Shown: positions 1 to 64,000 of the stretch, in pieces
Position numbering within the stretch: the first letter of the stretch is position 1
Layout of the letters: each line of letters opens with the position of its first letter
Source: Candidatus Buchananbacteria bacterium CG10_big_fil_rev_8_21_14_0_10_33_19
Lineage (GTDB): Bacteria; Patescibacteriota; Patescibacteriia; 2-01-FULL-39-33
Reading direction: 5' to 3'
Length of the DNA: 64,000 nucleotides
NCBI GenBank assembly: GCA_002773855.1
Contig: PEZY01000005.1
Span: forward strand, 218,221 to 282,220
Position numbers and translations under genes: made by a program
The notes under the pieces: model-generated
Databases searched by the model: none
Seen by the model: only the letters and a program-made list of their open reading frames with translations
Told to the model about the DNA's origin: nothing

Positions 1-2
1 TT

Positions 3-1019
3 ATTTTTGCTTAAAAATAACTCCAAGCCATTATTATTGGTAAAAAAATAATAATTAATACCATCAACAATTGGCGTAATAGGTGTACTATAAACACAAC
101 TACCATTATTAATATTAGCCGATGGATTATAATTTAAAGCTTGTTTGTCATTACAGCCAGACAATAAATATGTACAGCTGCCATTATCAATAGTAGCTGA
201 CGAATTATAGTTAGTAGCTGAAGCATCCATACAACCAGGAACTTGATTGGAATCATAAGAACAATTGCCACTATCAACTGTGGCCTGAGAATTATAATTT
301 ATCGCCTTTTCATCAGTACAGCCCAAAATTATACAGCTATCATCATCTATAGTAGCTGATGAATTATAGTTATTAGCTAATGTATTAGTGCAACCAGAAA
401 TAACACATGAACCATCATCAATAGTAGCGGTTGAATTATAATTATTAGCTAATGGATTAGTGCAACCATTAACATTATAAGTGCAACTACCGTCATCAGT
501 AGTAGCTAGTGAATTATAGTTGGTAGCCAGTGGATCAGTACAACCAATAACAGCATAATTACAAGATCCATCATCTTGATTTGCTAGTGAATTATAGTTG
601 GTAGCTAGTGAATCAGTGCAACCAGTTACCGGTAATACACAAGAACCATTATCGGTGGTAGCACTGGGATTATAATTAATAGCTAGTGGATCAGTGCAAC
701 CAATTACTGGTAATATACAAGAACCATCATCTACCGTAGCGCTAGAATTATAATTAATTGCTGTTTGATCAGTACAGCCAGACACAGCGTAAGAGCAACT
801 ACCATCATTAGTTGTAGCACTAGGATTATAATTATTAGCTGCTGGGTCAGTGCAACCAGGTATCACCACTGGCGATCCGCCGCCGCCACCACCAGTATTG
901 GTATTGGCGCTAGGAATATTAGCATTTACCGTAACACTGGTTGCTAAAACTGAAAAAGCAGAGAATACTAACAATATTAAAATTAAAATTATAAATATTC
1001 TTTTAGCAAAAAAATTCAT
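3..1019 (-). CDS. Secreted tandem Cys-repeat protein. Partial: the C-terminus runs off the window start.
   Basis: Minus-strand ATG at 1019-1017, open frame to position 3 with no stop in the window (hence absent from the ORF track). N-terminal signal peptide MNFFAKRIFIILILILLVFSAFSVLATSVTVNA, a Gly6 linker, then at least 10 tandem ~26-aa modules GCTD(P/S)xAxNYNxxAT(T/I)DDGSCxY. The ~78-nt DNA periodicity is visible (gtgcaacca recurs every 72-79 nt). Confidence 0.6.
   Translation of the reverse strand, partial: MNFFAKRIFIILILILLVFSAFSVLATSVTVNANIPSANTNTGGGGGGSPVVIPGCTDPAANNYNPSATTNDGSCSYAVSGCTDQTAINYNSSATVDDGSCILPVIGCTDPLAINYNPSATTDNGSCVLPVTGCTDSLATNYNSLANQDDGSCNYAVIGCTDPLATNYNSLATTDDGSCTYNVNGCTNPLANNYNSTATIDDGSCVISGCTNTLANNYNSSATIDDDSCIILGCTDEKAINYNSQATVDSGNCSYDSNQVPGCMDASATNYNSSATIDNGSCTYLLSGCNDKQALNYNPSANINNGSCVYSTPITPIVDGINYYFFTNNNGLELFLSKN
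60..900 (-). repeat. Tandem coding repeat, ~78-bp period, at least 10 copies, inside the surface-protein gene
   Basis: The motif gtgcaacca / ttatagttggtagc recurs at 388, 460, 537, 616, 694, 771 and 850. Each copy encodes GCTDxxAxNYNxxAxxDDGSC. Confidence 0.7.
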
Positions 1020-1948
1020 TTATTTTTATTTTTTATTTTAACTACAAAACCCACTATGAAAACCAAAGAAACAATGACTAATAAGATTAGTGGCCAAGGT
1101 ATTACCCAAAAATATATTGGTTTTGATTCAATACTTTGGTCATTACCATAGTCTACAATCGCCTTGGCGCTAAATCTGCCTACTGAAAAATCTGTTAATT
1201 GACTGACAATTTTGGATATAAAATTAAACTGATCACTGTCAGCATGCCAAGCTGTATTAAAAATTCTATTGGAATTTGGCAAAATAGCACGCTGTTCCTG
1301 ATTAATTGGTAGCACTTCAACAGTTTTACCTAAAAAATTTTTAATAATAACAGACCCCTGCGGTTTTAAATGAATATTTCCTATGTTTCTCAATCTAAGC
1401 AAAAAATCAATACTAGTATTAGTATATATATCTTTTGACTCTCTTAATTCAAAATTATTAATTTCTAAATTATTGTTTATTTCGCCATTTACTCCCAGCA
1501 ACATCAAAACTCCAACCCTACTAGCAATGAGAGTTTGATGACTTTTTTCTGTTTTTGGGGCAGTTGATGATTGCCACATAACTGCCAAATAATAACCACC
1601 AACATCAGCTGTAACTGGCACAGTAACAATAACTGGCACAGTAATCCCTTCACCTACTTTTAAAACCAAGGAATTAATTGGTAATTTAATCCAATTAACC
1701 GAACTATCTGTGATATCAAATGGTAAAATATCTGCCTGACCATTTTCACCATTAGGTACAAATTTTTCTATTACACCATCAATGAATAAATCATCCGTAG
1801 TCTCATTATATAGAGTGATTTCGCGTGTTATAGAATCACCTGGATCTAACTGTAAGTCAATAATGGCTGGCGACACAGTTATAGCATCAACTCTAAATGG
1901 ATTCAAAATTAATAATATAAATAAACTAAAAAAATAATAAATTTTCAT
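1016..1948 (-). CDS. Secreted surface protein with a C-terminal transmembrane anchor. The architecture resembles DUF916/CscA-type cell-surface proteins (inference).
   Basis: Signal peptide MKIYYFFSLFILLILNPFRVDA. C-terminal hydrophobic helix VIPWPLILLVIVSLVFIVGFVV followed by the basic tail KIKNKNK. Its TGA overlaps the downstream ATG (ATGA at 1016-1019), suggesting translational coupling. Confidence 0.5.
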   Translation of the reverse strand: MKIYYFFSLFILLILNPFRVDAITVSPAIIDLQLDPGDSITREITLYNETTDDLFIDGVIEKFVPNGENGQADILPFDITDSSVNWIKLPINSLVLKVGEGITVPVIVTVPVTADVGGYYLAVMWQSSTAPKTEKSHQTLIASRVGVLMLLGVNGEINNNLEINNFELRESKDIYTNTSIDFLLRLRNIGNIHLKPQGSVIIKNFLGKTVEVLPINQEQRAILPNSNRIFNTAWHADSDQFNFISKIVSQLTDFSVGRFSAKAIVDYGNDQSIESKPIYFWVIPWPLILLVIVSLVFIVGFVVKIKNKNK

Positions 1949-1953
1949 ATATT

Positions 1954-2664
1954 CTAAAAATTAGCCGTGGCTGTATAAACAATAGTGGTAGTATAAATAC
2001 CAGATGATTCTGTGCCATCTATGTTGGCTATAAAATTAATATCAAAAACTGTTTCATTAATTGGATTACTAGAATTTACTATTTCATCACCGCTACTAAA
2101 GGCGTACTGGCCAACTGAATTATAAGGCGATATCGTAGATGCTACCGGACTAGTACCACTACTATAAATAGCATTAAAACCGAACTGACTAGTGCCAGCA
2201 CTAGAGCCACTAGCACTAGCGCCAATGGCCGTAATAGTATTAACTGATGAGCAAGCCGAGCAAGTCAAAGTACTACCGCTATAAGTCACACTCACCCCAG
2301 CTGATTCATTAGTAAAAACATTGAGTGTGATAGCACCAGTGGCCGTGGCACTAGTGCTTAAATTACCAAATTCAACAGAAGATTGACTAGCACTCAAAAA
2401 TAAAATGGAATACTCACTATTTCTAAATCCAGCCCCAATATTATTATTGGTTGACGAGGAATGACTAGCTATAATACCACCAATGGTATCTGCCAAATCA
2501 TAATTACTTGAGGACTGATCTTCACCGCCACCGGATGATAAAGCATCCTGCCAAATGTGGTAATTACTTGAGGTCATAGCTGCATCCAAAATACCAGGAA
2601 ACAACAACAAAACTACCAAAAAACATGCTAATATATTTATAAATTTAATCATAATAAAAAACAA
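1954..2664 (-). CDS. Secreted Ser/Thr/Gly/Ala-rich beta-type surface protein, possibly WxL-like (low confidence)
   Basis: N-terminal signal/TM segment. Mature part is low-complexity S/T/G/A/N-rich and contains an IWQDAL motif. First gene of a three-gene minus-strand operon, 5 nt upstream of the next gene. Confidence 0.45.
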   Translation of the reverse strand: MFFIMIKFINILACFLVVLLLFPGILDAAMTSSNYHIWQDALSSGGGEDQSSSNYDLADTIGGIIASHSSSTNNNIGAGFRNSEYSILFLSASQSSVEFGNLSTSATATGAITLNVFTNESAGVSVTYSGSTLTCSACSSVNTITAIGASASGSSAGTSQFGFNAIYSSGTSPVASTISPYNSVGQYAFSSGDEIVNSSNPINETVFDINFIANIDGTESSGIYTTTIVYTATANF

Positions 2665-2723
2665 TATCCTTTTTACCTTTACATGATTATATTATAACAC
2701 AAAACAATGATTTATTAAAAACT

Positions 2724-2753
2724 AAAAAACTCCGTTTGAAACGGAGTTTTTTA
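2724..2753 (-). terminator. Rho-independent terminator downstream of rpoC
   Basis: Hairpin ctccgtttgaaacggag flanked by A-run and T-run; bidirectional shape. Confidence 0.6.
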
Positions 2754-2768
2754 TAAAAATAATTTAAA

Positions 2769-5700
2769 TTATTTTTTTATAAATCCAGTACCAGCTGGGA
2801 TTAATCGACCAATAATAATATTTTCTTTTAAACCAGATAAATCATCAGTTTTTCCAGTAATTGCTGCATTAATCAACACTTTGGCAGTTTCTTGAAATGA
2901 AGCAGCAGCCAACCAGCTTCGAGTTGATAATGAAACTTTAGTAATACCCAAAAGTAAACGATCAAATTCTACTTCTTGCTTACCTTCTTTTTTAAGTCTT
3001 TGATTTTCATAAGCGACGTCAATATATTCCACAACTTCACCAGGAAGCAAATCACTGTCTCCAGCATCACGAACATAAACCTTGGAGAACATTTGACGCA
3101 CAATAACTTCAGCGTGTTTATCATTTAGTTTTTGACCCTGAGAAGAATAAATATGTTGAATTTCTCTCATGATATATCTTTGAGTAAACTCTTGGCCCTT
3201 TAAACGAAATACTTCGTGTAGATCTAAACTACCCTCTGTTAATTGATCGCCTGGCTCAACCACGTCACCGTCCTGAACCAAGAGTGACACATGTCCAGGA
3301 ATGATATACTCTTGAACTCCCAATTCTTTACCAGAAATAGTAATAGAATTTTTTTCAATTTTCACAGTACCATCAACTATACTAATTTCTTGATCTTCAC
3401 CATTAGTAAACAATACTTGACCCTTAACAATCTGAGCGCCATCAGCCACTTCAATTTTTAAATCAGTTTTAGTCTTAGGTAAAGAAATTTTCTTAATAAT
3501 TTCATTATCATAACTAAGCTGTAATACTCTTTCTCTAGAAGATGTTACTAAAACTTTGCCTTCAGAATTTTTAATTTCTCGTTGACCTTGAGTAATTCTC
3601 ACACTGCCACTAACATCAGCAATAATAGCCTTGGCCTTAGGTGATCTAGTTTCAAAAATTTCTTCTACTCGAGGCAAACCTTGAGTAATATCACCTTCAG
3701 ACGCTACACCACCGGTATGGAAAGTTCTCATAGTTAACTGAGTACCAGGCTCACCCACACTTTGGGCAGCAATAATACCAACAGCTGTACCTTGTTTAAC
3801 AAGCTTATTATAACTTAAATCATAACCATAACATTTCTGACAAATACCTTTAATAGTTTTACAAGATAATACTGCTCTAATTTTAACGCTTTGTAAATCA
3901 ACTTTTCTTAAATCTTCAGCTATTTCTTCGTCAATCAAATCACCTGCTTTTACTAAAACTTTATTATTTTTTGGATTGATAATATCTTCAGCTGGATAAC
4001 GACCAACTAATCTATCTACTAAATTTTCTCCCATAGTTTCACTCTCAGTTTGAGTTAACTCTAGGCCATCTTTATCATTACAATCTTCTTCAGAAACAAT
4101 TACGTCTTGAGCAACATCAACTAGTCTTCTAGTTAGGTAACCGGCGGATGAGGTTCTAAGAGCGGTGTCAGTTAAACCCTTACGAGCACCGTGAGTAGAA
4201 ATAAAGAATTCCAAAACATCAAAACCTTTTTTAAAGTTACTCTTAACTGGCAATTCAATAACTTCATAAGACGGATTAACCACTGGTCCTTTCATACCAA
4301 TCATTTGATTTAATTGTCCCCAAGTACCACGAGCGCCCGAATCAATCATCGCTCTAACAGAATTACCTTCTGGCAAAATATCTTGAACTTTACTTAAAAT
4401 ATTATTGTTAACTTTCAACCACAATTCAACAATTTTATCGTGTCTTTCATCCTCGGTTAAAAGACCCATTTGATATTGTTGTTCAATTTCATCTAATTTA
4501 ACATTACCTTCTTCAATAAATTTTTCTCGATCAGGAATATCTTTTAAATCATCCATACCAATTGACTGAGCAGAATGAGTCAAATATTTAAAACCGTGTT
4601 CTTTTAGCAAATCCAAAACTTTAACAGTTTCTTCTGGACCAAATTGATATAAAACCTGACCCAATAGTTTAGATAAATATTTTTTAGTAATTCTTTCATT
4701 AATAAACTCCATTTCCTGAGGCAAAATATCATTAAATAAAATTCTACCAATTGTAGCATCTTGAAGTTCCATTTTCTTAATCTTCAAACCCTTTTTAGGC
4801 ATCATGACTTTAATTTGATCATGTAAAGTAATTAAACCTTTTTCTTCAGCTAGTAAAGCCTCATTAAAAGAAGAGTACACTTTTGGCTTATCATTTTCTT
4901 TCATGGTAGTTAAATAATAACAACCTAAAACGATGTCCTGGTTAGGAGTGACAATTGGTCGACCATCTGATGGCTTTAATAAATTCTTAGAAGACAACAT
5001 TAATTCAGCTGCTTCTTTTCTAGCACCTTCAGTTAAAGGTACATGAACAGCCATTTGATCTCCGTCAAAATCAGCATTAAAAGCACTACAAACTAGTGGG
5101 TGAATCCTAATAGCCTTACCTTCGGTTAAAACTGGTTTAAAAGCCTGAATACCTAGTCTATGTAGGGTTGGGGCCCGATTTAATAAGACATAAGCACCCG
5201 TTACTACTTCTTCTAACAAATCCCAAATCTCTTCGTGACCAGCTTCGATGTAGCGATTAGCACTTCTAACATTATGAACAATACCTCGTTTAATTAATTT
5301 AGAAATAATAAATGGCTTAAACAATTCCAAAGCCATTATTTTTGGGATACCACATTGATCTAGTTTTAATTCTGGACCAACCACAATAACACTTCTTCCA
5401 GAGTAATCAATACGCTTACCAAGTAAGTTTTGTCTAAATCGTCCTTGCTTACCTTTAAGCATATCCGCAATAGATTTTAACATTCTCTTTTGACCAGTTG
5501 AGGCCACCACGGTTTTACCATGTCGAGCGTTATTATCAATCAAAGCATCAACAGCCTCCTGAAGCATTCTCTTTTCATTTCTGGTAATAATTTCTGGAGC
5601 GTTTAATTCTTGAAGTTGTTTTAAACGATTGTTTCGATTGATTACTCTGCGATATAAATCATTTAAATCAGAAGTCGCAAAACGACCACCATCTAAAGGC

Positions 5701-6650
5701 ACCATTGGTCTTAAATCTGGTGGAATAATTGGTACTGTTGATAATACCATCCACTCTGGTCTAATACTGTTTTTAACCAAATGATTAAAGAATTTAATTC
5801 TTCTGATTAATTTATCTCTTTTAGCTCCAGTGGCTTTTTCTAGGTCTTTATCTAAACCAGTAATCATTTTATTAATATCCATATTTGCCAATAAACTTCT
5901 AATGGCTTCAGCACCAATACCGGCTTCAAAAATATGTCCATATTTCAAAGATAAATCATGGAAAGTATGCTCGGAAATAATCTTGAGTGGTTTTAATTCT
6001 TTAAGTTCACTTTCAGCTACATTTAAAGTATCTTCCAGTTCAGTCATTTTTTCTTCCTTTTGAGTCAATAACTTGCCAATTTGACCCTCAGCTAAATCGC
6101 CACCCTTTTCAGTCAGTTGTTTAATTCTATTATCAAAATCACCTTCAATTTGTTTGCGATACTGTTTATATTCAGCTTTAAGTTGAGCCAAAGTTTCAGC
6201 TTTTAAGTCTTCATTAACAGTAATAATTATAAAGTCAGCAAAGTAGATAACCTTCTCTAAATTCTGGATAGACATATCCAAAGCCAAACCAATTCGAGAT
6301 GGCACACCTCTTAAAAACCAAATGTGAGAAACTGGCACACACAAATCAATATGGCCCATTCTTTCTCTTCTGACCACAGCGCGGGTAACTTCTACACCAC
6401 ACTTATCACAGACAATGCCTTTGTATCTAATTTTTTTGTATTTACCACAATAACATTCCCAGTCTTTAACTGGTCCAAAAATCTTTTCGCAAAACAAACC
6501 ATCCTTTTCGGGTTTTTGAGTTCTGTAGTTTATAGTTTCTGGTCTAGTCACCTCACCAAATGACCAATCATGAATATTATCAGGGGAAGCTAGTCTTAAC
6601 TTAATTGAAGTAAAATCTTCTGAAGTTTTTTGTTCCGGGGTGTTTATCAT
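2769..6650 (-). CDS. rpoC: DNA-directed RNA polymerase subunit beta'
   Basis: 1293-aa ORF with an N-terminal zinc-binding Cys cluster ([23 protein letters not shown]), the NADFDGD catalytic motif and conserved C-terminal regions. Confidence 0.97.
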
Positions 6651-6693
6651 ATATGTATATTAAGTAAAATTACTTATTACTTTCTTAGGCGTT

Positions 6694-9600
6694 TTATTTA
6701 GATCCAGTTTCTTCAGTATTATCATCTTTTGTGTCAAGCGATTCGACTGTTTCGCTGCCGCCATTTAATTCCACATTAAGACCTAAGCCCTTAAGCTCAC
6801 GCACTAGAACATGGAAACTTTCTGGAATATTTAAATTAGTGATTGGCTCACCTTTAATAATAGATTCATAGGTTTTTGATCTGCCGACTACGTCATCCGA
6901 TTTAATAGTCAAAATTTCTTGTAAAGTATTGGCTGCACCATAACCTTCCAAAGCCCAAACTTCCATTTCACCAAATCTTTGTCCACCATGTTGAGCTTTA
7001 CCACCTAGCGGCTGTTGGGTAATCAAGGAGTATGGACCAATTGATCTTTGGTGAATTTTACTTTCAACCAAATGGTTAAGTTTTAACATATAAACATAAC
7101 CAACGGTTGTAGTTTTATCAAAAGCTTTACCGGTTCGACCATCATACAACTGAATACGACCATCAGAACTATAACCAGCCTTGCCTAATTCTTCTCTAAT
7201 TTTTTCTTCAGTAATACCATCAAATACATGAGTTGCTACCTTATAACCCAACTTATGAGCGGCTAAACCTAAATGAGTTTCCAAAACCTGACCAATATTC
7301 ATACGAGAAACTACACCTAGTGGCGATAAAATAATATCGACAGGTGTGCCATCCTCTAAGTGTGGTAAATCTTCAACTGGCACTACTTTGGAAATAACAC
7401 CCTTATTACCATGTCGTCCAGCCATCTTATCGCCCACCTGAACTTTTCTCAGTGAAGCTACAGTTACTTGAATCATTTTGATCATACCAGCAGAAAGCTT
7501 ATCACCATTTTCTCGAGAAAAGATTTTAACATCGATAACTTTACCAGAAGAACCATGTTCCATATATAAAGATGAATCTCTAACATCTCTAGCTTTTTCA
7601 CCAAAAATAGCTCTGAGCAATTTTTCTTCAGCGGATAATTCAGTTTCACCTTTTGGAGTAATCTTACCGCACAAAATATCACCTGATCTAACATTAGCAC
7701 CAATTCTGATAATACCTTCTTCATCTAAATCTTTTAATTTTTCTTCACTCACATTTGGAATATCAGAAGTCACGACTTCTGGACCAAGTTTTGTTTCACG
7801 AACTTCACAAGTATAGTCTTCAATATGAATAGATGAATATCGATCTTTTTGCACAATTCTTTCAGAAATAATAATCGCATCCTCATAGTTATAACCCTGC
7901 CATGGCATAAAAGCCACCAAGATATTTTGACCCAAAGCTAGTTCACCACCATCAGTAGCTGGACCATCAGCGATAGGTTCACCTTTTTTAATTTTTTGAT
8001 TAATAGAAACTATTGGTCTTTGATTAATACAAGTCGAAGCATTAGATCGCAAAAATTTATTCAAAATATAAGTATCAGTCTTACCTGATTTATTTTTAAT
8101 TTCAATACTATTACCACTTAAACCAACAACCTCACCAGCTTCTTTGGCTAAAATAATATGACCCGAATCTTGAGCCGCTCTAGCTTCAACACCAGTACCG
8201 ACAAGTGGTGCCTGTGGTTTAATACAAGACACTGCCTGACGTTGCATGTTTGTACCCATAAGTGCACGCACCGCGTCATCATGTTCCAAGAAAGGAATAA
8301 GTGAAGTAGCAATAGATACAATCTGATTAGAAGCTACATCCATATATTCAATATTACTAGAACTAGTAATAGTTGGTTTTAATTTTACTCTGGCTTCAAC
8401 TTTTTCTTTAATAAAATAACCTTGATCATCAAGCTTAGCGGTCGAAGTAGTTGTTGTTACTCGACTTTCTTCAAAAGCATCCAAATAAACAATTTCATCA
8501 GTCACTCTGGCCCGACCATCTTTTTCTTTGATGACTTTATAATATGGGGTCTCTAGAAAACCAAATTCATTAACTCGAGCATAACTAGACATATGACCGA
8601 CTAAACCAATATTAGGACCTTCTGGAGTAGCAATCGGACAAATTCTACCATAATGAGTAGGGTGAACGTCTCTGACTTCAAAGCCAGCTCTTTCACGAGA
8701 CAAACCACCAGGACCCATAGCGTTTAACCTTCTCTTGTGTTCTAATTCAGCCAGTGGATTGACTTGGTCCATAAACTGAGATAGCTGAGATGACATAAAG
8801 AATTCTTTCACGGCACTATTAACCGGTCTAGCATTTATTAATTTACTAGGAGTTAAAGCAGTCATATCTAAAGTGCTCATTCTGTCTTTGATAATTCTTT
8901 CCATTCTGGCCAAACCAATTCTAAATTTATTTTGAATTAATTCACCGGCCGCTCTAATTCTTCTATTGCCCAAATGATCAATATCATCAGCATCATCCTG
9001 AGTAATATTTAATCTAATAATTTCTTTAAGAATATTAATGATATCGTCTTTAAGTAAAATTCTATTTTCTTTAGTAATTGGCAAATCTACATCAAATCTT
9101 TGATTTAATTTATATCTACCAACTCGACCAAAGTCATAACGAGAAAAATTAAAGAACATATTATCAATCAACTGTTTGGCATTATCTGGAGTGGCTAAAT
9201 CACCTGGTCTAATTCTTTTATAGACTTCAATTAAGCCTTCAGCTTCATTAGTTGAAGCATCTTTTTTAAGTGAGGCTTCAATATATTTAATATCTGGATC
9301 GTTATCAACATCTTTAAATAATTCTAAAATTGATTCGTCACTATTAAAACCAAAAGCTCGAAGCAAAGTCGTAGCCGACACTTTTCTTTTGCGATCAATT
9401 TTTACCCAGATTACACCATTGTTATCGGTTTCAAATTCCAACCAAGAACCTCGATTAGGAATAACCTTAGCACCATACAATTTACCATCATTGCCAGCTT
9501 GATTACTAAAGAAGACACCAGCTGATCTAATCAGCTGAGAGACAATTACTCTTTCAATACCATTAATGATAAAAGTACCTCTGTCTGTCATCAATGGAAA

Positions 9601-9939
9601 ATCCCCAAGATAAACTTCCTGATCAACAGATTGACCAGTTTTTTTGTTCAACAAAGTAACATTAACACGAAGAGGTGCTTCGTAAGTAATGTTTTTTTGT
9701 TTACTAGTAGTCTCATCAAATTTTGGATCATCTAAAGTATAATCACCAAAATAAACTTCTAAATCACGACCAATGAAGTCAGTAATCGGAGAAACTTCAT
9801 CAAAAAGTTCCTTTAAGCCTTCATCCCAAAACCAGGCAAATGAATTCTTTTGTAGTTCGATTAAATCTGGCAGTGGTAAAACCTGCTTGTCAGAAAAACT
9901 TGTTCTTTCCATTACTTGTGTGTTTTTTTGTTGAGACAT
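6694..9939 (-). CDS. rpoB: DNA-directed RNA polymerase subunit beta
   Basis: Conserved RpoB regions through to the C-terminus. Start trimmed to the internal ATG (MSQQKNTQV); the track ORF extends to 10008 through a probable non-ATG codon. Confidence 0.95.
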
Positions 9940-10387
9940 AATATAATATTTGATTGTTATATTTTGGCTAGAATAGACGCAAAAAAGCTCATTTCTTGTT
10001 ATCCCCAATTACATTAGGTAAGAAATGAGTTATATTAATTAAGATTGTATTGGAATTGTACACCCACTATCTTTTGAAGGTTATTAACCCAATGATTGTC
10101 ATTGAAGTAGGGTTTTTTAAAATAAATCACTAAAAACAGTTATTGACATTTTAACAGAAAAAATGTATTAAAGTCAAGTGTTATACAAATTTTTAAAAAG
10201 ATGTCAAATATTTTCTTATTTTTAGCTAAATTTAAATAATTTTTATCAAATATCAATAATCATAAAGTTGATATTGTTGACAAAATAAATCTTTATTCCC
10301 CTACTTATCCACAGATAAAAAATCAGATAACTTTTATTTATCATATTTATTAGGCAAAATCATGTTATTAAACTAATACCATAATAA

Positions 10388-11716
10388 CTAACCATTCAGT
10401 AATTCACGAGCTACTTGCCGCTCATCCCAAAATGTTTTTTGATTATTTGGCCCTACAATCGCCTGCTCACACCCCTTACCAGTTAGTAAAATTAGGTCTT
10501 TTTCGCTAGCCAAACTGATAGCTTTTTTAATAGCCTCTCGTCGATCTAATATCTTAAATAAATCTCTATTAATTTCTTTGCCGCCATCATTAGCACCACC
10601 CGCCACTTCATCAATTATTTCTTGTGGATCATCATCATACGGGTCTTCATTGGTTACCACTACATAATCAGCGTGCGAAGCGGCTAACCTGCCTAAAACT
10701 GGGCGTCGATCTCGATCCCGGCCACCACCACAAGAACCTAAAACATGAATAATTTTATGCTCATTATCTACCAAATTATGCTGCCTGACACAGTCATAAA
10801 GCTGTCTTAAACTTTCTGGTTCTGGAGCATAATCCACTAACACCTTAAAATTTTGACCTTCATTAATAAATTCCATTCGTCCCGGAATACTTTCAATCTT
10901 CTCCAGTGCCTTACGACAAGCAGAAATATCAATACCCTGAGACTGGCCAACAGTAATCGCCGCAAGTGCATTATAAACATTAAACAAACCTAGTAATTTT
11001 AAACTAACTTTAGAATCATACACTTCAAAAGTGATACCATTGTCATTAAAAGAAATATTATCAGCTTCTACCTTAGCTTTTAATTCACCGTCTCGGCTTT
11101 TACCCTTAACGCCATATCCATATCTGGCATCAGCCTCATACTTCATAAAATCTTTAATATATTCATCATCGGTATTAGCGACAATCACTTTATCAATTAT
11201 CTGACCATTAATTTTTTTGTGTCTATCGTGTTTTAGCTTGGCAAACAATTGCTCTTTGGCTTTTTTATAATTTTCAAAACTCCCATGAGATTCGATATGC
11301 TCTGGTGTTAAATTGGTAAATACCGAAATATCATAATTAATACCCAAGTGTCGATGTTGAGCAATACCCTCAGAAGAAGTTTCCACTATTGCATACTGAC
11401 AACCGGCTTTAACCATATCGTGTAACATTTTTTGTAATTCGTTTCTGCCCAGCATAGTCATTTTTTTATCATTCAACCACTCTTTACTGCCAATCTTAAA
11501 CCAAGCGGTGGAAGTGGCTCCTACTATATAGCCAGCCTCTTCTAAAATACGAGCAATCATCATTACAGTTGTCGATTTACCATTGGTGCCAGTCACGCCA
11601 ATGACAATCATTTTTTCTGATGGATTGCCATAAACAATCTTACTACCAACAGCTAATGATTTATGATATTGACCTAATAATTTTTTGGGAATTATTTTTT
11701 TAATTTTTTGTTTCAT
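10388..11716 (-). CDS. murE: Mur ligase family protein; the C-terminal domain is MurE-like
   Basis: P-loop GVTGTNGKSTT. C-terminal GGGRDRDRRPVLGRLAASHADYVVVTNEDPYDDDPQEI matches the MurE GGxRDxxKRP...TxDNPRxEDP pattern. The N-terminal domain is shorter than canonical MurE. Confidence 0.6.
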   Translation of the reverse strand: MKQKIKKIIPKKLLGQYHKSLAVGSKIVYGNPSEKMIVIGVTGTNGKSTTVMMIARILEEAGYIVGATSTAWFKIGSKEWLNDKKMTMLGRNELQKMLHDMVKAGCQYAIVETSSEGIAQHRHLGINYDISVFTNLTPEHIESHGSFENYKKAKEQLFAKLKHDRHKKINGQIIDKVIVANTDDEYIKDFMKYEADARYGYGVKGKSRDGELKAKVEADNISFNDNGITFEVYDSKVSLKLLGLFNVYNALAAITVGQSQGIDISACRKALEKIESIPGRMEFINEGQNFKVLVDYAPEPESLRQLYDCVRQHNLVDNEHKIIHVLGSCGGGRDRDRRPVLGRLAASHADYVVVTNEDPYDDDPQEIIDEVAGGANDGGKEINRDLFKILDRREAIKKAISLASEKDLILLTGKGCEQAIVGPNNQKTFWDERQVARELLNG

Positions 11717-11717
11717 A

Positions 11718-12302
11718 TTATTTTTGGCCTAAAATTTTTAAGGCTTCTTTTATTTTGTCACCGGTTTCAGTGGCTTTAACGTGTGATAATACTTCCCTCA
11801 CTTGTGATGGCGAGTAACCCAAACCAATCAAAGCCTCTAGTGCCTCACCAAACTGATCACTCCAATCACCACCACCGCTACTTTCAATACCACCAATTTT
11901 ATTCTGTAAACCGGCCACAATTTTTTGAGCTGTCTTGGGGCCAATACCCGATACCTTACTTAAGATATCCGCATTGCCAGTGTTGGCCGCCTCTTTTAAA
12001 TCTTCAACTTTAGCTTTGTGTAAAATATTTATAGCACTCTTGGGCCCTACTCCAGAAATCGAAATTAAAATTTCAAAAAAACCCAATTCTTCATGAGTCG
12101 CAAAGCCATAAAGATCCAAAGCCGTTTCGGCCACTTGAGTATAAATAAATAATTCTATATCCTGACCAGTTTGTAAATTATTCACCAATCTATCCAAAGT
12201 ATAAACCTTATAACCCACTCCAGAAACATCAATAATTATAAAATTATCTTTTTTGGGAATAGCGCTTTTATATTTTATATTACCTCTGAGGTAAGCAATC
12301 AT
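11718..12302 (-). CDS. ruvA: Holliday junction branch migration protein RuvA
   Basis: 194 aa with an N-terminal OB domain (MIAYLRGNI...IIDVSGVGYKV), HhH motifs (GVGPKSA, GIGPKTA) and a C-terminal domain. Confidence 0.85.
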   Translation of the reverse strand: MIAYLRGNIKYKSAIPKKDNFIIIDVSGVGYKVYTLDRLVNNLQTGQDIELFIYTQVAETALDLYGFATHEELGFFEILISISGVGPKSAINILHKAKVEDLKEAANTGNADILSKVSGIGPKTAQKIVAGLQNKIGGIESSGGGDWSDQFGEALEALIGLGYSPSQVREVLSHVKATETGDKIKEALKILGQK

Positions 12303-12329
12303 AATTATTATTGTAAATTTAAACCCTCT

Positions 12330-13577
12330 TTAAGCCTTTATTTTTCTAATCAAACTCATATTCACTATATCATATTTTGTACTAACTTCCACATAATATA
12401 ATTCAGCAGTGCCGCCACGAATTTTATCTAAACTTTTACCATTTTCGGTAAAAAATTCTTTAAATTTAATTTTATATACATCTCGTGGTGTCAAAATTTC
12501 AATATTTTCATTAGAGTCCAAGGAATTATGAGCTTTCAATGTTATTGTTTGACGACTACTATTTAATTTTTCTACTCCCACTACTTCCCCCACAAATTCC
12601 CAATCACTCATGGCCTTAGAGGTTTTAAATTCCTGTCGACTATTATTCTCATCACCCAATAAAAAACCAGTGGTGTAACCACGATTATCTATCTTATTTA
12701 ATTCACTTTTTATTTCTTTTAATTTTTTATTTTTTGGATCACTGTTTTCAACAATTAATAAATCCATCGCCTGACGATAAGCTCTGATGACTGTGGCTAA
12801 ATAATAAATACTTTTGGTGCGACCTTCTATTTTAAAAGACACTATCCCCGCTTTAGATAAAGATTCTAAATGATTCATTAAATTTAAATCCTTAGAGTTC
12901 ATAATATAGGTGCCATTTTCATCTTGTTCAACCGGGATCATTTCGCCTGGTCGCTTCGGTTCTTCTAAATAAACATTGTAATTCCAACGACAGGATTGTG
13001 TACACATCCCCAAATTAGCACTCCGCTTGTTAAACCAAGCTGACAGATAGCAGCGCCCAGAATAACTCATACACATAGACCCATGCACAAATATTTCCAA
13101 TTCTACCTTAGGTACTTTTTTATGAATCTCAACAATATCTACTAGTGATGTTTCTCGCCCCAGAATTACTCGCTCCACGCCTTGATCTTGCCAAAATTTA
13201 ACAGCTTCATAATTTAAAGTATTCATTTGTGTCGATAAATGAACTGGAATTTCCGGGATAATTCTTTTGACTACAGCCAAAACTCCTGGGTCAGCCAAAA
13301 TAATAGCATCAGGTTTAAATTCTTTTATTTTTTTTAAATAATTTGGCAACAATTTAAAATGCCGGTTATGAGCAAATATATTAATCGTAATATATACTTT
13401 TTTACCAAGTTGATGAGCATAATCGATACCAATTTTAATATCTTTTAAATCAAAATCAGTTTTCGCTCTAAGTGAATAGGCTGGTAAACCAATATAAACG
13501 GCATCGGCGCCATAGGCGAAAGCAATTTTTAATTTCTTTAAACTGCCGGCTGGTGCTAATAATTCAATTCTTTTCAT
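12330..13577 (-). CDS. Peptidase U32 family protein (collagenase-like / RlhA-YhbU type)
   Basis: MKRIELLAPAGS...ADAVYIG...E..VHGSMCMSYSGRCYLS, the characteristic U32 Cys motif. Confidence 0.85.
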   Translation of the reverse strand: MKRIELLAPAGSLKKLKIAFAYGADAVYIGLPAYSLRAKTDFDLKDIKIGIDYAHQLGKKVYITINIFAHNRHFKLLPNYLKKIKEFKPDAIILADPGVLAVVKRIIPEIPVHLSTQMNTLNYEAVKFWQDQGVERVILGRETSLVDIVEIHKKVPKVELEIFVHGSMCMSYSGRCYLSAWFNKRSANLGMCTQSCRWNYNVYLEEPKRPGEMIPVEQDENGTYIMNSKDLNLMNHLESLSKAGIVSFKIEGRTKSIYYLATVIRAYRQAMDLLIVENSDPKNKKLKEIKSELNKIDNRGYTTGFLLGDENNSRQEFKTSKAMSDWEFVGEVVGVEKLNSSRQTITLKAHNSLDSNENIEILTPRDVYKIKFKEFFTENGKSLDKIRGGTAELYYVEVSTKYDIVNMSLIRKIKA

Positions 13578-13694
13578 AAATAATTTAAATAGTATAAAAC
13601 GAGAAAATTATACAATAATATAGCTAAAAATTCAAGTTAAACAAAAAATAAACAAATAAAAAATAGGCAATTTAATTGCCTATTAAAACCAAAA

Positions 13695-14558
13695 TTACCT
13701 ATACAGTTGATGTGCCAAAATATAATTAAAAATATGTTCATCAAGTTCTGGCATCATTATATCTTGGTGTCTTAACCACTCTCGAACATTAGTCGAAGCA
13801 GTATCCGGCACATCACTTTCTTCGGTCAGAAAAATATGCGGTGGTCTAAGGTACCAATTAACAGATTCATTTCTTTTTACGCCAATTCTTGGCACTACCA
13901 CAAAGCGCATCATTCTTTCTAGTTCTTCATAACCTACCCAAGTGGGAAAATCATTAGCATTATCCATACCAATAATAATACTAAAATCATATTGATCTTT
14001 GGCCATCTGTTGATCTAAAAGTGTTTTAACAAAATGATAAGTTTGTCCAGCTAATTGATTTTTTATTTCAAAATCAAACACCTTAATACGACCATCGACT
14101 CTAGCTGCAATTTCGCACATCCGCAAACGGTGTTCTGGATCAATCATCTGCTTACCATTCATATGACGATAACAAGGCATTAGCCAAACTTCATCAAAAG
14201 TTTTGCTGGTATTTAAAACAAACTGAGCCAACTTGATATGACCAATTGTTGGCGGATCAAAAGCTCCGCCTAGTATAGCTACCTTTAACTTACGGCCCAA
14301 CGTTTTATACTGCTCTTCACGCCTTTGAATTTTAACCAGAGTAGCTCTAACATTTTTTTCATAATCCCAACCACATTCGTTACACAGCTGAATAGCAGAG
14401 GCTAGTAGATCTCCAACTTCTTCCTGAAGATTAGCAACACCAGTCATTCGATGAAGTTCTATAGCTTCATCTAAAATATCATTCAATCTCTGTTTTAATG
14501 GTGTTCTACCAAATGTACTTTCAAAAATATCTTTTACTTGTTTTTGTAATTTGTTCAT
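13695..14558 (-). CDS. nadD: Fusion protein: N-terminal MazG-like NTP pyrophosphohydrolase domain plus nicotinate/nicotinamide-nucleotide adenylyltransferase (NadD)
   Basis: aa 1-90: EEVGDLLASAIQLCNECGWDYE (MazG/HisE-like helical NTP-PPase). aa 95-287: VAILGGAFDPPTIGH ... IIIGMDNANDFPTW (NadD (H/T)xGH and downstream motifs). Confidence 0.75.
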   Translation of the reverse strand: MNKLQKQVKDIFESTFGRTPLKQRLNDILDEAIELHRMTGVANLQEEVGDLLASAIQLCNECGWDYEKNVRATLVKIQRREEQYKTLGRKLKVAILGGAFDPPTIGHIKLAQFVLNTSKTFDEVWLMPCYRHMNGKQMIDPEHRLRMCEIAARVDGRIKVFDFEIKNQLAGQTYHFVKTLLDQQMAKDQYDFSIIIGMDNANDFPTWVGYEELERMMRFVVVPRIGVKRNESVNWYLRPPHIFLTEESDVPDTASTNVREWLRHQDIMMPELDEHIFNYILAHQLYR

Positions 14559-14643
14559 CAGAAAGGCTTCTCCCTTGGGTTAAGTTAATTTCAAAGTACA
14601 ACTCATAATAATAGCCAACAAGGTCAAAAATGTCAAATTTAGG

Positions 14644-14678
14644 CCAAAAACAAACACTTCAAGCCTAGCTTGAAGTGT
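14644..14678 (-). terminator. Candidate terminator downstream of ileS
   Basis: 10-bp perfect stem acacttcaag/cttgaagtgt followed on the minus strand by a T-rich run. Confidence 0.45.
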
Positions 14679-14690
14679 TCGCCATAAAAT

Positions 14691-17600
14691 TTAAATTTTC
14701 TGTATCGCTAATTTAACTTCTTCACCATTTAGATTAAAACTCTTACCATGATCATCCTGATTAATTAATTTAGAGGTTAAAGTAGAATTCTTTAGTTCGG
14801 TTGAAAGTTTTTCACCAGTTAACACTTGTTTCATTATTTCGCTATCACTAGTCCACAAAACATTTATCCGATCACCAATAGTTAAGCCATCTGTCTTTCT
14901 TAAGCTATTAATAGTTCTAATTAATTCTCGAAGTAAGCCTTCTAATTTTAATTCATCAGTTAATTCTAAATCTAATTCTACTTTTATTTCTGCGCCTTTT
15001 TCAAACTCGACAGTTTTCACATTTACTTCATCAGCGATTAGTTCAGATAGTTCGACTGGCAAATCATAACCAATGACTTTTAATTTAGCTAGCGGTTGTC
15101 TAATCTTTACTCCTTTTTCTGCTCGCATAGCCAAGCCCATTTCCACAATTCGTCTCACACTCTCCATTTGATCAATTATTTTATCATCAATGTTTCCAGC
15201 TTGTGGCCATTTGGCTAAATGAACTGATTCTAATTCTCCACCCACCCCACGGTAAACAGACTCAGCTAAAAACGGGACAAACGGTGCCATTACCTTGGAT
15301 ATTTCAATTAAGACAAAATTAAAAGTAGCAATCGCTTGATTCTTATCTTCGGTATCACCAGATTTAAAACGATCTCGACTGCGTCTTAACCACCAAGTTG
15401 AAAATTCATCAATAAAATCCTGAATTGGTCGCACCGCTTTAGCCAATTGATAATTATCCATCTCTTTGGAGACAGCTACTATTAATTCATTTAACTTCGA
15501 TAACAGCCACTTATCCAAAATATTTTTAGATTGATTATTTGGTTTAATGTTTTTATCTTCATATAATTGATAAAACTTTAAAACATTATTAGTTAACATC
15601 ACCACTTTTTGGAAAGCTTCTTTAACTCCCACTTCCGAAAAATTCAAATTTTCGGATGTCATCACTGGTGATGATAATAAATAAAACCGCAAAGCGTCAG
15701 CTCCATACTTATCCATTATCAAATCTGGTTCTGGATAATTCTTTAGTCGTTTACTCATCTTATTGCCATCCTCAGCTAGTACGATACCATTAGCAATAAC
15801 ATTTAAAAAGGCTGGCTTATCAAACAAAGCCGTGGCTAAAATCATTAAAGTATAAAACCAACCTCTGGTTTGATCGACACCTTCAGCAATAAAATCAGCT
15901 GGAAAAGTATCTTGGAATTTATCTTTATTTTCAAACGGATAATGCAGTTGAGCATATGGCATCGAACCAGATTCAAACCAACAATCCAACACTTCTGGCA
16001 CTCGTTTCATTTCACCAGTACACTTTTCACATTTAAATCTGATAGTATCAACAACATCCTTATGAATATCTACTGTTCTATTTTTTAACTGGGTAATTTC
16101 GGTATTATCTGGCATATCATGATCAAAAACATTTTCCTGTTTAGTACCAGATAACTTAGCCGCCAAAACTCTAATATTATCACCATGTGAGACTAATAAA
16201 ACATTTTTATCTGGGTACTGATTTCTAATATCTTTGACAAGATCCAGCATTCTATTTTCTATATCCAAAACGCTTTCACCACCGCCAGGCAAAGATTTAG
16301 TATAAGTCTTACGCCAATCTGCTAATGCTTTTGCAGCATCCTCATTGGCATCAGACTGATCTTGTAATTCACCAGGATTGACTTCATTCAATCTTTTATC
16401 AAAAATTAACCTAAGCCCTAGGCCATCAGCAATTATTTTAGCTGTTTCTCTGGCTCGCAAAACATCCGAACTAACAATTAAATCAATGTTTAAATCTTTT
16501 ACATTTTTAATCGCTACTTCAGCTTGAGTTTTACCTTTTTCGGTTAAGGGATATTTATTTTCATCATCACTAAAAACATTTAAAACATTTTTTTCAGACT
16601 CGGCATGACGAATAGCATAAATATTGGTACTAAAAATTTTTGATTTGTCTAATTCTTCTAGTGAACCAACTACTTTAATATCATTACAATCATTACAACG
16701 CCAAACTGGTAATGGAGCACCCCAAAATCTAGATCTGGAAATCGCCCAATCCCGGGCGTCCTCTAGCCATTTACCAAAACGACCATTTTTCAAATGATTG
16801 GGAATCCAATTAACTTGTTGATTATTTTTAATTAAATCTTTTTTAATTTCAGTTACCTTCACAAACCAAGAAGAAGTGGCGTAGTTAAGTAACGGTGTAT
16901 CACAACGCCAACAATGTGGATAGCTATGTTCATATTTTTCTTTAGCAAATAACAAGCCTTTTTCGGCTAAATATTTAATAATTACCACATCCGTTTTTTG
17001 AGTATCTTCTTTGGGCTTGACCTCTAGGCCAGCAAAAGCCTCACCAGCTTCTTTTTTGATATGACCAGTTTCATCAACATGTTGAATCATTGGCAAATTC
17101 TTTTCGTTACCCAAAGCCATATCTTCTTCACCAAAAGCTGGCGCGATATGCACTACTCCCACACCATCAGTCGTCGACACAAAATCAGCCGACACAATAA
17201 TGTATAAGTTCTCCCTATAGTCTATAGCCACGTCTTTATAACAATCAAAAAGTGGTTGATATTTTTTACCAACTAAATCATGGCCTTTTAAATTTTCTAC
17301 TATCTCATAACTTTTGTCAGCAAAAACTTTCTCCAGTAAATCTTTAGCTAAAATATAATTTACATCTTCACTTTTTACTTTTACATATTCAATATCCTCT
17401 CCCACTGCCAAAGCTACATTACCAATTAAAGTCCAAGGAGTAGTGGTCCAAGCTAGAACATAAGTCCCTGGTTCATCTACTAATTCAAATTTAGCCGTCA
17501 CTGCTAAATCCTTAACATCTTTATAACCCTGAGTTACTTCAAAATTAGACAAAGTAGTTTCACAACGTGGGCAAATATGCATAGATTTATAGCCTTCATA

Positions 17601-18110
17601 AATCAAATCCTTGTCCCACAATTCTTTAAACACCCACCAAATACTTTCCATATACCATGGCTCCATAGTCCGATAATCATGTTCCATGTCTACCCATCGG
17701 CCCATTCGAGGAATTGTTTTTTTCCAAATATCAGCGTAACGCAAAACACTTAAACGACAACTTTCATTAAATTTATCAATACCAATATCTTCAATATCCT
17801 TACGACTAGTTAAATTTAATTCTTGCTCTATCATATTTTCAACTGGCAAACCATGACAATCCCAACCCCAACGGCGTTCAACATAATGACCATTCATAGT
17901 TTGATACCTTGGTACCACATCTTTCATAATACTAGCCACCAAATGACCATAATGAGGAGTACCAGTAGCAAACGGTGGGCCATCATAAAAACTAAAAACC
18001 TTACCATTTTTAGTAGCCTCTAAACTTTTGTGAAATATATTATTATCTTCCCAAAATTTTTGGATTTCTTCTTCCTTTATAACTAAAGGATTCTTTTTTT
18101 GATCACTCAT
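14691..18110 (-). CDS. ileS: Isoleucyl-tRNA synthetase (type 2, eukaryote-like) carrying an inserted histidine-phosphatase domain
   Basis: PPFATGTPHYGH, GWDCHGLP and the KMSKR (KMSKS-type) motif. C-terminal ...VLDCWFESG...EGVDQTRGWF. Start set at the internal ATG (MSDQKK). A phosphoglycerate-mutase-like domain (RHAES ... LVSHGDNIR) lies in-frame between the CxxC zinc knuckle and the DxHxP region. Confidence 0.95.
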   Translation of the reverse strand: MSDQKKNPLVIKEEEIQKFWEDNNIFHKSLEATKNGKVFSFYDGPPFATGTPHYGHLVASIMKDVVPRYQTMNGHYVERRWGWDCHGLPVENMIEQELNLTSRKDIEDIGIDKFNESCRLSVLRYADIWKKTIPRMGRWVDMEHDYRTMEPWYMESIWWVFKELWDKDLIYEGYKSMHICPRCETTLSNFEVTQGYKDVKDLAVTAKFELVDEPGTYVLAWTTTPWTLIGNVALAVGEDIEYVKVKSEDVNYILAKDLLEKVFADKSYEIVENLKGHDLVGKKYQPLFDCYKDVAIDYRENLYIIVSADFVSTTDGVGVVHIAPAFGEEDMALGNEKNLPMIQHVDETGHIKKEAGEAFAGLEVKPKEDTQKTDVVIIKYLAEKGLLFAKEKYEHSYPHCWRCDTPLLNYATSSWFVKVTEIKKDLIKNNQQVNWIPNHLKNGRFGKWLEDARDWAISRSRFWGAPLPVWRCNDCNDIKVVGSLEELDKSKIFSTNIYAIRHAESEKNVLNVFSDDENKYPLTEKGKTQAEVAIKNVKDLNIDLIVSSDVLRARETAKIIADGLGLRLIFDKRLNEVNPGELQDQSDANEDAAKALADWRKTYTKSLPGGGESVLDIENRMLDLVKDIRNQYPDKNVLLVSHGDNIRVLAAKLSGTKQENVFDHDMPDNTEITQLKNRTVDIHKDVVDTIRFKCEKCTGEMKRVPEVLDCWFESGSMPYAQLHYPFENKDKFQDTFPADFIAEGVDQTRGWFYTLMILATALFDKPAFLNVIANGIVLAEDGNKMSKRLKNYPEPDLIMDKYGADALRFYLLSSPVMTSENLNFSEVGVKEAFQKVVMLTNNVLKFYQLYEDKNIKPNNQSKNILDKWLLSKLNELIVAVSKEMDNYQLAKAVRPIQDFIDEFSTWWLRRSRDRFKSGDTEDKNQAIATFNFVLIEISKVMAPFVPFLAESVYRGVGGELESVHLAKWPQAGNIDDKIIDQMESVRRIVEMGLAMRAEKGVKIRQPLAKLKVIGYDLPVELSELIADEVNVKTVEFEKGAEIKVELDLELTDELKLEGLLRELIRTINSLRKTDGLTIGDRINVLWTSDSEIMKQVLTGEKLSTELKNSTLTSKLINQDDHGKSFNLNGEEVKLAIQKI

Positions 18111-18152
18111 ATTTTTGATATTTATTAATCCATTATGACATTTTTTGGGCAA

Positions 18153-18334
18153 ATAAAAAACCCAAATATGGTTTCAAGAGCCTTCACAGGCGGTACCATC
18201 TTGAGTTTATCTTAATTTATTAGCGATCACGGGCTAAACCGATTGGTTCTACTAACTAAAAAGCGTTCTGCCAATGACTCTTCTGGTGATTGCCAGAATA
18301 ATATCGTCTTTTATATTGTTAAAATTGTATCTAT
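18153..18334 (-). promoter_or_regulatory. Candidate T-box leader upstream of ileS
   Basis: Minus-strand AGATGGTACCGCC resembles the T-box consensus AGGGTGGNACCGCG, with UGGU matching the tRNA-Ile discriminator A. An AUCA element sits in an upstream hairpin. A weak hairpin plus T-run precedes the start. Confidence 0.35.
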
Positions 18335-18363
18335 AATATACTAGCTGTAATCAATTTTGTCAA
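18335..18363 (-). promoter_or_regulatory. Sigma70-like promoter for ileS/leader (TTGACA-17-TATATT)
   Basis: Minus strand reads TTGACAaaattgattacagctagTATATT. Confidence 0.45.
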
Positions 18364-18466
18364 ACCAATCTGTTGTCATTAAATTACTTTCAATTTAAAA
18401 ATAAAAAGTCCAGATTTTTTTCTGAACTTCTTTATACTTGATAAAACTTTTTAAATCGTCATCATT

Positions 18467-19117
18467 TTAATCTAAAATAGCAACACCTAAAGCTAGACCA
18501 CCAATAAACGGCCAGAAACTATTGTTATTAACTTGGGATGCTTCAACCATCTGACGCTGACAATCTTTTAGCTTTTCCGATATTTCATCAACAGGACGAG
18601 TCATAGCCACTAAGTGAGATCTTAGCTCTTCATTATTATGAAACCACAAAGTAATACTATTAACTTCATACATCGTTAGACCACCGTACCGCTCACCAAA
18701 GCCCGTGAAACAAATTTCCGCAATCGGCGATGGAGTATCATCCAGTTGAGAGTCAGACTCACTCAAAACATTGATGCGAATTTTACTAATGGGCACTGTC
18801 TCATTTCTATAGCCATCAAAAAGCAATATCGCTTTAGAACTTTCAGCGCCAACAATGTATATGGCCTTAATTAGACCACAACGATGTTTAAATTCACGCC
18901 AAACCTTTTTTGAATCTGGCACTTCGTCTTTACTAATTTCAACATATTCCGTTTTAACTTTCGTATGAGCTGGAATTAATCTAAAGCCTAACAACTTGAA
19001 CTCTGGAACCTCAATTTGCACTTTTCTGGCAACAGGCCAATTAGTAACAGATATTTGATTAGACCTGGGATTACACCATTTGGAATTAGTTAATTCTTGT
19101 CTTTCCTTATTGCTCAT
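18467..19117 (-). CDS. Hypothetical protein with a C-terminal transmembrane helix
   Basis: 216-aa ORF with C-terminal FWPFIGGLALGVAIL. No recognised motifs. Confidence 0.4.
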   Translation of the reverse strand: MSNKERQELTNSKWCNPRSNQISVTNWPVARKVQIEVPEFKLLGFRLIPAHTKVKTEYVEISKDEVPDSKKVWREFKHRCGLIKAIYIVGAESSKAILLFDGYRNETVPISKIRINVLSESDSQLDDTPSPIAEICFTGFGERYGGLTMYEVNSITLWFHNNEELRSHLVAMTRPVDEISEKLKDCQRQMVEASQVNNNSFWPFIGGLALGVAILD

Positions 19118-19228
19118 TTCTTTACTCCTGTGGTTGACTATTTATAATGTACTAACTATAGATATATCATATATCTAGTAATTTGTCAATCATCAATAAT
19201 AAAAAACGCTTACTACGCATTTATTCAA

Positions 19229-19260
19229 CAAAAAACCACTAATAGCTCACCAGTGGTTTT
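19229..19260 (-). terminator. Rho-independent terminator of the ferredoxin gene
   Basis: aaccactaatagctcaccagtggtt hairpin; T-run on the minus strand. Confidence 0.55.
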
Positions 19261-19282
19261 CTAATATATCTGAATTTATTAT

Positions 19283-19474
19283 CTATTCCCAGCTAATAGC
19301 TTGAACCGGACAAGCGGTTATTGCTTCATCTACCTTGTCTTTATTAGTTTTATAGTCAGCCTTTTGGACCACGGCAATGATTCTATCGTCTTTGTCTTCC
19401 ATCTTAAAAACCTCTGGACACACGGCTTCACAGGTACCACAACCAATACAACTATCATTTACAATTGGTTTCAT
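19283..19474 (-). CDS. 4Fe-4S ferredoxin (single-cluster type)
   Basis: 63 aa with CIGCGTCEAVCP ... CP. Confidence 0.8.
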   Translation of the reverse strand: MKPIVNDSCIGCGTCEAVCPEVFKMEDKDDRIIAVVQKADYKTNKDKVDEAITACPVQAISWE

Positions 19475-19503
19475 ATTATTTGGAATAATTAATTAAAATT
19501 TAA

Positions 19504-19902
19504 TCACTTAATAGCCAATATATCCTTAATTTTTTGTGCTAATTTGGCCGGCGTATAATCTGATTTTATTAAATAATTTTTAGCTCCCAGCTTCATGGCT
19601 CGATCTATTTCCGCTTTTTGAGTTAAGTTACTAAAAACATAAATCATAGTCTTACTAGCAACTTTATCAGCCTTAATTTCACCTAAAACCTCATAACCAT
19701 CCTTTTTAGGAATAATTAAATCCAATAACACTAAATCTGGTTTAATCTTTTTTACTGCGCTTAAAGTATTAGCACCATCATTTAACACAGTAACCTCAAA
19801 ACCAGCCTGTTTTAAGGAAATACTAAATAAATCAGCTAGATCTGGCTCATCTTCAACTAGTAATATTTTATATTTTTTAGTCATATATTTATTATACACC
19901 AA
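19504..19902 (-). CDS. Single-domain response regulator (CheY-like receiver)
   Basis: KILLVEDEPDL...LVLLDLIIPKKDGYEVL...K. No output domain. Confidence 0.85.
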   Translation of the reverse strand: MVYNKYMTKKYKILLVEDEPDLADLFSISLKQAGFEVTVLNDGANTLSAVKKIKPDLVLLDLIIPKKDGYEVLGEIKADKVASKTMIYVFSNLTQKAEIDRAMKLGAKNYLIKSDYTPAKLAQKIKDILAIK

Positions 19903-19919
19903 TTTATAATAAGTAAAAA

Positions 19920-21626
19920 TTACATTTGGTCTAGTGGTTCAATGCCCAACAAATCCAAACCATTAATCAAAACTTTCCTAATTGAATCCACCAATATTAG
20001 TCTAGCTTCTTTGATTTCCTTAGTTGAGTTAATAATTGGTGATTTTTGATAGAAAGCCGAAAATAATTTGGCTAAATCAAATAAATATTTAGCCACCTGA
20101 CTAGGATCATAATTTTTGGCCGACTCGGCTACTACTTCAGGAAAACTAGCTAATTGTAACAAGATTTCTTTTTCTAAATCACTATTTAATTTTGAATAGT
20201 CAATAGTAGAAAAAGTGGTGACTTTAGCTTTTTTGAGAACGCTACTAATACGGCTGCAAGTGTACTGAATATAAGGTCCACTAAACCCGTCAAAACTCAG
20301 AGCTTCGTCAATATCAAAAGTAATAACACTATTATTGCCAACCTTTAACATATTAAATTTAATAGCTGATAAAGCAATTTTTCTAGCTACTTCATTAATC
20401 TTTTTTTCTGGCCAATCTTCGTGTCTATTTTTTGTCTCAATAGTGGCGCGATCGACAACTTGATTATAAAAATCTTCAAATAAAACTACATTACCTTTAC
20501 GCGAAGCCATGGCTCCATCTTTTAAAGTTACAAACTCATACGGAATATGAATCATTTTTTTATCAAAACCAATCACCTCCATAGTTTTAAAAAATTGCTG
20601 CAAGTAAAAACTCTGGCGACTATCTACCACCACAATACTCTCGTCAATTTTAAACTTTTCAAATTTTAATTTAGCCAAAGCCAATTCTTTGGTCGAATAA
20701 AGTGAAGAACCGTCAGATTTTAAAAGTAAAAATTGTTTTAAATGATATTTTTCTAAATCGATTATTACTGCTCCTTCTGATTTTTGAGCCACACCCTGCT
20801 CTAATAATTCGGCCACCATTTTTTTACCAGGCTTTTCTACTTCACTTTCATAAAAAAAATGATCAAACTTAACACCCAATATTTTATAAATACGATCAAA
20901 ATCATCCAAGCTCCATTTTCTAGTTTTTTTCCATAAAGCTGTCCATTTTTTATCACCAGTTTCTAATTTTTGCAGAACCTCATCAACTTCTTTTTTATAT
21001 TCTAGATTAGATTCTATTTTTTGTGAGCCATCAGTATAAACCTGACCCAAGAATTTACCTTTATTTTCTGGTAACTCCTTAGCTGAATAAAATTTATCGT
21101 AAGCCCACAAACATTTCGCTACATGAGCACCAATATCACCAATATAATTAACAGCGGTTACCTTATGCCCAGAAAATCTTAAAATGTTAACCAAACTATT
21201 ACCAAGTATAGCGTTCCTCAAGTGGCCAACATGAAATTCTTTGTGAGTATTAGGCTGAGAAAACTCTAACATAATTTTCTTTGGACTATTTTTGGCGCCA
21301 CCGTAAATATCTTTGTTTTTTTGGATCTCATTATTTACCGACTTGCCCAAAATTTCTGGATCAATAAAAAAATTTAGATAAGCGCCAATGTTTTTTATCT
21401 CCTTAATCACTCCGCCAGAATTTATTTTTTCGGCCAGCTCTTGGGCAATTTGATTTGGTGATTGTCTAGTTATTTTTGATAAATAAAAACACGGTACTGC
21501 TAAATCACCCATCATAGAATCTGGTGGCACTACTACTTCTAATTTATGTAAATCAAAATCTACCTCAATAGCCTGGGCTATGAGATCTATAATCTGCTTT
21601 TTAATTTTTAAAATTATGTAATCCAT
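19920..21626 (-). CDS. argS: Arginyl-tRNA synthetase
   Basis: EFSQPNTHKEFHVGHLRN (HIGH-type) and a C-terminal DALS anticodon-binding region. 568 aa. Confidence 0.9.
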   Translation of the reverse strand: MDYIILKIKKQIIDLIAQAIEVDFDLHKLEVVVPPDSMMGDLAVPCFYLSKITRQSPNQIAQELAEKINSGGVIKEIKNIGAYLNFFIDPEILGKSVNNEIQKNKDIYGGAKNSPKKIMLEFSQPNTHKEFHVGHLRNAILGNSLVNILRFSGHKVTAVNYIGDIGAHVAKCLWAYDKFYSAKELPENKGKFLGQVYTDGSQKIESNLEYKKEVDEVLQKLETGDKKWTALWKKTRKWSLDDFDRIYKILGVKFDHFFYESEVEKPGKKMVAELLEQGVAQKSEGAVIIDLEKYHLKQFLLLKSDGSSLYSTKELALAKLKFEKFKIDESIVVVDSRQSFYLQQFFKTMEVIGFDKKMIHIPYEFVTLKDGAMASRKGNVVLFEDFYNQVVDRATIETKNRHEDWPEKKINEVARKIALSAIKFNMLKVGNNSVITFDIDEALSFDGFSGPYIQYTCSRISSVLKKAKVTTFSTIDYSKLNSDLEKEILLQLASFPEVVAESAKNYDPSQVAKYLFDLAKLFSAFYQKSPIINSTKEIKEARLILVDSIRKVLINGLDLLGIEPLDQM

Positions 21627-21705
21627 TAAACTTATTCTACTCTAAAATTGCCCATAAATCAAACAAAAAACCGTTCCAATTAGGGAACGGCTACTTCAAA
21701 GCTTT

Positions 21706-22098
21706 TTAGAAATCATGTAAAGAATCAATGGCTTTGGCTGGAACGTTCCTCATTCCCGCATGACCATCCTGCTCTAATAAAAATCTACAAATATATTGCC
21801 TGGCATTAACTGGCACTTTCAAAAGCAGTAGTAAATTATCTCTAGCGTGGGGCTCGATCCAGCTAATATGCTTCATTAGTAGATCAACTTCCGCACAAGT
21901 AATTTTTAGAAAATTAGCCACTTCGATTGGCAATAGGCCACGTTCCTCAATAAAACTTTTAAAATCAACAAGGTTACCAGCAGACGGCGCTTTAGGACCA
22001 GCCTTAATAACCTCATTAAACCTATCTGACTCTCGCCTACAAAGAATATACTTTTCTTCGACTGCTGGATGATTAGTACATTTTTTGTCCTTATCCAC
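21706..22098 (-). CDS. Hypothetical small protein, possibly a DNA-binding autoregulator. GTG start.
   Basis: 130 aa. Divergent from thrS with a perfect palindrome in the shared intergenic region. Confidence 0.4.
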   Translation of the reverse strand: MDKDKKCTNHPAVEEKYILCRRESDRFNEVIKAGPKAPSAGNLVDFKSFIEERGLLPIEVANFLKITCAEVDLLMKHISWIEPHARDNLLLLLKVPVNARQYICRFLLEQDGHAGMRNVPAKAIDSLHDF

Positions 22099-22156
22099 TC
22101 TACACCTCCCTTGTATTTAAATGTGCCAAGAACTTTGACCTAAAAGTATAATAATA

Positions 22157-22170
22157 TGACAATATTGTCA
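22157..22170. promoter_or_regulatory. Perfect 14-bp palindrome TGACAATATTGTCA, a candidate operator
   Basis: Lies between divergent promoters. Its minus-strand half provides TTGACA for the upstream gene, and it sits 8 bp upstream of the thrS -35 element. Confidence 0.4.
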
Positions 22171-22177
22171 AGATGCC

Positions 22178-22206
22178 TTGACCAAATAAACAAAAAAGTC
22201 TATAAT
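22178..22206 (+). promoter_or_regulatory. Consensus sigma70 promoter TTGACC-17-TATAAT for the thrS leader
   Basis: Exact -35/-10 hexamers with a 17-nt spacer. Confidence 0.55.
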
Positions 22207-22212
22207 TTTAAC

Positions 22213-22415
22213 TATAAAACGATTGAAGCGAGTACCAACCGCTTACTCCCATTAACTATTAATCGGAGCCATAAGTTTGTTTATGCTAAGTTTTTAAAAA
22301 AGAGCCTATAAAATTATCTATAGGAATGCGGGTGGAACCGCGGAAGGACAATAAACCTTTCGTCCCGAACATATTTTTTAATATATATGTTTAGGAGGAA
22401 AGGTTTTTTTATTTA
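22213..22415 (+). promoter_or_regulatory. T-box riboswitch leader regulating thrS
   Basis: AATGCGGGTGGAACCGCGG at 22325-22343 matches the T-box core. ACC (Thr) followed by A at 22234-22237 lies in a 5' hairpin loop. A terminator stem aacctttcgtcc/aggaggaaaggtt plus T7 follows at 22354-22415. Confidence 0.6.
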
Positions 22416-22499
22416 TCTGGCTTAATGTTTTATAATTAAAATAATATAAAAAATCCAACTCTATTTAAGTAGTTTAATCTAAAAAAATAATTCAATTAT

Positions 22500-24248
22500 A
22501 TGAATAATCAACAATTAGAAAAAATACGCCATTCTACTTCTCATATTATGGCCTACGCAGTGAGAGAAATTTTTGGTAATGATGTTAAATTTGCTATTGG
22601 TCCGGTAATTGACGAGGGCTTTTACTATGATTTTGATTTAGGTGAAATCACTATATCAACTGATGATTTCAAAAAAATAGAAAATAAAATGACCGAGCTT
22701 ATAAAACAAAAATTACCTTTTATTAGAACCGAAGTTAGTATTGAAGAAGCCCTTAAAAAAACTAACGACCAACCCTACAAACAAGAATTAATTAATGATT
22801 TATCTACTAAGGGTGAAACAACAGTTAGTTTTTACAAGGTTGGAGAATTTGAAGATTTATGTCGCGGACCACATATTGAAAGTACTAAAGAACTTGGTAA
22901 TTTTAAATTATTAAAATTAGCTGGCGCTTATTGGCGTGGTGATGAAAAAAATAAAATGTTACAACGAATTTATGGTACCGCTTTTGCCACCAAAGATGAA
23001 TTACAAAAATATCTAATCGCTCTGAAAGAAGCTGAGCAAAGAGACCATAGAAAAATCGGCAAAGAACAAGAATTATTTTTCATCGATGATACTATTGGTA
23101 AAGGACTGGTCATGTGGCAACCAAATGGCACTATTATCAGAAATGAAATAGAAAAATTAGCTATCGAAATGGAAGATAAGGGTGATTATAAAAGAGTGGT
23201 AACTCCCCACCTAGCGAAAGAAGAACTTTATTTAACCTCTGGTCATTTACCTTACTACAAAGATGGTATGTACCCAGCTATGGTTATGGATGATGGTACT
23301 TATTATCTACGAGCGATGAACTGTCCTCATCATCATATGATCTACAAACACCAAATGCGAAGCTATCGTGATTTACCTCTTCGTATTGCCGAATACGGCA
23401 CAGTTTATCGCAACGAATTATCAGGCACATTGGCTGGCCTACTTCGAGTACGTGGCCTAGCAATGAATGATGCTCATATTTATTGTCGAAAAGACCAAAT
23501 TAAAGATGAATTCAAAGCAGTTTTAGATTTAACTTTAAAATATTTTGAAATTTTTGGTTTAGAAAATTATTATTTTAGATTGTCTAAGTGGAGCAAAGAT
23601 CATACCGATAAATATATTAACGAACCAGCCAATTGGGAATACAGTCAAAACGTAATCAAAGAAATTTTAGACGAAGCTAAAGTAGACTATGTTGAAGCAG
23701 ACGATGAAGCAGCTTTCTACGGACCAAAAATTGATATTCAATTTAAATCTATCATTGGTCGTGAAGAAACTATGGCCACTATTCAACTAGATTTTTTAGC
23801 CAAAGAAAGATTTAAACTTCACTACACTGATACTGACGGCAAAGATAATAATGAAGTCTTTGTTATTCATCGAGCGCCACTATCCACTCATGAGAGATTT
23901 ACAGCTTTCCTAATTGAATATTATGGTGGTATTTGGCCAACTTGGTTATCACCTGTTCAAGTTCGCGTTATACCAATTTCTGAAAAATTTATTGACTACG
24001 CTAAAGCAGTTAAAAGTAAAATTAAAGATTCTAAAATTAGAGTTGATATTGACGACAGTAATGAATCACTAGGCAAACGTGTCAGAAATGCCGAAAAATC
24101 CAAGATTCCTTATATTTTAGTGGTGGGCGAAAAAGAGCAAACAGATCAAACTGTAGCTGTCAGAAAAAGAACTGACGGTGATCAGGGTTCTAAAAAAATC
24201 GAAGACTTCATTCTAGATATCAAAACAGAAATTGAAAATCGAAAATAA
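22500..24248 (+). CDS. thrS: Threonyl-tRNA synthetase
   Basis: RDHRKIGKEQELFF, the class II motifs and an anticodon-binding C-terminus. 582 aa (short N-terminus). Confidence 0.95.
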   Translation: MNNQQLEKIRHSTSHIMAYAVREIFGNDVKFAIGPVIDEGFYYDFDLGEITISTDDFKKIENKMTELIKQKLPFIRTEVSIEEALKKTNDQPYKQELINDLSTKGETTVSFYKVGEFEDLCRGPHIESTKELGNFKLLKLAGAYWRGDEKNKMLQRIYGTAFATKDELQKYLIALKEAEQRDHRKIGKEQELFFIDDTIGKGLVMWQPNGTIIRNEIEKLAIEMEDKGDYKRVVTPHLAKEELYLTSGHLPYYKDGMYPAMVMDDGTYYLRAMNCPHHHMIYKHQMRSYRDLPLRIAEYGTVYRNELSGTLAGLLRVRGLAMNDAHIYCRKDQIKDEFKAVLDLTLKYFEIFGLENYYFRLSKWSKDHTDKYINEPANWEYSQNVIKEILDEAKVDYVEADDEAAFYGPKIDIQFKSIIGREETMATIQLDFLAKERFKLHYTDTDGKDNNEVFVIHRAPLSTHERFTAFLIEYYGGIWPTWLSPVQVRVIPISEKFIDYAKAVKSKIKDSKIRVDIDDSNESLGKRVRNAEKSKIPYILVVGEKEQTDQTVAVRKRTDGDQGSKKIEDFILDIKTEIENRK

Positions 24249-24261
24249 ACATTGCAACATA

Positions 24262-24293
24262 AAAACTCCAACCTAAGCTGGAGTTTTTATTTT
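24262..24293 (+). terminator. Rho-independent terminator of thrS
   Basis: ctccaacctaagctggag followed by a T-run. Confidence 0.6.
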
Positions 24294-24362
24294 GACAAAA
24301 ATAAACTCCTATGTTAGAAATAAATCTTACTAGTACCTTTCAAACTCAAGAGGAAGTAACAA

Positions 24363-25001
24363 ATGCCCAAGCCCAAAAACAATCAACTACCAATTAAAGA
24401 GAATCACGAAAAATTTATTAATCGACTGAGATTAAAAGTCACGGATCGAGAATTAGTGCTAATTGATTGGGCCTATATTAATGCTAAGTACGGCCATCGC
24501 AATCAACAGCGAGATGACGGCAGTAGATACTTTGATCACCTGAGATCAACCGCCTTAATTTTAATTGATGAATTAAAAATTTTTGATAGCGAAATGATTA
24601 TTTCGGCTCTAATGCATGATATGCTAGAAGACAGTTTTTTATTTGATACCAAAAGAATTAAAATTCTTTTTGGCAAAAAAGTAGCCAAAATGGTTAATCA
24701 ACTGAGTATGCCAGAAATGAATATTAAAATATTCAAATCCAAAAAAGACCGTCTTGACCATTACCATGCAACAATTAAAAAAAGTCCTCTAAAAGTAATT
24801 ATTATAAAACTTTGTGACCGCTTACATAACCTACGTACAATGAATAATTGTCCGCCAGAAAAAAGAAAACGCAAAACCAAAGAAACATTAGATCATTATC
24901 TCCCACTGATTAGATTACTAAACAATGACTACCCAGAAATAGCTACAATATTTTATCATGAATATGAAAAATCATTAGATGAATTAACAAAAACCACCTA
25001 A
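24363..25001 (+). CDS. Stand-alone HD-domain (p)ppGpp hydrolase-like protein (small alarmone hydrolase / SpoT-type HD)
   Basis: HRNQQRDDGSRYFDHLRSTALIL...LMHDMLED...KLCDRLHNLRTM follows the RelA/SpoT HD-domain pattern. No synthetase domain. Confidence 0.65.
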   Translation: MPKPKNNQLPIKENHEKFINRLRLKVTDRELVLIDWAYINAKYGHRNQQRDDGSRYFDHLRSTALILIDELKIFDSEMIISALMHDMLEDSFLFDTKRIKILFGKKVAKMVNQLSMPEMNIKIFKSKKDRLDHYHATIKKSPLKVIIIKLCDRLHNLRTMNNCPPEKRKRKTKETLDHYLPLIRLLNNDYPEIATIFYHEYEKSLDELTKTT

Positions 25002-25024
25002 AAAAATAGGTGGCTTTTTTTATT
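24994..25024. terminator. Bidirectional terminator between the HD gene and the histidine kinase
   Basis: ccacctaaaaaaataggtgg followed by a T-run. Confidence 0.55.
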
Positions 25025-26680
25025 TTAGACGGATTTTATTTTTTTAACTTTGCTTTTATCAGCTAATGGCACACTAAAAGAAAATTTACTACCTTTGTTT
25101 GGCCCAGGGCTCTCACCCCAAATACGACCACCCAAATTTTCGACTACCATGCGGGCAAAATACATGCCCAAGCCAGTACCTTCGGTATAGACTTGCATCA
25201 TACCTTTGCCTCGCACAAATTTTTCAAACAAACGCGGTAAATCTTCTGGTAGCACACCGATGCCGGTGTCCTGACAAGCAAAAACCACCGACTGACTCTC
25301 CTGATGCAGACTGACAGTGATAGAGCCATGCTCTGTATATTTAATAGAGTTATCAATTATATTAGAAATAACTTCTTTAATCTTCTGAGCATCAACTGCC
25401 ACTTCTGGTACATCTGGATCTGGATAAAACTCCAAAGATAATTTTTTATCAGTGGCTCTTTTTTGAAAACCTTCAACAATATCTTTTATAACCTTAGTTA
25501 AATCAGTTGGCTGAATATCAAACTGCAAATTACCAGATTCAATCCTAGAAATATTAAGTAGACTTTCCACCAAACTAATTAATCTTTCATTGGATAAATA
25601 AACCTTACTTAAATTATCTTTAACAATTTTAGGAATCCTACCAAAACTACCCTCTTGCATCATAGAAACATATCCCTTGATCACAGTGAGTGGAGTGCGC
25701 AGTTGATGAGAAGCGATAGACAAAAACTCTGATTTTGCTTCATCTAATTTTTTTAATTCAGTATTAACTTTCTTTAAATTATTGCTAGCCGCTTTAAGAT
25801 TATTAGTTAAAGATTCAATTTTTTCACGACGAGCAATTTCATTTAATACCGATCTAATAAGTAATAGTATAAAAAATATAGTTAATACAAACATTACTAC
25901 CCGATACACTAATTCAAAGCTTTCTTTAGCCTCCACAACATAAAAGCCAGATACAGTAACAATAAAAATAGAAAATATAATAGTTGTAATAATTTTTACA
26001 TCAATTAAACGTCGCTTGATTAAAGCATAGGCCATAAAAGCAATCCAAATTACAGTAGAAATCTGACCAATCCAATTGAGATCTAAGAAACCAAACCAAG
26101 GCAAAAATAAATTAGTGCTCAAAGAAATAAAGGATGAAGCTAATAGACCAATAAATAAATACTTTAACTGACTTCTAATTGATCCAGATGATTTATATAT
26201 ATCAGAAAATAAATTGATCAATGTCCATAAAAAATACATAGAAACATTAATAGTATAAATTAAGTAACCAGACCCAAAAACAATATTATTTCTAATTTTA
26301 GAAATAATCTGGACATCACTAACCACCATATTAGTGAACAATGTTATATAAAAAATCACTAAAGCTGGTAAGGAAATAAATAAAAGTATGAGTTTATTTC
26401 GCCAAAAAACCTTTTCCACTGGAAAAACAAAGGTAAAAAATAAAAAAAATAATGGAATGAATACAGCTACTGCATAAAATAATCTCACCAACAGTAAAGC
26501 CAAACTAACCTGAGTAATCGTATTATAAATTATAATTAAAACTGCCCATAGCACTACATTAAAAACAACTATACTAAACAAAATATTGGATTTTTTAATA
26601 GGCCGTTGTAATAATATAATAAAACCCAAGAAAAAATTTATCAGGCTGACAATTATTAAAATGATGGTTTTTATGTCCAT
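25025..26680 (-). CDS. Sensor histidine kinase with a multi-TM (about 7 TM) N-terminal domain
   Basis: H-box LSIASHQLRTPLTVIKGYVSMM and HATPase_c G-boxes (DTGIGV, GTGLGM). N-terminal 250 aa is hydrophobic. Confidence 0.85.
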   Translation of the reverse strand: MDIKTIILIIVSLINFFLGFIILLQRPIKKSNILFSIVVFNVVLWAVLIIIYNTITQVSLALLLVRLFYAVAVFIPLFFLFFTFVFPVEKVFWRNKLILLFISLPALVIFYITLFTNMVVSDVQIISKIRNNIVFGSGYLIYTINVSMYFLWTLINLFSDIYKSSGSIRSQLKYLFIGLLASSFISLSTNLFLPWFGFLDLNWIGQISTVIWIAFMAYALIKRRLIDVKIITTIIFSIFIVTVSGFYVVEAKESFELVYRVVMFVLTIFFILLLIRSVLNEIARREKIESLTNNLKAASNNLKKVNTELKKLDEAKSEFLSIASHQLRTPLTVIKGYVSMMQEGSFGRIPKIVKDNLSKVYLSNERLISLVESLLNISRIESGNLQFDIQPTDLTKVIKDIVEGFQKRATDKKLSLEFYPDPDVPEVAVDAQKIKEVISNIIDNSIKYTEHGSITVSLHQESQSVVFACQDTGIGVLPEDLPRLFEKFVRGKGMMQVYTEGTGLGMYFARMVVENLGGRIWGESPGPNKGSKFSFSVPLADKSKVKKIKSV

Positions 26681-26716
26681 AAAATATTATTTATAATCTC
26701 TTAGCTAATACTCGTT

Positions 26717-28348
26717 TTATTTTTTAACATCAGAAATTGGAATACTAAACAAAAAATTAGCGCCTTTGTTTTCTCCATCGCTTTCTACCCATATTTTACC
26801 ATTCATATTTTCTATGACCATTTTAGAAAAATAAAGATCCAAACCATTGTCACCAGTAAACGAGGATGTCGCATTATTTTTTTTAATAAACTGATTAAAT
26901 ATATCTGGTAATTTTTCTACGGCAATACCCATACCAGTATCTTGACAACTAAAAACCACTGATCCAGTATTACATGATAAACTAAGATTAATGGAACCTT
27001 GGTCGGTATATTTAATAGCATTGTCAATAAAGTGAACTATAACCTCTTTGATACGATCTGCATCAATTAAAACTTTAGGAATATTTTTATCAATAACAAC
27101 ATTTAATTTTATCTTTTTCTTTTTAAATTTTTTAACATAACTAGGAACTAAAGTCTTAATAATCTCAGAAATAGCAGTTGATTTAATATTAAATTCCAAT
27201 CTACCAGCCTCCATTCGAGATATATTCAATAGATTTTCTACTAAATTAATTAATCTTTCATTAGCAGCATAAACTTTAGTTAAATTAGTCTTAATTAATT
27301 TTGGTATTTTCCCAAAACTACCTTCTAGCATCATAGACACATAACCTTTAATAACTGTCAACGGTGTTCGTAGCTGATGCGAAGCAATGGATAAAAATTC
27401 TAGCTTAGCTTGATCAATTCTTTTAATTTTATCATTCGCTTTTTCTAAATTTTTAGTTACTTTACGTAAATCTTTTGATAATAACTCCATTTCTTCACGT
27501 CTTTTAACATCTTTTTGGACTAGTCTAATTAACAAAACAGCAAAAGTAATAGTGATAATAAAAATACCAATTCTGATAATAAAATCAATCGTAGATTTAT
27601 TAGAAAAAACATCAGTAAAAGTTACCAAGCTTAACAAAACAGCAATGACCTGCGTCGCAATTACTTTAACATTTAAAAAATTATATTTAATAATACTATA
27701 AACGATAGTTATTACAACAATAAATAAGGCGATTGGACCAGTCCAAGCGTAGCGAAAATCTCCCAAGGCCACCAAAATCATATTCACAAAACCAGAATAA
27801 ATCAACGGTAAAGAGACGCTTAAAAGAAAGATTAATATCATTTTTCGTCTTTTACCATGAGACTTAAACAATTTTAAAAATAGAATCAATAAGCCACCAC
27901 CCATATACAAAAAAAAGTAGGTAAAATAAAAGTAATATATTGGACCATACATTAAAGTTCTAACTCTATCATTAAACTCTAATCCAATAATAATCTGTCT
28001 ATTTATAAACAAGAAATGAGTTATCAATATGATGGGAATATAATAAAATAATTGAACAAATTTATTTAAAGGTATCTTCTCATCAGGATAAACCAAAGCA
28101 AAATAAAAAAAGCTGTGCGCAATAAGTGCTCCAGCTAAATGCAGAATTAACGACCAAATAAAAACATTTGTCCAATTCTCGGGTGTACTTTCATACATCA
28201 TCATAGAAAATGACCAAAATCCCAAACTAAAAGCAAATGCCGCAAACCACCGATTAATCAAACTTTTAACATTCTGAGTCAAGATGGTTAACCCTAAAGC
28301 AAAATTTAAAAAAGCAACCGAAACTAAAACTATAATTTTTATACTCAT
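26717..28348 (-). CDS. Sensor histidine kinase, a tandem paralogue of the previous one
   Basis: Same architecture. H-box LSIASHQLRTPLTVIKGYVSMMLEG is identical to the neighbour's. Confidence 0.85.
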   Translation of the reverse strand: MSIKIIVLVSVAFLNFALGLTILTQNVKSLINRWFAAFAFSLGFWSFSMMMYESTPENWTNVFIWSLILHLAGALIAHSFFYFALVYPDEKIPLNKFVQLFYYIPIILITHFLFINRQIIIGLEFNDRVRTLMYGPIYYFYFTYFFLYMGGGLLILFLKLFKSHGKRRKMILIFLLSVSLPLIYSGFVNMILVALGDFRYAWTGPIALFIVVITIVYSIIKYNFLNVKVIATQVIAVLLSLVTFTDVFSNKSTIDFIIRIGIFIITITFAVLLIRLVQKDVKRREEMELLSKDLRKVTKNLEKANDKIKRIDQAKLEFLSIASHQLRTPLTVIKGYVSMMLEGSFGKIPKLIKTNLTKVYAANERLINLVENLLNISRMEAGRLEFNIKSTAISEIIKTLVPSYVKKFKKKKIKLNVVIDKNIPKVLIDADRIKEVIVHFIDNAIKYTDQGSINLSLSCNTGSVVFSCQDTGMGIAVEKLPDIFNQFIKKNNATSSFTGDNGLDLYFSKMVIENMNGKIWVESDGENKGANFLFSIPISDVKK

Positions 28349-28411
28349 AAAAAACCCCCGATGAATAATACTACATTAATTATAGTTTTTTCACCAAGGG
28401 GCGTCAATCAT

Positions 28412-29083
28412 TTAAGATTGTTGTTTGTTATAAATTTTTTGAAAAATTTCAAATGACATCACACGATATGTCAAATCCATAGCATTAATTAGTTGTCCAG
28501 ATACGTAGACACTAATCAACATACTTGTAGTATTAACTCTATCGCCAGAAAATTCTACTACTAATAACAAGTTATCATTGGGCACAATAAATGGTTTGCG
28601 ATGACCATTAATTTTAGGCATAAAACTTTTAATAAACGCCACTGTAGACGCCAAAGCTACCATTTTTCCATGATCTTTACCGTTGCCATTGCTATCATTG
28701 GTAGCCAAAATAAGTATTGAACCAATTTGGGCCATAATCTGACCAAGCTTAGCCATAGGCAACATTGGATACCCAGGAAAATGATCTTCACAAAAATCAA
28801 ACGGAATTACAATATTAGAAAAAATACGATGATGATCATCATCTAAAACTGCCGAATTAAAAAATGATTGTTTTGGACCTTCGGCAATAATGCCATCAAT
28901 TTCAGCTTTACTTAAAAGCTGCAAATCAGTAGCACTATCAGGAATAGACAATGACTCGGGAATTTCTACTTTCAAGTAATCATGCAATAAATCAATAAAC
29001 CCATCTTTGCTAGTAATATGCATCTTAGTTGTCATTATAGTATCTCCTATGTTTGTATTAACAAAAGTGCAATCCGTAGACAT
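28412..29083 (-). CDS. Hot-dog fold FabZ/FabA-like dehydratase family protein
   Basis: EDHFPGYPMLPMAKLGQIMAQIG matches the FabZ HFPGxPxxPGVL..E..AQ motif. Confidence 0.55.
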   Translation of the reverse strand: MSTDCTFVNTNIGDTIMTTKMHITSKDGFIDLLHDYLKVEIPESLSIPDSATDLQLLSKAEIDGIIAEGPKQSFFNSAVLDDDHHRIFSNIVIPFDFCEDHFPGYPMLPMAKLGQIMAQIGSILILATNDSNGNGKDHGKMVALASTVAFIKSFMPKINGHRKPFIVPNDNLLLVVEFSGDRVNTTSMLISVYVSGQLINAMDLTYRVMSFEIFQKIYNKQQS

Positions 29084-29127
29084 ACGGTAACATATTACTG
29101 TACCTCATTAACATAAAAATGTCAAGG

Positions 29128-29166
29128 TAAAAATAAAAAACCCATCCTCCTTAGGAGGATGGGTTT
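29128..29166 (-). terminator. Rho-independent terminator of the methyltransferase gene
   Basis: 10-bp perfect stem cccatcctcc/ggaggatggg with loop ttag; T-run on the minus strand. Confidence 0.6.
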
Positions 29167-29172
29167 AAACTA

Positions 29173-30138
29173 CTAAATTTTGCGAGCTACTACTATTACA
29201 CCTTGCTTGGCGTAATACTGACCAGAGCTTGATTCCACAAGCTCAAAGCCAGATTGCTTAAGCAGGTCTTGCCAGTCATCAACCGACAGATAGTGAGCAT
29301 GACCTTCTTGTTCAACTTGATTCATAAATGCCGAGAGTTTTTTGGCTTTAAAGCCGCCACTCAAGGCACGATACAATCCTTTCAAATTAAAATTCTTAAT
29401 CAAATACCAAAGAGAATCTCGCAATACTGCTCCCCAGTCCGGATTAGGACCAGGTGACGATACAGCTAGATAACCGCCAGGCTTAAGAACTCGATTAATA
29501 TCTGCCAAGCATCGAAGCAAAGCTTTTTTACTATCGCAGACAATTTCACCGTTTTCAAACCACCAGCCGGCATACATTATACCGCCTAAACTGGAGACTA
29601 CGCAATCCGCGGAGTTATTCCAGATAGGTAGTTCTGACATTGTCGATGACTGTACCAAGGCCACGCCCTGACGATAGCCAGAGTCTTTAAGTGTCTGAGG
29701 TACTTGTGACAAAGACTTCCAATCAATATCAACCGCAAAAATCTTTTTGACTTGGTGACCATTTGTTTCAAACAAACGGGCACAGAAATTACCAGCACCG
29801 CAACCTAGATCGACTAGAGTCTCACCTAAATACGGTGACACCATTTTGGCCAACTGCTCCTGTAATTCAATATACGGGTGAGAAGTGGAATTAAGTAGCC
29901 ATAAGACTTTCTCATTCCATTCCCAGAAATCACGAATAAATCCGCGAACCTGAGAATTTTTTCTCAACCGTTTAAATTCAGGACTCTCAAAAAATTCCGG
30001 CGAATCCTCTACCAGCTCATCGGTAATACGATGAAAGCGAATCTTGGTACGCCGACGTTTTAATTCTTCCGAGACTTTCTGGGGTGACATTCGCCGCCCA
30101 AGCCTCTCCATTATCTTCCGATGATGAGCGTGCGCCAT
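29173..30138 (-). CDS. Class I SAM-dependent methyltransferase
   Basis: LVDLGCGAGNF (motif I) and LKPGGYLAVS (motif III). Gene is GC-rich, about 45-50%. Confidence 0.75.
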   Translation of the reverse strand: MAHAHHRKIMERLGRRMSPQKVSEELKRRRTKIRFHRITDELVEDSPEFFESPEFKRLRKNSQVRGFIRDFWEWNEKVLWLLNSTSHPYIELQEQLAKMVSPYLGETLVDLGCGAGNFCARLFETNGHQVKKIFAVDIDWKSLSQVPQTLKDSGYRQGVALVQSSTMSELPIWNNSADCVVSSLGGIMYAGWWFENGEIVCDSKKALLRCLADINRVLKPGGYLAVSSPGPNPDWGAVLRDSLWYLIKNFNLKGLYRALSGGFKAKKLSAFMNQVEQEGHAHYLSVDDWQDLLKQSGFELVESSSGQYYAKQGVIVVARKI

Positions 30139-30175
30139 GTCTATCCCCTTTCTAAGGTTAGAGCTCTAATTATTG

Positions 30176-30982
30176 CTAATAACTATAAAATCCTGAGCCA
30201 CTTTTTTGGCCCAATTTTCCAACTGAAACTTTTTCCTGTAAAATTTTGGGAATCGGTTTGCCATGCATTTGAAGCAAATGAGCCACCAAATCCAAACCGA
30301 CCATATCCATTACCTGAAAAGGACCGGCCGACATACCAGTAGCCGTCCGCCAAGCCAGATCAATATCCTCGGGTGAGGAAATATCTCGCTCAGCTAAACT
30401 AAGAGACGATTCTTTTATCGCTTCCCACATATACCCAAAGACAAATCCCGGGTTGGAGCGATGTAGTACTATCGGTACCAAATGAACCGACTGGCAAAAT
30501 TCTATGACCGTATCAATAGTCTCTTGACTGGTTTTGGTTCCACGGCCAATCTCCACCAAAGGACGTTCCCAAACTGGTGGCAGAAAATGCATATTGCACA
30601 TCCGACAATCTGTAGCAGAGTCTGTTTCCAGCATGGTAACCGGCATAAACGAACTATTCGTAGCCAAAATACCAGAAACACCACTTGCTATCAAACCTTT
30701 GAATAATTCCACTTTCAGATCTTTGTCTTCAGTAGTGCAATCAATAAATAATTGATAATTATGTCGTAGATCACTGTTAGCAATTACGCCAGGGTAAATA
30801 TCAATATCTAAATCGGAAACTTCAAATTTACTACTCAAACTATTGATAATATTCATCGATTGATCAAGCACTTGCATACTCAAATCTGTCAATAATATCT
30901 TGACACCTTTCATTGCTAAATAAAAAGCGATCTGAGCGCCCATAAATCCACCGCCAATAATACACACTTTATTTATATTCAT
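30176..30982 (-). CDS. 3-hydroxyacyl-CoA dehydrogenase family protein (Hbd-like)
   Basis: IIGGGFMGAQIA (NAD-binding), ATNSSF, MHFLPP, PGFVFG, C-terminal G.KSGSGFYSY. Gene is GC-rich, about 55%. Confidence 0.8.
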   Translation of the reverse strand: MNINKVCIIGGGFMGAQIAFYLAMKGVKILLTDLSMQVLDQSMNIINSLSSKFEVSDLDIDIYPGVIANSDLRHNYQLFIDCTTEDKDLKVELFKGLIASGVSGILATNSSFMPVTMLETDSATDCRMCNMHFLPPVWERPLVEIGRGTKTSQETIDTVIEFCQSVHLVPIVLHRSNPGFVFGYMWEAIKESSLSLAERDISSPEDIDLAWRTATGMSAGPFQVMDMVGLDLVAHLLQMHGKPIPKILQEKVSVGKLGQKSGSGFYSY

Positions 30983-31306
30983 GACAAGTTCTCCTTTTTG
31001 TTCAATTGTAAGGTTCGATTTCTAAACAAATATTATCATAAAAGTTATATTTTGTCAAGTAAAATTAAATAAAAAAATAGACCGAGGCGGGACCTGGGTC
31101 TAGATTCAGAGATATCGCTTTAGTCAAGCAACGAACAGCAGCTACCCTGTTCAGTGTTTGCCTCACGACTGTTTGCCCCTCTCTGAAGGAGCGAAAAAAT
31201 GAATGCGTTAGATAATGTACTATGAATACCTGTATTATACATACATGCAACAATTATGTCAAGTGTCAAGTGTGGATAACTACCACCAACAACTGCTATT
31301 CTGACA

Positions 31307-31335
31307 TTGACTAAATTTAAGAAAAATGCTAAAAT
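31307..31335 (+). promoter_or_regulatory. Sigma70-like promoter TTGACT-17-TAAAAT upstream of the FadL-like gene
   Basis: Hexamers with a 17-nt spacer, about 55 nt upstream of the ATG. Confidence 0.45.
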
Positions 31336-31391
31336 ATAATGTTAGCGAGAAGTAGCTAGTTTTTCAACAAAAAAACGGAGATACAGAAAAA

Positions 31392-32573
31392 ATGAAACGA
31401 TCAGTCCTTTTGACAATTTTAATTTCCATTTTACTAAGCAACCAATGTTTTGCTGGTGGTCTCAATCGCATCGGTGGCATAGGCTCCCGGGCTGGTGGCA
31501 TGAGTGGTGCTTTTACTGCTATTGCTGATGATGTCACTCTCTTTTACTACAACCCAGCCGGCATGTCTCAATTTGAGACCACTTATATCGAAGCCGGGGT
31601 TGATGTTGTCGTCCCTCGCCTAAAATATAATGGTCATAATTCTGACAATGATGCTTGGCACGCCCTACCTTATGCCGGGGTAATCTATCCGGCAAACGAT
31701 CGCGTCAATATTGGACTGGGTTTGACCGTGCCTTATGGCATGGGGGCTAGCTTCAAAAAAAGTTGGCCACTACCGGAGACAGAAACTCTACTTAGTCTAA
31801 CCAATATTACACCAGCCCTGTCACTCAAATTGTGTGACAAATTTTATGTAGGCGTTGGACTCAATATCGGTTATGGCCAATTTAAATACCGGGCACCATT
31901 TGATGTTGATGGAATTTTTCTGCCCATTTGCACCGACAACGAAGCTAGTGGCTTTGGACTAGGTACTACTATTGGACTGATGTATTTTCCTACCGACAAA
32001 TTAACTTTTGGTCTCACTTATATGAGTGAGCTAAAGGTTAATTTCAATGGCGAATCTGATATTTCTATCGGCCCAATTAGTATTCGCGATAAATTCAAAA
32101 GCGACTTCACTTTCCCGCCACGTTTGGGATTGGGCATCGCCTATCAATTTACCGATAGATTAACTGTTGATTTCGATGCCAATTGGTATGGCTATTCCAA
32201 AACTGTTAACAGTATGACGCTGCAGTTTGATAAGTTAAATTTTGGCAAAACTACCAAGCTAAATTGGCAAGATAATTTTAGTCTACACCTTGGAGCTCGC
32301 TATCGCCTAAACAACGATTGGTGGCTACGAGCTGGTATGGCTTATCAAAATTCTGCTATTCCTGATTCAACCATTAGTCAATTAACACCCGATGCCAGTG
32401 GTTGGGACGTGGCCTTTGGTCTGGAATGCGAAAAAGACAACTTCTCATTTGGTGTTGGTACTATCTACGGCTGGGGTGAAAATGATGTAGAACCAAACTT
32501 CGGCGTTCGCTACCCTGGCAAGTATGAAGCTCAAACATTAACAGTTGGTCTTCAAGCTAGTTGGAAATTCTAG
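31392..32573 (+). CDS. Outer-membrane hydrophobic-compound transporter, FadL/TodX (OMPP1) family-like beta-barrel
   Basis: Signal peptide. N-terminal AGGLNRIGGIGSRAGGMSGAFTAIADDVTLFYYNPAGM resembles the FadL N-terminal hatch motif. Alternating beta-strand pattern; C-terminal Phe (SWKF). GC about 55-58%. Confidence 0.55.
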   Translation: MKRSVLLTILISILLSNQCFAGGLNRIGGIGSRAGGMSGAFTAIADDVTLFYYNPAGMSQFETTYIEAGVDVVVPRLKYNGHNSDNDAWHALPYAGVIYPANDRVNIGLGLTVPYGMGASFKKSWPLPETETLLSLTNITPALSLKLCDKFYVGVGLNIGYGQFKYRAPFDVDGIFLPICTDNEASGFGLGTTIGLMYFPTDKLTFGLTYMSELKVNFNGESDISIGPISIRDKFKSDFTFPPRLGLGIAYQFTDRLTVDFDANWYGYSKTVNSMTLQFDKLNFGKTTKLNWQDNFSLHLGARYRLNNDWWLRAGMAYQNSAIPDSTISQLTPDASGWDVAFGLECEKDNFSFGVGTIYGWGENDVEPNFGVRYPGKYEAQTLTVGLQASWKF

Positions 32574-32585
32574 CTCAAAACCAAA

Positions 32586-32630
32586 CCCGCCCCGATACAA
32601 TATCGGAGCGGGTTTTATTTTTATTTTTTC
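32586..32630. terminator. Bidirectional terminator between the FadL-like gene and the RNHCP gene
   Basis: cccgccccgatacaatatcggagcggg hairpin followed by a T-run. Confidence 0.6.
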
Positions 32631-32941
32631 ATTTTTTTATCAGCTAATTGCTTACTCAATTTAACCACCTCATCAAAATCATCATCCTCCGAAATAATAT
32701 TTCGCTTTCTTATATCGCACCTCTCACATTCATGAACTAAAATCCAATTTTGACCCTCTTTATATAAATCCACTGGTCGCATCATACCAGCACACTCCTC
32801 GGCTCTATCACCAGGATTAATATCAACATGCTTAGACCACAAACACTGAGGACAATGGTTGGTATAACCAGTTCCCTTTACATTTGTACCACAATTAGCA
32901 CAAGTGAAATCTTCTCTTTTTTTAGTAAATCTTTTTGGCAT
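32621..32941 (-). CDS. RNHCP domain-containing zinc-ribbon protein
   Basis: CANCGT...GYTNHCPQCLWSKH and HECERCD match the RNHCP signature and Cys pairs. Confidence 0.6.
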   Translation of the reverse strand: MPKRFTKKREDFTCANCGTNVKGTGYTNHCPQCLWSKHVDINPGDRAEECAGMMRPVDLYKEGQNWILVHECERCDIRKRNIISEDDDFDEVVKLSKQLADKKMKK

Positions 32942-33044
32942 ATTAATACAGTTATATTAAATTAAATCTAATAAAAATTCAAATTAATAATTAAACTTAA
33001 TAATTACAAATAAAAAGAGAGGTGTGTTGACACCTCTCAAATTT

Positions 33045-33121
33045 TGGGGGGCACGACGGGGGTCGAACCCGTGACCTCTAGGACCACAACCTAGCGCTCT
33101 AGCCAACTGAGCTACATGCCC
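33045..33121 (-). tRNA. tRNA-His (anticodon GTG), CCA encoded, no genomically encoded G-1
   Basis: Minus-strand GGGCATGTAGCTCAGTTGGCTAGAGCGCTAGGTTGTGGTCCTAGAGGTCACGGGTTCGACCCCCGTCGTGCCCCCCA. Cloverleaf folds. Anticodon loop TTGTGGT gives GUG; discriminator C73. Confidence 0.85.
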
Positions 33122-33135
33122 GTATTATTAAAGAC

Positions 33136-34557
33136 CTATTTGCCTAAACTTGATTTCAAGTTAGCAAAACACTCTTCCTTTGTCAATAACTCTTGCTTTC
33201 TGGCGTTCATATCCTTTAACTGTATTTTACCACTAGCCATTTCTTCTGGTCCAATTATTACCACAAACGGAATACTCTTTTTGGCCGCATAAGAAAATTG
33301 AGCTCTAAATGTATAATCATCACCCAAATAAAGTTCGGTATTATAACCATTCTGTTGCAACTCTTGAACCATATCCATAGAATATTTTTGTAATTCTGGA
33401 TCAAAGATAGTAACCAAAACATCGGTAACAGAATCTCGTTTATCTATTAGACCTAACTTTTGCAAAGCCACAATTAATCTATCAATGCCAACAGAAGCAC
33501 CAACTCCGGCTATATTGCTACCAGCAATAAATCTATTAGTTAAGCCATCAAAACGACCACCAGAAAAAACACTACCAATTTCTGGAATATCAGTTAGAGT
33601 AGTTTCAAATACTGGACCAGTATAATAATCCAAACCTCTGGCTACTGACAAATCAATTTTCCAATTTTTTTGAGGAATATTTAAATCGGTCAAAGCTTTA
33701 GAAATTTTTTGCAGTTCATATAATCCAGATTGTCCTAAGTCATCACTGTCACCAAAAAAATCTTGAAGTTTTACCAAAACATCATCTGATGATTCAGATT
33801 TTATTTGTAAAAAGGCAATCACTTTTTCCGCTTTGTTTTCGGTCATAGCTAGAGCCGTATCATCATACTCATTAGCGGGCTGACGCATTAATTCAGATTT
33901 AACACCAGTCAAACCAATTTTGTCTAACTTATCAATAATTCTAAATAACTCTTTTGAGTTATCCAAACAATTTACCGCTTCAGCTAGTCCATTAAGAATT
34001 TTTCGAGTATTAAATCTAATCAAGAAATTATCAATCCCCAAAGCCTTCATTGATTGATACATCACTTGAATTACTTCAATATCAGCCAAAATAGAATTGG
34101 AACCAATTATATCAAAATCAAACTGTGAAAATTCACGGTATCGACCAGCTTGTGGTCTTTCGCCTCGCCAAACTTTACCAATTTGATAACGCTTAAACGG
34201 TTTTGGTAAATCTGGATAAGCGGCAATAACTCTGGCTAGTGGCACAGTCAGATCAAATCTTAAAGTATAGTCTTGATCCCAACTGTCATTAGCAATTTTC
34301 TTGTCCTCGATACCTCTAACAATTCTAGCCAAAAAAATACTCTTATTAAAATTATCAGTATTACCCAATAAAACTTTTCTGTTTTCCATACCTGGTGTTT
34401 CCAATGGCACAAAACCAAAAGATTCATAAACTTTTCTAATGGTATCAACTACTTTTTGAGTCATCAAAGCCTCAGCTGGAAGTAAATCCCTAAATCCACC
34501 AAGTAATTCTGGCTTAATAATACTATCATTATTATTTGTTGGTTTTTCACTAGACAT
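33136..34557 (-). CDS. hisS: Histidyl-tRNA synthetase
   Basis: Class IIa motifs and HisRS-type N-terminus (LGGFRDLLPAEA...). C-terminal anticodon-binding domain. 473 aa. Adjacent to tRNA-His. Confidence 0.9.
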   Translation of the reverse strand: MSSEKPTNNNDSIIKPELLGGFRDLLPAEALMTQKVVDTIRKVYESFGFVPLETPGMENRKVLLGNTDNFNKSIFLARIVRGIEDKKIANDSWDQDYTLRFDLTVPLARVIAAYPDLPKPFKRYQIGKVWRGERPQAGRYREFSQFDFDIIGSNSILADIEVIQVMYQSMKALGIDNFLIRFNTRKILNGLAEAVNCLDNSKELFRIIDKLDKIGLTGVKSELMRQPANEYDDTALAMTENKAEKVIAFLQIKSESSDDVLVKLQDFFGDSDDLGQSGLYELQKISKALTDLNIPQKNWKIDLSVARGLDYYTGPVFETTLTDIPEIGSVFSGGRFDGLTNRFIAGSNIAGVGASVGIDRLIVALQKLGLIDKRDSVTDVLVTIFDPELQKYSMDMVQELQQNGYNTELYLGDDYTFRAQFSYAAKKSIPFVVIIGPEEMASGKIQLKDMNARKQELLTKEECFANLKSSLGK

Positions 34558-34868
34558 GATATGGTTTTACCTTTCAGTTAAAATTATTACCTATTAATGT
34601 AAAGAGCTTTATGGTACACAAACTCTTTTTTGACTAAGTTCAGTATAAAATTTATAACAATAAAAACCATAATAGTCAACTAAGCACTAAATTGACATAT
34701 TTTTATGTGTAGTCTATATTATAAAATATGATAACAAACAAAACTAACAAACCACACCATCACAGCCTTCTAATGCCTATTGAGAAGTTGGTTTAGTGTT
34801 ATATAAAATATACTTGACCATACCCTTCTCACTTGGAAGGGTTTTTAAATTAAAAATATAATAAAAAA

Positions 34869-35408
34869 ATGAAAAATAGAAAACTACAAATTGGAGTCAT
34901 GGGATCAGCAGCTGATTTAAAATATTCAAAAGATATAGAACAAATAGCTCTTGAGGTTGGCAGATTAATTGCTAAAAGCGGCAACATTACAATTTATGGT
35001 GCTGAAAAAGATTATGATTCATTATCTACAGCCGCCGCCAGAGGAGCCAAAGAAGAAAATGGTATTACTGTTGGTATTACTTATGATAAAGGCAAGGAAA
35101 TTTGGGACCAAGAAAATAATACTGACGTCATAATTTGCACTGGCATGGGCCGAGGTGGTGGTCGAGAATTTGTCTTAGTAAACAGTTGTGACGCCATTAT
35201 TACAATCTCTGGTGGGTCTGGCACGCTAACAGAAATAGCTATTGCCTATCAAGCTAATATTCCGATTATTGCCATTACTGGTACTGATGGCTGGAGCGAC
35301 AAACTAGCCAATGAATTTTTAGACAGTCGTAAAAGAGTTTTAGTAACTGCTGCTAAAACTCCTCAAGAAGCCGTAGACACTTGTCTTGAAATATTAAACA
35401 AAAAATAA
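34869..35408 (+). CDS. LOG/TIGR00725-type SLOG Rossmann-fold nucleotide-binding protein
   Basis: IGVMGSA...GGGREFVLVNSCDAIITISGGSGTLTEIAIA follows the LOG-family GGxGT.xE pattern. Confidence 0.6.
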   Translation: MKNRKLQIGVMGSAADLKYSKDIEQIALEVGRLIAKSGNITIYGAEKDYDSLSTAAARGAKEENGITVGITYDKGKEIWDQENNTDVIICTGMGRGGGREFVLVNSCDAIITISGGSGTLTEIAIAYQANIPIIAITGTDGWSDKLANEFLDSRKRVLVTAAKTPQEAVDTCLEILNKK

Positions 35409-35426
35409 AATTTACCAAATAAAAAA

Positions 35427-35466
35427 CCTGCTTATTGCCTTCTGACAACAAGCAGGTATTATTTTT
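35427..35466. terminator. Bidirectional terminator between convergent genes
   Basis: cctgctt...aagcagg stem with a T-run. Confidence 0.55.
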
Positions 35467-35471
35467 GTGGA

Positions 35472-36485
35472 TTAATTAATTTCATGACATACGCTAGCCA
35501 AATAATCAGTAATACAAGCATTTAGATGTGGTAATTCAGGTTGCCCAATACATATCGGGATACTGACTCGTGGATAAACACCATCTAAATCGCCAATGGT
35601 TATACGGCGACCATTCATTTGTTCTATTGTTTTAAATATTTCTAAATCTTTTTGCAAACAAAAACGAGACAGTTCAACAGCATGCTTATGTGGAATACTG
35701 GTCCACTCTGGCATTGGACAGAACGGATAAATATATGGCACAGAATATGAAGCATGATTGTAAGTATAAAATGGCAAATTATAACCATTCCAAGGAACAC
35801 CAATCACTCGACCGCAGTTAGAAATAAATGGAAAGAAATCATGATCTGGCATCCAGTCAATAAACTCTTCCATTCTTTCTATAACAATTACTTCACCATC
35901 AAACTGATTCTGTAAAGCCTCAATAGCACGAGAAAATGCAAAGCCAACTACTACTGCAGCGACTTCAGCCTTACATTCCTTAAACATACCCAGAATTTCT
36001 AACAAAGTACCACCAGTAAAAGTGCCATCTTCCATTAATATAATGGGGTTGTCACGACAGCTATTAGTAATATCTCTAATTTGCTCTTTTAAGCCGGAGT
36101 AACCGGGGCGAGGTCCCAAGCCAATAATATTTCCAGAACGATTTACTAAACGATTAATATCAATAGTTTGCCCACGCTTGAGACCGGCTATTTCCACACA
36201 TGTACTGACAACTACTGCATCTTTGAGATGCTTACGATGATCCAAAGCTGTGGTCAATATTTCATCAGCCAAAGCTTCCATCGTCACTGCCCGTACATTG
36301 GCGCCAGGAAAAGAATCATTAACTATTCGAATAATACCATCTTTAATATCAGTATAAATAGCGGCATCGACATCGGGGGTTTTTAAACCAATAGACCTAA
36401 ACAACTTAACTTTTTTTGCTAAATCAAACGTTAAAATATAGGTTTTATTTTTCTTTAATTCATGACCAGGCTCACCATTTTTCAT
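35472..36485 (-). CDS. Phosphoribosyltransferase (PRTase type I)-domain protein with an uncharacterised C-terminal extension of about 180 aa
   Basis: PRPP-binding motif PIILMEDGTFTGGTLLEIL at aa about 140-158. C-terminal region is Cys/His/Trp-rich with no recognisable motif. Confidence 0.5.
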   Translation of the reverse strand: MKNGEPGHELKKNKTYILTFDLAKKVKLFRSIGLKTPDVDAAIYTDIKDGIIRIVNDSFPGANVRAVTMEALADEILTTALDHRKHLKDAVVVSTCVEIAGLKRGQTIDINRLVNRSGNIIGLGPRPGYSGLKEQIRDITNSCRDNPIILMEDGTFTGGTLLEILGMFKECKAEVAAVVVGFAFSRAIEALQNQFDGEVIVIERMEEFIDWMPDHDFFPFISNCGRVIGVPWNGYNLPFYTYNHASYSVPYIYPFCPMPEWTSIPHKHAVELSRFCLQKDLEIFKTIEQMNGRRITIGDLDGVYPRVSIPICIGQPELPHLNACITDYLASVCHEIN

Positions 36486-36898
36486 TAGATTGTCTCCTGT
36501 TGGGTTGAGTTATAAAAAACTAATATAGATTATAAATGCACTAACTTGCCTAAATATTATAATAATAGTGATTTTAAGTCAAATCAAAATATAACCAATA
36601 AAATACTTGACATTTTTTAGTCAATATGCTAAAGTTTTTACAGCTAAATAACAACCTGCACAGCTAAGAGGTCTGTTGCTAAATACGCTTTTGAAGCTAA
36701 ATTTATCAGATTTTAAGGCAGATTTTCTTAACAAATTTTGAGGCCTAGCGACCAAGCTAAGATGAAAAATTTTTAAGAAAATATGGCCAAAATATGAAAA
36801 TTATAGCCAAAATGGTATTTAATAATAGACCTCTATAATAATTAATAAAAAGCAGGACTTCTGGCCAATAGCGCCAGCGGTTAACACATCTAAAAACA

Positions 36899-38134
36899 AT
36901 GACTACTGAAGTTAAACAAGACTCAGAATTTAAGAAGCTGCTTGAAGACAAGCAGTATTTTAATTTGCCAAAAGTTGGTGACCTAGTAAAAGGTACTATT
37001 ATCTCTGCTAGTAAAAATGAAGTTCATATTGATATGGGCGGTACTTTTACCGGACTAGTTCGTGGTAAAGAATGTTATAGTGAATCAGAAGAATATCGTA
37101 ACCTAAAACCAGGTGATGAAGTTGAAGCCACTGTTTTAGAACCAGAAAATGAAAACGGTGAAATCGAACTTTCATTTAGATACGCTGGCCGACAGAAGGC
37201 TTGGAAAATTATTAAAGATGTTGAGGAAGACAATAAAATCACCGAAGCTATCATTACTGATGCTAATAAGGGTGGTTTAATGATCAAGGTTGGGAGCACT
37301 ATGGGCTTCTTACCAGTTTCTCAATTATCACCAGAACATTATCCTCGAGTTCCGGGTGGTGATAAAAATAGAATTTTAGAAATTCTAAAAAGCTACATTG
37401 GCCAAAAATTTGAAGTTAAAATTATTGACACTGATGAAAGTGAAGATAAATTAATTGTTTCTGAAAAGGGCGCTTGGGAAGAAACCCAAAAAGATGTAAT
37501 CAACAGATATAAAGTAGGTCAAATTGTTGAAGGTGTGGTAACTGCCGTTACTGATTTTGGTATCTTTGTCGAGTTTGATAAATTAGAAGGTTTAATTCAT
37601 ATTTCCGAAATCGCTTGGAAGAGAATTGATAATCCATCTGATTTTGTAAAAGTTGGCGAACATATTAAAGCCGAAATCATTGGTATTGAAAATTCAAAAA
37701 TCTTCCTATCAATGAAGAAATTACAAAAAGATCCTTGGGAAGGTATTGAAAAACGCTACCAGATCGGCGAAAAAGTTAAAGGTAAAGTTTTAAAAGCTAA
37801 TCCTTTTGGCTTATTTGTAGAGTTAGATGAAGATATCCATGGTTTGGCTCATATTTCTCAATTAAGCAACAAACCAATTAGCAATATCGAAGAAATTGCT
37901 AAAACTGGTGATACTGTAGAATTATATGTAGTTTCTATGGATGCAAAAAATCACCGCTTAGGCTTAAGCTTGCTAAAACCAGAACCAAAAAAGAAAGAAG
38001 AAGCAACTAGTGAAGAAAAAACTAGTGACAAAAAAACTGATAAGGCAGACGGGGCTGAAGACAAAAAAGAAAAACCAGCCAAAAAAGTTAAGGCAAAAGA
38101 AACAGCTAAAGAAGAAGCAGAAAAAACTGAATAA
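36899..38134 (+). CDS. rpsA: 30S ribosomal protein S1 (four S1 domains plus a K/E-rich tail)
   Basis: Repeated S1 OB-fold signatures (VGDLVKGTII..., VGQIVEGVVTAV..., KVKGKVLKANPFGLFVEL...). 411 aa. Confidence 0.8.
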   Translation: MTTEVKQDSEFKKLLEDKQYFNLPKVGDLVKGTIISASKNEVHIDMGGTFTGLVRGKECYSESEEYRNLKPGDEVEATVLEPENENGEIELSFRYAGRQKAWKIIKDVEEDNKITEAIITDANKGGLMIKVGSTMGFLPVSQLSPEHYPRVPGGDKNRILEILKSYIGQKFEVKIIDTDESEDKLIVSEKGAWEETQKDVINRYKVGQIVEGVVTAVTDFGIFVEFDKLEGLIHISEIAWKRIDNPSDFVKVGEHIKAEIIGIENSKIFLSMKKLQKDPWEGIEKRYQIGEKVKGKVLKANPFGLFVELDEDIHGLAHISQLSNKPISNIEEIAKTGDTVELYVVSMDAKNHRLGLSLLKPEPKKKEEATSEEKTSDKKTDKADGAEDKKEKPAKKVKAKETAKEEAEKTE

Positions 38135-38161
38135 CTTCTAAATCTGTAATCAAAAAAATAA

Positions 38162-38192
38162 AACCCCAATTAACTTTGGGGTTTTATTGTTG
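38162..38192. terminator. Bidirectional terminator between rpsA and the phosphatidyltransferase gene
   Basis: aaaccccaattaactttggggttt followed by a T-run. Confidence 0.55.
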
Positions 38193-38201
38193 AAATAATT
38201 A

Positions 38202-38816
38202 TTATTTTGATTTAATCATTTTAAATGATTGGTAGCCATAACTAATCAAACTTATTAAACCAGTAAAAATTCCTAAGTACAAAAACATCAACGACAACTG
38301 CAACCAAATTAGTGAATTAGAAACCACATAACAAAAAACAAACAGCACACCAATAACCTGAAAAACCATTTTACTTTTACCGGTCCAATTAGACGCTGGG
38401 ACTTTTATTTTGTGACTAGCCACTATTAAAATTACACTTTCCATCAAAATTAATATATCTATAATAATTACTACAACCAAAATTGGATAGTAAGGATAAT
38501 AAAATAATAAAAATAAAATTGATAAAATTATTAATAACTTATCAGCCAAAGGATCCAACATAGTACCGTAGTCTGATATCTGTTTTCTTTTTCTAGCTAG
38601 TGATCCATCAATGCTATCGGCTAAAGCAGCAATGCCAAAAAAAGTTAACGCCACAAAAAAATGCTGAGTAGCCAAAAAATACAAAACAAACGGAATTAAT
38701 AGCAATCTCAGAAAAGTAAAATAATTTGGTGTAATCGTCTTTGGTATAAAACCAAACAAAAATCGATTCCAAAAATCATCAATTAAATTTTTAAGCAGGT
38801 TTGACATTTTGACCAA
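38202..38816 (-). CDS. CDP-alcohol phosphatidyltransferase (PgsA-like)
   Basis: ADSIDGSLARKRKQISDYGTMLDPLADK matches D-G-x2-A-R-x8-G-x3-D-x3-D. Multi-TM. Confidence 0.75.
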   Translation of the reverse strand: MVKMSNLLKNLIDDFWNRFLFGFIPKTITPNYFTFLRLLLIPFVLYFLATQHFFVALTFFGIAALADSIDGSLARKRKQISDYGTMLDPLADKLLIILSILFLLFYYPYYPILVVVIIIDILILMESVILIVASHKIKVPASNWTGKSKMVFQVIGVLFVFCYVVSNSLIWLQLSLMFLYLGIFTGLISLISYGYQSFKMIKSK

Positions 38817-38876
38817 AAATAATTAATATATTAACTGTAGCTTACATATATTATAATAAAAAATTACATATTTGTC

Positions 38877-40691
38877 ATGAAAAAAATAACCAAACAATTC
38901 TTAATAGCTTTTCTAGTATTTTTGATCTTTGCTAGTATTTTGAGTTTTATTACTTTGCCCGCCAATAAACCGGCCAATATTAATATTACCGAGCTATTAG
39001 CTCAAATAGATGATGGCAAAATCAAATCAATTTCTGTTCGCGATAATCAATTAGACATTACTCTAAATGATGATACTAAACAGATTTTAGCCAAAGAGCC
39101 ATCTGAAAGTCTAAGCACTCTATTAAGCAACTACGAAGTTGATACTAACAAATTAAAGAATATTGCCATTGATGTTAAATCCGAAAGTGGCTTCAAATTC
39201 TGGGCTTCCATTACCCTACCATTTTTAATTCCTTTAATTTTTATCTTGGGGTTTTTCTGGTTTATGATGCGCCAAGCTCAAGGAGCTAACAACAAAGCCA
39301 TGAGCTTTGGACAAAGTCGAGCTAAGGAATTTAATCCTAACAAAAAACTAAAAACTACTTTCAAAGATGTAGCTGGTGTTAAAGAAGCTAAGAAAGAATT
39401 AGTAGAAGTCGTAGAATTCTTAAAAAACCCCAAAAAATTTCTAGCCTTGGGCGCTAAAATTCCAAAAGGTGTTTTACTTTTAGGTGCTCCTGGAACTGGT
39501 AAAACTTTACTAGCCAAAGCAGTAGCTGGCGAAGCCAATGTGCCATTTTTTTCTATTTCAGGTTCAGAGTTTGTAGAAATGTTTGTTGGTGTTGGTGCTT
39601 CTCGAGTACGTGATCTATTTAGCAAAGCTAAAAAGAATTCACCTTGTATTATATTTATTGATGAAATTGATGCGGTTGGCAGACAACGTGGCGCTGGCCT
39701 TGGCGGATCGCACGACGAAAGAGAACAGACCTTAAATCAAATATTAGTAGAGATGGATGGTTTTGATGAAAGAACAAATGTAATAGTGGTAGCTGGTACC
39801 AATAGACCTGATGTATTAGATGCCGCCCTACTGAGACCAGGTCGGTTTGATCGACGTGTTACTCTAGACATGCCAGATATTAATGACCGTGAAGCAATTC
39901 TAAAAGTTCACTCTACTAATAAGCCATTTACCAAAGACGTTGATATGCGTTTAATTGCTTCTCGAACTCCTGGCTTCTCTGGAGCAGACTTAGCCAATTT
40001 ATTAAACGAATCTGCAATTCTAGCCGCTCTAGAAAATAAAAAAGAAATTAACAACGATCATATTTTAGAAAGCATCGATAAAATTATGATCGGTCCTCAA
40101 AGAAAAAGTCATATTTTAAATGAACACGAAAAAGAAGTCACCGCTTATCATGAAGCTGGTCATGCTATTGTCGCCCACCTACTACCAAACACTGATCCTG
40201 TCAGCAAAGTGTCTATTATCGCCAGAGGTAGTGCCGCTGGCTTTACCTTAAAATTACCACTAGAAGACAAGAAGCTTCATACTAAAACTGAATTTCTAGA
40301 AGATATGGCAGTTATGCTCGCTGGCCAAACTGCCGAAAAAATTGTTTTCAATGAAATCACTACTGGAGCTCAAGGCGATCTAAGACAAGTCACTGCTTTA
40401 GCCAAACAACTTATTACCTCATATGGTATGAGCGAGAAAATGGGTCTTAGAACTTTTGGCAAAAAAGATGATATGGTTTTCTTGGGCAAAGATATTCATG
40501 AACAAAGAGATTATAGTGAAAAAACAGCTGAACAGATCGACGAAGAAATTCATCGCTTAACCGAAGATGCCAGAAAATTAGCCGAGAAAATTATCACTGA
40601 GAACCGAACCCAACTAGATAAAATAGTTGTAGCTCTAAAAGAAAAAGAAACCATCGAAGCTGAGGAATTTAAAGCTTTATTTGAAAAATAA
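38877..40691 (+). CDS. ftsH: ATP-dependent zinc metalloprotease FtsH
   Basis: Walker [12 protein letters not shown] region and HEAGHAIV zinc motif. N-terminal TM segments. Confidence 0.95.
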
Positions 40692-40714
40692 AAATAAATT
40701 TCACAAATTTAAAA

Positions 40715-40738
40715 CTCCTCTGACGAGGAGTTTTATTA
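40715..40738 (+). terminator. Rho-independent terminator of ftsH
   Basis: ctcctctgacgaggag followed by a T-run. Confidence 0.6.
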
Positions 40739-40826
40739 TACTTTCATAATTTTTTTAATTTATGTTATAATATAAGCAACTTATAAATCAATTAAGAAAT
40801 TAATAATTTTCTTAAAATAAAAATAT

Positions 40827-41861
40827 ATGATGGAGGAGACTAAATTTTATCGACCGATTCTAAAAAAGGCTTGGAATATCACTATAAAGTTTAAATCTTT
40901 ATGGTTTTTAGGTTTTTTTGCCGCTTTAGTTGGTAGTGGTGGTGAATTTGAATTATTATCGAGAATACTGTTTAATCCAACTGCTAGTAAAAATTTTATC
41001 AGTGAATCTTTTAATGGTTTCAAAGCCGGCATCCAAAATAATCTACCAATTGATGGTAATTTATGGTCAAACCTTTGGTCTGTTATCACTGGCGCCCCAA
41101 TTAATATTATCTCGGCAATTTTAGTTTTAATTGTCGCTATTATCATATCTCTATTTATAATTTGGCTAATTACTGTATCACAAGTTGGTTTGATTAAAAA
41201 CGCAGACTTAGCTACCAAAAACAAAAAATCCACTATCAATAGTGGTATTGATGCCGGTGTCGAAAACTTTTGGCCAATTTTTACAGTTAATTTAGTCTAT
41301 AAATTAATCTTGTTAATTATTTTTGTACTACTAGGCAAAGAGATATTATTACTTATAGCTATGGGGATTGTTGGCACCGTCTTACACATATTTTTATTGG
41401 TATTATTTTCTATTATTACAGTAATTATTTCATTTATTATTAGATATCAAATACTTTATATTATTCTCAAAAAAGAAAAAGCCATACCAGCCCTTAAATC
41501 TGCTTGGCAATTATTTATTACCAATTGGCTACTATCACTAGAAATGGCTTTTATTGTCTTTATTGTTTATATGATTGTTATCTATCTATCCACTTTTATT
41601 ACTGCCGTATTACTAGCCATTCCAATAGTCTTTGTAACCTACTCTACTCAAATACCAATCTTAGTTTTAATCGCCCTAGTTTTAACATCTGTTTTCGTAA
41701 TTATAACTATTACCATACTAATCACTTCCTTACTTAGTGTCTTTCAATGGTCAGCTTGGATAATATTATTCAATCAAATGACAACTGGCGAAGTTCTAAG
41801 CAAAATAGCACAGCTTTCCAATAAGTCACCAAATATTTCCAATATTTTTAACAAAAAATAA
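40827..41861 (+). CDS. Hypothetical polytopic membrane protein
   Basis: 344 aa with 6-8 predicted hydrophobic helices. No motif recognised. Confidence 0.5.
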   Translation: MMEETKFYRPILKKAWNITIKFKSLWFLGFFAALVGSGGEFELLSRILFNPTASKNFISESFNGFKAGIQNNLPIDGNLWSNLWSVITGAPINIISAILVLIVAIIISLFIIWLITVSQVGLIKNADLATKNKKSTINSGIDAGVENFWPIFTVNLVYKLILLIIFVLLGKEILLLIAMGIVGTVLHIFLLVLFSIITVIISFIIRYQILYIILKKEKAIPALKSAWQLFITNWLLSLEMAFIVFIVYMIVIYLSTFITAVLLAIPIVFVTYSTQIPILVLIALVLTSVFVIITITILITSLLSVFQWSAWIILFNQMTTGEVLSKIAQLSNKSPNISNIFNKK

Positions 41862-41875
41862 GACTCAACTAAAAA

Positions 41876-41902
41876 CCGCCCGAATAGGGCGGTTTTATTA
41901 TT
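41876..41902 (+). terminator. Rho-independent terminator
   Basis: ccgcccgaatagggcgg followed by TTTTATTATT. Confidence 0.6.
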
Positions 41903-41966
41903 GGTCAACTTGTAATAATAAGCCAAAAAACTTATAATTAACCTATATAAATAACTATTTACGGCT

Positions 41967-43667
41967 ATGTCAATTGGTCCATCATTAGAAGACTTGCTTT
42001 CCAAATCAGACCAAGAAGATGATGAAGGAAAAGAATCACAGCTTCAGAAAAAAATAAAACAAATAACTATTAAAGAAAAGGAGCAGGAAACTGAAAAAAA
42101 AGCTGATTCTGTTGGCTTACCATATTTAAATTTAGTTGGCTTTGGTGCTAGCCCAGATGCTTTGTCTATCATCCCCAAAGAACAGTCTAAAGAACTAAAA
42201 ACTATTTGTTTTTTTAATGACGGCAAAGAAATCAGATTGGGTACAGTCGATCAAACTAATGACGTTAAAAAATTAGAAGTCGAGTTGAAAGAAAAACACC
42301 ACGCTAACGTGGCAACCTACTTAATATCTCAAAGCAGTTTTGACTACGGTTTTAAATTATACGATGCTCTACCAGAGATTAGAAAATTTATTAAAGGTAT
42401 TGCTATTACCGAAGAAGAGATCAAAAAATACGAAGCAGAAATCAAAACTTTTCGTGATTTAAATGAAAAATTAAAAAAAGCTTCTATCACCGAACTAGTC
42501 ACCCTTATTATTGCCGGCGCTATTAAATCCAGGGCTTCCGATATTCACATTGAAGCCGAAGAAAAAGACATTAAAGTGCGTTATCGTATTGACGGTGTTT
42601 TAAATGATGTCGCTATTATCGACAAAGAAACTTGGCCTAAGATTGATTCTCGTATCAAGCAACTAGCCAAACTAAAAATCAATGTTTCTAATCGTCCGCA
42701 GGATGGTCGATTTGCTATTTATCTAAAAGATGATCGCGTAGATGTCAGAGTTAGTGCCTTGCCAACTGGCTTCGGTGAAAGTATTGTTATTAGACTTTTA
42801 ATGTCCTCGGCGGTGGGTTTATCATTTGAAGATTTAGGTATTCGTGGTCGATCATTTAAAACACTGGAGAGAGAAATCAAAAGACCAAATGGCATGATTA
42901 TTACTACTGGACCAACTGGTTCTGGTAAAACCACAACTCTTTACGCCATACTCAAAAAATTAAACAACCCTGAAACCAAAATTATTACCATTGAAGATCC
43001 GATTGAATATGAATTAACTGGCGTCAATCAAAGCCAAGTCAGCAGCGAATACACTTTTGCCAAAGGTCTTAGATCTATTGTTCGACAAGATCCTGACATT
43101 GTAATGGTTGGAGAAATCCGTGATCTAGAAACTGCCGAAATTTCTATCCAAGCCTCTTTAACTGGACACTTAGTGTTATCAACCATCCACACCAACGATG
43201 CTTTTGGTACTATTCCCCGCTTTTTAGCTTTGGGCGCTAAACCATTTTTACTAGCTCCTGCCTTAAATGTAGCTATTGGCCAAAGATTAGTACGAAAAGT
43301 TTGTGAAAGTTGTAAGGCCGAAACAGAAATTGATACTGAATCATTAGAGAGAGTTAAAAAATTATTATCCAATCTACCAGAGGAAGATAAAGCCGAATAT
43401 AAAATTGATTTAGAAAATTTAAAATTCTATAAAGGTCAAGGTTGTGATGCTTGCCAAGGCTTGGGCTACAAAGGTAGAATTGGTATTTATGAAATTATGC
43501 CTATTGAAGGCGAAATAGAAGATACTATTATCAAAGGTAATTTATCAGAAGTTGACATCAAAGCTATGGCCACTAAAATTGGTGTAGTCACTATGGTCCA
43601 AGATGGATTACTCAAAGCTATAGAGGGCATTACCTCGGTTGAGGAAGTATTTAGAGTCGCCGAATAA
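41967..43667 (+). CDS. pilB: Type IV pilus assembly / type II secretion ATPase (PilB/GspE family)
   Basis: Walker A GPTGSGKTTT, Asp box, His box and a C-terminal tetra-Cys zinc motif (CESCKA...CDACQGLG). Confidence 0.85.
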   Translation: MSIGPSLEDLLSKSDQEDDEGKESQLQKKIKQITIKEKEQETEKKADSVGLPYLNLVGFGASPDALSIIPKEQSKELKTICFFNDGKEIRLGTVDQTNDVKKLEVELKEKHHANVATYLISQSSFDYGFKLYDALPEIRKFIKGIAITEEEIKKYEAEIKTFRDLNEKLKKASITELVTLIIAGAIKSRASDIHIEAEEKDIKVRYRIDGVLNDVAIIDKETWPKIDSRIKQLAKLKINVSNRPQDGRFAIYLKDDRVDVRVSALPTGFGESIVIRLLMSSAVGLSFEDLGIRGRSFKTLEREIKRPNGMIITTGPTGSGKTTTLYAILKKLNNPETKIITIEDPIEYELTGVNQSQVSSEYTFAKGLRSIVRQDPDIVMVGEIRDLETAEISIQASLTGHLVLSTIHTNDAFGTIPRFLALGAKPFLLAPALNVAIGQRLVRKVCESCKAETEIDTESLERVKKLLSNLPEEDKAEYKIDLENLKFYKGQGCDACQGLGYKGRIGIYEIMPIEGEIEDTIIKGNLSEVDIKAMATKIGVVTMVQDGLLKAIEGITSVEEVFRVAE

Positions 43668-43799
43668 GAATTGTAACCACAATAAAAAGTGCCGTTATTT
43701 GGCATTTTTTATTACATAAAATAATATTGACATAATTAATTATTTATGATAACCTAATTAGTTGTTCATTCTATACAACCTTAAGTAGAAAGGTATGTT

Positions 43800-44348
43800 A
43801 TGGTTATCAAAAAAGGCAACTACCGAATTGTCATAGTTATTGGCAGTTTAGTTATTAAATTGCCGAGGGTTAGATTGAAAAGTGCTATACAATGCTTAAT
43901 TTTTGAAATTAAACATGGGCTAATATCCAAATATTATAGCAACGCTATTTTATATGCTCCGAGTTCTAAAACCAATTTATTTGGCGGTATTATTTCTAAC
44001 TGGCAAGAATATCAGTTTTATCATCAGACTAAATTGCCAATTTTAATGCCCACCTACTTTTCTTTTTTTGGTTTATTTAACATTCAAAAACGAGGTAAGC
44101 TCCTAGATGTAAACCGTAAAGATTTATTTCAACAACTCTATGATCTAACCAACGGTGAAGTTTTTGATGATAGCCATGCCTTTGCAAATCCCGCTAACTT
44201 CTGTTTGCAAAATGGTAAGTTAGTAATGATTGATTATAGTAAAAAATCTAGAAATGTTTTAATTAAATACGGAGAAAAAATTCAACAAGAATTTAATCTT
44301 TCCTATAGTTGGGAAGAGGAATATAAAAAATTAAAAGAAGCTGAGTAA
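43800..44348 (+). CDS. Hypothetical protein, possibly a degenerate kinase-like fold
   Basis: SHAFANPANFCLQNGKLVMIDYS resembles the HxD....N / DFG region of small atypical kinases, but with Asp replaced. Confidence 0.35.
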   Translation: MVIKKGNYRIVIVIGSLVIKLPRVRLKSAIQCLIFEIKHGLISKYYSNAILYAPSSKTNLFGGIISNWQEYQFYHQTKLPILMPTYFSFFGLFNIQKRGKLLDVNRKDLFQQLYDLTNGEVFDDSHAFANPANFCLQNGKLVMIDYSKKSRNVLIKYGEKIQQEFNLSYSWEEEYKKLKEAE

Positions 44349-44358
44349 TATCAGCTTC

Positions 44359-44784
44359 TTATTTTTTTATCTCAATTTCTCTTTCATCTCCTTCTAAAGA
44401 TTTAAAATTTATTTCTATACAATTATCCGGCCAAATATTACGTACTCTATCTGCCCACTCAATAATCGTCACACAATTATTGTCATTGATATAATCGCTA
44501 GACCCAATTGCTTCTAAATCTTGACCGCTGGTTAATCTATAAGCATCGATATGTGCTAATTTATTAATGTTACCAGCTTTAGCTATATAATTTTTCATCA
44601 AAACAAAAGTTGGGCTGGTAACTATTTTTTCTACCCCCAAGCCTTTAGCTAAACCCTTGGAGAAGGCGGTTTTACCAGCTCCCAGATCGCCGATCAAACA
44701 AAGTGTTTCACCACCATTTAATTGACTAGCGAAATCATAAGCAAGTGCAAATGTTTCTTGTTCTGAGTTAGTAATGATTTTCAT
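44359..44784 (-). CDS. tsaE: tRNA t6A biosynthesis protein TsaE
   Basis: [22 protein letters not shown]-loop typical of YjeE/TsaE. 141 aa. Confidence 0.85.
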
Positions 44785-44834
44785 AATTTATCTAATTTAA
44801 GCTATTTCTAACACTTCAATCTAGGTCTGAAGTG

Positions 44835-45851
44835 TTACTCTAATTCCCAATTAGGATCAGCTTTTATCTTTTGCCAATTATCCATTGTAGGCATTTTTTC
44901 TTTGGCCAAATAATAAGCAGCGATAGCAATCATGCCAGCATTGTCTGTGCAATATTGAAACTCGGGCACAAAAAAATCCAGAGACTGTTCTTTGACAGCC
45001 GCTTCTAATTCTTGTCTTAATTTTTTATTAGCGGCAACACCACCGGCCATAAATACGGTTTTAGCCCCAAATTTTTTAGCCGCAGCAATAGTTTTTTTAA
45101 TCAAAACATCAACTACCGCTTGCTCAAAGGAAGCGCACATATCATTAACATCCTGCTCATTTTGTAAATCAATTTCTTTTAATTTATACAAGACGGCAGT
45201 TTTTAAACCAGAAAAAGAAAAATTAAAATCACCACTACCCTGCATCGGACGAGGCAAAGCAAAGCGTTTTACATCACCAGCCATAGCTCGCTTAGAAACT
45301 ATTGGTCCACCAGGATACCCTAAGTCCAATAATTTAGCTACCTTGTCAAAAGCTTCACCGGCAGCATCATCCACAGTCTGGCCAATTTTTTTAAATTGAT
45401 TATAATCCTCAATTAAGATTAATTCGGTATGACCACCAGAAACTACCAAAGCGATCGCCGGAAAGTTAATTTTATTATTTAAAAAATTAGCCGCCAAGTG
45501 AGCATACATATGATTAATTTCCATCACTGGCTTATTCCAAGCCACACCCAAAGATTTGGCCGCTTCAACTCCAACGATAAGTGAGGTAATTAGCCCAGGG
45601 CCAGAGGTGACCGCAATAAAATCAAAATCAACTGGTTTCATATTAGCGGTTTCCAAACTTTCCATAATTACCGGCGTAATATTTTTAACATGGTGACGAG
45701 CCGCTATCTCTGGGACAACACCACCATATTCTTTATGAATATCAATTTGTGATGAGACGATATTTGAAACTACCTCAACTACACCATTGTTCTCAGATAG
45801 AACTGCGGCTGAAGTCTCGTCACAGGATGTTTCAATAGCTAAAATATTCAT
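44835..45851 (-). CDS. tsaD: tRNA N6-adenosine threonylcarbamoyltransferase TsaD
   Basis: MNILAIETSCDETSAAV..., the Kae1/YgjD His-His metal motif (HMYAHLAA). 338 aa. Confidence 0.92.
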   Translation of the reverse strand: MNILAIETSCDETSAAVLSENNGVVEVVSNIVSSQIDIHKEYGGVVPEIAARHHVKNITPVIMESLETANMKPVDFDFIAVTSGPGLITSLIVGVEAAKSLGVAWNKPVMEINHMYAHLAANFLNNKINFPAIALVVSGGHTELILIEDYNQFKKIGQTVDDAAGEAFDKVAKLLDLGYPGGPIVSKRAMAGDVKRFALPRPMQGSGDFNFSFSGLKTAVLYKLKEIDLQNEQDVNDMCASFEQAVVDVLIKKTIAAAKKFGAKTVFMAGGVAANKKLRQELEAAVKEQSLDFFVPEFQYCTDNAGMIAIAAYYLAKEKMPTMDNWQKIKADPNWELE

Positions 45852-46553
45852 TTATTTTTTTAAATATGATTTTCGTTTATCTTCTTGAAATCGTTCAATA
45901 GCATATCTTAACATAGTTCTGGGCATTTGTCCACTATGCTGTTGTAAAAATTTCTCTAAACTTTTCTGATCTCTTTTACCAGCCTCTCTTAGCATCCAGC
46001 CTACTGCTTTATGAATTAAATCATGATTGTCAGTTAATAAAATCTTGGCAATTTTAAAGGTATCGGTAAATTCATTGTTTCTAATAAAAGAGTAGGTAGA
46101 CACTATCGCTATTCTTCTTTGCCAAATATTTTTAGATCTAACTAATTTATACAAAATATCACGTGACTGATTTAATAAATAATTACCGATAATATTTGGC
46201 GCTGATAAATCCACTAGATCCCAATTATTTATATATTTCAAATTCTTAAGATAAAAATTAAATATTTGTTTTTGAATTTTACCATCACTCGTCTTATAAT
46301 TAGTCACCAATATAAGAACGGCCACTAACCGATATTCATGAGTTTTACTATTCAATAATTGCTTGAGGTCTGAATACCTTAAATCTAAATATTTTTTGGC
46401 TACCTGTCTTTGAACTGGCACAACAATCCCTAAAAAAACATCACCCTCACCATACTCTCCGGGCCCAGTTTTAAAAAAGCCCTGCAAAACAATAGCCTTC
46501 TTTTTGTTGGACAGTGATTCCAACTCCTTAGTTAGATTTAATAATTTATTCAT
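45852..46553 (-). CDS. DNA alkylation repair protein (AlkD/AlkC-like HEAT-repeat glycosylase family)
   Basis: 233 aa, helical repeat. NNWDLVD and KAVGWMLRE motifs. Ends 1 nt before the tsaD start. Confidence 0.65.
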   Translation of the reverse strand: MNKLLNLTKELESLSNKKKAIVLQGFFKTGPGEYGEGDVFLGIVVPVQRQVAKKYLDLRYSDLKQLLNSKTHEYRLVAVLILVTNYKTSDGKIQKQIFNFYLKNLKYINNWDLVDLSAPNIIGNYLLNQSRDILYKLVRSKNIWQRRIAIVSTYSFIRNNEFTDTFKIAKILLTDNHDLIHKAVGWMLREAGKRDQKSLEKFLQQHSGQMPRTMLRYAIERFQEDKRKSYLKK

Positions 46554-46597
46554 ATTAAATTAATATTAACAAAAAAAGGATTAATTGGCGATTGATA

Positions 46598-46626
46598 TTG
46601 ACTTTTTAGCCAAAATACTATATAAT
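46598..46626 (+). promoter_or_regulatory. Consensus sigma70 promoter TTGACT-17-TATAAT driving tRNA-Glu
   Basis: Exact hexamers with a 17-nt spacer, 45 nt upstream of the tRNA. Confidence 0.55.
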
Positions 46627-46670
46627 ACTAATCGTGGTTTAATAACCGCATTTTTTAAACCCAAAAACTT

Positions 46671-46742
46671 GGGGCCATCGTCTAACGGTTAGGACATCAG
46701 GTTTTCATCCTGAAAATCGGGGTTCGATTCCCCGTGGCCCTA
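46671..46742 (+). tRNA. tRNA-Glu (anticodon TTC)
   Basis: GGGGCCATCGTCTAACGGTTAGGACATCAGGTTTTCATCCTGAAAATCGGGGTTCGATTCCCCGTGGCCCTA. Cloverleaf folds; anticodon loop TTTTCAT. Confidence 0.85.
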
Positions 46743-47189
46743 CAAGCAAAAACATCCTTATTTTATAAGGGTGTTTTTTGTATACCCAAGGGAGAAGTCG
46801 AACCCCGAGTATTTTTTTAATAAAAAAAATTACCCCCGCTTAGATATTAACTAAACGGGGATTTTGGGAATAGCTATTGCTTAGAACGACAACCTTGTTG
46901 GGGTCACCCGTCATTTCAACAAGCTCGTCAATGGGATTCTTCACTGTATGCAACTCCTTGGGGATAGCATTGACCATCATCATCTCATCACATTCAATGC
47001 CATACTGTCCGCATTATCAGTATAACATACATATTATACTTTGTCAAGTATTATTCAATATTTTACCTAATTTTAGCCAATTATTGACCATTTAAACTGA
47101 CTTTCAAAGACTTAATAACCCTATACCACCTCCTAATATCCAACACTAAGGGGTTTAAATTCTCAATACAGTAGTCTACAAATATAAAA

Positions 47190-47212
47190 ACACTCCGAAA
47201 GGAGTGTTTTTT
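47190..47212. terminator. Bidirectional terminator downstream of the flavodoxin gene
   Basis: acactccgaaaggagtgt followed by a T-run. Confidence 0.55.
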
Positions 47213-47227
47213 ATATATGTCTAAAAA

Positions 47228-47692
47228 CTAAATCTTATTTTTTATTTCCTTACAAAACTTTTTTATTAATTCCTTACCTTCCAGTTTTTTGACCTGTAGA
47301 TCTTGAATTTCCAAAACGGCCACCGGTGCTTTCTGTGCTAGTTGTGACATTACTAATGCCCCGTCTTCGGCGGCAGCATTAAAGGTTAAAAAGAAAGCCA
47401 CATTTTTAAATTTATTTTTAGCTAAATAGGCCTTGACTGCCGGCACGACCCCATCCCAAATAGGAGTTCCAATAACCACCAAATCATAATCTGCAGCATT
47501 TTTAATAGACTCTTCTATCTGAGTGGCTTTGCGCAAATCTTCATCAAAAGCTCCTAAGCGCCAATTTGTTAGATGAGATCTGTCTTTTTTATCAATAATA
47601 TTTTCTAAATCAGCGCGCAGAAATTTGGCAATCATCTTGGCGGTTTGCTCGGTATGACCATGAAGCGAATAATAGGCGACTAATATTTTCAT
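47228..47692 (-). CDS. Flavodoxin
   Basis: MKILVAYYSLHGHTEQTAKMIA is the flavodoxin FMN-binding N-terminus. The ATG overlaps the upstream TGA (ATGA). Confidence 0.75.
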   Translation of the reverse strand: MKILVAYYSLHGHTEQTAKMIAKFLRADLENIIDKKDRSHLTNWRLGAFDEDLRKATQIEESIKNAADYDLVVIGTPIWDGVVPAVKAYLAKNKFKNVAFFLTFNAAAEDGALVMSQLAQKAPVAVLEIQDLQVKKLEGKELIKKFCKEIKNKI

Positions 47693-48534
47693 TTCTTTAA
47701 TCCCCCCCAACCAACTTTTTTATTTTTTAAATTTACTAATTGTGGCCATTCCTCATCTAAACTTGGACGTGGCTGAGCGTAAAATATACCCAAAGGAATT
47801 TTACCCTTATTGTTTATATAGTCATATTCCTGCGACAAAGCCAAGGCCTTTTTTAAAGTTCTTTTCGCTTCTGGTAACTTATACATTAATCGATCTTTAT
47901 TATTAACATACAAATTAAAGACTACACAATCCTGTAAAATTTCTACAAACGAAAAACCTTTATGTTTAATAGCGGCTTCCATCACCATTCTAGTGTGTTC
48001 AATGTCATTGGCATTACATCTGGCCACAAAACTAGCCCCCGCACTCAGCGCTAAATGAATGGGATTAAGTGGACTATTAAAATTACCGAGCGGCTCTAAA
48101 TTAGATTTAAACCCAGGCTGACTGGTCGGTGTCGCTTGACCGGTAGTTAAAGAAAATGATTGATTATCATTAACAAACAAAGTTAAATCTGGATTAAACC
48201 GGCAAGCATGAATAAAATGAGCCATGCCCTCAGCATAAGTATCACCATCACCAGCAAACACCAAGAGCTCCAAATTGGGATTACCCATTTTCATACCAAT
48301 AGCTGTGGGAATAGCCCGACCATGAAGCGCATAAATACCAGAAATATTTAAATAATCAAAAATTTTACCATGACAACCGATACCAGCAGCCATCGCAAAA
48401 TTATTTTTATTATAACCTTGTTCAACTAGTGATATTAAAGTTCGCCTAGCTGACTCTAAAATAATATGGTCCGGGCAACCTGGACACCATGTTATTTTTT
48501 GATTGGTTCTAAATTGTACTCCTGGTTTATCCAT
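47689..48534 (-). CDS. 2-oxoacid:ferredoxin oxidoreductase beta subunit (TPP-binding)
   Basis: TWCPGCPDHIIL and the GDGD..AEG thiamine-PP motif. Confidence 0.85.
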   Translation of the reverse strand: MDKPGVQFRTNQKITWCPGCPDHIILESARRTLISLVEQGYNKNNFAMAAGIGCHGKIFDYLNISGIYALHGRAIPTAIGMKMGNPNLELLVFAGDGDTYAEGMAHFIHACRFNPDLTLFVNDNQSFSLTTGQATPTSQPGFKSNLEPLGNFNSPLNPIHLALSAGASFVARCNANDIEHTRMVMEAAIKHKGFSFVEILQDCVVFNLYVNNKDRLMYKLPEAKRTLKKALALSQEYDYINNKGKIPLGIFYAQPRPSLDEEWPQLVNLKNKKVGWGGLKK

Positions 48535-50057
48535 TATGATTTTAACTTGTTTAATAATTCTTGTTTTAATTCATCAGATTTAAATGGTCGGCCATCATAT
48601 TTTAAAATTCTTTTTTCAATTTTTAGACCTGTTTTTTCTCTAATTAATCGGCCCAACTGACCGGTTAAATTTGTCTCTACTAAAATAACATTTTTAGCTG
48701 CCAGTATTTCGGATTTTATCTGATTAGACATGGGCATCATATACAAAACCTGTAAAAACTTAAAATCTTCACCGTCAATCGCGTCCACTATCGCCCCCTT
48801 AGTCGAGCCCCAGCCAATCACCAAATTTTTACTATCTGCTTTGCCATAAATTTTTATCATTTCTAATTTTTGACATTCCTTTTTAATAGCTTGGTACTTT
48901 TTTAATCTATTATCCGCATTTTTAATAGCAATTTTTGGATCTTCAGTCGCTAAACCATCGGCATCAGATTCATAGCCAGATACTTTTACTACTCCTTGAC
49001 CAGGAATTAAACGCTTAACTACAACTGGTAAAGTTTTTTTATTTTTAGAAAATAAAGAGAATTCTGATTCAGCTAAATGTTTATCTGATAACAAAATAGA
49101 TAAAGCCCCAAATTTTTCTGATAAATAAAAAGCTTCATTAACCTTTTCCATAGCTTCATCCGGATCACCAGGCGCTACGACTATCCGAGGAAATTCCCCA
49201 TGACCAGAGCGTAGAGCAATTTCTAAATCACCCTGCATACTATAAGTAGGCAAACCAGTAGCTGGACCAGGTCTAGAAGCTAAATAAACCACCAAAGGAA
49301 TCTGACTCATGCCTTGTAAACTAAGCCCTTCGGACATTAAATCATAACCACCACCACTGGTCCCAACCATTGTCCGAGCCCCAGAAAAACTGGCCCCTAA
49401 AGCCATGTTAATAGCTGAAATTTCACCTTCTGGTTGAAACACCAAACAATTATTTTTTAACTGATCTTTCGCCAACATTTCCGAAACACCAGTCGCTGGT
49501 GTCATTGGATAAGCAAAATACATATCTATTTTAGAATTAATGGCCCCTTTAGCTATAGCACTGGAACCGCTTAAAATAGAAATTTGATTATTAAGCACCT
49601 TTAAATTAAATTTGGACGTTTGTTTGTTATAACCTTCAGTTAAAGCATCAACTGACAATTTATTTTTAATCTTGGCTTTCACTACACTGGCTAGAACTTT
49701 ATTATCAAAACCTAACACTTTAATCAGTGAGCCAGCTAAGGCGACGTTGGTATTTAGACCCAGACCACTAAAATCTTTATAAGCCAAAATCAAACCATCT
49801 TTTTTTAAACTACTTTTATGGATTTTGATGGTATCCTCATCTAAAGCAATAACAACATCTATTGCCGATTCATGACTGGCTATTGGCCGATCCGAAATCG
49901 AAACTATATTAAAATTATTACCACCACGAATAATAGATGGGTAATCACGATAATTAAAAATATAATAACCGTTTTTAACTAAAGTTTCAGCAATAATACC
50001 AGAGACCTTGTTAATACCTTGGCCGGCCTTACCACCAATTAAGATATTTAAGCGCAT
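48534..50057 (-). CDS. 2-oxoacid:ferredoxin oxidoreductase alpha subunit with a fused N-terminal gamma domain
   Basis: N-terminal GGKAGQGINKVSGIIAETL...YPSIIRGG (gamma), followed by the alpha-domain YFAYPMTPATGVSEML. Confidence 0.85.
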   Translation of the reverse strand: MRLNILIGGKAGQGINKVSGIIAETLVKNGYYIFNYRDYPSIIRGGNNFNIVSISDRPIASHESAIDVVIALDEDTIKIHKSSLKKDGLILAYKDFSGLGLNTNVALAGSLIKVLGFDNKVLASVVKAKIKNKLSVDALTEGYNKQTSKFNLKVLNNQISILSGSSAIAKGAINSKIDMYFAYPMTPATGVSEMLAKDQLKNNCLVFQPEGEISAINMALGASFSGARTMVGTSGGGYDLMSEGLSLQGMSQIPLVVYLASRPGPATGLPTYSMQGDLEIALRSGHGEFPRIVVAPGDPDEAMEKVNEAFYLSEKFGALSILLSDKHLAESEFSLFSKNKKTLPVVVKRLIPGQGVVKVSGYESDADGLATEDPKIAIKNADNRLKKYQAIKKECQKLEMIKIYGKADSKNLVIGWGSTKGAIVDAIDGEDFKFLQVLYMMPMSNQIKSEILAAKNVILVETNLTGQLGRLIREKTGLKIEKRILKYDGRPFKSDELKQELLNKLKS

Positions 50058-50120
50058 GAGAATCTTAAATTGATTATATTTTTATTATAACAAAAAATTA
50101 AAATATATTATACTATATAT

Positions 50121-50945
50121 ATGAATATTAAATTAATCATTGTTTTAATTTTTAGTACACTTTTTTTAAGTGGTTGTTATAATTCTCAAAAATCAAGTCC
50201 ATTAGTTGCTGCAGAGGACATTAATACAGAAAAACCAGCAACCGCTACCCTAGAAATAGATTTAGAGAAATTAGAAGCAACTGTGCCAATTTTAATTTAT
50301 CACCATATTAGAGAAATACAATCAAATGATAGCCAAGATGCTAGAACTTTTATTGTGATACCAGAAAATTTTGAAAAACAACTAAAATATTTAGCTGACA
50401 ATAATTTTACTACTATCTACTTTGATGATTTAGTTAATTATTTTAAAGGTATTAGCAACTTACCAGAAAAACCAATTATTATTACTTTCGATGATGGGAC
50501 TACTAACCAATACAATAATGCTTTTCCATTTTTGCAAAAATATAATCTGGTAGCAACTTTTTATTTATTTACCAACCCGATTGATATTAATGATAATTAT
50601 TTAAATTCTGTGCAAATAAAAGAAATGTCTAATGAAGGTATGGCGTTTGGCAGTCATGGCTGGTATCACCTATATCTAGACAAAGAAAAAGATGATGCTG
50701 TTTTAAATAAAGAAATTATAAGCAGTAAACAAAAATTAGAGAAAATATTAAACCAAGAGGTCACTACCTTTGCTTATCCTTTTGGCAGCTATTTACCAGA
50801 AACAATAGACCGGCTAAAAGCCGCTGGTTATACCACAGCTCGTGGTATTGTAAATGGTCAAGACCATACTAGCAGTGATTTATTTAAACTTAATGGTTAT
50901 TTTATTACCAATGATTTTCAACGCTTTAAAAATATAGTTAATTAA
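50121..50945 (+). CDS. Polysaccharide deacetylase (NodB-homology) lipoprotein
   Basis: Lipobox LFLSGC, IITFDDGTTNQY and HGWYH motifs. Confidence 0.8.
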   Translation: MNIKLIIVLIFSTLFLSGCYNSQKSSPLVAAEDINTEKPATATLEIDLEKLEATVPILIYHHIREIQSNDSQDARTFIVIPENFEKQLKYLADNNFTTIYFDDLVNYFKGISNLPEKPIIITFDDGTTNQYNNAFPFLQKYNLVATFYLFTNPIDINDNYLNSVQIKEMSNEGMAFGSHGWYHLYLDKEKDDAVLNKEIISSKQKLEKILNQEVTTFAYPFGSYLPETIDRLKAAGYTTARGIVNGQDHTSSDLFKLNGYFITNDFQRFKNIVN

Positions 50946-50953
50946 TTTTTCAA

Positions 50954-50984
50954 TAAAAAAACCGTATACTTTCACATATACGGT
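50954..50984 (-). terminator. Terminator of the DUF4258 gene
   Basis: 8-bp stem accgtata/tatacggt; T-run on the minus strand. Confidence 0.5.
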
Positions 50985-50987
50985 CGA

Positions 50988-51308
50988 TCATTGTGGTAAC
51001 TCCTTACCTAACACCAATTGCTTAGCTTTCTCCATTGATGAATATGTAATGACCCAACAACTACGACGAGGTGGTAAAATAGTAATAACTACTCCAGTCA
51101 ACTCATCTTGAATAATAACAAACCAATTCTCATCTGGAATACTCCAGAATAATTTATGAATCTTACGACTAGAAAATTTTTTTATTTGCTCAAAACCAAC
51201 AATCACACATAAATTATACCTTATAATATCCTCCACATCTTCAAGTGGTAAATTAGACCTTCTACTTAGTCGCTGACGAGCATGACGACTAAACTTCACG
51301 TTAGACAC
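50988..51308 (-). CDS. DUF4258-like small protein, a putative RelE/BrnT-fold toxin. GTG start with a strong SD.
   Basis: N-terminal VKFSRHARQRLSRR matches the DUF4258 (S/T)xHAxxRmxxR signature. AAGGAGGA lies 5 nt upstream of the GTG. Confidence 0.55.
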   Translation of the reverse strand: MSNVKFSRHARQRLSRRSNLPLEDVEDIIRYNLCVIVGFEQIKKFSSRKIHKLFWSIPDENWFVIIQDELTGVVITILPPRRSCWVITYSSMEKAKQLVLGKELPQ

Positions 51309-51371
51309 GACTAATCCTCCTTGTAGGTTGTAATATTTACAATGTACTTATAATATATTACACTATTTTGA

Positions 51372-52562
51372 TTATTTGTCAACCTCACTTGTCTCTAATT
51401 CTAGAGCACCAGTAGTATAAACATTCCTAGCATTCCAAAGTAACCAACCAGAAGCATTGTTATCATCACTGGCTTTAATTTGTGCTCTTATCATAGCCGT
51501 ATCGTAATTAGCACCTAAATCAAAATCTTGTAACCATGGTCTGGTTTTGGCTATAGCACTAGTCGTAGAAGCTAAAATAACATTACCCTCTGATAAAGCT
51601 TTATTGACCACTTCATAGGGATGACTGGCTGGATTGGAGTATGATAAAAAACCAGCCGGATAATGAGAAGGGTAAACCATCGGTGAAATATAATCAAAAT
51701 AAAGAGCGGCGTCAACCAAACGCTGACCGATATTTAAATCATATTCGATATTAGAATGTCTTTGATAAGTTAAGCCAAATAAATCCAAAGACAAGGGAAT
51801 GGTTAAATCTTTTAATTCTGTTTTTAGATACTTAAAAAAACTAGCAATTGATTGATATCTTTTGTCGCCATCAGAAAAATTATGATACTGAATTTGCCTG
51901 ATATTACCATCCGATGGAAAACGAATATAATCAAATTGCACCTCATCAAAACCAATTAAAGCTGCCTCGATAGCCTCAGAAGCCACTAAATTCCAAACTG
52001 CTTCGCTGGTCATATCCAACCAACTCACGCCCTTATAATCAAACCACACGCTGCCTGATTTATTTTTCAAAGCTAAATCTGGAAAAGTTTTAACCGCCGT
52101 CGGATCTTGAAAAGTGGTAATTCTAGCAATGGTGTATATATTATTGGTTTGCAAATCATCTAAAATTGCCTTGTACTCATCTCTATCTAAGGCCACTGAA
52201 GAAGTTGGCCAATTAATTATATTTTCTGATATGGGGGCAAACATTAATTTGCCAGCTGGATCTTTAAAATCTATAACTATAGTATTTAACTCAGTGGTCT
52301 TCACTAAATCAACCAGTTCAGTTCTTCTGCGATTATTAGAAAAAGTATAGCCAGTTAAATATATACCCTTAACTATTTTGGGTGTTTTCATGGCTACCGG
52401 ATAAGGCGAGACCATTTCTTCTTCGGCAGCTACTTTTTGTTGTTGGTCAGAAAATAAATTAAAACTTACATTAATACCACTTTCTATGAGGATTAAAAAA
52501 GCACTTAGGACAGCTACTAAGCCTAAAATAGACCATAAAATAGAAACTGGGATCTTTTTCAT
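51372..52562 (-). CDS. Membrane-anchored putative glycoside-hydrolase-like TIM-barrel protein (DUF4015/GHL type)
   Basis: N-terminal TM helix, then KGIYLTGYT... as seen in DUF4015 family members. Confidence 0.5.
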   Translation of the reverse strand: MKKIPVSILWSILGLVAVLSAFLILIESGINVSFNLFSDQQQKVAAEEEMVSPYPVAMKTPKIVKGIYLTGYTFSNNRRRTELVDLVKTTELNTIVIDFKDPAGKLMFAPISENIINWPTSSVALDRDEYKAILDDLQTNNIYTIARITTFQDPTAVKTFPDLALKNKSGSVWFDYKGVSWLDMTSEAVWNLVASEAIEAALIGFDEVQFDYIRFPSDGNIRQIQYHNFSDGDKRYQSIASFFKYLKTELKDLTIPLSLDLFGLTYQRHSNIEYDLNIGQRLVDAALYFDYISPMVYPSHYPAGFLSYSNPASHPYEVVNKALSEGNVILASTTSAIAKTRPWLQDFDLGANYDTAMIRAQIKASDDNNASGWLLWNARNVYTTGALELETSEVDK

Positions 52563-52618
52563 AGTCTAATTATAACATAGGCTAATAAAATAATCCGCTT
52601 TTGGCGGATTATTTTAAA

Positions 52619-54211
52619 TTAATATCTTTTTTTATTAAATTTCGGCTTAGCTTTAAATTTAGATGGCCCCCTTTTGACAAAGGGTTTTCGTTCGCCACTA
52701 CTAGCATCTTTGGATTTATGGTCACTAGTTTTTTTAGAAAAATTACTAGTAGTTGATCTACTACCAGAATTAGATTTAGTAAACCTAGGATTTCTACTAT
52801 CACCAAATGATTTTTTGCGATCAAATCTATTACGATCACTTTGATAAGCTGGGGCGGTCTCTCTATTGCCAAAATTATTATCTCTATCACCTCTGGTGTT
52901 AACAGCTGATTTGGTTTTATCAAATTTATTTCTACTACCTTGATAACCAGAACTTGGTTTTCTATCAGAAAAATTTCTATTTTTTGAACGGTAGCTAGAT
53001 CCAGAATTATTTTTTCTATAACCTCTAGAAGCTTGAAAGCCCAAAGATCTACCATCTCGATCTAATTCGCGGCCTTCATTTTTAATTTCCACTAATTTAG
53101 TTAAAGGAATTTCTTTGTTAATAATTTTTTCAATTCTTCTAATAGCGCTAATCTGACTAGGGGCAGCAAAAGAAATAGCCTGACCCATTTTACCAGCTCG
53201 TCCAGTTCTACCAATACGGTGAATATAATCTTCAATGTTATCAGGTAAATCAAAATTCAATACCAATTCAATACCTTTAACATCAATACCACGCGCCGCA
53301 ATATCTGTAGCTACTAATACTCGATACTGACCATCTTTAAAACCTTTCAAGGCTCGAGTTCTTTGAGCTAGAGTTCGATTAGAATGAATTTCTGTAACAG
53401 TATGCTTCATATCAGAAATACTACGACAGATATTTTTAACACTGCTTTTAGTTCTAACAAAAATTAAAACCGAACCGTTATATTCTGATAATACTTTTTG
53501 TAATTGATTAATTCTATCTTCTTTACGTAAAATGATCACCTCCTGAATAACATTTTCCGCTGGTGTCCCTGCTGGTGCTACTTCTATTTTTAAAGGTAAT
53601 GACATGTGCTTAGTAGCAATGTCCATAATTGAAGCTGGCATAGTAGCCGAAAATAAAACAGTTTGTTTTTGTTTTGGAGCTAATTTTAAAATCTTGTTTA
53701 ATTGTGGCGCAAAGCCCATATCAAACATTAAATCAGCTTCATCTAAAACTAAAATTTTAACTTCATTTAAATTAAAATTCTTACTTTCCAAATGATCAAT
53801 TAATCTACCTGGAGTAGCGACAATAATTTCTGGATTACGTTTTAAATCTCTAACCTGTGGATATTTAGATTCTCCACCAATTAAAACAACGGTTTTAAGA
53901 TTTAATTTTTGAGCAATCGGTTTTAAATTATCTCTAACCTGAGCAGCTAATTCTCTGGTTGGTACCAAAATTAAACAACGACCACCGCTACTAGATAAAC
54001 GTTGTAACATTGGAATACCAAAAGCCAAAGTTTTACCGGTTCCAGTTTGCGCTATTCCCACCATGTCTTTACCGCTGGCAATCACTGGAATAGATTTGAA
54101 TTGAATTGGTGTCGGTGTAGTGAAGTTTAAATTACCAAGAATAGTTAATATCTTGGGATCTATGCCCAGACCATTAAAAGTTAATGATTCTGGTGATGTT
54201 ATTTGTGTCAT
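52619..54211 (-). CDS. DEAD-box ATP-dependent RNA helicase with a basic S/R/G-rich C-terminal tail
   Basis: Q-motif, GTGKTLAF, DEAD (VLDEADLMF), SAT and HRIGRTGRAG. Start set at the internal ATG (MTQITSP). Confidence 0.9.
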   Translation of the reverse strand: MTQITSPESLTFNGLGIDPKILTILGNLNFTTPTPIQFKSIPVIASGKDMVGIAQTGTGKTLAFGIPMLQRLSSSGGRCLILVPTRELAAQVRDNLKPIAQKLNLKTVVLIGGESKYPQVRDLKRNPEIIVATPGRLIDHLESKNFNLNEVKILVLDEADLMFDMGFAPQLNKILKLAPKQKQTVLFSATMPASIMDIATKHMSLPLKIEVAPAGTPAENVIQEVIILRKEDRINQLQKVLSEYNGSVLIFVRTKSSVKNICRSISDMKHTVTEIHSNRTLAQRTRALKGFKDGQYRVLVATDIAARGIDVKGIELVLNFDLPDNIEDYIHRIGRTGRAGKMGQAISFAAPSQISAIRRIEKIINKEIPLTKLVEIKNEGRELDRDGRSLGFQASRGYRKNNSGSSYRSKNRNFSDRKPSSGYQGSRNKFDKTKSAVNTRGDRDNNFGNRETAPAYQSDRNRFDRKKSFGDSRNPRFTKSNSGSRSTTSNFSKKTSDHKSKDASSGERKPFVKRGPSKFKAKPKFNKKRY

Positions 54212-54616
54212 AATTATTTTTAGTGTCCCGATCCTTAAAATAGCCACTAAAATGACAAAATAAGTTCGAGTATATTAATATTTTCTAGCTTTTACATTCG
54301 ATAGCCTTCGGATCTTTCGAACTATTACAGTTAATCTGTTTTTAAAACTGGCTTAAGTATAACATAAATAATGTATTTTGTAAATAGCTCAATCTAAATA
54401 AGCCATAAACACCTAAAACACCAACAAAAGACTAAAAAACACCAAAAGCCTATTGACACAACCACTAAAGTTTGCTATACTTACTTATGGTAAGCATTGG
54501 ACGAGTGACTATCTAGTCAAACGCCTAATAATCTACTAAAGTAGTAGTTATAAATAGAAATGCAGTCGAATTTCTAATAACTAGTGCGAATTAATTCACT
54601 TCATTTCTATTCGATT

Positions 54617-54811
54617 ATGCAAGGAACTATCAAAAAATTGACTGATAAGAACTTCGGTTTTATTAGCCAAGAAGGCGGAAAAGATTTATTCTTCCACGCT
54701 AACGAGCTTGACGGTACTGATTTTGCTGAACTTAACGAAGGTGACACTGTTACTTTCGAAGTTATTGACACTCCAAAAGGTCAAGCAGCAGTTAAAGTAG
54801 CAAAAGCTTAA
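54617..54811 (+). CDS. cspA: Cold-shock protein CspA family
   Basis: MQGTIKKLTDKNFGFISQEGGKDLFFH contains the RNP1/RNP2 motifs. Long 5' UTR of about 370 nt. Confidence 0.9.
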   Translation: MQGTIKKLTDKNFGFISQEGGKDLFFHANELDGTDFAELNEGDTVTFEVIDTPKGQAAVKVAKA

Positions 54812-54835
54812 TATTTCTTTTTAAGAAGTACAAAA

Positions 54836-54859
54836 AAACCACCTTCGGGTGGTTTTTTT
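54836..54859 (+). terminator. Rho-independent terminator of cspA
   Basis: accaccttcgggtggt followed by T8. Confidence 0.65.
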
Positions 54860-54890
54860 TGTTAATTAAAAATTTTGCTATAATTAAATT

Positions 54891-55289
54891 ATGAAAAAAA
54901 TACTATTAATTTTTATCTTGGCTTTTATCTCTAATATAATTTGGGAAAATCTTCATGCCTTTTTGTATATTCATTATCAAGGCCAGAATATTACTCAATT
55001 AATTTTACTGCGAGCAGCTCTATTTGATGCTACTTTTATAACTATATTATCTCTACCATTTATATTTTTAAAATACTTTAAACAACGTCTTTGGTGGTCT
55101 CTTGTTATGGGAATTATTTTTGCTATCATCTTAGAATATTTTGCTCTCATTACTAATCGTTGGGCTTACAATGATTTAATGCCAATTATTCCCATTATTA
55201 AAACGGGTTTAACGCCAACTCTACAATTAGGTTTAATTGCCTACATCATTTTGCAGACAGTAAATATCAAACCGCAGTTAAACAATTAA
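54891..55289 (+). CDS. Small hypothetical membrane protein (about 4 TM)
   Basis: 132-aa hydrophobic ORF. Confidence 0.4.
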   Translation: MKKILLIFILAFISNIIWENLHAFLYIHYQGQNITQLILLRAALFDATFITILSLPFIFLKYFKQRLWWSLVMGIIFAIILEYFALITNRWAYNDLMPIIPIIKTGLTPTLQLGLIAYIILQTVNIKPQLNN

Positions 55290-55372
55290 TCACTAAATTA
55301 TTACTATTTATCTGTTGCTTGCTTTAACTTTTTTTAGTATAATATATTTAGTAAATAAACATTATTGTCCAA

Positions 55373-55804
55373 ATGACCACTAAAAGTCAGAAAACAACCA
55401 TTAACGAAGACAAAGCGAGAGATTTTTTCTTATCTAGTAATTTTTCAGAAGACAATGACAGCTTTACTGGCGGTGAAGGTCAATTATCTTGTGATGTTTA
55501 TCAGAACGAAGATAACATTATTGTTAAATCAGCTATGGCTGGTGTAGATCCTAAAAACTTAAACATTTCTATTAGTAACGATTTATTAACTATTCGCGGT
55601 TATCGAGAAGAAGATAGTGAAATAAAAGACAATAATTATTTTGCTCGTGAAGTTTATTGGGGAGCCTTTAGCAGATCTATTGTCTTACCTCAAGAAATTA
55701 ATCAAAACAAAGTCAAAGCCAGTTTAAAAAAGGGTATTCTCACTATCATCCTACCCAAAAAATACAAAAACACCTCTATACAAGTAGAATCAATTGAAGA
55801 TTAA
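55373..55804 (+). CDS. Small heat-shock protein (Hsp20 / alpha-crystallin domain)
   Basis: alpha-crystallin pattern ...DVYQNEDNIIVKSAMAGV...GAFSRSIVLP...GILTIILPK. Confidence 0.85.
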   Translation: MTTKSQKTTINEDKARDFFLSSNFSEDNDSFTGGEGQLSCDVYQNEDNIIVKSAMAGVDPKNLNISISNDLLTIRGYREEDSEIKDNNYFAREVYWGAFSRSIVLPQEINQNKVKASLKKGILTIILPKKYKNTSIQVESIED

Positions 55805-55807
55805 AAG

Positions 55808-57730
55808 ATGTCGGTTAACCTAAAACCACAAAAACATATTGAAGATCTAAAAACTATCGTCGAAAGCAAGATCTATGGAAAAATTAAAAAGCAGTGGCTG
55901 ATAATAACTATTATAGTCGCTGTTTTTGCTATGATCTTTATTTTAACCAGTGCTGTGCTAGCTTTTGAAATAAAATATCAAAATAAATTCTTCCCTGGTA
56001 GTCGAATTGGTGATGTTAGTCTAGAGGGCTTAACTGCGCCTGAAGCTTTAGAAGTTGTTAACCAACTAACCGAAAAATTAGAAAAACAAGAAATCAGAAT
56101 TCTCTATAAAAATGGCGATAGTTCTTATTTGAAAATTACACCTTCTATTAATGCTTTAAACGACCCGGATTTATCTCGTGAATTACTTAGATTTGATAAT
56201 CATAAAACAGTTTACGAAGCCTACAATTATGGTCGTAATCAATCTTGGCTAAAAAATATTACTGACCAAGTTAAGATGCTATCAAAAGATAAATACTTCA
56301 AGGCTAGTTTTATTTTAGATGATTCAATGATGCGACAATTAATTAAGCAAGGTTTATCAGAATTAGAAACCATTGCTCAAAATGCCTCGGTCAATGTAAT
56401 CTGGCAAGACAATAATAATTATTCTCTAGAATTTATTGCCGAACAAAACGGTATAACCATTGATTATAATGATGCTATTTCTAAAATCAAAAACAATTTA
56501 GCTGAGCTAAAAAATGATCAAATTGAAATTAAAAAACAAAACGCTGATCCCTTAGTTCACTTGTCAGAGGTACCAAATAAAGAGGCTATGGTTAAGCAAG
56601 TACTGACAACCACTACTCCAGAATTATTATACGGTGATCAAAAATGGACTATATCAAAAAAAGATTTATCACAAATGTTGGAATTCCAAAAAGACAAAGA
56701 TAACTTTTTTATTGTAGCTCTAAATAAAGATAAATTTTTTGACTGGCTCAATAACAATCTATCAGCAAAAATTAATATTGAACCAAAAGATGCCAGCATC
56801 GAAATGATCGATGGTCGAGTTAATAAATTCGAAGCTCACCGAGATGGTCAAACAGTTAATGTCGAAGAAACCTATAATAAAATTAATCCTTATTTAAAGC
56901 AAGGCAACTTAAAAATAGAAGTGGCTGTAGATACCACTTCACCTAAAATCAGCACTTCCGAAATTAATAATTTAGGCATTAAAGAAATTCTGGGCACTGG
57001 TCATTCTAATTTTACTGGCAGTCCAGCCAATAGACGTCACAATATTAAAACTGGGGCTGACAAATTAAACGGTGTTTTAATTAAGCCTGACGAGGAATTT
57101 TCACTCATCAAAACTCTTGGAGAAATTGATGGCGAACATGGCTACAAACAAGAACTAGTTATTAAAGGTAATAAAACTTTACCAGAATATGGTGGTGGCC
57201 TCTGTCAGATTGGTACCACCACCTTTAGAGCGACTATGGGCTCGGGCTTACCTGTTACCGCCAGAAGAAACCATTCCTACAATGTTGCCTACTATCTAGA
57301 AAATGGTTTGCCGGGCACTGATGCTACTATCTACGACCCCAATCCTGATTTTAAATTTATTAATAACACTGGTAACTATGTATTAATCCAAACCAGAATT
57401 ATTGGCGATGATTTATATTTTGATTTTTGGGGCACTAATGATGGTCGACGAGCCGAAAGAACAACACCTCGTGTCTGGAATTGGGTTTCGCCACCAGCCA
57501 CTAAATACATCGAAACCCTAGATTTACCTGTCGGCCAAAAAAGATGCACCGAATCAGCTCACAAAGGTGTCGATACTTCTTTTGATTACACTATCACCTA
57601 CGCAGATGGCCAAGTAGATGAAACTACATTTACTTCTCACTACAAACCATGGCAAGCTGTTTGCTTAATTGGTGTAGAAACCCTTACTCTAGAAAATGCC
57701 ACTTCTACTGATGAAATTTTAATTCCTTAA
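55808..57730 (+). CDS. VanW family protein (membrane-anchored)
   Basis: N-terminal TM. C-terminal VanW region GGGLCQIGTTTFRA.... Confidence 0.7.
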   Translation: MSVNLKPQKHIEDLKTIVESKIYGKIKKQWLIITIIVAVFAMIFILTSAVLAFEIKYQNKFFPGSRIGDVSLEGLTAPEALEVVNQLTEKLEKQEIRILYKNGDSSYLKITPSINALNDPDLSRELLRFDNHKTVYEAYNYGRNQSWLKNITDQVKMLSKDKYFKASFILDDSMMRQLIKQGLSELETIAQNASVNVIWQDNNNYSLEFIAEQNGITIDYNDAISKIKNNLAELKNDQIEIKKQNADPLVHLSEVPNKEAMVKQVLTTTTPELLYGDQKWTISKKDLSQMLEFQKDKDNFFIVALNKDKFFDWLNNNLSAKINIEPKDASIEMIDGRVNKFEAHRDGQTVNVEETYNKINPYLKQGNLKIEVAVDTTSPKISTSEINNLGIKEILGTGHSNFTGSPANRRHNIKTGADKLNGVLIKPDEEFSLIKTLGEIDGEHGYKQELVIKGNKTLPEYGGGLCQIGTTTFRATMGSGLPVTARRNHSYNVAYYLENGLPGTDATIYDPNPDFKFINNTGNYVLIQTRIIGDDLYFDFWGTNDGRRAERTTPRVWNWVSPPATKYIETLDLPVGQKRCTESAHKGVDTSFDYTITYADGQVDETTFTSHYKPWQAVCLIGVETLTLENATSTDEILIP

Positions 57731-57731
57731 A

Positions 57732-58169
57732 ATGGTCAGTATTAAACTACTCAAAAAAGATAACTATCTGGCTATGATAAAAAATAGTCTAAATAGTCGT
57801 GCTTATTCAGACATCTTTATTACTAACAATAACCATAAAAAGAACATTACTAAAAATGGTAGCCTATCTTGTGCCTATTTTGTATCATCAATATTAAAAA
57901 TATTTAATCTAATTGATGATCTACATTTAACAGTGGCCGGGACTATTTCTGAATTAAAATCAAAAAATTACCAATCTATCACTAAAAATAAAATATTACC
58001 TGGTGATATTATAGTTTGGTCAGAAAAAAATAAACACGAACATATCGGCTTCTACATTGGTAACAGTCAAGCTATAAGTAATAGTTCTAAGCTAAAGAAA
58101 ATTAAAAAACATCATTATACTTTCAATAAGCAAAGGGTCATTGAAAAAATTTTTAGACCAAAATTATAA
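57732..58169 (+). CDS. NlpC/P60-like cysteine peptidase family protein (Cys...His pattern)
   Basis: SCAYFVSSIL (Cys) ... GDIIVW...HIGFYIG (His) arrangement. Starts 2 nt after the VanW stop. Confidence 0.45.
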   Translation: MVSIKLLKKDNYLAMIKNSLNSRAYSDIFITNNNHKKNITKNGSLSCAYFVSSILKIFNLIDDLHLTVAGTISELKSKNYQSITKNKILPGDIIVWSEKNKHEHIGFYIGNSQAISNSSKLKKIKKHHYTFNKQRVIEKIFRPKL

Positions 58170-58176
58170 AACAAAA

Positions 58177-58205
58177 AAACTACTCTGATCAGAGTAGTTT
58201 TTTAA
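58177..58205 (+). terminator. Rho-independent terminator
   Basis: Perfect palindrome aaactactctgatcagagtagttt followed by a T-run. Confidence 0.6.
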
Positions 58206-58328
58206 TAGTATTATTTAATCTGCTGGTCTCAATTTTTTGATAATACTTAGATGAGCCCCTATGGCCAGGCAAGAAAAATTTTATGAGGCAATTTTCGAGC
58301 CTAAGCCCAAAAATAACTTACAAAATTC

Positions 58329-58577
58329 CCATGCTTGTCGTGCCTAGCCGTAGTAGCTCACCTAAGCGGTTTTTCCGCTGACGCGGAATGAGAAAAAGAG
58401 ATAAAAACTTTCTCAAAATGGAAGGTGACAAATCATATTATTTGAGACCCACAGATTAAATAATAATATATACAACCCTGCAGACAAGAAATTACTCAAA
58501 GGGAAGATTCCAGTCGAAACCGAAATAATCCTTTTTATAACTCCTATGCTTGTCGTGCCTGCAGAGTTGTAGATACT
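58329..58577. repeat. Two copies of a ~30-nt imperfect direct repeat (ATGCTTGTCGTGCCT core) about 215 nt apart in a 540-nt non-coding region
   Basis: 58331-58345 and 58546-58560 are identical 15-mers. The flanks are similar (gtagtagctcac versus gttgtagatac). Confidence 0.5.
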
Positions 58578-58747
58578 ATTTACTAGGTGTAACTGTGTAT
58601 TTTAGCAAATATAAATGATAATGTCAAGGACTAAACACCTAGGGAAATAAAAAATCGCTTATTTTAGCGAATTTTTAAAAATTATCAAGAATTCTTTACT
58701 AGTCCTGAGCTATTATACAAAAAATTAAAACAACTATCAACTAATAG

Positions 58748-58978
58748 TTATCCATATATTACCAACACCTTGGTTTTACTAGTTTTGCCGGATTTTATCT
58801 CTATTTGGCTTTTAGTGAGACCTAAGTATTTAGATAAAACATCAATCAACTGCTTATTAGCCTTGCCTTCTATTGGCGTGGCCTTGAGTTTAACTTTATA
58901 AACACTATCAGTTATTTTTTCAACTTTAATTTCTTTGGAATTAGTTTTCACTTCTACGGTAATAGTTTTTGAAGTCAT
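58748..58978 (-). CDS. DUF167 (YggU/UPF0235) family protein
   Basis: 76 aa. ...KVKLKATPIEGKANKQLIDVLSKYLGL... fits the DUF167 pattern. Confidence 0.65.
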   Translation of the reverse strand: MTSKTITVEVKTNSKEIKVEKITDSVYKVKLKATPIEGKANKQLIDVLSKYLGLTKSQIEIKSGKTSKTKVLVIYG

Positions 58979-58979
58979 A

Positions 58980-59480
58980 TTATATCAGTTCTAAAATCTT
59001 TAACTCTAAATTATTAGTTTTTGTATCAAAAACAGAAAATGTAGCTTTAGAAAATATCCCGCCTAGCGTGCCTGGATTACTTAAAGTTGTTTTGCCAATT
59101 TTTTCTATCCAGGGCTTATGGGTGTGTCCATAAAAAACCAAATTATAATTCTGAGTTTCTGCTAATTCTCTAGCTTGCTCGGGAAAATGACAGAAAGCAA
59201 TTTTAATGCCTTCGATATCGAGCGATCCTTCATCACCATACAAGGTAACATTTGAAATACCATCACAAACACTCTCTAGTAAATCTCTATCTGAAACATT
59301 GCCATGAACCAAATAAACAGAACCAGAAAAACTAGGAGCTATAATTTTTTTGACCATATCTGGAGTGGCGATATCGCCACAATGAATAATTGTTTCAATA
59401 TTATTGTTACTGGCCCACACTAAAAATTTTTCTAAGTTGGGAATATTATCATGAGAATCAGATATAATGGCTATTTTCAT
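58980..59480 (-). CDS. Metallophosphoesterase (YfcE/MJ0936 family)
   Basis: MKIAIISDSHDN...IHCGDI...GHTH motifs. Confidence 0.8.
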   Translation of the reverse strand: MKIAIISDSHDNIPNLEKFLVWASNNNIETIIHCGDIATPDMVKKIIAPSFSGSVYLVHGNVSDRDLLESVCDGISNVTLYGDEGSLDIEGIKIAFCHFPEQARELAETQNYNLVFYGHTHKPWIEKIGKTTLSNPGTLGGIFSKATFSVFDTKTNNLELKILELI

Positions 59481-59483
59481 AAA

Positions 59484-60326
59484 TTACTTTTTAACTCGCA
59501 TTGATTTTAAAGTCATAATATCTTTAGCTCTTTCATTGTCGCCAGGAGTTTCTAGAATCATATCAATATCATACTGATTAGCTAATTTAACTATAGCCAA
59601 AAAACCAGTCTTACCTATTTTACCCTGACCAATATTATCATGTCGATCTTTTTTGGTATTTAATTCTACTTTTGAATCATTAGCGTGAATTAATTTTAAA
59701 TTTTTAATGCCAACTATTTTATCAAATTCTGTAAAGGTTTTTTTAACTGCTACTGGACTAGACAAATCATAGCCACTGGCAAAGGCGTGAGCTGTGTCAA
59801 AGCAAATTCCTAAGCGATATTTTTTTAATTGCCTAGAATTAATCATCTTATTTATTTCCTCAAAAGTATCACCAATAACATTACCAGCACCGGCTGATAT
59901 CTCAATTAACAATTTAGTACCACCCTTATAACCATCTAAGACTTTTTTTAGCCCCTCACAAACCAATTCCAAACCCTTTTCTGAGCCAGATTCTTTAGAA
60001 CTACCAGGGTGGAACATCAAAGCTTTTACCCCCAAAACACTGCCTCTTTCCAATTCTTCTCTAATTATGTTAATCGAAGAATTGTAAATTCTAGTATCTG
60101 GTGAGGCAAAATTAATATAGTAAGGGGCATGAATATAGCAATTAACTTGTTTGTATTCTTTCATATTAGCCTTAAATTGTTTGGCTATATCTGGTGTAAT
60201 TACACTAGCCTTACCGCCCTGAGGCGACCTAGAAAAAAATTGAAAACATTCACAGCCAATATCTTTAGCTCTTTGTGGGGCTAAAGTTAAACTGCCAGCC
60301 GCTGAAACGTGGGCTCCAATATTCAT
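59484..60326 (-). CDS. nfo: Endonuclease IV (AP endonuclease family 2)
   Basis: MNIGAHVSAAGS..., TIM-barrel metal-binding His/Glu/Asp pattern. 280 aa. Confidence 0.9.
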   Translation of the reverse strand: MNIGAHVSAAGSLTLAPQRAKDIGCECFQFFSRSPQGGKASVITPDIAKQFKANMKEYKQVNCYIHAPYYINFASPDTRIYNSSINIIREELERGSVLGVKALMFHPGSSKESGSEKGLELVCEGLKKVLDGYKGGTKLLIEISAGAGNVIGDTFEEINKMINSRQLKKYRLGICFDTAHAFASGYDLSSPVAVKKTFTEFDKIVGIKNLKLIHANDSKVELNTKKDRHDNIGQGKIGKTGFLAIVKLANQYDIDMILETPGDNERAKDIMTLKSMRVKK

Positions 60327-60388
60327 AAAATTTTATTAAACTGTAATTATTCTTATTATATCACAATGTGGTTAATATGAATTGATAC

Positions 60389-60904
60389 TTAAGAATTAGA
60401 ATTTGCAATTTTGGCCATGGCCTGAGACAACCTATCTTCTACACTGCCAGTTAAAATAGTATGGTCAATGCTCCAATCTCTTATTAACTCTAGGTAACGT
60501 TCGTCGACTTTTTTTTGAAACTCAATATTTGTGCTCCTAATGCCATCATCTTCTATAGTAAACTCTATTGGCAGATAAAAAACATAATCATATCTAATAT
60601 TCTTTTTTATCATTTCTGATAACAAACTTTTTACTCTATCGTCATCAAAAAGAACATCAGCATAAACACTATAGTCTATTAAACATTTGTCAGCTACAAA
60701 ATTAATCGTATTTTTTTCTACTTCTAATTGTTTAGCAAATAGCCAAAATTGAGTTTCAAATGGCGTAGTCTCATTAATTTCAAAGCCTTTCTGAAAAGCC
60801 TCCACTACCACATCGTGAATAACTGGCAAGTTTAATTGCTCTGATAATTTTTTACTTAAAGTTGTTTTACCAACACCATGGGCGCCAATTATTGTTATTC
60901 TCAT
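60389..60904 (-). CDS. P-loop NTPase / small kinase-like (AAA_28-type)
   Basis: MRITIIGAHGVGKTTLSKKL Walker A. 171 aa. Confidence 0.5.
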   Translation of the reverse strand: MRITIIGAHGVGKTTLSKKLSEQLNLPVIHDVVVEAFQKGFEINETTPFETQFWLFAKQLEVEKNTINFVADKCLIDYSVYADVLFDDDRVKSLLSEMIKKNIRYDYVFYLPIEFTIEDDGIRSTNIEFQKKVDERYLELIRDWSIDHTILTGSVEDRLSQAMAKIANSNS

Positions 60905-60960
60905 CTAAAAAAATTTATATTTAATAAATACATATTACTTAATTTACTATTTTTTTTCAA

Positions 60961-60986
60961 ATAAAAAATCCCGTAAATAACGGGAT
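60961..60986 (-). terminator. Terminator of the HD-domain gene
   Basis: atcccgtaaataacgggat; T-run on the minus strand. Confidence 0.5.
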
Positions 60987-60993
60987 ATTAATT

Positions 60994-61872
60994 TTAACAA
61001 AACAATATTAAATTATTTTGTTTACAAAAACGAATAATTACTTGCTTGGCTTCTTCTGGATCAACTGGTGTTTGACCATTTATATACTCTTCCTCCAAGC
61101 ATAAATCACCAACCATTTCCAAGGCCTGATACTTACCTCGAGCCCAGTAAGCATAAGCATCACGGGTGTCGCCATAGATAAAATCAGTGGATTGCAGTGC
61201 AAATAAACTCAAAAACCAAGTCAATTCATCTTTATTCTTAGTTTTATTAGCAAAATTAAATCTAACTTCATCGGAAATCGTTGGATCAAAAATTGGCATA
61301 CCTGGCAATAATCTCTTGCCGGTCTGATAATATCTTTTAATTTCATCACTGGGTGATATAGACGTTTTATCAGCTAGCCTGAATATTTCAGAAATTGGGA
61401 ATATGACTGGCGATGGCATACACCTTCCGTCTACTAGCTCACAAAAATAATCATGGTACAAAATAGCATAATACAGTGGATATTCCAAACAAGTGCCACC
61501 AACAATTTTTCTAGTCAAATCGGCGCCAACCTCTTCATGATCTTCAAAGCTAGCGCCTAAAAATCGACCCATATCATGAAAGACAGAAGCCAGCATTAAA
61601 ACTTTTCTAGCTTGATTATCAGTATTAGTATCGACTGGCATTTGCATTTTAGCCACTGGCCACAAACTAGGCGACTGAGTAATAATAGTTTGACACCTTT
61701 GCCAAACAGCCTGAGAATGACTAAAACCATGATCATTATTATTAAAATAAGATTCAGCGATGACTTTAGCTTTCTTTACCTTAGCTTTCAGTAAAAAAGA
61801 TGTTAAAATTTTAGAATTAAACTGATCAACATTTTCTAAATTAGCTATAAACCTTTCAATGAGTACGCTCAT
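60994..61872 (-). CDS. HD-domain phosphohydrolase family protein
   Basis: GFSHSQAV ... ASVFHDMGR (H...HD motif). Confidence 0.6.
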   Translation of the reverse strand: MSVLIERFIANLENVDQFNSKILTSFLLKAKVKKAKVIAESYFNNNDHGFSHSQAVWQRCQTIITQSPSLWPVAKMQMPVDTNTDNQARKVLMLASVFHDMGRFLGASFEDHEEVGADLTRKIVGGTCLEYPLYYAILYHDYFCELVDGRCMPSPVIFPISEIFRLADKTSISPSDEIKRYYQTGKRLLPGMPIFDPTISDEVRFNFANKTKNKDELTWFLSLFALQSTDFIYGDTRDAYAYWARGKYQALEMVGDLCLEEEYINGQTPVDPEEAKQVIIRFCKQNNLILFC

Positions 61873-61964
61873 TTCTAAGCTCCTTTTAGGTGGTTGGGAT
61901 TCTTAATTACTTTTAAAGAACAACTAACAAGCTATTTTTAACATATTAAAAATATATAGTCAAT

Positions 61965-62005
61965 AAAACTCGTCACTAGTGACTAATGACGAGTTTTATT
62001 TTTGA
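61965..62005. terminator. Bidirectional terminator downstream of tig
   Basis: actcgtca...tgacgagt stem flanked by A and T runs. Confidence 0.55.
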
Positions 62006-62022
62006 ATAGATTAGCTAAATAA

Positions 62023-63315
62023 TTATTTAACAATAATCTCCTTCTTTAGAAATTCTATCACTTTTCTATTGCCAATAGTATTCTTTAAATAATCTTTATA
62101 AGTTTCGGTTTCTAATTGTTTTCGGACATCTTCATTATTAGGGTAATTTTGCATCACAACTTCAATTTCGGCTTCAATTTCATCATCTCGAACCTCAAAC
62201 TTTTCTTGAACATAGATCTCTCTAGCTAAAATAGAAATCTTTACTCTTTTTTCAGCCTGTGGTCTAAATTCTGTTTTTAAATCTTCTTCGGTTTTATTTA
62301 AACTTTTTAAATAATCAGCAAAATTAAAACCTTGATTCGAAATACTGTGTTCTAACTCATGAACCATTTTATGAACTTCGTTATCAATTAATAAATCTGG
62401 AATGGCTTCAAACTCAGAAATATCTACTAATTTATCTAACATTTCAATTTCGACTTTTTGTTCTTGTTTACCACCTTCCTCAGCTTTTAAATTTTCTAAA
62501 ACATTTTTCTTAACTTCAGCCACAGTTTTAAATTTATCAGCTGATACAGAACTAGCAAAAGCATCATTTAATTCTGGCAATTCTATTTCAAAAACACTGT
62601 TACATTTCACTTTAAACTCAGCAGTTTTACCAGCCATTTTTTTATCAAAATACTTTTCAGGAAACTTTAGTTCAAATTCTTTTTCTGCACCAGCTTTCAT
62701 ACCGATAATTTTTTCTTCAAAACCAGGGATAAATTTATTTTCACCAATGACTACTGGATATTTATCTTGTTTACCTTTTTCTATTGGCACTTTGTCTAAG
62801 AATACCTCAAAATTAACTTCCACTTTATCACCGGTTTTAGCTTCACGTTCCACTAATTTTTCAGTGGCCTGCATTTTTCTAATATCTTCTATAATTTTAT
62901 CAACCTGCTCATTAGTAATTTTAACCTCTTCTGATTTTACTTTTAATTTCTTCCAATCACCGATTTTGACATTAGGCAAAACCGAAGCTGTAGCCCTATA
63001 AACAAAATCATTATCTGGTGCTACTTTTTCAACATCAATACTAGGCTGACCAATAGTAACTATTTTTTCAGTTTTTAAAACTTCATAATAAGTGGCTGAA
63101 ATTACGTCATCAATAGATTCCTGTAACAATCCCATGTCACCCACTTTTTGTTTGATAATTTCATAAGGAGCTTTGCCAGGCCTAAAGCCTTCTATTTTCA
63201 TTTCTTTAGCCAGTCTCTCTGCTGTTCTTTGCAAATATGGTTGCATTTCTAAAGTTGAAACTTCAATAGTTATCTCCACTTGTGATTTATCTAATTTTTT
63301 TACTGTTGATTTCAT
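62023..63315 (-). CDS. tig: Trigger factor
   Basis: N-terminal ribosome-binding GFRPGKAP motif, a PPIase-like middle domain and a C-terminal arm. 430 aa. Confidence 0.9.
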   Translation of the reverse strand: MKSTVKKLDKSQVEITIEVSTLEMQPYLQRTAERLAKEMKIEGFRPGKAPYEIIKQKVGDMGLLQESIDDVISATYYEVLKTEKIVTIGQPSIDVEKVAPDNDFVYRATASVLPNVKIGDWKKLKVKSEEVKITNEQVDKIIEDIRKMQATEKLVEREAKTGDKVEVNFEVFLDKVPIEKGKQDKYPVVIGENKFIPGFEEKIIGMKAGAEKEFELKFPEKYFDKKMAGKTAEFKVKCNSVFEIELPELNDAFASSVSADKFKTVAEVKKNVLENLKAEEGGKQEQKVEIEMLDKLVDISEFEAIPDLLIDNEVHKMVHELEHSISNQGFNFADYLKSLNKTEEDLKTEFRPQAEKRVKISILAREIYVQEKFEVRDDEIEAEIEVVMQNYPNNEDVRKQLETETYKDYLKNTIGNRKVIEFLKKEIIVK

Positions 63316-63402
63316 AATATTATTTGATTATATAAATTAACAAGACTCAAATTATATTAACAAAAAATTCAAGTTTGGTCAATTATATATAAAAAAATCA
63401 CA

Positions 63403-63432
63403 AAAAAACTGCCAACTTAGTTGGCAGTTTTT
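63403..63432. terminator. Bidirectional terminator downstream of hppA
   Basis: ctgccaacttagttggcag flanked by A6 and T5. Confidence 0.6.
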
Positions 63433-63439
63433 AAAAAGC

Positions 63440-64000
63440 TTATTTAATCAAAAGTGGCACAATAATAATCGAAATAATAGCCATTAACTTAATTAAAATA
63501 TTAAGAGCTGGACCAGAAGTATCTTTAAGCGGATCACCCACAGTATCACCTGTTACTGCCGCTTTATGTGAACTAGAGCCCTTACCGCCCATATTACCGG
63601 CTTCTATGTACTTCTTGGCATTATCCCAAGCCCCGCCAGAATTAGCCATAAACACTGCTAGCAAAAATCCAGTGACAATTGAACCAGCTAATAAACCAGC
63701 CAAACTTTCTGCCCCAAACCACAAACCTACGATCACCGGTACAAAAATAGCCAGCACCCCCGGCAAAATCATTTGTCTAAGAGCGGCTGTAGTAGAAATC
63801 TCGATACACTTTTTATAATCTGGCTCAGCTTGACCTGACATTAAACCTTCAATTTCTCTAAACTGTCTTCTAACCTCTTCTACCATTTTAGAAGCGGCTC
63901 GACCAACTGATTCCATAGTTAAAGCGGAAAAAATAAATGGTAACAAACCTCCAATAAACAAACCAATGATCACGGCTGGATCCATTAAATTAACTACATT
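63440..64000 (-). CDS. hppA: H+/Na+-translocating membrane pyrophosphatase. C-terminal part; the gene continues off the window end.
   Basis: [23 protein letters not shown] is the V-PPase C-terminal signature. The frame stays open to position 64000. Confidence 0.85.

Follow-up and report, generated by a model that had tools for sequence, protein, structure and literature searches.

The Cys-loop repeat described here has a single counterpart among PDB structures, one copy in the metazoan pore-forming protein MPEG1, also called perforin-2 (6U2J, 6SB1, 6SB3, 8A1D). In that protein the module is described as a small folded piece that connects two domains (PMC6989145, PMC7593815); it bridges the MACPF and P2/MABP domains as a "hinge," the proposed rotation point in pore formation, and has been labelled "truncated EGF-like." Human and mouse MPEG1 have the same 20-residue Cys-to-Cys loop with nearly the full consensus of the repeat, at residues ~331-353 in the chain numbering of 6U2J and 332-354 in 6SB3; the single copy there contrasts with the ten tandem copies at the N-terminus of the bacterial membrane protein considered here. 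Canonical EGF-like domains have six cysteines, three disulfides, and about 40 residues, whereas the Cys-loop unit has two cysteines in 20 residues, and this difference in cysteine number makes the label "EGF-like" incorrect by the canonical definition. No EGF-family Pfam model matched the window-encoded fragment at E ≤ 10.

The gene neighborhood resembles the WxL clusters, the logic of which is known from Firmicutes and which link bacterial and host surfaces (PMC10599100). Like Gram-positive WxL clusters, the locus has three genes, for a small secreted protein, for an Ig-Ig-TM protein with remote similarity to the WxL-interacting proteins (WxLIP), and for a large protein whose N-terminal ectodomain varies. 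Unlike them, it has no detectable WxL domain in its small or large protein, and the large protein uses a membrane module of its own as anchor. Tandem arrays of small rigid modules that project a surface protein are also known from the SdrD B repeats and from the Ca2+-stabilised Ig-like extenders of MpIBP and SiiE. The likeness to these is a functional analogy: the Cys-loop unit is about four times smaller and nearly without regular secondary structure, and its stability would come from a disulfide rather than from an Ig fold.

The repeat array

The window analysed in this study is a 64-kb stretch of DNA, and its positions 3-1019 are the N-terminal third of a gene for a 920-residue protein. The features of this gene and of its two neighbors are as follows, in window coordinates.

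3..95, reverse strand: first 31 residues of the non-repeat region that follows the array (VYSTPITPIVDGINYYFFTNNNGLELFLSKN), from the translation and the full-length gene
96..857, reverse strand: array of 10 tandem Cys-loop units, aa 55-308
876..893, reverse strand: Gly6 linker (GGGGGG), aa 43-48
909..941, reverse strand: conserved strand-like motif TSVTVNANIPS, aa 27-37, directly behind the signal peptide, from the family N-termini
942..1019, reverse strand: start codon (ATG at 1017-1019) and Sec-type signal peptide, aa 1-26 (MNFFAKRIFIILILILLVFSAFSVLA)
1016..1948, reverse strand: upstream cassette gene, 310 aa, with a signal peptide, two Ig-like domains, a C-terminal TM helix, and a KNKNK tail
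1954..2664, reverse strand: first cassette gene, 236 aa (232 aa in the JGI call), a small secreted protein

Reverse-strand translation of window 3..1019 is open over all 339 codons from the ATG at 1019 and bears out the start, signal peptide, and Gly6 linker of the original prediction. That prediction had taken the gene to be real despite its absence from the list of open reading frames; the sole reason for the absence is that no stop codon lies inside the window, and the gene is conserved elsewhere: a Candidatus Buchananbacteria genome has it at about 64% identity, and six metagenome assemblies have it unchanged. The six JGI samples are 3300008093, 3300025139, 3300007986, 3300004210, 3300008017, and 3300025158. 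The signal peptide has a Kyte-Doolittle hydrophobicity of 3.17 over aa 8-26, with a cleavage site after VLA as read by eye from the ortholog alignment. The strand motif behind it is common to about 30 of 76 family members irrespective of ectodomain type, in variants such as DVNINARI, NVNIGATVPS, and SVNIGGTVPS, and a Pro-rich linker takes the place of Gly6 in the orthologs.

The ten units occupy aa 56-75, 82-101, 108-127, 134-153, 160-179, 186-205, 210-229, 234-253, 263-282, and 289-308. The span from cysteine to cysteine is exactly 20 residues in all ten, and the intervening linkers have, in order, 6, 6, 6, 6, 6, 4, 4, 9, and 6 residues (range 4-9). The 78-nt periodicity reported earlier was recovered by TRF (period 78, 73-74% matches). 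The count of "at least 10" repeats was right as to the ten and wrong as to the lower bound, since there are exactly 10 both in the window and in the full-length gene: the array stops at window 96, and the residues encoded by window 3-95 belong to the non-repeat domain after it. The unit consensus within the array is G-C-[TMN]-[DN]-x-x-A-x-N-Y-N-x-x-A-x-x-[DN]-[DNS]-[GD]-[SN]-C, in which the columns G, C, A, N-Y-N, A, and C never vary. NYN is thus as constant as had been stated, but DDGSC is a consensus only, and NDGSC, DNGSC, DDDSC, DSGNC, and NNGSC also occur. The motif regular expression matches the protein 10 times, compared with a mean of 0.0175 matches (maximum 2) in 20,000 shuffled versions of its sequence, and finds no unit outside the array in any frame of the 64-kb window.

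All 20 cysteines of the 920-aa protein fall inside the repeat units, and a neighboring 1421-aa protein has one unit that contains its only two cysteines. This pattern makes it probable, as first proposed, that the unit is a disulfide-stabilised mini-domain with one disulfide of its own; each 20-residue loop would be closed between its first and last residues. Disulfides between units, from Cys20 of one unit to Cys1 of the next, were considered and rejected because arrays start and end with cysteines of the same unit and single copies have exactly two. A CxxC-motif screen of the open reading frames in the 64-kb window gave no candidate for a disulfide-forming enzyme of the DsbA or VKOR type. 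The array is strongly acidic (25 D+E and 2 K+R). Its AlphaFold2 (AF2) model, with a mean pLDDT of 89.5 and values above 90 over most of the array, consists of small repeated beta-bridged units without globular packing and with nearly no regular secondary structure.

The full-length protein and its membrane base

The remainder of the gene lies past the window edge and was completed to 920 aa by public contigs with 0 mismatches to the window. The repeats are followed by two beta-sandwich domains, both conserved family-wide, with window 3..95 leading into the first. The C-terminal part is a membrane module of several helices that includes two CarboxypepD_reg domains; PF13620 matches it in 2 stretches with E = 1e-12 and 48.7 bits, above the cutoff of 32.3. 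Both the L001 translation and relatives carry the conserved juxtamembrane motif ...IPWW..Y.QY.FTEPLAW.FRRKKKGWGVVYNS. By these features, which lie beyond the window, the protein belongs to a family of CarboxypepD_reg-containing membrane proteins of Patescibacteria. The membrane module has an ambiguous topology, and by the positive-inside rule both CarboxypepD_reg domains would be cytoplasmic.

The base was modelled with AF2 on the ortholog P0122. The model has a helix pair ahead of each of the two beta-sandwiches and a pLDDT above 90 at residues ~295-470, and its fold matches are SdrD B domains, TIE protein, and adhesin extender domains. The same base occurs in 154 relatives, nearly all from Patescibacteria, that differ in the ectodomain: a Cys-loop array, an FN3 array, a cohesin-like domain, or a pilin-like domain is exchanged between lineages at the N-terminus. 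The membrane module is the signature of a Patescibacteria-wide family with a swapped N-terminal ectodomain. The DNA comes from a Patescibacteria (CPR) organism. A full-text literature search found no paper that treats Patescibacteria together with the carboxypeptidase regulatory-like domain.

Distribution of the unit

A profile of the repeat matches 20,983 protein clusters at E ≤ 1e-3, in carrier proteins of up to 6,618 aa. Most are type IX secretion system (T9SS) cargo of marine Flavobacteriales; other carriers are found in archaea (Woesearchaeota), the haptophyte alga Prymnesium parvum, and marine phages. Family members are typically 40-60% identical to the query, with E-values for the whole fragment down to 1e-133. 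The 20-residue spacing is the family-wide mode, found in 2612 of 3194 units scanned (82%). Over 3,584 units the frequencies are 0.90 for A6, 1.0 for Y/F, 0.94 for A13, and 0.75, 0.80, 0.81, and 0.78 for the D, D, G, and S before the last cysteine; the conservation of N8 and Y/F9 was imposed by the regular expression used for selection. The units in the window have this conserved core (A6, N-[YF]-[ND] at 8-10, A13, and D-D-G-S before the last cysteine), and differ from the approximately 20% of units elsewhere that have an extra cysteine at position 7.

The domain contexts of the repeat are all extracellular (Por_Secre_tail, CHU_C, FG-GAP, fn3, PG_binding_1, and Lcl_C). An extracellular location, which the original prediction had assumed, is also indicated in the present protein by the signal peptide ahead of the repeats, by the confinement of all 20 cysteines to them, and by relatives in T9SS-exported, wall-anchored, and phage proteins. 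In other carriers the unit has functional domains on one side and an anchor (T9SS, TM, or wall) on the other. The arrays of Flavobacteriales, archaea, an alga, and phages usually follow an N-terminal functional domain and precede a C-terminal sorting or anchoring domain, whereas the Buchananbacteria array is terminal. The anchor is also different, being the Patescibacteria-specific TM/CarboxypepD_reg module; neither of the C-terminal sorting domains of T9SS cargo, Por_Secre_tail and CHU_C, is present in the 920-aa protein.

Searches of Pfam, NCBIfam, and PDB sequences with the 339-aa fragment gave nothing meaningful. Matches to PsaN, DUF7097, and pilin were at noise level and were discarded; in some relatives, PsaN aligns only to the GSC-x5-GC junction. 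Full-text literature searches for motif strings such as DDGSC, GCTDP, and NYNP returned irrelevant papers only. Among viruses, PHROGs gave one weak match, to a virion structural protein, and tblastn against 50,697 phage genomes hit one marine virus; the repeat's main reservoir therefore lies outside phages. A fold search of BFVD found 13 viral proteins with the array. The marine phage proteins that bear the unit include a muzzle protein of crAss type and a PA14-domain protein of a cyanophage. The unit, present in about 21,000 clusters, matched no model of Pfam or NCBIfam, and a definition of it would annotate much of the "dark matter" on the surface of marine Bacteroidota.

A profile of 132 diverse units from other organisms matched MPEG1 with E = 1.6e-6 and 5e-4, and its next-best PDB match was no better than E = 0.81; the profile derived from the window matched MPEG1 with E = 0.0011. 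A Foldseek search of the PDB with the whole array gave no match, and the structural equivalence of the array unit with the MPEG1 module is suggested by sequence profiles only. Placing the perforin-2 hinge in a microbial repeat family corrects its "truncated EGF-like" label and makes thousands of natural sequences of the unit available for studying the rigidity or flexibility of the hinge.

The gene cassette

The window gene is the last of three, after those for the small secreted protein and the WxLIP-like protein. A cassette of this form, encoding proteins of ~230, ~315, and ~1000 aa, is kept in L007, L008, and L009. The start of the large-protein gene overlaps the upstream stop by 4 nt (1016-1019), which suggests translational coupling. 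The small protein begins with MTSSNY...GGG...SSNY and ends with ...TATANF; it has no known family in Pfam and its profile has no PDB match.

The 310-aa protein by itself has no Pfam match. Among its family, 16 of 36 members match PF06030 (best E = 4.4e-5) with all scores under the gathering cutoff, and the family profile matches EfmWxLIP1 in the PDB at E = 1.6e-4. Profile comparison thus points to a remote relative of the Gram-positive WxL-interacting proteins (DUF916/DUF3324) that scores below the Pfam gathering threshold. Pfam searches found no WxL domain in the small protein family or in the large protein. The WxL-cluster model would predict a domain shared by the small and large proteins; this was rejected, with an hhalign probability of 9.7%.

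Proposed role and alternatives

On balance, we think it likely that the large protein is a membrane-anchored surface protein working in a partner complex, with the array as a disulfide-closed, acidic, extended distal stalk that provides structural reach. Once the signal peptide is cleaved, the membrane-distal end would consist of a conserved short strand and, after it, a flexible linker of Gly residues. Behind these, ten disulfide-closed mini-domains in series would form an extended, strongly acidic rod, seated on the two beta-sandwich domains and the C-terminal multi-helix membrane module, a base conserved across Patescibacteria. The partners, probably co-transcribed, would be the WxLIP-like Ig-domain protein with its TM anchor and the small secreted protein, and the three products could assemble into a surface complex analogous to those of Gram-positive WxL clusters. 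In this role the array would be a stalk, resistant to proteases and shear, that pushes the tip of the protein beyond the cell wall. The hinge position of the unit in MPEG1 fits such a connector or stalk role. The array itself may also be a contact surface: only the short strand and linker are distal to it, so that a pure spacer would hold up almost nothing, and the near-empty distal end favors the array or the N-terminal strand as the functional tip.

An alternative, the one first proposed, is that the protein is a host-attachment adhesin, in which the units would be ligand-binding modules for a host glycan, a protein, or a mineral surface and would give multivalent binding between episymbiont and host. 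The array occupies the outermost position in a surface-anchored protein, and the distal ectodomain is swapped between lineages as a determinant of specificity would be. The unit is also found in marine phage proteins plausibly engaged in host contact (the crAss-type muzzle and cyanophage PA14-domain proteins), CPR genomes have been reported to encode large Cys-rich extracellular proteins with a proposed role in attachment (PMC4736985), and the WxL clusters that the cassette resembles join bacterial and host surfaces (PMC10599100). However, most carriers place the units in a stalk position beside the anchor, the MPEG1 unit is an inter-domain hinge, and in the unit itself the surface-exposed x positions vary while the conserved residues look structural. 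The idea of a symbiosis-specific device fails, as marine Flavobacteriales have the unit in large numbers and archaea, an alga, phages, and animal MPEG1 have it too; its abundance in Flavobacteriales leaves it with no tie to episymbiosis. We regard the adhesin as possible, if doubtful. The acidity of the array could instead reflect binding of Ca2+ or another metal, with a putative cation in each loop held by D4, N9, N/D11, D17, and D18 and the array rigidified into an extender like those of RTX adhesins or the thrombospondin type 3 repeats. These positions are conserved across the 3,584 units (D 0.69, N 0.99 as imposed by the regular expression, N/D 0.85, D 0.75, D 0.80), the array has the 25-to-2 excess of D+E over K+R, and the fold matches of the rest of the protein include the Ca2+-stabilised adhesins 4p99 and 2yn5. 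Against this, no TSP_3, dockerin, or EF-hand model in Pfam matched the fragment at E ≤ 10, and the word calcium is absent from the paper on the 2.4 Å human MPEG1 structure (PMC6753088); a metal-binding polymer is distinctly unlikely.

The original prediction had named an S-layer-like repeat protein as an option beside the adhesin, and a protein released freely from the cell would also agree with the window alone, where just a signal peptide and repeats are seen. The complete gene encodes hydrophobic helices and the conserved C-terminal membrane module with its two CarboxypepD_reg domains, on a base common to the 154 relatives, and Pfam searches of both fragment and full-length protein matched no SLH or S-layer family. 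Free secretion and an S-layer-like role are scarcely credible for such a protein.

The stalk could be one part of a wider arrangement, in which the cassette is a previously undescribed surface system found throughout Patescibacteria and distantly related to WxL clusters; taken with all of the following steps jointly, this is unlikely. The large protein would be a transmembrane adaptor whose swappable ectodomain, here the Cys-loop rod, contacts the host or a substrate. The conserved strand behind the signal peptide would dock into the WxLIP-like partner, and the CarboxypepD_reg domains, if cytoplasmic, would together with the conserved [KR]FG C-terminus relay contact made outside the cell to a partner inside it. 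The Cys-loop unit would be an ancient extracellular module, mobile by horizontal transfer and common to bacteria, archaea, algae, phages, and metazoan perforin-2. A cassette with a lineage-swapped ectodomain is a testable candidate for the contact structures of ultra-small, probably episymbiotic CPR cells. The source organism is a tiny, Buchananbacteria-like groundwater bacterium.

Copy number

The number of repeats had been predicted to be variable, which is correct between species, where it ranges from 4 to 12, and incorrect within the population: six independent assemblies each have 10 units, with 0 mismatches across window 1-1019. The DNA of the units is only about 70% identical from one to another (maximum 85%), a divergence at which slippage is unlikely. 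Rapid variation in copy number at the population level was rejected on the basis of the six identical assemblies and the divergence of the units.

Nature of the repeat protein

The minus-strand repeat gene at the window edge fairly probably encodes a membrane-anchored Patescibacteria surface protein with a Cys-loop array as its distal ectodomain: ten disulfide-closed, acidic mini-domains would form an extended stalk mounted on a conserved base, and the protein would probably belong to a three-protein, WxL-cluster-like surface complex. Every functional statement about it is drawn from sequence. From its ATG at window 1017-1019 the ORF runs 339 codons without a stop to the edge; the mechanical ORF list omits ORFs running off the source, which is the sole reason for its absence there. 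The gene was completed through public contigs carrying its exact 310-aa upstream neighbor (23 on record). Six fetched loci matched window 1-1019 with 0 mismatches, and the longest, L001 (JGI 3300008093), gives a 920-aa product. The original prediction of a coding gene starting at 1019 and left out of the ORF track for want of an in-window stop is borne out, as are its signal peptide, Gly6 linker and 78-nt periodicity (detected by TRF), and the leftward extension it proposed reached the C-terminus.

Features of the 920-aa protein (minus strand in the window)
N-terminus, minus strand: hydrophobic signal peptide (Kyte-Doolittle 3.17 for aa 8-26)
Window 909-941, minus strand: strand-like motif, also in relatives P0122-P0146, P0198, P0210 and others
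Between signal peptide and GGGGGG, minus strand: short segment TSVTVNANIPSANTNT
aa 43-48, minus strand: GGGGGG
aa 56-75, 82-101, 108-127, 134-153, 160-179, 186-205, 210-229, 234-253, 263-282, 289-308, minus strand: ten tandem units, followed by a ~220-aa region
aa 528-546: hydrophobic segment, then ...IPWWNITTYFQYIFTEPLAWFFRRKKKGWG
After the IPWWNITTYFQYIFTEPLAWFFRRKKKGWG stretch: first CarboxypepD_reg domain
About aa 700-730: second hydrophobic hairpin, then KRLAAKEK
After KRLAAKEK: second CarboxypepD_reg domain
C-terminus: charged, disordered tail, last residues KFG

The Cys-bracketed span is exactly 20 residues in each of the ten units, with linkers of 6, 6, 6, 6, 6, 4, 4, 9 and 6 residues. 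In 20,000 shuffles the unit motif appeared 0.0175 times on average (maximum 2), where the real sequence has it 10 times; the rest of the window lacks it. The array ends at window position 96, with 3-95 belonging to a different domain, so the predicted tandem array stands while "at least 10" repeats becomes exactly 10. In an alignment of the window's own di-repeats the G, C, A, N-Y-N, A and C positions are invariant; NYN is thus invariant as claimed, whereas DDGSC is a conserved motif at consensus level only. The array is acidic (25 D+E versus 2 K+R), and the repeat fragment contains 5.9% Cys compared with 0.94% overall in the window.

A match to PF13620 in the complete protein (E = 1e-12) lies above the curated cutoff. 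The full-length layout identifies the protein, as far as sequence can tell, as membrane-anchored, neither freely secreted nor S-layer-like. Positive charges follow both helix pairs (RRKKK; KRLAAKEK; L001:~12500-13500, aa ~528-800; aa 494-708 in the ortholog P0122), so that by the positive-inside rule both CarboxypepD_reg domains would be cytoplasmic; an alternative four-span reading puts both outside. A cytoplasmic site is unusual for this transthyretin-like beta-sandwich fold, and the topology is puzzling.

The cysteine-bracketed unit

Three bookkeeping facts favor an intra-unit Cys1-Cys20 bond, in support of the probable disulfide pairing originally predicted for each module: every array opens with a unit's first Cys and closes with a unit's last; all 20 Cys of the 920-aa protein fall in units; and a single unit holds the only two Cys of a 1421-aa secreted protein.

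L001:14538-18803, outside the window beyond position 1, two genes downstream of the repeat gene: 1421-aa protein gene, with one unit (GCTDSGAANYNPLANEDDSSC, aa 1336-1356) near the C-terminus, then a Thr/Pro-rich tail

At this one locus, then, at least two of the organism's surface proteins contain the unit. A screen of the window for oxidoreductases with a CxxC motif gave no candidate, which does not refute disulfides.

The AF2 model of the array (88-sequence alignment) has a mean pLDDT of 89.5, above 90 through most units, and its units are compact loops with beta bridges of single or 2-3 residues and no globular packing. A Foldseek search of the whole array against the PDB found nothing (best E = 2.8). 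MPEG1/perforin-2 is the sole solved family found by sequence profiles of the unit: the window-derived profile reached it at E = 0.0011, and a second, independently built profile (132 diverse units taken from other organisms) matched human MPEG1 331-353 at E = 1.6e-6 and the mouse protein at 5e-4; the best other PDB sequence had only E = 0.81. The MPEG1 'EGF-like' hinge, which is unresolved in the pore state (PMC9713709), differs from a canonical EGF in having two Cys in 20 residues and falls outside that definition.

Significant relatives of the 339-aa fragment number more than 4,295; among the matches listed, most of those with a name belong to Flavobacteriales and have T9SS sorting domains, or derive from TARA ocean data, and a Woesearchaeota and a Prymnesium parvum protein are included. 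An exhaustive HMM search with the window's di-repeats returned 20,983 cluster representatives at E <= 1e-3 (11,328 at <= 1e-10, 3,375 at <= 1e-30); one of them, a protein of 6,618 aa, matches in 111 stretches. The consensus of 3,584 distinct units is x-G-C-T-D-[PS]-x-A-x-N-[YF]-[ND]-[PSA]-x-A-[TN]-x-D-D-G-S-C, and 82% of units scanned have the 20-residue span. No Pfam or NCBIfam model matched the unit, most array-rich relatives have no precomputed Pfam domain, and a full-text literature search for the motif gave nothing relevant. The intracellular domain raised beforehand as a counter-case did not appear: no Pfam model recognized the unit, and the Pfam domains found alongside it are extracellular without exception (Por_Secre_tail, CHU_C, FG-GAP, fn3, PG_binding_1, Lcl_C, Big and the crAss muzzle C-terminal domain). 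By BFVD fold search the array occurs in 13 viral proteins, from marine crAss-like and uncultured viruses, with weaker scores for cyanophage proteins and a giant-virus MACPF protein. The latter (A0A3G4ZMM5, Terrestrivirus MACPF domain-containing protein; E = 0.02) is a hint that MPEG1's combination of MACPF and Cys-loop may occur in giant viruses too.

Units within the gene average 66% identity in protein and 70% in DNA (maximum 85%), with no long identical tracts to drive slippage. The linker pattern is positionally conserved (a block of 6s, a block of 4s, one 9-residue SYDxxxxPG, a final 6), and gains and losses lie in the middle blocks. Six assemblies have 10 units each with identical sequence and orthologs have 4-12, so copy number shifts on evolutionary, not population, timescales; the variability originally expected exists between species only.

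Role of the array

Since the unit is a connector in MPEG1, as in most of the T9SS, TM-anchored and wall-anchored proteins that have it, analogy argues for a structural role, as reach or hinge. That same connector position speaks against direct binding by the array, which is rather unlikely although in the repeat protein the array is terminal and it is the distal part that varies between lineages. A Ca2+-dependent extender, suggested solely by the conserved D/N positions, is more improbable still, and the secreted, S-layer-like protein originally proposed is contradicted by the hydrophobic segments and CarboxypepD_reg module of the full-length sequence. CPR genomes are known to encode large Cys-rich extracellular proteins with a proposed role in attachment (PMC4736985), and surface proteins with stalks built from small tandem modules are familiar. 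What appears to be new is the definition of a very common yet model-unmatched unit, its apparent identity, by sequence profile, with the perforin-2 'EGF-like' hinge, and its presence on a Patescibacteria-specific, ectodomain-swapping membrane anchor within a WxLIP-containing cassette.

Family of the base

Searching with aa 318-920, which exclude the repeats, gave 154 relatives, the named ones mostly Patescibacteria (Buchananbacteria, Falkowbacteria, Magasanikbacteria, Parcubacteria). Among genomes, a Candidatus Buchananbacteria MAG (Patescibacteria group, Parcubacteria group) comes nearest, with 66% identity. Family-wide, the membrane module and the two beta-sandwiches next to the membrane are conserved, and the distal ectodomain varies.

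Ectodomain types among relatives of the 920-aa protein
Cys-loop arrays: nearest relatives P0122-P0127, P0131
FN3-type arrays: P0132, P0134 and others
'SSNY' domain and Cys-rich segments: P0147, P0150
Cohesin-like N-termini: P0159, P0169, P0188
Type-IV-pilin-like N-terminus: P0168, P0214

Confident parts of the AF2 model of P0122 (mean pLDDT 70.9)
~aa 295-470: two beta-sandwiches
aa 494-518/521-539: helix pair
aa 548-646: sandwich
aa 654-684/688-708: helix pair
aa 717-798: sandwich

Foldseek matches of the modelled sandwiches (B. anthracis TIE, SdrD B domains, Ca2+-stabilised adhesin extenders) are generic surface-protein folds. About 30 of 76 family members have the strand-like motif right behind the signal peptide (SVTVNANIPS, DVNINARI, NVNIGATVPS); a linker rich in Gly or Pro comes next. 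The motif is independent of ectodomain type (Cys-loop, FN3, other) and could be a docking strand or sorting signal. About 24 of 76 end in x-[FY]-G-COOH (KFG 9, IFG 5, IYG 4, LFG 2, and RFG, NFG and QFG 1 each) after a disordered charged tail (KFG at L001:13681-13689 in the 920-aa protein), which looks like a conserved C-terminal recognition motif.

The gene cassette

Window 1016-1948, minus strand: 310-aa gene, directly upstream of the repeat gene
Window 1954-2664, minus strand: 236-aa gene, upstream of the 310-aa gene, no known family
L001:14097-14282 and L008:9476-9613: HTH_17 gene

There is a 4-nt overlap between the repeat-gene ATG and the stop of the 310-aa gene, and rpoC and then rpoB lie upstream of the 236-aa gene. 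The trio is kept in the Buchananbacteria genome (58%, 54% and ~65% identity) and adjoins distant family members with other ectodomains at two further public loci (L008, 229 + 316 + 1046 aa; L009, 213 + 289 + 317 + 964 aa); judged by these sequences, it is a cassette conserved across Patescibacteria.

Members of the 310-aa family are hypothetical proteins, the named ones from Patescibacteria or unclassified bacteria, and have no precomputed Pfam domain. PF06030 (WxLIP peptidoglycan-binding domain, formerly DUF916) is touched by 16 of 36 members (best E = 4.4e-5), the family profile matches the solved EfmWxLIP1 at E = 1.6e-4, and the L009 paralog scores 26.5 bits against a cutoff of 27.3, suggesting a remotely WxLIP-like protein (DUF916/DUF3324). 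The gene layout is analogous to that of Gram-positive WxL clusters; however, no WxL domain is detectable in the 236-aa or 920-aa protein and the two are unrelated, and the cassette is therefore called WxL-cluster-like rather than a member. The large proteins P0147-P0150 begin with the 'SSNY...GGG' motif seen at the N-terminus of the small protein (BLAST E = 0.001 over 39 residues, a weak match); this could reflect a fusion and hint that the two are functionally linked. In two genomes that are only distantly related, the cassette is immediately followed by the small HTH_17 (MerR/excisionase-like) gene and a gene for a protein of more than 1000 aa, so the conserved locus may extend past three genes.

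GC content of the window is 33.6%. It encodes two tRNAs and no rRNA, and its genes (rpoB, rpoC, Mur ligase, ruvA and others) are of the kind usual in a reduced genome.

Follow-up and report, generated by a model that had tools for sequence, protein, structure and literature searches.

A conserved fusion of a MazG-type domain to NadD, carried mainly by huge phages and resident in a Falkowbacteria genome

A single gene of a Falkowbacteria (CPR) genome encodes a MazG-type domain followed by a NadD domain in one polypeptide, and its homologs form a conserved, uncharacterised family that is mainly carried by huge phages. The gene lies in a window of 64,000 nucleotides (the whole stretch of DNA that was analyzed), and its features are collected in Table 1. 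We propose, with moderate confidence, that the protein is a bifunctional NadD with a MazG nucleotide-pyrophosphatase damage-control partner, a phage-family enzyme that is here a resident housekeeping-type gene. Identical database entries for the window protein (P0001; NCN07694.1 / PIS06325.1) are labeled "hypothetical protein" or "probable nicotinate-nucleotide adenylyltransferase," and no description of a MazG-NadD fusion was found in the literature.

Table 1. Features of the MazG-NadD gene and its flanks (window coordinates)
Feature	Position	Strand	Remarks
MazG-NadD fusion CDS, 287 aa, uninterrupted	13695..14558	minus	ATG start; stop codon 13695-13697
MazG-type four-helix domain, aa 1-88	14295..14558	minus	Helices 3-16, 21-37, 41-62, 66-85
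Junction Q83-Y84-x-x-L87-G88-R89-K90	14289..14312	minus	Connects MazG helix 66-85 with strand beta-1 of NadD; near-invariant
NadD (nicotinate-nucleotide adenylyltransferase) domain, aa 91-287	13698..14288	minus	PF01467, TIGR00482, fold
Promoter-like site TTGACA-17 nt-TATTAT	14608..14636	minus	~50 nt upstream of start codon; 11/12 consensus positions
Shine-Dalgarno-like GGGAG	14570..14574	minus	~11 nt upstream of ATG; read off sequence (reverse complement of ctccc)
Intrinsic-terminator-like hairpin AATAGGCAAT-TAA-ATTGCCTATT + T-run	13652..13684	minus	10 nt past stop codon; 10-bp stem

Domain architecture of the fusion protein

A preliminary description of this DNA had proposed a single 287-aa ORF in which a MazG domain precedes a complete NadD domain. 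This architecture was borne out: the frame is continuous, and the quoted motifs are all present, with EEVGDLLASAIQLCNECGWDYE at aa 46 to 67, GGAFDPPTIGH at aa 97 to 107, and IIIGMDNANDFPTW at aa 194 to 207. In the Pfam scan that it had suggested, both domains scored above their cutoffs. For the C-terminal part, PF01467 (CTP_transf_like; gathering cutoff, 21 bits) matched aa 95 to 260 with 55.9 bits (E value of 6.7e-15), the NCBIfam model TIGR00482 (NadD) scored 106.7 bits over its whole length (positions 1 to 194), just under its equivalog cutoff of 112.45, and the sequence of the PDB NadD entry 8aih was matched at an E value of 1.3e-17. The TxGH motif (T104-x-G-H107) lies within GGAFDPPTIGH, the SxTxxR motif reads A254-S255-T256-N-V-R259, and W207 is also among the NadD motifs; across 120 sequences, no variation was seen at G98, P102, H107, and S255, and conservation reached at least 90% at T256 and R259. 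Foldseek comparison of the predicted NadD structure gave TM(target) values of 0.83 to 0.88 to 3e27, 8aih, and 1kaq (rmsd, 2.4 to 3.4 Å), and the top 50 matches were nicotinate/nicotinamide mononucleotide adenylyltransferases, nearly all of them bacterial NadD. As judged by sequence, motifs, and predicted fold, the NadD domain is complete, as had been claimed.

The N-terminal domain was matched by PF03819 (MazG) at aa 32 to 82 with 24.0 bits (E value of 4.8e-5) when the full protein was scanned, a small margin over the gathering cutoff of 22 bits; scored alone, it reached 27 bits. All 20 N-domains of the family that were tested passed PF03819, and a profile built from these 20 matched the C-terminal domain of Escherichia coli MazG (3cra) at an E value of 8.8e-8. 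An AF2 model of the N-domain (pLDDT, 94.5) has four helices, and its first 12 Foldseek matches in the PDB were all MazG-type, most with TMq values of 0.64 to 0.76 (3cra, 0.75; 7ody, 0.71; 1vmg, 0.70; also 5ie9 and 2gta, and 2yxh at 0.55 to 0.56), ahead of HisE and the dimeric dUTPases; the E values of these matches are weak (0.01 to 0.1), which a helical domain of 90 aa would be expected to give. The Pfam score, the profile match, and the predicted fold together support the MazG identity given to the N terminus.

The N-domain resembles MazG proper (E. coli, 3cra/3crc; Bacillus subtilis YpjD, 2gta; Bacillus, 5ie9; S. solfataricus, 1vmg; and cyanophage S-2L MazZ, 7ody) in its fold, in the EExxE...EExxD pattern, and in K...R of the last helix. 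Unlike MazG proper, it has a signature of its own (F12, F16-G-R-T-P, D27, W64, and Q83-Y84), it is joined to NadD, and it is catalytically degenerate in about a quarter of cases. In HMM alignments, D30-E31-A-I-E34 and E46-E47-V-G-D50 align to EExxE and EExGD of E. coli MazG and Thermotoga maritima 2yxh, and all five predicted metal-binding acidic residues (E31, E34, E46, E47, and D50) are present in the window protein, as are the basic residues R24, K76, and R80. ExxD is a Mg2+-binding motif (PMC4491611). The Mg2+-binding residues (E31/E34 and E46/E47/D50) are thus complete, and K76/R80, which bind phosphate, are kept as well, so the N-domain of the window protein most likely has nucleotide pyrophosphohydrolase activity.

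The two domains meet at a junction in which 120 sequences show no exchange at Q83, Y84, G88, R89, or K90. The full-length model has a pLDDT of 93.4 and a pTM of 0.79, with a pLDDT of 79 to 87 in the linker region. Across the family, the two parts are similarly conserved (mean pairwise identity, 56% for the N-domain versus 58 to 63% for NadD).

The gene is resident in the Falkowbacteria genome

The fusion gene has a GC content of 35.6% and a GC3 of 24%, and its neighbors are similar. A related genome, the place where the preliminary description had advised looking for the same fusion, holds an ortholog with 72% identity and the same two-domain architecture; the neighborhood of IleRS, U32 peptidase, RuvA, and Mur ligase is common to both genomes, and the neighbors are 82 to 90% identical. 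The promoter-like site is a consensus match alone, sites of this kind being no more numerous in the region than expected from shuffles, and 2 terminator-like sites were observed against 0.6 expected in shuffles; taken together, the promoter-like site and the terminator-like hairpin suggest that the gene is a monocistronic unit. By its GC, GC3, and synteny and its own promoter-like site and terminator, the gene is native to this genome. That the window stems from a misbinned huge phage is ruled out by the presence of rpoB and rpoC, both full length, and of four aminoacyl-tRNA synthetases, FtsH, TsaD/TsaE, Mur ligase, and RuvA and is also opposed by gene GC and GC3 values similar to those of the neighbors. 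Recent phage insertion is disfavored by the synteny of the gene in the related genome. An older transfer between phage and bacterium, in either direction, is possible; the neighbor-joining tree of the family is star-like.

Distribution of the family and its gene neighborhoods

A total of 849 homologs of the fusion were found; for each of the best 120, the match spans 90% or more of the query. The family comprises 97 clusters at 50% identity (E value of ≤1e-10). In cellular genomes, a pattern-limited scan of 185,579 species representatives gave 5 full-length matches. Ten of ten non-Falkowbacteria homologs that were looked up directly reside on phage-like contigs, and 28 IMG/VR viral contigs, many of 230 to 680 kb, carry the fusion; in a 735-kb phage, a tblastn match is 51.6% identical to the window protein over 99% of its length, N-domain included. 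Cellular copies occur in Falkowbacteria, Aureispira, and Planctomycetota, in the last of which a NAD kinase is sometimes added. The fusion had been called uncommon and placed in the context of a reduced genome. The first holds for cellular genomes and fails for the family as a whole; as to the second, the mostly phage-borne distribution shows that the family does not mark genome reduction.

Searches with the N-domain subfamily returned fusions of ~285 to 320 aa, NAD-kinase forms of 556 to 763 aa (some without a detectable NadD Pfam match), and short proteins, most of them fragments from short contigs; tandem MazG proteins of the ordinary kind entered only above an E value of ~1e-7. The subfamily thus occurs almost only joined to NadD. 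At the two short N-domain proteins examined for a split pair (Rosetta-stone check), no NadD lies adjacent. Unfused close relatives of the NadD half are found in Spirochaetales (loci L006 to L009; 39 to 50% identity). The fusion had no match in PHROGs or PADLOC and no full-length match among the BFVD viral structures.

No conserved operon partner was found across 39 loci, and overall there is little conservation in the neighborhoods around the phage copies; the genes that do recur are those for PncB (within ~6 kb of the fusion in 7 loci), a PncA-like isochorismatase (5 loci), and NadE (3 loci, L010/L038 and L004). These are genes of Preiss-Handler, NaMN-route salvage, and as neighbors of relatives they lend indirect support to a possible preference of the NadD domain for NaMN over NMN. 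None of the three was found beside the Falkowbacteria gene in the scanned parts of the window.

Proposed function and loss of catalytic residues

In the mechanism that we propose, with both enzymatic activities inferred from domain identity, the NadD domain would carry out the penultimate step of NAD synthesis, in which NaAD is formed from nicotinate mononucleotide by adenylylation with ATP, and the MazG module would clear non-cognate or damaged (d)NTPs ahead of NadD or cleave mis-made dinucleotides. Damage control would be the reason for the fusion, which would then be a functional analogue of YqeK with NadD in mycoplasmas and of Nudix with NadM. Channelled or regulated NAD synthesis, as suggested in the preliminary description, is likewise hypothetical. 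The MazG domain probably also has a structural part, in oligomerization or as an interface to NadD, since many members keep it after losing catalytic residues. In huge phages, the fusion would be one component of an encoded Preiss-Handler salvage (PncA, PncB, NadD, and NadE), and in this Falkowbacteria genome it would serve as a separately transcribed housekeeping-type gene. A coupling in which PPi removal pulls the NadD reaction forward was rejected as chemically senseless: MazG enzymes release PPi, and PPi is also a product of the NadD reaction.

Conservation of the MazG metal-binding residues, which the preliminary description had singled out for checking, proved complete in the window protein and partial in the family. 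All five acidic residues are intact in 148 of 200 sampled members, and at least one is missing in the other 52 (26%), which indicates that N-domain catalysis is dispensable in parts of the family. In some members the loss is complete (QKKGN in L035/L036). In each of the non-CPR cellular copies, the ExxE motif has degenerated (Aureispira, L003, which reads QKASD at the acidic positions; Planctomycetota, L004 and L005), and none of 6 tested long forms with a NAD kinase match reached the PF03819 cutoff. Degenerate members retain F12, F16, T19, P20, R24, D27, G49, E61, W64, K76, R80, Q83, and Y84, and this retention of the domain despite residue loss suggests a second, noncatalytic role, which the preliminary description had not anticipated.

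The same observations, together with the near-invariant junction to NadD and the fact that MazG-fold proteins are obligate oligomers, could mean that the N-domain is mainly noncatalytic, as a scaffold for dimerization or tetramerization or as a nucleotide-sensing regulator of NadD. We consider this rather unlikely: the window protein and 74% of members keep the acidic set together with K76/R80, which would be difficult to account for unless metal and triphosphate binding were under selection, and the unfused relatives in Spirochaetales imply that NadD does not need a MazG domain to fold.

Alternatively, the fusion could be accidental or a matter of genome economy, with a MazG pool sanitizer (of dNTPs or (p)ppGpp) and an independent, uncoupled NadD sharing one chain. 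MazG genes are common auxiliary genes of phages, the phage MazG-like protein 7ody is among the best fold matches, and the gene neighborhoods of the fusion are variable, all of which would suit such an origin. Against it stand an N-domain subfamily that is almost never alone or with other partners, an attachment to NadD that persists in phages as well as in at least three phyla of bacteria, the NAD-kinase-bearing forms included, the near-invariant linker, and two independent precedents that pair an NMNAT-family enzyme with a nucleotide pyrophosphatase (YqeK and Nudix), and we regard it as improbable.

An artifact, namely a frameshift or assembly join of two genes or a chance similarity to MazG, might be suspected from the PF03819 score just 2 bits over the cutoff and from intragenic frameshifts in some relatives (L005 and L024 to L026), but it can be dismissed with near certainty given the continuous frame, an identical protein in 45 sample blocks of the searched collection, the syntenic ortholog, full-length homologs of which most were already annotated with both Pfam domains, the profile match to E. 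coli MazG, and fold matches confined to MazG-type proteins; both grounds on which the preliminary description was to be given up, no MazG match or a frameshift, are thereby excluded.

Discussion

A close functional parallel is NadD-YqeK, found in Mycoplasma JCVI-Syn3A and as nadD-yqeK operons in Firmicutes: NadD is paired with a metal-dependent nucleotide pyrophosphohydrolase, and in the minimal genome of Syn3A the two form one polypeptide. The Syn3A fusion (JCVISYN3A_0380) hydrolyzes mis-made NaAD analogues and 8-oxo-GTP, and the YqeK activity was interpreted as proofreading and nucleotide sanitizing (bioRxiv 10.1101/2021.12.01.470718), a precedent that makes a damage-control coupling plausible for the MazG-NadD fusion as well. 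There, however, an HD-domain (COG1713) hydrolase lies C-terminal to NadD, whereas here an all-alpha MazG domain is N-terminal, and the YqeK HD hydrolase and the MazG domain are nonhomologous. NCBIfam PRK07152 (361 aa) matched over the NadD half alone, and Pfam found no HD or Nudix domain in the fusion protein at an E value of ≤1. The second parallel, NadM-Nudix, combines an NMN adenylyltransferase with an ADP-ribose pyrophosphatase and is known from Synechocystis, Francisella, and phage KVP40 (NatV, in NARP2); one annotated phage NMNAT-Nudix protein was among our search matches. Like the MazG-NadD fusion, it joins an adenylyltransferase of the NMNAT superfamily to a nucleotide-diphosphate hydrolase, is phage-borne, and is tied to NAD rebuilding. 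Unlike it, NadM-Nudix uses an archaeal-type NadM and Nudix in an NMN route with Nampt, whereas the neighbors here (PncA, PncB, and NadE) belong to the NaMN route. The MazG-NadD fusion is therefore not a member of either group, and its likeness to them would be by analogy at most.

Phage nadD genes, pncB-nadD-nadE clusters, and the nadD of the 735-kb phage have been reported in a paper on "NAD-jumbo phages" (Microbiome 2024, PMC11662467). That paper handles the gene of the 735-kb phage as a plain nadD; MazG, pyrophosphohydrolase, and fusion are absent from its text, and its scope excludes the cellular copies of CPR and Planctomycetota. In NMN-engineering papers, E. coli MazG is one of several enzymes to which NAD+ hydrolase activity is ascribed, and it was overexpressed to obtain more NMN, which is a weak lead and not evidence for the fusion N-domain. 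The known phage NAD-rebuilding pathways NARP1, NARP2, and NARP3 are defined by the gene pairs Adps and Namat, Nampt and Nmnat, and PnuC and NadR, none of which was found among the annotated neighbors of the phage loci, where annotation covered the recurrent ones.

A broader reading, which we put forward as speculative and on balance doubtful, is that MazG is a dedicated partner in NAD synthesis, proofreading or preempting wrong-nucleotide NaAD analogues or gating NadD as a nucleotide sensor. In huge phages, the fusion together with PncA, PncB, and NadE would form a fourth route of NAD rebuilding, of the Preiss-Handler type, against NAD-depleting immunity, and Falkowbacteria would share this phage-type enzyme, by horizontal transfer, as their housekeeping NadD. 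If the MazG domain acts on substrates or products of NadD, the family would join the phage NAD-rebuilding strategies that are now studied as counter-defence, of which NARP1 to NARP3, as so defined, lack a PncA/PncB/NadD/NadE route.

For annotation, the finding means that hundreds of proteins labeled "NadD" or "hypothetical" carry an overlooked second domain. The presence of intact and degenerate sites in one family offers a natural experiment in the change from an enzyme domain to a scaffold. If MazG acts on the substrates or products of NadD, the fusion would be the third independent case, after Nudix and HD/YqeK, of an NMN/NaMN adenylyltransferase joined to a nucleotide pyrophosphatase, and would argue for a general need of NAD synthesis for a damage-control or regulatory partner.

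A single reading frame joins MazG and NadD

The preliminary description had claimed one 287-amino-acid ORF in which a MazG domain runs into NadD; the frame is continuous, and all three sequence strings that it quoted were found. A Pfam scan of the window protein matched both of the domains named there, MazG (PF03819; aa 32 to 82, 24.0 bits versus a gathering score of 22) and CTP_transf_like (PF01467; aa 95 to 260, 55.9 bits). The PF03819 score is marginal for the single sequence and solid across the family: it was passed by 20 of 20 family N-terminal domains tested, and a profile of these 20 matches the catalytic C-terminal domain of Escherichia coli MazG (E 8.8e-8) and Thermotoga maritima 2yxh (E 4e-5). 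In alignments with these two proteins, E31/E34 and E46/E47/D50 coincide with the canonical motifs for metal binding, EExxE and EExxD. The NCBIfam NadD equivalog TIGR00482 aligned end to end at 106.7 bits, slightly under its cutoff of 112.45, and the closest solved relatives of the window protein are bacterial NadD enzymes (8aih [E 1.3e-17], 1kam, and 3hfj).

Both objections foreseen in the preliminary description are excluded. An N terminus without a MazG-family match is ruled out by the PF03819 and E. coli MazG profile matches, and a frameshift joining two genes by the continuous frame and by an identical protein indexed in 45 sample blocks of the collection; it is also contradicted by an ortholog (72% identical) with the same architecture and neighborhood in a related genome.

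An AlphaFold2 model built on a 120-sequence alignment (pLDDT 93.4, pTM 0.79) places helices at residues 3 to 16, 21 to 37, 41 to 62, and 66 to 85, followed by a Rossmann-like domain. The PDB matches of the whole model were NadD structures only (∼200 columns, TM[target] 0.83 to 0.88), with no solved structure spanning both domains among them. Modeled by itself (pLDDT 94.5), the N-domain had MazG-type all-alpha pyrophosphohydrolases as all 12 of its best 12 PDB matches, including E. coli MazG, cyanophage S-2L MazZ, Sulfolobus solfataricus MazG, Bacillus MazG, and YpjD; HisE and dimeric dUTPases ranked below the MazG-type proteins.

Coordinates of the fusion gene and of other features in the window and at homologous loci
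Locus	Feature	Position	Strand	Details
Window	MazG-NadD fusion CDS	13695..14558	-	Single 287-aa ORF, ATG start
Window	IleRS, next to the fusion	14691-18152	-	1153 aa; PF00300 (His_Phos_1) inserted between two tRNA-synt_1 segments
Window	Tandem paralogous histidine kinases	25025-28348	-	551 and 543 aa; common N-terminal 7TM sensor region, HisKA_7TM, HisKA, HATPase_c
Window	FadL/TodX-type outer-membrane beta-barrel transporter	31392-32573	+	PF03349, E 3e-43
Window	SLOG cluster-4 protein (LOG-like, PF18306)	34869-35408	+	Adjoins tRNA-His and HisRS
L011 (viral contig)	Fusion, PncA-like, PncB, in this order	5992-11035		All on one strand
L004 (Schlesneria MAG CAIULL010000081.1)	NadE, then directly the fusion protein	2775-7281		762 aa: MazG-like domain (ExxE degenerate), NadD, ∼230-aa segment, NAD kinase
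L024, L025, L026 (three IMG/VR contigs, different metagenomes)	Frameshift in fusion gene, identical position	∼6150-6170		Inside the MazG domain, just after EETGDLL
L005 (Planctomycetota MAG)	Frameshift in fusion gene	∼6270-6320		Within the last MazG helix

The fusion defines a family

A homology search with the window protein returned 849 proteins. The 120 best matches span at least 90% of the query with 52 to 72% identity, and most were already annotated with both Pfam domains. Against 1.84 billion cluster representatives, an N-domain-only profile found 97 clusters at E ≤1e-10, comprising fusions of ∼285 to 320 aa, longer forms of 556 to 763 aa, and short proteins, for the most part fragmentary and on short contigs. 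Tandem MazG proteins of the ordinary kind appeared only above ∼E 1e-7, so that this MazG subfamily is essentially specific to NadD. The two domains are about equally conserved (mean pairwise identity, 56% for the N-domain versus 58 to 63% for NadD), the QYxxLGRK junction between them is near-invariant, and the closest unfused NadDs are spirochaetal (39 to 50% identity).

In the Schlesneria protein, the ∼230-aa segment has a second nucleotidyltransferase-like start (STFDPP), and the kinase carries a GGDG motif (PF01513). Similar long forms are P0188, P0207, P0199, P0213, P0222, and P0253, with no NadD Pfam match detectable in P0222 and P0253. The frameshifted genes (L024 to L026 and L005) could reflect sequencing error, pseudogenization, or programmed frameshifting.

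Genomic setting and hosts

The window is cellular DNA, not viral, with genes for rpoB, rpoC, IleRS, ArgRS, ThrRS, HisRS, FtsH, TsaD/TsaE, a Mur ligase, and RuvA. The fusion gene is flanked by a promoter-like site (TTGACA-17-TATTAT) and a terminator-like hairpin of its own, and its GC content (35.6%; GC3, 24%) is in line with that of its neighbors. At the syntenic locus it is 72% identical versus 82 to 90% for the flanking housekeeping genes and is therefore resident but faster-evolving. Database entries list the protein, under Candidatus Falkowbacteria, as hypothetical or as “probable NadD.” The His_Phos_1 insertion in the adjacent IleRS (containing ...IYAIRHAESEKN...) also occurs in the related genome (L040, L041). 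The FadL/TodX-type transporter, in a genome labeled Falkowbacteria, is unexpected if an outer membrane is absent from CPR bacteria.

A tight cluster with the window protein is formed only by P0002 to P0005 (68 to 72% identical), synteny being shown for P0002. All 10 other homologs looked up are surrounded by many small unannotated ORFs, with neighbors including sigma factors, Rnl2-type RNA ligase, Tpt1, NT5C, metallophosphoesterases, RtcB, or the PolIII alpha subunit; these contexts are phage-like. An IMG/VR scan found the fusion on 28 viral contigs, many of 230 to 680 kb, and the 735-kb uncultured phage record LR756501 carries a copy that is 51.6% identical along 99% of the query. It is absent from PHROGs (cultured-phage families) and BFVD (UniProt viral structures).

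Among 185,579 species-representative genomes, a pattern-limited scan yielded five full-length copies: in Aureispira (cellular neighbors YceG, LptD, and MlaD), Schlesneria (cellular neighbors, NadE immediately upstream), a Planctomycetota MAG (cellular neighbor MutS), a Promethearchaeota MAG (L001, SHMU01000253.1; a 3.2-kb contig), and a Saccharofermentanales MAG (L002, JBBAEW010000012.1; many neighbor gene families common to viral contigs L011 and L012). The taxonomic labels of the last two probably arise from phage DNA that was binned into MAGs. The neighbor-joining tree is star-like, with the Falkowbacteria clade placed, without resolved support, amid sequences whose examined contexts are phage-like.

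NAD-pathway neighbors

Across 39 related loci, three NAD-pathway genes recurred: PncB in 7, at most ∼6 kb from the fusion, a PncA-like isochorismatase nearby in 5, and NadE at L010/L038 and L004. No further NAD-pathway genes were found in the annotated parts of the window. The three recurring genes belong to Preiss-Handler salvage (nicotinamide to nicotinate, NaMN, NaAD, and NAD) and support a true NaMN-type NadD. PncA-like and PncB genes were noted beside the fusion at L011 and also at L002, L012, L019, L013, L030, L037, and L043. The nadD of the 735-kb phage is also named in a 2024 paper on “NAD-jumbo phages,” which describes pncB-nadD-nadE clusters and makes no mention of a MazG domain (PMC11662467). 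The set annotated at the fusion-bearing phage loci differs from the published NAD-reconstitution pathways NARP1-3, which employ other enzymes.

RNA-repair and nucleotide genes (Rnl2-type RNA ligase, Tpt1 [PF01885], NT5C 5'-nucleotidase, metallophosphoesterase, RtcB, and phage sigma factors) recur by phage copies at L042, L045, L050, L051, L038, and L043. Tpt1 is an NAD-dependent RNA 2'-phosphotransferase, so phage NAD supply may be linked to RNA repair.

Catalytic residues and possible function

The C-domain would convert NaMN and ATP to NaAD, and the N-domain of the window copy would bind Mg2+ and a nucleotide and hydrolyze a pyrophosphate bond. In our analysis, the best-supported rationale for the fusion is damage control for NadD by its MazG partner; MazG releases PPi, which makes a “pull” coupling chemically implausible. 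Besides NadD-YqeK, NadM-Nudix provides a second precedent of an adenylyltransferase with a hydrolase partner; MazG, non-homologous to the partners in NadD-YqeK and NadM-Nudix, would be a third solution. In JCVI-Syn3A, the HD hydrolase YqeK is fused to NadD and hydrolyzes 8-oxo-GTP as well as NaAD analogues made by promiscuous NadD from dATP, CTP, or UTP (bioRxiv 10.1101/2021.12.01.470718).

The main rival is a purely non-catalytic role for the N-domain. The expected conservation of the metal-binding acidic residues held in part: among 200 family members aligned to the N-domain profile, all five acidic ligands are kept in 148, including the fully intact window copy, and not in 52, some of which have lost most or all (QKKGN in L035/L036, QKASD in Aureispira). 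The ExxE motif is degenerate in every cellular copy outside CPR. Degenerate copies retain F12, F16, T19, P20, R24, D27, G49, E61, W64, K76, R80, Q83, and Y84, and this persistence of the domain after catalytic decay, which favors the rival, points to a further role, structural or regulatory.

The fusion protein, with the architecture, motifs, folds, distribution, and contexts established here, is a NadD with a predicted hydrolase partner, which database entries already label “NadD”; a description of the fusion was not found in the searchable literature. The preliminary description was right about the domain fusion, and its interpretation is supported in part. The surprise lies in the distribution and not in the reduced genome: the family is mainly one of huge phages, which a few bacterial lineages share.

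What the first reader, a model, noticed from the sequence alone, without database searches (positions are those of the whole stretch)
16050..16670. Isoleucyl-tRNA synthetase with an in-frame histidine-phosphatase (PGM-like) domain insertion
The 1153-aa IleRS ORF is continuous. Between the CxxC zinc knuckle (PLPVWRCNDCN) and the DxHxP / VLDCWFESG region it carries about 200 extra residues. These have the unmistakable signature of the histidine-phosphatase superfamily branch 1: IRHAESEKN (RHG motif), a middle LRARETA, GGESV and LLVSHGDNIR (the second catalytic His).

A canonical IleRS has only a short linker here. A phosphatase embedded in an aaRS catalytic core is not a described feature of IleRS, to my knowledge. 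It could act on a phosphorylated nucleotide such as Ap4A or (p)ppGpp, on a phospho-intermediate, or be regulatory.

This is the only copy of ileS in the window, and it has a promoter and a possible T-box leader, so it is probably the functional housekeeping enzyme.
Basis: partly seen in the sequence, partly recalled or inferred. Interest (0 to 1): 0.85.

Follow-up and report, generated by a model that had tools for sequence, protein, structure and literature searches.

The report
Phosphatase domain nested inside isoleucyl-tRNA synthetase
This bacterium's isoleucine-charging enzyme carries a complete, apparently active phosphatase nested in one of its surface loops; the pairing is widespread in the tiny-celled Patescibacteria, its purpose is unknown, and I found no paper describing it.

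Summary
The gene at 14691..18110 (- strand) encodes a complete type-2 isoleucyl-tRNA synthetase (IleRS). A 193-residue segment (16071..16649) replaces a ~9-residue linker at the tip of the zinc-binding CP3 subdomain. That segment is a full histidine-phosphatase (HP) domain (Pfam His_Phos_1, E 6e-40).

It is not an assembly artefact. 152 full-length relatives share the architecture, on contigs up to 957 kb, and 162 clusters at 50% identity match at E<=1e-30. Named sources are Patescibacteria.

New findings:
- The same HP subfamily also sits at two other recurrent IleRS loops (plus one single-protein case), sometimes in tandem.
- In 80 metagenomic loci, 21 HPs are nested in ileS and 59 are free genes; 48 of the 59 lie just upstream of ileS, usually as argS-HP-ileS.
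- No end-to-end fusion was seen.
- Some of these IleRS also carry NUDIX or GNAT domains.

The substrate is unknown. My best reading is an active small-molecule phosphatase selected to sit on or beside IleRS. The T-box claim is not supported. New variant of a known kind; interest about 0.62.

The parts
14691..18110 (-). ileS gene: type-2 isoleucyl-tRNA synthetase with a nested phosphatase domain. Likely start is the ATG at 18110; the mechanical ORF runs from a TTG at 18152.
   Evidence: TIGR00392 scores 907.6 bits (cutoff 621.4). Homologues start at M15. AF2 model pLDDT 91.7, pTM 0.82. Foldseek top hit is IleRS2 8C8V, TM 0.84.
16650..18110 (-). N-terminal IleRS part: first half of the Rossmann fold, CP core, editing domain (CP1), CP2, and the first half of the CP3 zinc knuckle.
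   Evidence: Pfam tRNA-synt_1 stretch aa 30-520. ileS profile positions 6-498. Invariant WTTTPWT editing motif in alignments A1/A2.
17943..17954 (-). HIGH signature (HYGH)
   Evidence: Translation checked. Conserved in alignments A1/A2.
16686..16697 (-). First CxxC pair of the CP3 zinc knuckle (CNDC, aa 486-489)
   Evidence: At least 90% conserved in relatives. The CP3 zinc motif is described for T. thermophilus IleRS in PMC7191050.
16071..16649 (-). Inserted segment D502-V694 (193 aa): two short linkers plus the histidine-phosphatase domain. It replaces a ~9-residue linker found in insert-less relatives.
   Evidence: Alignment with insert-less relatives P0135, P0138, P0147, P0165, P0194. Translation checked.
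16083..16622 (-). Histidine phosphatase domain (Pfam His_Phos_1, aa 511-690)
16605..16610 (-). Catalytic R515-H516 (RHG-type motif, here RHA; H516 is the predicted phospho-acceptor)
   Evidence: 243 of 243 embedded domains keep both residues. They align with R10/H11 of E. coli GpmA.
16455..16457 (-). R566, second phosphate-binding arginine (equivalent to GpmA R62)
   Evidence: 242 of 243 conserved.
16383..16385 (-). E590, predicted proton donor (equivalent to GpmA E89)
   Evidence: 230 E and 10 D among 243 domains.
16185..16187 (-). H656, second catalytic histidine (equivalent to GpmA H184)
   Evidence: 243 of 243 conserved.
16020..16031 (-). Second CxxC pair of the CP3 zinc knuckle (CEKC, aa 708-711)
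   Evidence: At least 90% conserved.
14691..16070 (-). C-terminal IleRS part: second half of the Rossmann fold, KMSKR loop, anticodon-binding domain, type-2 C-terminal domain (DUF5915)
   Evidence: Pfam Anticodon_1 E 3e-31 and DUF5915 E 1.2e-18.
15747..15761 (-). KMSKR signature loop
   Evidence: K784, M785, S786, K787 (M15 numbering) are invariant or nearly so.
18335..18363 (-). Promoter-like site TTGACA-17 nt-TATATT upstream of ileS
   Evidence: 11 of 12 consensus matches, the best in the region. This is a consensus match only.
18111..18334 (-). About 220-nt leader of uncertain nature. Contains UGGUACCGC, which resembles the T-box core. Not shown to be a T-box.
   Evidence: Rfam T-box 18.6 bits against gathering 93, found but not. 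Not conserved in relatives. Fold z-score -1.7.
19920..21626 (-). argS, the syntenic upstream partner. In other lineages the free phosphatase gene lies between argS and ileS.
   Evidence: Pfam tRNA-synt_1d and DALR_1. Synteny.

Best explanation
**What it is (shown).** This is the organism's ordinary type-2 isoleucyl-tRNA synthetase. A complete PhoE/CobC/PspA-like histidine phosphatase is nested at the tip of its zinc-binding CP3 subdomain. It belongs to a large Patescibacteria family. The same phosphatase subfamily is placed in one of three ways:
- nested in IleRS, mostly at this site;
- nested at two other recurrent IleRS surface loops (one further site is seen in a single protein), sometimes in tandem;
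- encoded as a separate ~200-aa gene wedged 2-4 nt from ileS, usually as argS-HP-ileS.

**How it most likely works (inferred).**
- Aminoacylation and editing are done by the unchanged IleRS core.
- The nested domain is an independently folded, catalytically active phosphomonoesterase. H516 would take the phosphate, with R515, R566 and H656 binding it and E590 as proton donor.
- Its capped active site suits a small substrate. The closest relatives suggest a nucleoside-, ribityl- or sugar-acid-phosphate type of molecule rather than a protein or tRNA.
- What selection keeps is physical or expression coupling of this phosphatase to IleRS.

**Status of each step.** The architecture, the conservation and the genomic linkage are shown. 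The phosphatase activity, the small-molecule substrate and the benefit of proximity are inferred. The identity of the substrate is unknown.
For: **Architecture.**
- Pfam and NCBIfam show a clean insertion.
- The whole-protein AF2 model is confident (pLDDT 91.7, pTM 0.82) and matches IleRS2.
- The insertion site is the CP3 zinc knuckle.

**Breadth.**
- 79 of the 120 closest full-length relatives carry the insert, and 152 full-length carriers are in hand.
- 162 clusters at 50% identity match at E<=1e-30.
- Carriers come from assemblies labelled Buchananbacteria, Wolfebacteria, Paceibacterota, Gracilibacteria, Peribacteria and Saccharibacteria.

**Active enzyme.**
- R515 and H516 are kept in 243 of 243 domains, R566 in 242, H656 in 243.
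- E590 is E or D in 240.
- N522 is kept in 228.

**Phosphatase, not mutase.**
- The mutase residues R90, Y92, K100, R116, R117 and N186 are not conserved.
- Position 90 is I/V/L, as in PhoE.

**Small-molecule type.**

**Coupling to IleRS.**
- The HP occurs at sites A, B and C, plus one case at about aa 434. All carriers score above the ileS cutoff.
- Free HPs score as high on the embedded-HP profile as held-out embedded domains.
- In an HP-seeded scan of 80 metagenomic loci, 21 HPs are nested and 59 are free.
- Of the 59 free genes, 44 have ileS within 100 nt downstream, 4 more within 1.5 kb, and 1 has a convergent ileS. 35 have argS within 100 nt upstream.
- No locus has both a free and a nested HP.
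- There are 0 end-to-end fusions against 248 nested.
Against: - Close relatives with the same argS-RR-ileS synteny lack the insert (L007, L008; P0135-P0138). Insert-less and insert-bearing IleRS interleave in a crude core tree. The domain is therefore dispensable for IleRS function.
- The HP evolves faster than the core: mean identity to the window is 34% against 55%.
- The linkage could partly reflect inherited synteny rather than a functional link.
- 7 of 56 assessable free HPs are not next to ileS.
- No model coordinates were available. I could not measure whether the phosphatase pocket faces the synthetic site, the editing site or the tRNA path.
- No curated subfamily model reaches its cutoff, so the substrate cannot be read from homology.
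Confidence: 0.55

Rival explanations
1. Hitch-hiker. The phosphatase is an unrelated metabolic enzyme that lay next to ileS in an ancestral Patescibacteria operon. Local rearrangements repeatedly captured it into structurally permissive IleRS loops. It gains only co-expression with an essential gene and has no functional interplay with IleRS.
For: - CP3 is the most variable IleRS subdomain, with a different topology in three solved enzymes.
- One insert-less relative has even lost the zinc ligands.
- The insert is lost in close relatives.
- Other unrelated enzyme domains (NUDIX, GNAT) are also found inside these IleRS. This suggests a generally permissive scaffold.
- argS-ileS synteny exists with or without the HP.
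Against: - About 90% of this HP subfamily's genes are inside or beside ileS, across lineages whose IleRS cores are only 40-55% identical. Neutral synteny rarely survives that long.
- There are at least three recurrent nested sites but no simple end-to-end fusion, although the free gene ends 2-3 nt before ileS.
- Free and nested forms are mutually exclusive within loci.
Confidence: 0.28
2. Macromolecule-directed phosphatase. The domain removes a phosphate from IleRS itself or from a partner protein (as SixA, PGAM5 or Sts do). Alternatively it heals a 3'-phosphate or cyclic-phosphate end on tRNA(Ile) before charging.
For: - Tethering to the enzyme that binds tRNA(Ile) would make sense for such a role.
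- A weak sixA match of 31.9 bits.
- Response-regulator genes lie nearby in the window and in L016.
Against: - The sixA model is far below its cutoff (31.9 against 74.5).
- The response regulator is syntenic whether or not the HP is present (L007, L008).
- To my knowledge, no histidine-phosphatase family member is known to act on RNA ends.
Confidence: 0.1
3. Glycolytic enzyme. The domain is the cell's cofactor-dependent phosphoglycerate mutase, as the reader's 'PGM-like' label and the best NCBIfam hit (dPGM_arch) might suggest.
For: - The best NCBIfam subfamily hit is dPGM_arch, at 116 bits.
- The best PDB sequence hit is deposited under the name 'phosphoglycerate mutase' (9MMH).
Against: - dPGM_arch is far below its cutoff (116 against 225), and TIGR01258 scores 46 against 81.7.
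- The residues that bind the second phospho or carboxylate group in true mutases (R90, Y92, K100, R116, R117, N186) are absent or variable in 243 domains.
- 9MMH is in fact a riboflavin-pathway phosphatase (PMC12051542, listed).
Confidence: 0.03
4. Artefact. An assembly chimera or a decaying pseudogene joins two genes.
For: None found.
Against: - The frame is continuous.
- There is no composition break across 16000-16700.
- 152 independent full-length homologues come from many samples and contigs up to 957 kb.
- The catalytic residues of both enzymes are invariant.
- The AF2 model is confident.
Confidence: 0.01

Closest known systems
Type-2 (eukaryote-like, mupirocin-resistant type) bacterial IleRS, e.g. 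Priestia megaterium IleRS2 (PDB 8C8V) and Thermus thermophilus IleRS (1ILE)
   Same: - Same overall fold (TM 0.84 to 8C8V and 0.92 to 1ILE, normalised to the target).
- HIGH and KMSKR motifs, editing domain, two zinc knuckles including the CP3 one, and the DUF5915-type C-terminal domain.
   Different: Those enzymes have a short CP3 tip. Here a 193-residue segment with a whole phosphatase domain is nested there.
NCBIfam NF040702 'isoleucine--tRNA ligase, N-acetyltransferase domain-containing' (ileS_w_GNAT)
   Same: A curated example of a bacterial IleRS carrying an extra catalytic domain. Some phosphatase-bearing relatives here also carry GNAT domains (P0319, P0378).
   Different: The window protein scores only 291 bits against a cutoff of 1999. 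Its extra domain is a histidine phosphatase, not a GNAT. I found no curated model or paper for the phosphatase-bearing form.
Small broad-specificity histidine phosphatases: PhoE (1H2E), PspA phosphoserine phosphatase (4IJ5), glucosyl-3-phosphoglycerate phosphatase (6S2Q), Aquifex riboflavin-pathway phosphatase (9MMH), CobC (6E4B)
   Same: - Same catalytic residues.
- Hydrophobic residue at the position of mutase R90, as in PhoE.
   Different: - Those are free-standing enzymes.
- Identity is only 21-32%.
- No curated equivalog cutoff is reached, so the substrate cannot be transferred.
Other fusions of a branch-1 histidine phosphatase to nucleotide or nucleic-acid enzymes: mycobacterial MutT1 (NUDIX + HP; PDB 9CXX, 3FJY), bifunctional RNase H/acid phosphatase (NF005567), TFIIIC tau55
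   Same: An HP domain is joined to a protein of nucleotide or RNA metabolism. The HP plus NUDIX pairing recurs here (P0163, P0294; ileS-NUDIX in L023).
   Different: - Those are end-to-end fusions, whereas this one is nested inside another enzyme's subdomain.

Membership tests
Isoleucyl-tRNA synthetase, type 2 (TIGR00392 / IleRS2) | Family model score above the curated cutoff | tested here: met
   907.6 bits against 621.4. valS and leuS models are below their cutoffs.
Isoleucyl-tRNA synthetase, type 2 (TIGR00392 / IleRS2) | Class I signatures HIGH and KMSKS | tested here: met
   HYGH at aa 67-70 and KMSKR at aa 798-802. Conserved in 129 relatives.
Isoleucyl-tRNA synthetase, type 2 (TIGR00392 / IleRS2) | CP1 editing domain with the threonine-rich motif | tested here: met
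   WTTTPWT is present. W221, T222, T223 and W226 (M15 numbering) are invariant.
Isoleucyl-tRNA synthetase, type 2 (TIGR00392 / IleRS2) | Type-2 C-terminal domain instead of the type-1 zinc-binding domain, and overall fold | tested here: met
   PF19302 DUF5915, E 1.2e-18. Foldseek ranks IleRS2 8C8V first (E 2.5e-92); type-1 enzymes score lower.
Isoleucyl-tRNA synthetase, type 2 (TIGR00392 / IleRS2) | Charges tRNA(Ile) with isoleucine | not testable with these tools
   Needs an enzyme assay.
Histidine phosphatase superfamily, branch 1 (PF00300) | Family model score above the gathering threshold, near full length | tested here: met
   137.3 bits against 21.7, profile positions 1-180 of 194.
Histidine phosphatase superfamily, branch 1 (PF00300) | Catalytic set: RHG-motif Arg and His, second Arg, acidic proton donor, second His | tested here: met
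   R515, H516, R566, E590 and H656 align with GpmA R10, H11, R62, E89 and H184. They are invariant or nearly so in 243 domains.
Histidine phosphatase superfamily, branch 1 (PF00300) | Alpha/beta fold of the family | tested here: met
   [not shown]
Histidine phosphatase superfamily, branch 1 (PF00300) | Phosphatase activity | not testable with these tools
   Needs an enzyme assay.
Cofactor-dependent phosphoglycerate mutase (dPGM) | Curated equivalog or subfamily cutoffs | tested here: not met
   dPGM_arch 116 against 225. TIGR01258 46 against 81.7. All other gpm models are far below cutoff.
Cofactor-dependent phosphoglycerate mutase (dPGM) | Residues binding the substrate's second phospho or carboxylate group (E. 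coli GpmA R90, Y92, K100, R116, R117, N186) | tested here: not met
   Window residues: V, P, gap, gap, gap, D. Not conserved across 243 domains. The role of these residues is taken from my knowledge of the dPGM literature.
CobC alpha-ribazole phosphatase / PspA phosphoserine phosphatase / SixA phosphohistidine phosphatase | Curated equivalog cutoffs | tested here: not met
   TIGR03162 100.7 against 162.9. NF045917 70 against 350. TIGR00249 31.9 against 74.5.
T-box leader (Rfam RF00230) | Covariance-model score at or above gathering; conserved leader in relatives | tested here: not met
   - 18.6 bits against 93, in one call only.
- The upstream region is not alignable in L001, L002, L006 and L007.
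- The UGGUACCGC core also occurs inside thrS.
Intein or other self-splicing insert | Cys/Ser/Thr at the first insert residue and at +1 after it; His-Asn at the insert end | tested here: not met
   The insert starts with D502, ends ...RTV694, and is followed by D695. The insert is a complete enzyme domain with its own conserved active site.

The most novel reading that the evidence does not exclude
In Patescibacteria, IleRS may serve as a docking hub for small 'housecleaning' or immunity enzymes: histidine phosphatase, NUDIX and GNAT. These could act at the synthetase on phosphorylated or adenylate-like molecules. Candidates are natural aminoacyl-adenylate-mimic inhibitors of IleRS, dinucleoside polyphosphates made by the synthetase, or alarmone breakdown products. 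That would give the enzyme a built-in protection or by-product-clearing function not known for any aminoacyl-tRNA synthetase. The repeated nesting at several loops, the tight argS-HP-ileS operon and the absence of simple end-to-end fusions would then reflect a requirement for a particular geometry next to the active site.
Probability: 0.12. Interest if true: 0.85.

Novelty: new variant of a known kind. Interest (0 to 1): 0.62.

Why it matters
Aminoacyl-tRNA synthetases are among the most conserved enzymes. Extra catalytic domains are rare in bacterial ones, and a whole enzyme nested inside a synthetase subdomain is unusual.

Here the pairing of one phosphatase subfamily with IleRS is kept across a very diverse bacterial group. 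It takes three forms: a neighbouring gene, nesting at several loops, and tandem copies. This is the kind of 'Rosetta stone' evidence that normally signals a shared function.

If the link is functional, it points to an unknown phosphorylated molecule that matters specifically around isoleucine charging in ultra-small, host-dependent bacteria.

It also has a practical side. NCBI's pipeline labels these proteins only 'class I tRNA ligase family protein'. The sole IleRS of many Patescibacteria genomes is therefore easy to miss in metabolic reconstructions.

Tried and rejected
1. **T-box leader.** Rfam at gathering and E-value thresholds gave one weak hit and otherwise none. The leader is not conserved in relatives. 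The second copy of the core motif lies inside thrS. The fold is not exceptional. Not supported.

2. **Basic charge of free HPs as a sign of docking to acidic IleRS or to tRNA.** Free HPs have median pI 9.7. However, argS, ileS and nested HPs in the same loci are equally basic. This is a proteome-wide bias, so the idea is rejected.

3. **General NUDIX adjacency.** A NUDIX-box scan of 28 loci found it near ileS in only a few. It is sporadic, not a rule.

4. **Response-regulator link (SixA-like idea).** The response regulator is syntenic with or without the HP.

5. **Flavin link.** ribF-ileS is a classic operon elsewhere (my own knowledge), and the best PDB hit is a riboflavin-pathway phosphatase. 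The gene downstream of ileS is NadD-like, not flavin-related. No support.

6. **HP-domain tree to count independent insertions.** The neighbour-joining tree on 182 columns was unresolved, with outgroups nested inside. No conclusion beyond similar pairwise identities.

7. **Geometry of the phosphatase pocket relative to the IleRS sites.** Model coordinates are not exposed, and the AlphaFold-database library was unavailable.

8. **Intein.** The junction residues do not fit.

9. **Literature.** Seven searches for any description of the architecture and a text search of a 96,219-sequence IleRS survey preprint found none.
Full report
**1. The observation**

The ORF lies on the minus strand at 14691..18152, 1153 aa from a TTG. 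Homologues start at the ATG at 18110 (MSDQKK...), which gives 1139 aa. There is no composition break across the region.

Pfam finds four parts:
- tRNA-synt_1, E 5.9e-143, in two stretches;
- His_Phos_1 at aa 511-690, E 6.4e-40, profile positions 1-180 of 194;
- Anticodon_1;
- DUF5915.

The NCBIfam ileS model scores 907.6 bits against a cutoff of 621.4. It is interrupted exactly between profile positions 498 and about 501. All quoted motifs are present at the stated places.

Compared with close insert-less relatives, the extra segment is D502-V694 (window 16071..16649). It replaces a linker of about nine residues...VGSIEEL-EKLSGEKIS-DLHKD....

**2. Not an artefact, and not rare**

A full-length search returned 120 best relatives. 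79 of them (50-83% identical, 1133-1352 aa) have the phosphatase at the same site. They sit on contigs up to 957 kb. Source names include Candidatus Buchananbacteria, Wolfebacteria, Paceibacterota and 'Patescibacteria group'.

An exhaustive profile search with the insert and its flanks found 162 cluster representatives (50% identity clusters) at E<=1e-30. Almost all match flank-insert-flank at about residue 450-750 of 1100-1250-aa proteins.

Species-representative genomes place the window nearest Ca. Buchananbacteria (74% and 68% identity). They also show the architecture in assemblies labelled Gracilibacteria, Peribacteria and Saccharibacteria. The window itself has one ileS and one phosphatase domain.

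**3. The synthetase part is a normal type-2 IleRS**

- HIGH (HYGH), KMSKR, the editing-domain motif WTTTPWT and both zinc knuckles are conserved.
- The AlphaFold model is confident: pLDDT 91.7, pTM 0.82, with the insert at 86-96.
- Its best structural matches are Priestia megaterium IleRS2 (8C8V, TM 0.84), yeast IleRS with tRNA, and T. thermophilus IleRS.

[quoted passage not shown] CP3 carries a zinc motif in the T. thermophilus enzyme. Its topology differs among the three solved types (PMC7191050).

The phosphatase is therefore nested at the tip of the CP3 zinc knuckle, a peripheral and variable element. It is not in the catalytic core proper.

**4. The nested domain looks like an active, small-molecule phosphatase**

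Conservation across 243 embedded domains from 234 proteins:

| Window residue | E. coli GpmA equivalent | Conserved in |
|---|---|---|
| R515 | R10 | 243 |
| H516 | H11 | 243 |
| N522 | N17 | 228 |
| R566 | R62 | 242 |
| E590 (proton donor) | E89 | 230 E + 10 D |
| H656 | H184 | 243 |

The residues that in true cofactor-dependent mutases hold the second phospho or carboxylate group are absent or variable. These are R90, Y92, K100, R116, R117 and N186. Position 90 is I/V/L, as in the phosphatase PhoE. The role of these residues is from my knowledge of the dPGM literature.

No curated subfamily model reaches its cutoff:

| Model | Score | Cutoff |
|---|---|---|
| dPGM_arch | 116 | 225 |
| CobC | 101 | 163 |
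| PspA | 70 | 350 |
| SixA | 32 | 74.5 |

- all four align over about 182 residues;

I infer an active phosphomonoesterase with a capped pocket suited to a small substrate. The domain evolves faster than the core: mean identity to the window is 34% against 55%.

**5.

*(a) Other insertion sites.* Splitting the window protein into N, HP and C pieces and searching all retrieved proteins showed the phosphatase at other positions:
- site B, after YPFEN, about aa 739-749;
- site C, about aa 866-875, at the start of the anticodon-binding domain;
- once at about aa 434;
- tandem pairs at site A;
- A+C, B+C and A+B combinations.

Seven of these variant-site or long-architecture proteins (sites B, C, A+C and B+C among them) were checked against NCBIfam, and all score above the ileS cutoff.

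*(b) Free-standing genes.* Free ~200-aa phosphatases score as high on a profile of embedded domains (196-218 bits) as held-out embedded domains do. Their genes lie 2-4 nt from an insert-less ileS and from argS, in the order argS-HP-ileS. One variant is argS-HP-(23S IVP)-ileS-NUDIX.

*(c) An HP-seeded metagenome scan.* It confirmed 448 relatives, and the best 80 loci were kept:

| State of the HP | Loci |
|---|---|
| Nested in ileS | 21 |
| Free | 59 |
| Free, ileS starts <=100 nt downstream on the same strand | 44 |
| Free, ileS within 1.5 kb | 4 |
| Free, convergent ileS 10 nt away | 1 |
| Free, contig ends before a downstream gene could be seen | 3 |
| Free, unrelated neighbours | 7 |
| Free, argS <=100 nt upstream | 35 |

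No locus has both a free and a nested copy.

*(d) No end-to-end fusions.* The free gene stops 2-3 nt before ileS, yet I found no N- or C-terminal fusion. There were 228 nested cases among the proteins and 20 in the unbiased scan.

*(e) More distant free phosphatases* are not linked to ileS.

**6. The insert is dispensable**

- Insert-less IleRS such as P0135-P0138, L007 and L008 are as close to the window in the core as many carriers.
- L007 and L008 share the window's argS-response regulator-ileS synteny.
- One of them (P0138) has even lost the CP3 cysteines.

The phosphatase is therefore an accessory, gained or lost repeatedly. The crude trees do not allow a count.

**7. Mechanism**

*Shown:*
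- a normal IleRS2 scaffold;
- a complete phosphatase domain with an intact active site;
- a lineage-wide coupling of this phosphatase subfamily to ileS, by operon or by nesting.

*Inferred:*
- the domain is active;
- it acts on a small phosphomonoester;
- selection maintains its proximity to, or co-expression with, IleRS.

The β1 strand runs from the N-side tether to the RH motif. By topology, the pocket therefore lies at the end of the domain away from CP3 and is probably solvent-exposed. I could not measure its orientation towards the synthetic site, the editing site or the tRNA, because model coordinates are not exposed.

The substrate is unknown. Candidates are nucleotide-like phosphates, in line with these observations:
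- CobC- and riboflavin-phosphatase-like relatives;
- known HP fusions to NUDIX and RNase H;
- the NUDIX domains that co-occur here.

The window also encodes a small RelA/SpoT-type hydrolase. That makes a dedicated ppGpp role less necessary.

The main rival is a hitch-hiker scenario. It is favoured by the permissive CP3, the losses, and the presence of other inserted enzymes. It is disfavoured by the depth and exclusivity of the linkage and by the lack of end-to-end fusions.

**8. Comparison and novelty**

The scaffold is a member of IleRS2, and the insert is a member of the branch-1 histidine phosphatases. It is not a dPGM, CobC, PspA or SixA by curated cutoffs or by residues.

The nearest described precedent for the architecture is NCBIfam's GNAT-containing IleRS. 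Other phosphatase fusions (MutT1, RNase H/acid phosphatase, tau55) are end-to-end.

Seven literature searches found no description. A text search of a preprint that annotated 96,219 IleRS sequences found no mention of a phosphatase, Patescibacteria or CPR. NCBI's pipeline names these proteins only 'class I tRNA ligase family protein'.

I rate it a new variant of a known kind: a multi-domain synthetase. It comes with an unexpectedly strong and undescribed gene-association signal.

**9. Side claims**

- The promoter-like site TTGACA-17-TATATT at 18363..18335 is a good consensus match.
- The T-box is not supported.

Noticed in passing
Related proteins P0318, P0353, P0323, P0342, P0378 (site B); P0335, P0360 (site C); P0242, P0245 (A+C); P0303, P0316 (B+C); P0291 (A+B); P0300, P0255, P0356, P0286 (tandem at A); P0278 (about aa 434 plus A): The same phosphatase domain occupies at least three other positions in Patescibacteria IleRS, and sometimes occurs twice in one protein. 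In tandem carriers, the first copies cluster together and the second copies cluster together, which suggests an old duplication.
   Followed up: yes
Loci L016-L024 and L029-L108: There is a conserved argS-HP-ileS operon with 2-4 nt gaps, in which the phosphatase is a separate ~200-aa gene and ileS lacks the insert. 48 of 59 free HP genes lie directly upstream of ileS, and 1 more has a convergent ileS 10 nt away.
   Followed up: yes
P0163 aa 305-465, P0294 aa 215-355 (NUDIX); P0319 aa 258-425 and 885-1075, P0378 aa 535-700 (GNAT); P0235 aa 245-435 (no Pfam hit, contains HSLGAS); L023 10426-10962 (NUDIX gene overlapping the ileS stop): Phosphatase-bearing IleRS of this group can also carry NUDIX or GNAT domains, or an unassigned 190-aa insert. 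In one lineage a NUDIX gene overlaps the end of ileS. IleRS seems to be a hot spot for the accretion of small enzymes.
   Followed up: partly
window 13695..14558 (-): The gene directly downstream of ileS fuses a MazG-like nucleotide pyrophosphohydrolase N-terminus to a NadD-like NMN/NaMN adenylyltransferase (TIGR00482 106.7 bits, just under the cutoff of 112.45). The adjacency is not conserved in relatives.
   Followed up: partly
window 24363..25001 (+), next to thrS at 22500..24248 (+): A 212-aa protein matches only the N-terminal HD-hydrolase part of RelA/SpoT proteins (93 bits). It is a possible small alarmone hydrolase.
   Followed up: no
window 18467..19117 (-): A 216-aa ORF between the response regulator and ileS has no Pfam or NCBIfam match. 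In relatives L002, L006 and L007, that position holds a short cysteine-rich (ferredoxin-like CxxCxxC) gene instead.
   Followed up: no
window 18111..18334 (-): A ~220-nt leader lies between a strong promoter-like site and the ileS start. It contains UGGUACCGC and a small hairpin with AUCA in its loop. It resembles T-box elements but fails the Rfam model and is not conserved.
   Followed up: yes
P0138 (insert-less IleRS, 947 aa): This close insert-less relative has lost all four cysteines of the CP3 zinc knuckle (WRS-DDGD ... IE--KDGK). The knuckle itself is therefore dispensable in this group.
   Followed up: no
window 12330..13577 (-); L001, L006, L007, L010: A U32-family peptidase gene is repeatedly found a few kb downstream of ileS in the window and in several relatives.
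   Followed up: no
L023 6732-7343, L024 5934-6545: A '23S rRNA intervening sequence protein' (PF05635) gene sits between the free phosphatase gene and ileS in one lineage.
   Followed up: no
window 18111..18152 (-): The mechanical ORF starts at a TTG 14 codons upstream of the ATG where all homologues begin.
   Followed up: yes

Follow-up and report, generated by a model that had tools for sequence, protein, structure and literature searches.

Channels of the FadL/TodX/OmpP1 family, among them E. coli FadL and the transporters TodX, TbuX and CymD, are the closest described relatives of the protein at the centre of this report. CPR bacteria (Patescibacteria) account for a sizeable part of bacterial diversity. 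The literature treats them as monoderm; phylum-wide surveys report that porins and tethers have been lost and that only a monoderm-type T4SS is present, and phylum-level scenarios of outer-membrane loss take the CPR as uniformly monoderm. These bacteria lack lipid synthesis and depend on their hosts for lipids, with no lipid-uptake route known (PMC11665869). A conserved FadL channel is odd in such organisms because an outer membrane is presumed to be missing from them and no route by which they take up lipids is known, and the preliminary description of this locus was justified in calling such a barrel unexpected.

The locus lies in a 64,000-nucleotide stretch of DNA (hereafter the window) from Candidatus Buchananbacteria bacterium CG10_big_fil_rev_8_21_14_0_10_33_19, in which a block at 29170-32580 is made up of three genes:

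29173-30138, minus strand: class I SAM-dependent small-molecule methyltransferase (MT), 321 aa (Pfam Methyltransf_31/11/25/UbiE)
30176-30982, minus strand: 3-hydroxyacyl-CoA dehydrogenase family enzyme (HCDH), 268 aa (Pfam and PDB matches)
31392-32573, plus strand: FadL/TodX/OmpP1-family β-barrel channel, 393 aa (Pfam, AF2, Foldseek and alignments)

The bounding terminators and neighbouring genes are as follows:

25025-28348, minus strand: two HisKA_7TM sensor histidine kinases (Pfam HisKA_7TM, HisKA and HATPase_c)
28412-29083, minus strand: divergent FabZ-like hotdog-fold protein, 223 aa (weak NCBIfam FabZ and PDB matches)
29138-29166, minus strand: intrinsic terminator closing the HCDH-MT operon (13-bp stem with 7 GC pairs, T-run)
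32583-32630, bidirectional: intrinsic terminator lying where the convergent FadL and RNHCP genes meet (stem and T-run read from the sequence)
32621-32941, minus strand: RNHCP-domain protein, 106 aa (Pfam PF12647, E 1e-29)

Both terminators previously said to bound the block are present. The second has a 14-bp stem, AAACCCGC-C-CCGATA / TATCGG-A-GCGGGTTT, and was missed by the terminator scanner because of its one C·A mismatch. The RNHCP gene is host-like in composition and adjoins FadL in six further lineages (L005, L007, L010, L051, L052 and L054). A tRNA-His gene is located some 470 bp outside the block.

The block has a GC content of 41.3% against 33.2% in the rest of the window, and the GC-richest 3411-bp segment of the whole 64 kb (29201-32611) reaches 0.416, where the mean is 0.332 (sd 0.013) and the runner-up non-overlapping segment stands at 0.359. 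The sharp discontinuity described earlier is real, but the contrast of 45-58% with 27-33% given for it holds for local peaks only: within the block 37-39% of 60-100-bp windows are at 45% GC or above, the 300-bp maximum is 0.47, and GC dips to 0.30 around 30750-31050. Windowed GC and codon usage, which had been proposed as a check, are both non-uniform, and the block stands out in each. GC3 is 0.401 for MT, 0.353 for HCDH and 0.373 for FadL versus 0.250 ± 0.032 for the 47 other genes (z = 3.2-4.7), and the codon-level offset is confined to exactly these three genes. The GC3 of the module is 0.373, versus 0.261 expected from its amino acids under host codon usage; AGA supplies 5% of its Arg codons versus 47% in the host, and TTA 19% of its Leu codons versus 51%.

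The preliminary description read this deviation as a sign of recent horizontal acquisition. The block would then be an island received from a GC-richer (diderm) donor and still unameliorated. The strength of the GC and codon deviation and the nearby tRNA gene fit such an origin, as do members of the same FadL subfamily, about 43% identical, in diderm bacteria with GC-rich genomes (L011, P0025, P0026), and since the subfamily is common to CPR and diderm bacteria, a transfer between them must have happened at some point. A recent arrival, however, is contradicted by the distribution of the gene. At least nine CPR lineages keep FadL in one and the same syntenic position (L051, L005, L006, L052, L053, L007, L008, L010 and L054) at 45-81% identity, only the MT/HCDH side being variable within the conserved order ThrS-HD_4-HK-(FabZ-like)-MT-HCDH-FadL-RNHCP-S1-CDP-OH transferase-FtsH-344aa-PilB. 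Its dS against the nearest relative (1.23) matches those of the flanking FtsH (1.06) and kinase HK1 (1.27), and the ranking of its pairwise identities is congruent with the rankings for RNHCP and FtsH. The search for nearest taxa yielded no close donor, as close relatives of the three proteins are confined to the clade: the best identities outside it are 27% for FadL (apart from the diderm branch at 40-44%), 30% for MT and 36% for HCDH. Integrase and transposase Pfam domains, flanking att-like direct repeats of at least 14 nt beyond chance matches, and phage-borne copies of the module genes were sought, and none was found.

We consider a recent island very improbable, and conclude with high confidence that the module is old, vertically inherited, under selection and clade-wide. 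The same GC and codon offset is found at every orthologous locus tested in the CPR lineages, and the anomaly therefore cannot date arrival in this genome; the module has conserved its GC-rich codon usage, unlike that of the host, as a property of its own, which is not a timestamp. This calls for methodological caution, for a sharp GC and codon discontinuity is here no evidence of recent transfer, because the discontinuity is itself inherited.

The assignment of the barrel to the FadL/TodX family, including its C-terminal Phe, is borne out by independent lines of analysis. Residues 36-393 match positions 26-421 of the 421-position Pfam profile Toluene_X (PF03349; E 3e-43, 148.2 bits against a gathering threshold of 29.7). 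The AF2 model (pLDDT 88.8, pTM 0.85) has an N-terminal helical segment at residues 32-60 (pLDDT 94-97) followed by β-strands to the C-terminus, and the barrel prediction suggested earlier is thereby obtained, the model matching E. coli FadL at TM 0.82. In Foldseek the E. coli FadL structures 3pgs/1t16 are matched at TM 0.80-0.84 (E 8e-25), and the best structural matches are the transporters FadL, TodX, TbuX and CymD. A putative Sec-type signal peptide, read from the sequence, spans approximately residues 1-22, with cleavage predicted between CFA and GG (MKRSVLLTILISILLSNQCFA before GG); AF2 pLDDT is low for residues 8-23. The plug motif N54-P55-A56 aligns with the NPA of CymD and presumably with N33-P34-A35 of E. 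coli FadL, taking a numbering that fits the names of the PDB mutants. N54 is invariant in 29 sequences, where conservation of P55 and of A56 is 90% or more, and both of the latter are invariant in an 11-sequence set. The protein ends in WKF, and F393 is at least 90% conserved in the family alignment. On NCBIfam NF007988, the equivalog model for FadL, whose cut-off is 585 bits, it reaches 65.2 bits (E 4e-18); as judged from such scores, it is a member of the family and not an ortholog of E. coli FadL.

A dN/dS of 0.09 between the window and L051, and of 0.07 between the window and L005, indicates purifying selection on the barrel gene. The suggestion that it is a non-functional passenger is refuted by the former value and the retention of invariant motifs.

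FadL-fold proteins also have roles other than transport, and the barrel might be a structural, anchoring or secretion-accessory protein like PorV or BamG of the Bacteroidota, its neighbouring enzymes being unrelated to it. The BamG model NF053685 (64.6 bits, E 8e-18) and the PorV/PorQ model NF033709 (50.9 bits, E 1.7e-13) score about as well as the FadL equivalog, Foldseek also returns FadL-like subunits of the BAM complex (TM 0.63-0.66), and the enzyme partners differ among lineages. All three scores nevertheless lie far below the curated cut-offs (250 bits for BamG and 90 for PorV/PorQ), true transporters are the best structural matches, and the conserved NPA motif is the one targeted in E. 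coli FadL mutants in the PDB (N33A, P34A, delta-NPA). PorV and BamG act in outer-membrane complexes for which no partner genes were found in the neighbourhood, and MT and FadL are tightly co-distributed. We regard a non-transport barrel as improbable.

The two enzyme calls of the preliminary description, a SAM methyltransferase and a 3-hydroxyacyl-CoA dehydrogenase, were correct (Pfam Methyltransf_31/11/25 and 3HCDH_N with 3HCDH), and its view of a functionally coherent cargo of lipid or hydrophobic-substrate type is supported. HCDH carries 3HCDH_N (PF02737; E 7e-28, 98.2 bits against 22) and 3HCDH (PF00725; E 8e-17, 61.9 against 22.1), aligns over its full length with 3-hydroxybutyryl-CoA dehydrogenases in the PDB (E 2e-30), and has a catalytic His-Glu region, 'NMHFLPPVWERPLVEI', that appears intact by eye. 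It scores 174 bits on NCBIfam PRK08293, below the cut-off of 312, and has two relatives at 52-57% identity, the next being at 36% or less. MT carries a helical N-terminal extension of about 95 aa; just 22 homologues of it occur among 5.8 billion proteins, and they share contigs with FadL relatives. Its AF2 model (pLDDT 91.7) has only generic methyltransferases as structural neighbours (TM at most 0.52), and no PDB sequence was matched at E<1e-3.

The FabZ-like protein is matched by NCBIfam FabZ models at E 3.6e-6, 1.3e-5 and 1.1e-4, all below cut-off (25 bits against 155 for TIGR01750), and by seven weak PDB hits, all to FabZ. Orthologs occupy the same position in L052 and L053 (E 7e-21 and 5e-61). 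Its invariant residues H101...Q115 keep the catalytic His, but what by eye is the catalytic-Glu position holds an invariant Gln; a hotdog fold is likely and canonical FabZ activity doubtful. The gene is host-like in GC3 (0.246) and forms a separate transcription unit with its own promoter. Acyl-thioester enzymes recur beside FadL elsewhere: HCDH in L007, L010, L052 and L053, a 4HBT thioesterase in L006, and the FabZ-like protein in L052 and L053.

The region between HCDH and FadL contains three further features:

31030-31058, minus strand: promoter-like site proximal to the HCDH-MT operon (TTGACA-17-TAATAT with TG, 10/12)
31067-31227, minus strand: candidate small RNA of about 160 nt, divergent from and upstream of FadL (promoter, hairpin and conservation)
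31307-31335, plus strand: promoter-like site for FadL (TTGACT-17-TAAAAT with TG, 10/12)

The candidate small RNA has its own promoter at 31234-31262, with a perfect TTGACA-17-TATAAT, and a terminator hairpin with a U-run at 31067-31101. The candidate RNA folds with z = -2.1, and its conservation upstream of FadL extends to L008/L045 (nhmmer E 1e-7); no Rfam match was obtained at E<=1 and no further copies were found. The two HisKA_7TM kinases are syntenic neighbours that are also adjacent at the loci of relatives, and may be candidate regulators of the module.

On balance we lean towards explaining the locus as a module of one Patescibacteria clade (Falkowbacteria, Buchananbacteria and relatives) that is ancient, has descended vertically, has been kept functional and serves uptake and tailoring. 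We would put at an even chance the specific mechanism, in which the channel takes up hydrophobic substrates and is coupled to enzymes that tailor acyl compounds. The constant element of the module is a FadL-family β-barrel that is secreted and carries an N-terminal plug, and through which, by homology, hydrophobic molecules (long-chain fatty acids, lysolipid-like amphiphiles, hydrocarbons) would cross a polar outer barrier, diffusing through the barrel and leaving by a lateral opening. A variable slot, adjoining FadL and divergently transcribed, holds in this genome HCDH, the clade-specific small-molecule MT and the FabZ-like hotdog protein; these enzymes would take the imported acyl compound in thioester form and process or tailor it, and the two 7TM sensor kinases are constant neighbours. 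Functional coupling is favoured by the co-occurrence of MT and FadL on contigs and by the recurring acyl-thioester enzymes. Against this explanation, no acyl-CoA synthetase, thiolase or acyl-CoA dehydrogenase was found near the module, so that no complete pathway is visible; the Gln in the FabZ-like protein and the generic structural neighbours of MT also weigh against it, and the conserved codon anomaly is left unexplained.

A more general objection is that a FadL channel has no obvious role in a monoderm cell if there is no outer lipid barrier. Outer-membrane genes (Omp85/BAM, Lpt, Lol, Tol-Pal) were sought, covering the bamA-, lptD- and lolA-type genes named in the preliminary description, and none was found, either across the 64 kb of the window or across the related CPR loci, which add up to about 250 kb. 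One way to accommodate the barrel is that the clade is not monoderm and possesses a lipid layer resembling an outer membrane, whether kept from its ancestors or gained later, the FadL homologue being an ordinary outer-membrane protein of that layer. This would be compatible with an uptake and tailoring module and would specify its membrane; the signal peptide, plug, barrel and C-terminal aromatic residue are all conserved under selection, but the lack of biogenesis genes in the window and the related loci and the surveys of porin and tether loss with only a monoderm-type T4SS make it unlikely.

Another way is that a monoderm epibiont secretes the barrel into the outer membrane of a diderm host, opening a lateral route for host lipids or hydrophobic metabolites that are then taken up and tailored by the CPR cell. 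Such export would explain how a monoderm cell can produce an OMP-type barrel that is conserved and under selection; CPR bacteria rely on hosts for lipids, and diderm bacteria have members of the same subfamily. The family also keeps the C-terminal aromatic residue, a signal recognised by the BAM machinery. Yet delivery of a FadL-type barrel between cells has no known precedent, the module has no linked genes for a secretion system or an adhesin, and the proposal is purely inferential; we think it less likely still than a clade with an outer lipid layer.

With either membrane, uptake and tailoring would make this a candidate lipid-scavenging module, implying an outer lipid barrier in the clade or the use of a host membrane. 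The conserved barrel with its dedicated acyl-thioester and methyl-transfer enzymes is a testable candidate for the missing lipid route, and could serve as a marker when asking which CPR clades, if any, possess an outer lipid layer. On a more far-reaching reading, which we hold to be less likely than not, a Patescibacteria clade that keeps a FadL channel and private acyl-tailoring enzymes under purifying selection would point to an unrecognised outer lipid barrier or host-membrane use; in both cases, if true, this would be the first identified device of CPR bacteria for acquiring lipids or hydrophobic nutrients. A codon offset held at saturated synonymous divergence would on this reading point to an unrecognised locus-specific force, whether codon selection or, at a recombination hot spot, biased gene conversion.

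In comparison with known systems, the block resembles a classical genomic island in being contiguous, GC- and codon-deviant, terminator-bounded and near a tRNA gene, but unlike one it lacks an integrase and att repeats, is present in relatives, shows no phylogenetic incongruence of FadL, has dS equal to that of its flanks, and carries a deviation conserved clade-wide. With PorV and BamG of the Bacteroidota the barrel shares a fold superfamily, comparably weak HMM scores and Foldseek matches to the BAM complex; it differs in scoring below their cut-offs and in having no T9SS or BAM partners nearby, and transporters fit its structure better. HCDH is like clostridial-type Hbd/HAD dehydrogenases in both Pfam domains and in its full-length match to solved 3-hydroxybutyryl-CoA dehydrogenases (E 2e-30), whereas it shares no more than 36% identity with any protein beyond the clade, falls below the NCBIfam equivalog cut-offs, and is paired with a methyltransferase instead of a crotonase or thiolase. 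The closest likeness is to E. coli FadL and TodX/TbuX/CymD (PF03349), with which the protein shares its fold (TM 0.78-0.84), NPA plug, Sec signal peptide, C-terminal aromatic residue and a length of about 390-430 aa. It differs from them in its identity of only 17-19% by structure-based alignment, from E. coli FadL in its 65 bits against the 585-bit equivalog cut-off and, presumably, in a residue other than Asp at the position aligned with D348. Unlike the known channels, this barrel is found in a lineage regarded as monoderm, and its gene is linked to a clade-specific MT, HCDH and FabZ-like protein and not to fadD or β-oxidation genes.

The source genome is small and AT-rich (33.6% GC), and the window is rich in aminoacyl-tRNA synthetase genes, along with rpoBC, murE, a type IV pilus ATPase gene, VanW and DUF4015. 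Among the synthetases, an isoleucyl-tRNA synthetase of 1153 aa (14691-18152, minus strand) has a histidine-phosphatase (phosphoglycerate-mutase-like) domain inserted at approximately residues 505-686. The matching architecture (tRNA-synt_1 + His_Phos_1 + tRNA-synt_1) is found at L052 (L numbers denote loci of relatives that carry a FadL homologue). The features around the GC-rich block are as follows.

28412-29083, minus strand, divergent FabZ-like hotdog protein, outside the GC block
29173-30138, minus strand, class I SAM methyltransferase (structure model pLDDT 91.7)
30176-30982, minus strand, two-domain 3-hydroxyacyl-CoA dehydrogenase
31067-31262 including the promoter, minus strand, candidate small RNA of ~160 nt (promoter, terminator and conservation)
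31392-32573, plus strand, FadL/TodX-family β-barrel (Pfam, AF2 and Foldseek)

The methyltransferase, dehydrogenase and FadL-type barrel, hereafter the module, had been correctly called from the sequence. The barrel assignment is upheld by a Pfam score of 148 bits and by an AF2 model (pLDDT 88.8, pTM 0.85) for which Foldseek returned E. coli FadL (TM 0.80-0.84) followed by P. aeruginosa FadL, CymD, TbuX and TodX. The protein starts with a Sec-type signal peptide, carries an invariant NPA motif in its N-terminal plug and ends in an aromatic residue. An identical protein is listed at NCBI under 'Candidatus Falkowbacteria bacterium' (GW933_03360; NCBI taxonomy: Patescibacteria group). The subfamily comprises ~32 clusters at 40-100% identity, followed by a gap down to 27%. 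At L041, the context of the homologous protein P0014, a family member adjoins a Methyltransf_20 gene near LPD38 and Amidase_2 genes, a setting suggestive of a phage or mobile element.

The preliminary description regarded the block as a recently acquired island with spot GC counts of 45-58%. The island is real by both windowed GC and GC3, but its magnitude was overstated, as the quoted range fits local peaks only: the GC content of 29170-32580 is 41.3%, against 33.2% for the remaining window. Among all 3411-bp windows of the 64 kb (mean 0.332, sd 0.013), the highest value is 0.416, starting at 29201, and the second-best non-overlapping window reaches only 0.359. The terminators claimed at both block boundaries are present. 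The rise in GC3 is sharply confined to the three module genes, as tabulated below.

GC3 of the module genes, their neighbours and the other genes of the window
Methyltransferase: 0.401
Dehydrogenase: 0.353
Barrel protein (FadL): 0.373
223-aa neighbour: 0.246
RNHCP neighbour: 0.262
47 other genes: 0.250 ± 0.032

The module GC3 of 0.373 compares with 0.261 expected from its amino acids under host codon usage, and the effect is therefore not one of amino-acid composition alone. Arginine is encoded by AGA in 5% of cases in the module versus 47% in the host, and leucine by TTA in 19% versus 51%. Contamination or chimeric assembly was ruled out as the source of such a block, since several samples yielded independent contigs, as long as 467 kb, with an identical 4.5-kb block between the same flanks; the exact FadL protein was present in independent samples on no fewer than 24 contigs, the longest being 467 kb.

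Relatives' loci were sought using an 11-sequence FadL alignment. In species-representative genomes and metagenome contigs whose FadL was 45-81% identical, the neighbourhood was kept in the order ThrS, HD_4, HisKA_7TM kinase(s), (FabZ-like), methyltransferase, dehydrogenase, FadL, RNHCP, S1, CDP-alcohol phosphatidyltransferase, FtsH, a 344-aa protein and PilB. FadL identity ranks the loci in the same order as RNHCP and FtsH do (L051 > L005 > L006 > L052 > L053 > L007 > L010). Compared with its nearest relative, L051, FadL has a dS of 1.23 and a dN/dS of 0.09, comparable to the flanking FtsH (1.06 and 0.04) and kinase (1.27 and 0.11); FadL therefore matches its flanks in age and is subject to purifying selection. 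No integrase was found, a repeat search around the module gave no att-type repeats, and IMG/VR viral contigs contained no relatives. The shared synteny, the congruent identity order, the parity in dS and the absence of integrase, att sites and viral copies do not bear out recent horizontal transfer. The possibility of a non-functional passenger, also raised earlier, is excluded by the dN/dS of 0.09 and the invariant motifs of FadL.

Several irregularities were observed among these loci. The sole disrupted FadL copy seen, at L012 9998-11209 (Patescibacteria), is broken into ORFs of 93 and 294 aa, which reflects pseudogenization or a fault in the assembly. TPA MAGs of clear CPR-type (Patescibacteria) synteny, namely L005, L008, L010 and L012, are titled 'uncultured Gammaproteobacteria bacterium', probably a taxonomic mislabelling. 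Within the window, tRNA-His (33045-33121) directly adjoins hisS (33136-34557), and compared to L051 and L052 a block of hisS, tRNA-His, SLOG and a 337-aa gene is inserted between RNHCP and S1, a local rearrangement with no connection to the GC block.

The compositional signature of the module is inherited. At all seven other CPR loci tested, module GC3 lay 0.08-0.22 above that of its own flanks and 0.05-0.19 above the value expected after correction for composition, and TTA was depleted at 7/7 and AGA at 6/7. The flanks follow the composition of their own genomes, and the GC-rich, AGA- and TTA-poor module is kept in L005, L007, L010, L013, L051, L052 and L053. Diderm carriers of the family have no GC3 excess (0.635 versus 0.636 for L037; 0.535 versus 0.58 for L039/L040). 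Synonymous sites are saturated at such divergence, which rules out incomplete amelioration as the cause of the offset. On its left side the module varies between loci: the methyltransferase is of two types, the proximal kinase and methyltransferase of L051 differ from those of the window (~50% identity) within flanks that are 80-93% identical, and the slot holds a thioesterase in L006 and a 347-aa unknown protein in L012, L013 and L054. One candidate cause of the codon offset is therefore locus-specific recombination with biased gene conversion; codon-level selection is another. Radical SAM/SPASM enzymes, an epimerase and a cupin, equally raised in GC, also occupy the slot between kinase and FadL at L008 5639-8618 and L010 3721-7459, which suggests a larger variable cargo for small-molecule or peptide modification.

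A FadL sub-branch (L011, P0025, P0019, P0022 and P0026) resides in GC-rich genomes that carry type II secretion pseudopilins, Wza-type export and menaquinone genes. This diderm sub-branch has 92% support by NJ bootstrap and is nested within the CPR members in 62% of replicates, or 26% when L010 is left out. Judging by these sequence relationships, it is likely that the gene passed between the CPR clade and a diderm lineage in ancient times, in one direction or the other.

The methyltransferase family has just 22 members among 5.8 billion proteins, and these share contigs with FadL relatives; its structural neighbours are generic class I small-molecule methyltransferases only, which do not indicate a substrate, and a sequence search of the PDB gave no match. 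Two relatives of the dehydrogenase are 52-57% identical and all others are at or below 36%. The FabZ-like protein has orthologs at the matching position in two relatives.

The 409 bp that separate the dehydrogenase from FadL contain a perfect minus-strand σ70 promoter (TTGACA-17-TATAAT), with a hairpin and U-run terminator ~160 nt downstream. The segment so delimited (fold z = -2.1) is a candidate small RNA. The element, including its promoter and two blocks, is kept upstream of FadL in a lineage where FadL is only 44% identical; the blocks GGGCAAnnAGUCGUGAGGCA and GACnAAAGCGAnAUC are common to the window, L008 9708-9866 and L045, and in L008/L045 the hairpin keeps its pairing with a different sequence. 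No Rfam family matched. A metagenome scan for the core motif gave nine matches, one of them genuine (L045, of the L008 lineage) and the others chance matches within coding sequence, and a covariance model built from two sequences, too few for covariation, found no additional copy. The 246-nt leader upstream of the dehydrogenase was also considered as a riboswitch; with no Rfam match at E ≤ 1 and a fold z of -1.0, it was re-read in favour of the separate candidate small RNA of ~160 nt.

By homology, the barrel would most likely be a passive channel that lets hydrophobic molecules cross a polar outer barrier. The dehydrogenase, the hotdog protein of dehydratase or thioesterase type and the private methyltransferase would have acyl thioesters or small hydrophobic molecules as their substrates, such that scavenged acyl compounds might be taken up and then tailored. 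The recurring acyl-thioester-type neighbours fit such a scheme, as does the inability of CPR bacteria to make lipids (PMC11665869). Here we infer the substrate, the coupling of channel to enzymes and regulation by the adjacent 7TM kinases.

The membrane is the main difficulty for reading the barrel as a channel. CPR bacteria are regarded as monoderm, and no outer-membrane biogenesis genes were found in the 64-kb window or in the related CPR loci; an outer lipid layer may have escaped recognition in the FadL-carrying clade, or the barrel may be deployed in the outer membrane of a host. Alternatively, the FadL fold may serve a non-transport role. The puzzle of a FadL in a monoderm, noted at the outset, is genuine and stronger than first thought, since FadL occurs throughout the clade and is under selection. 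A literature search returned no paper that connects CPR to FadL-type channels or to transporters of long-chain fatty acids. Compared with the characterized systems, the FadL described here is a non-equivalog of E. coli FadL, BamG or PorV.
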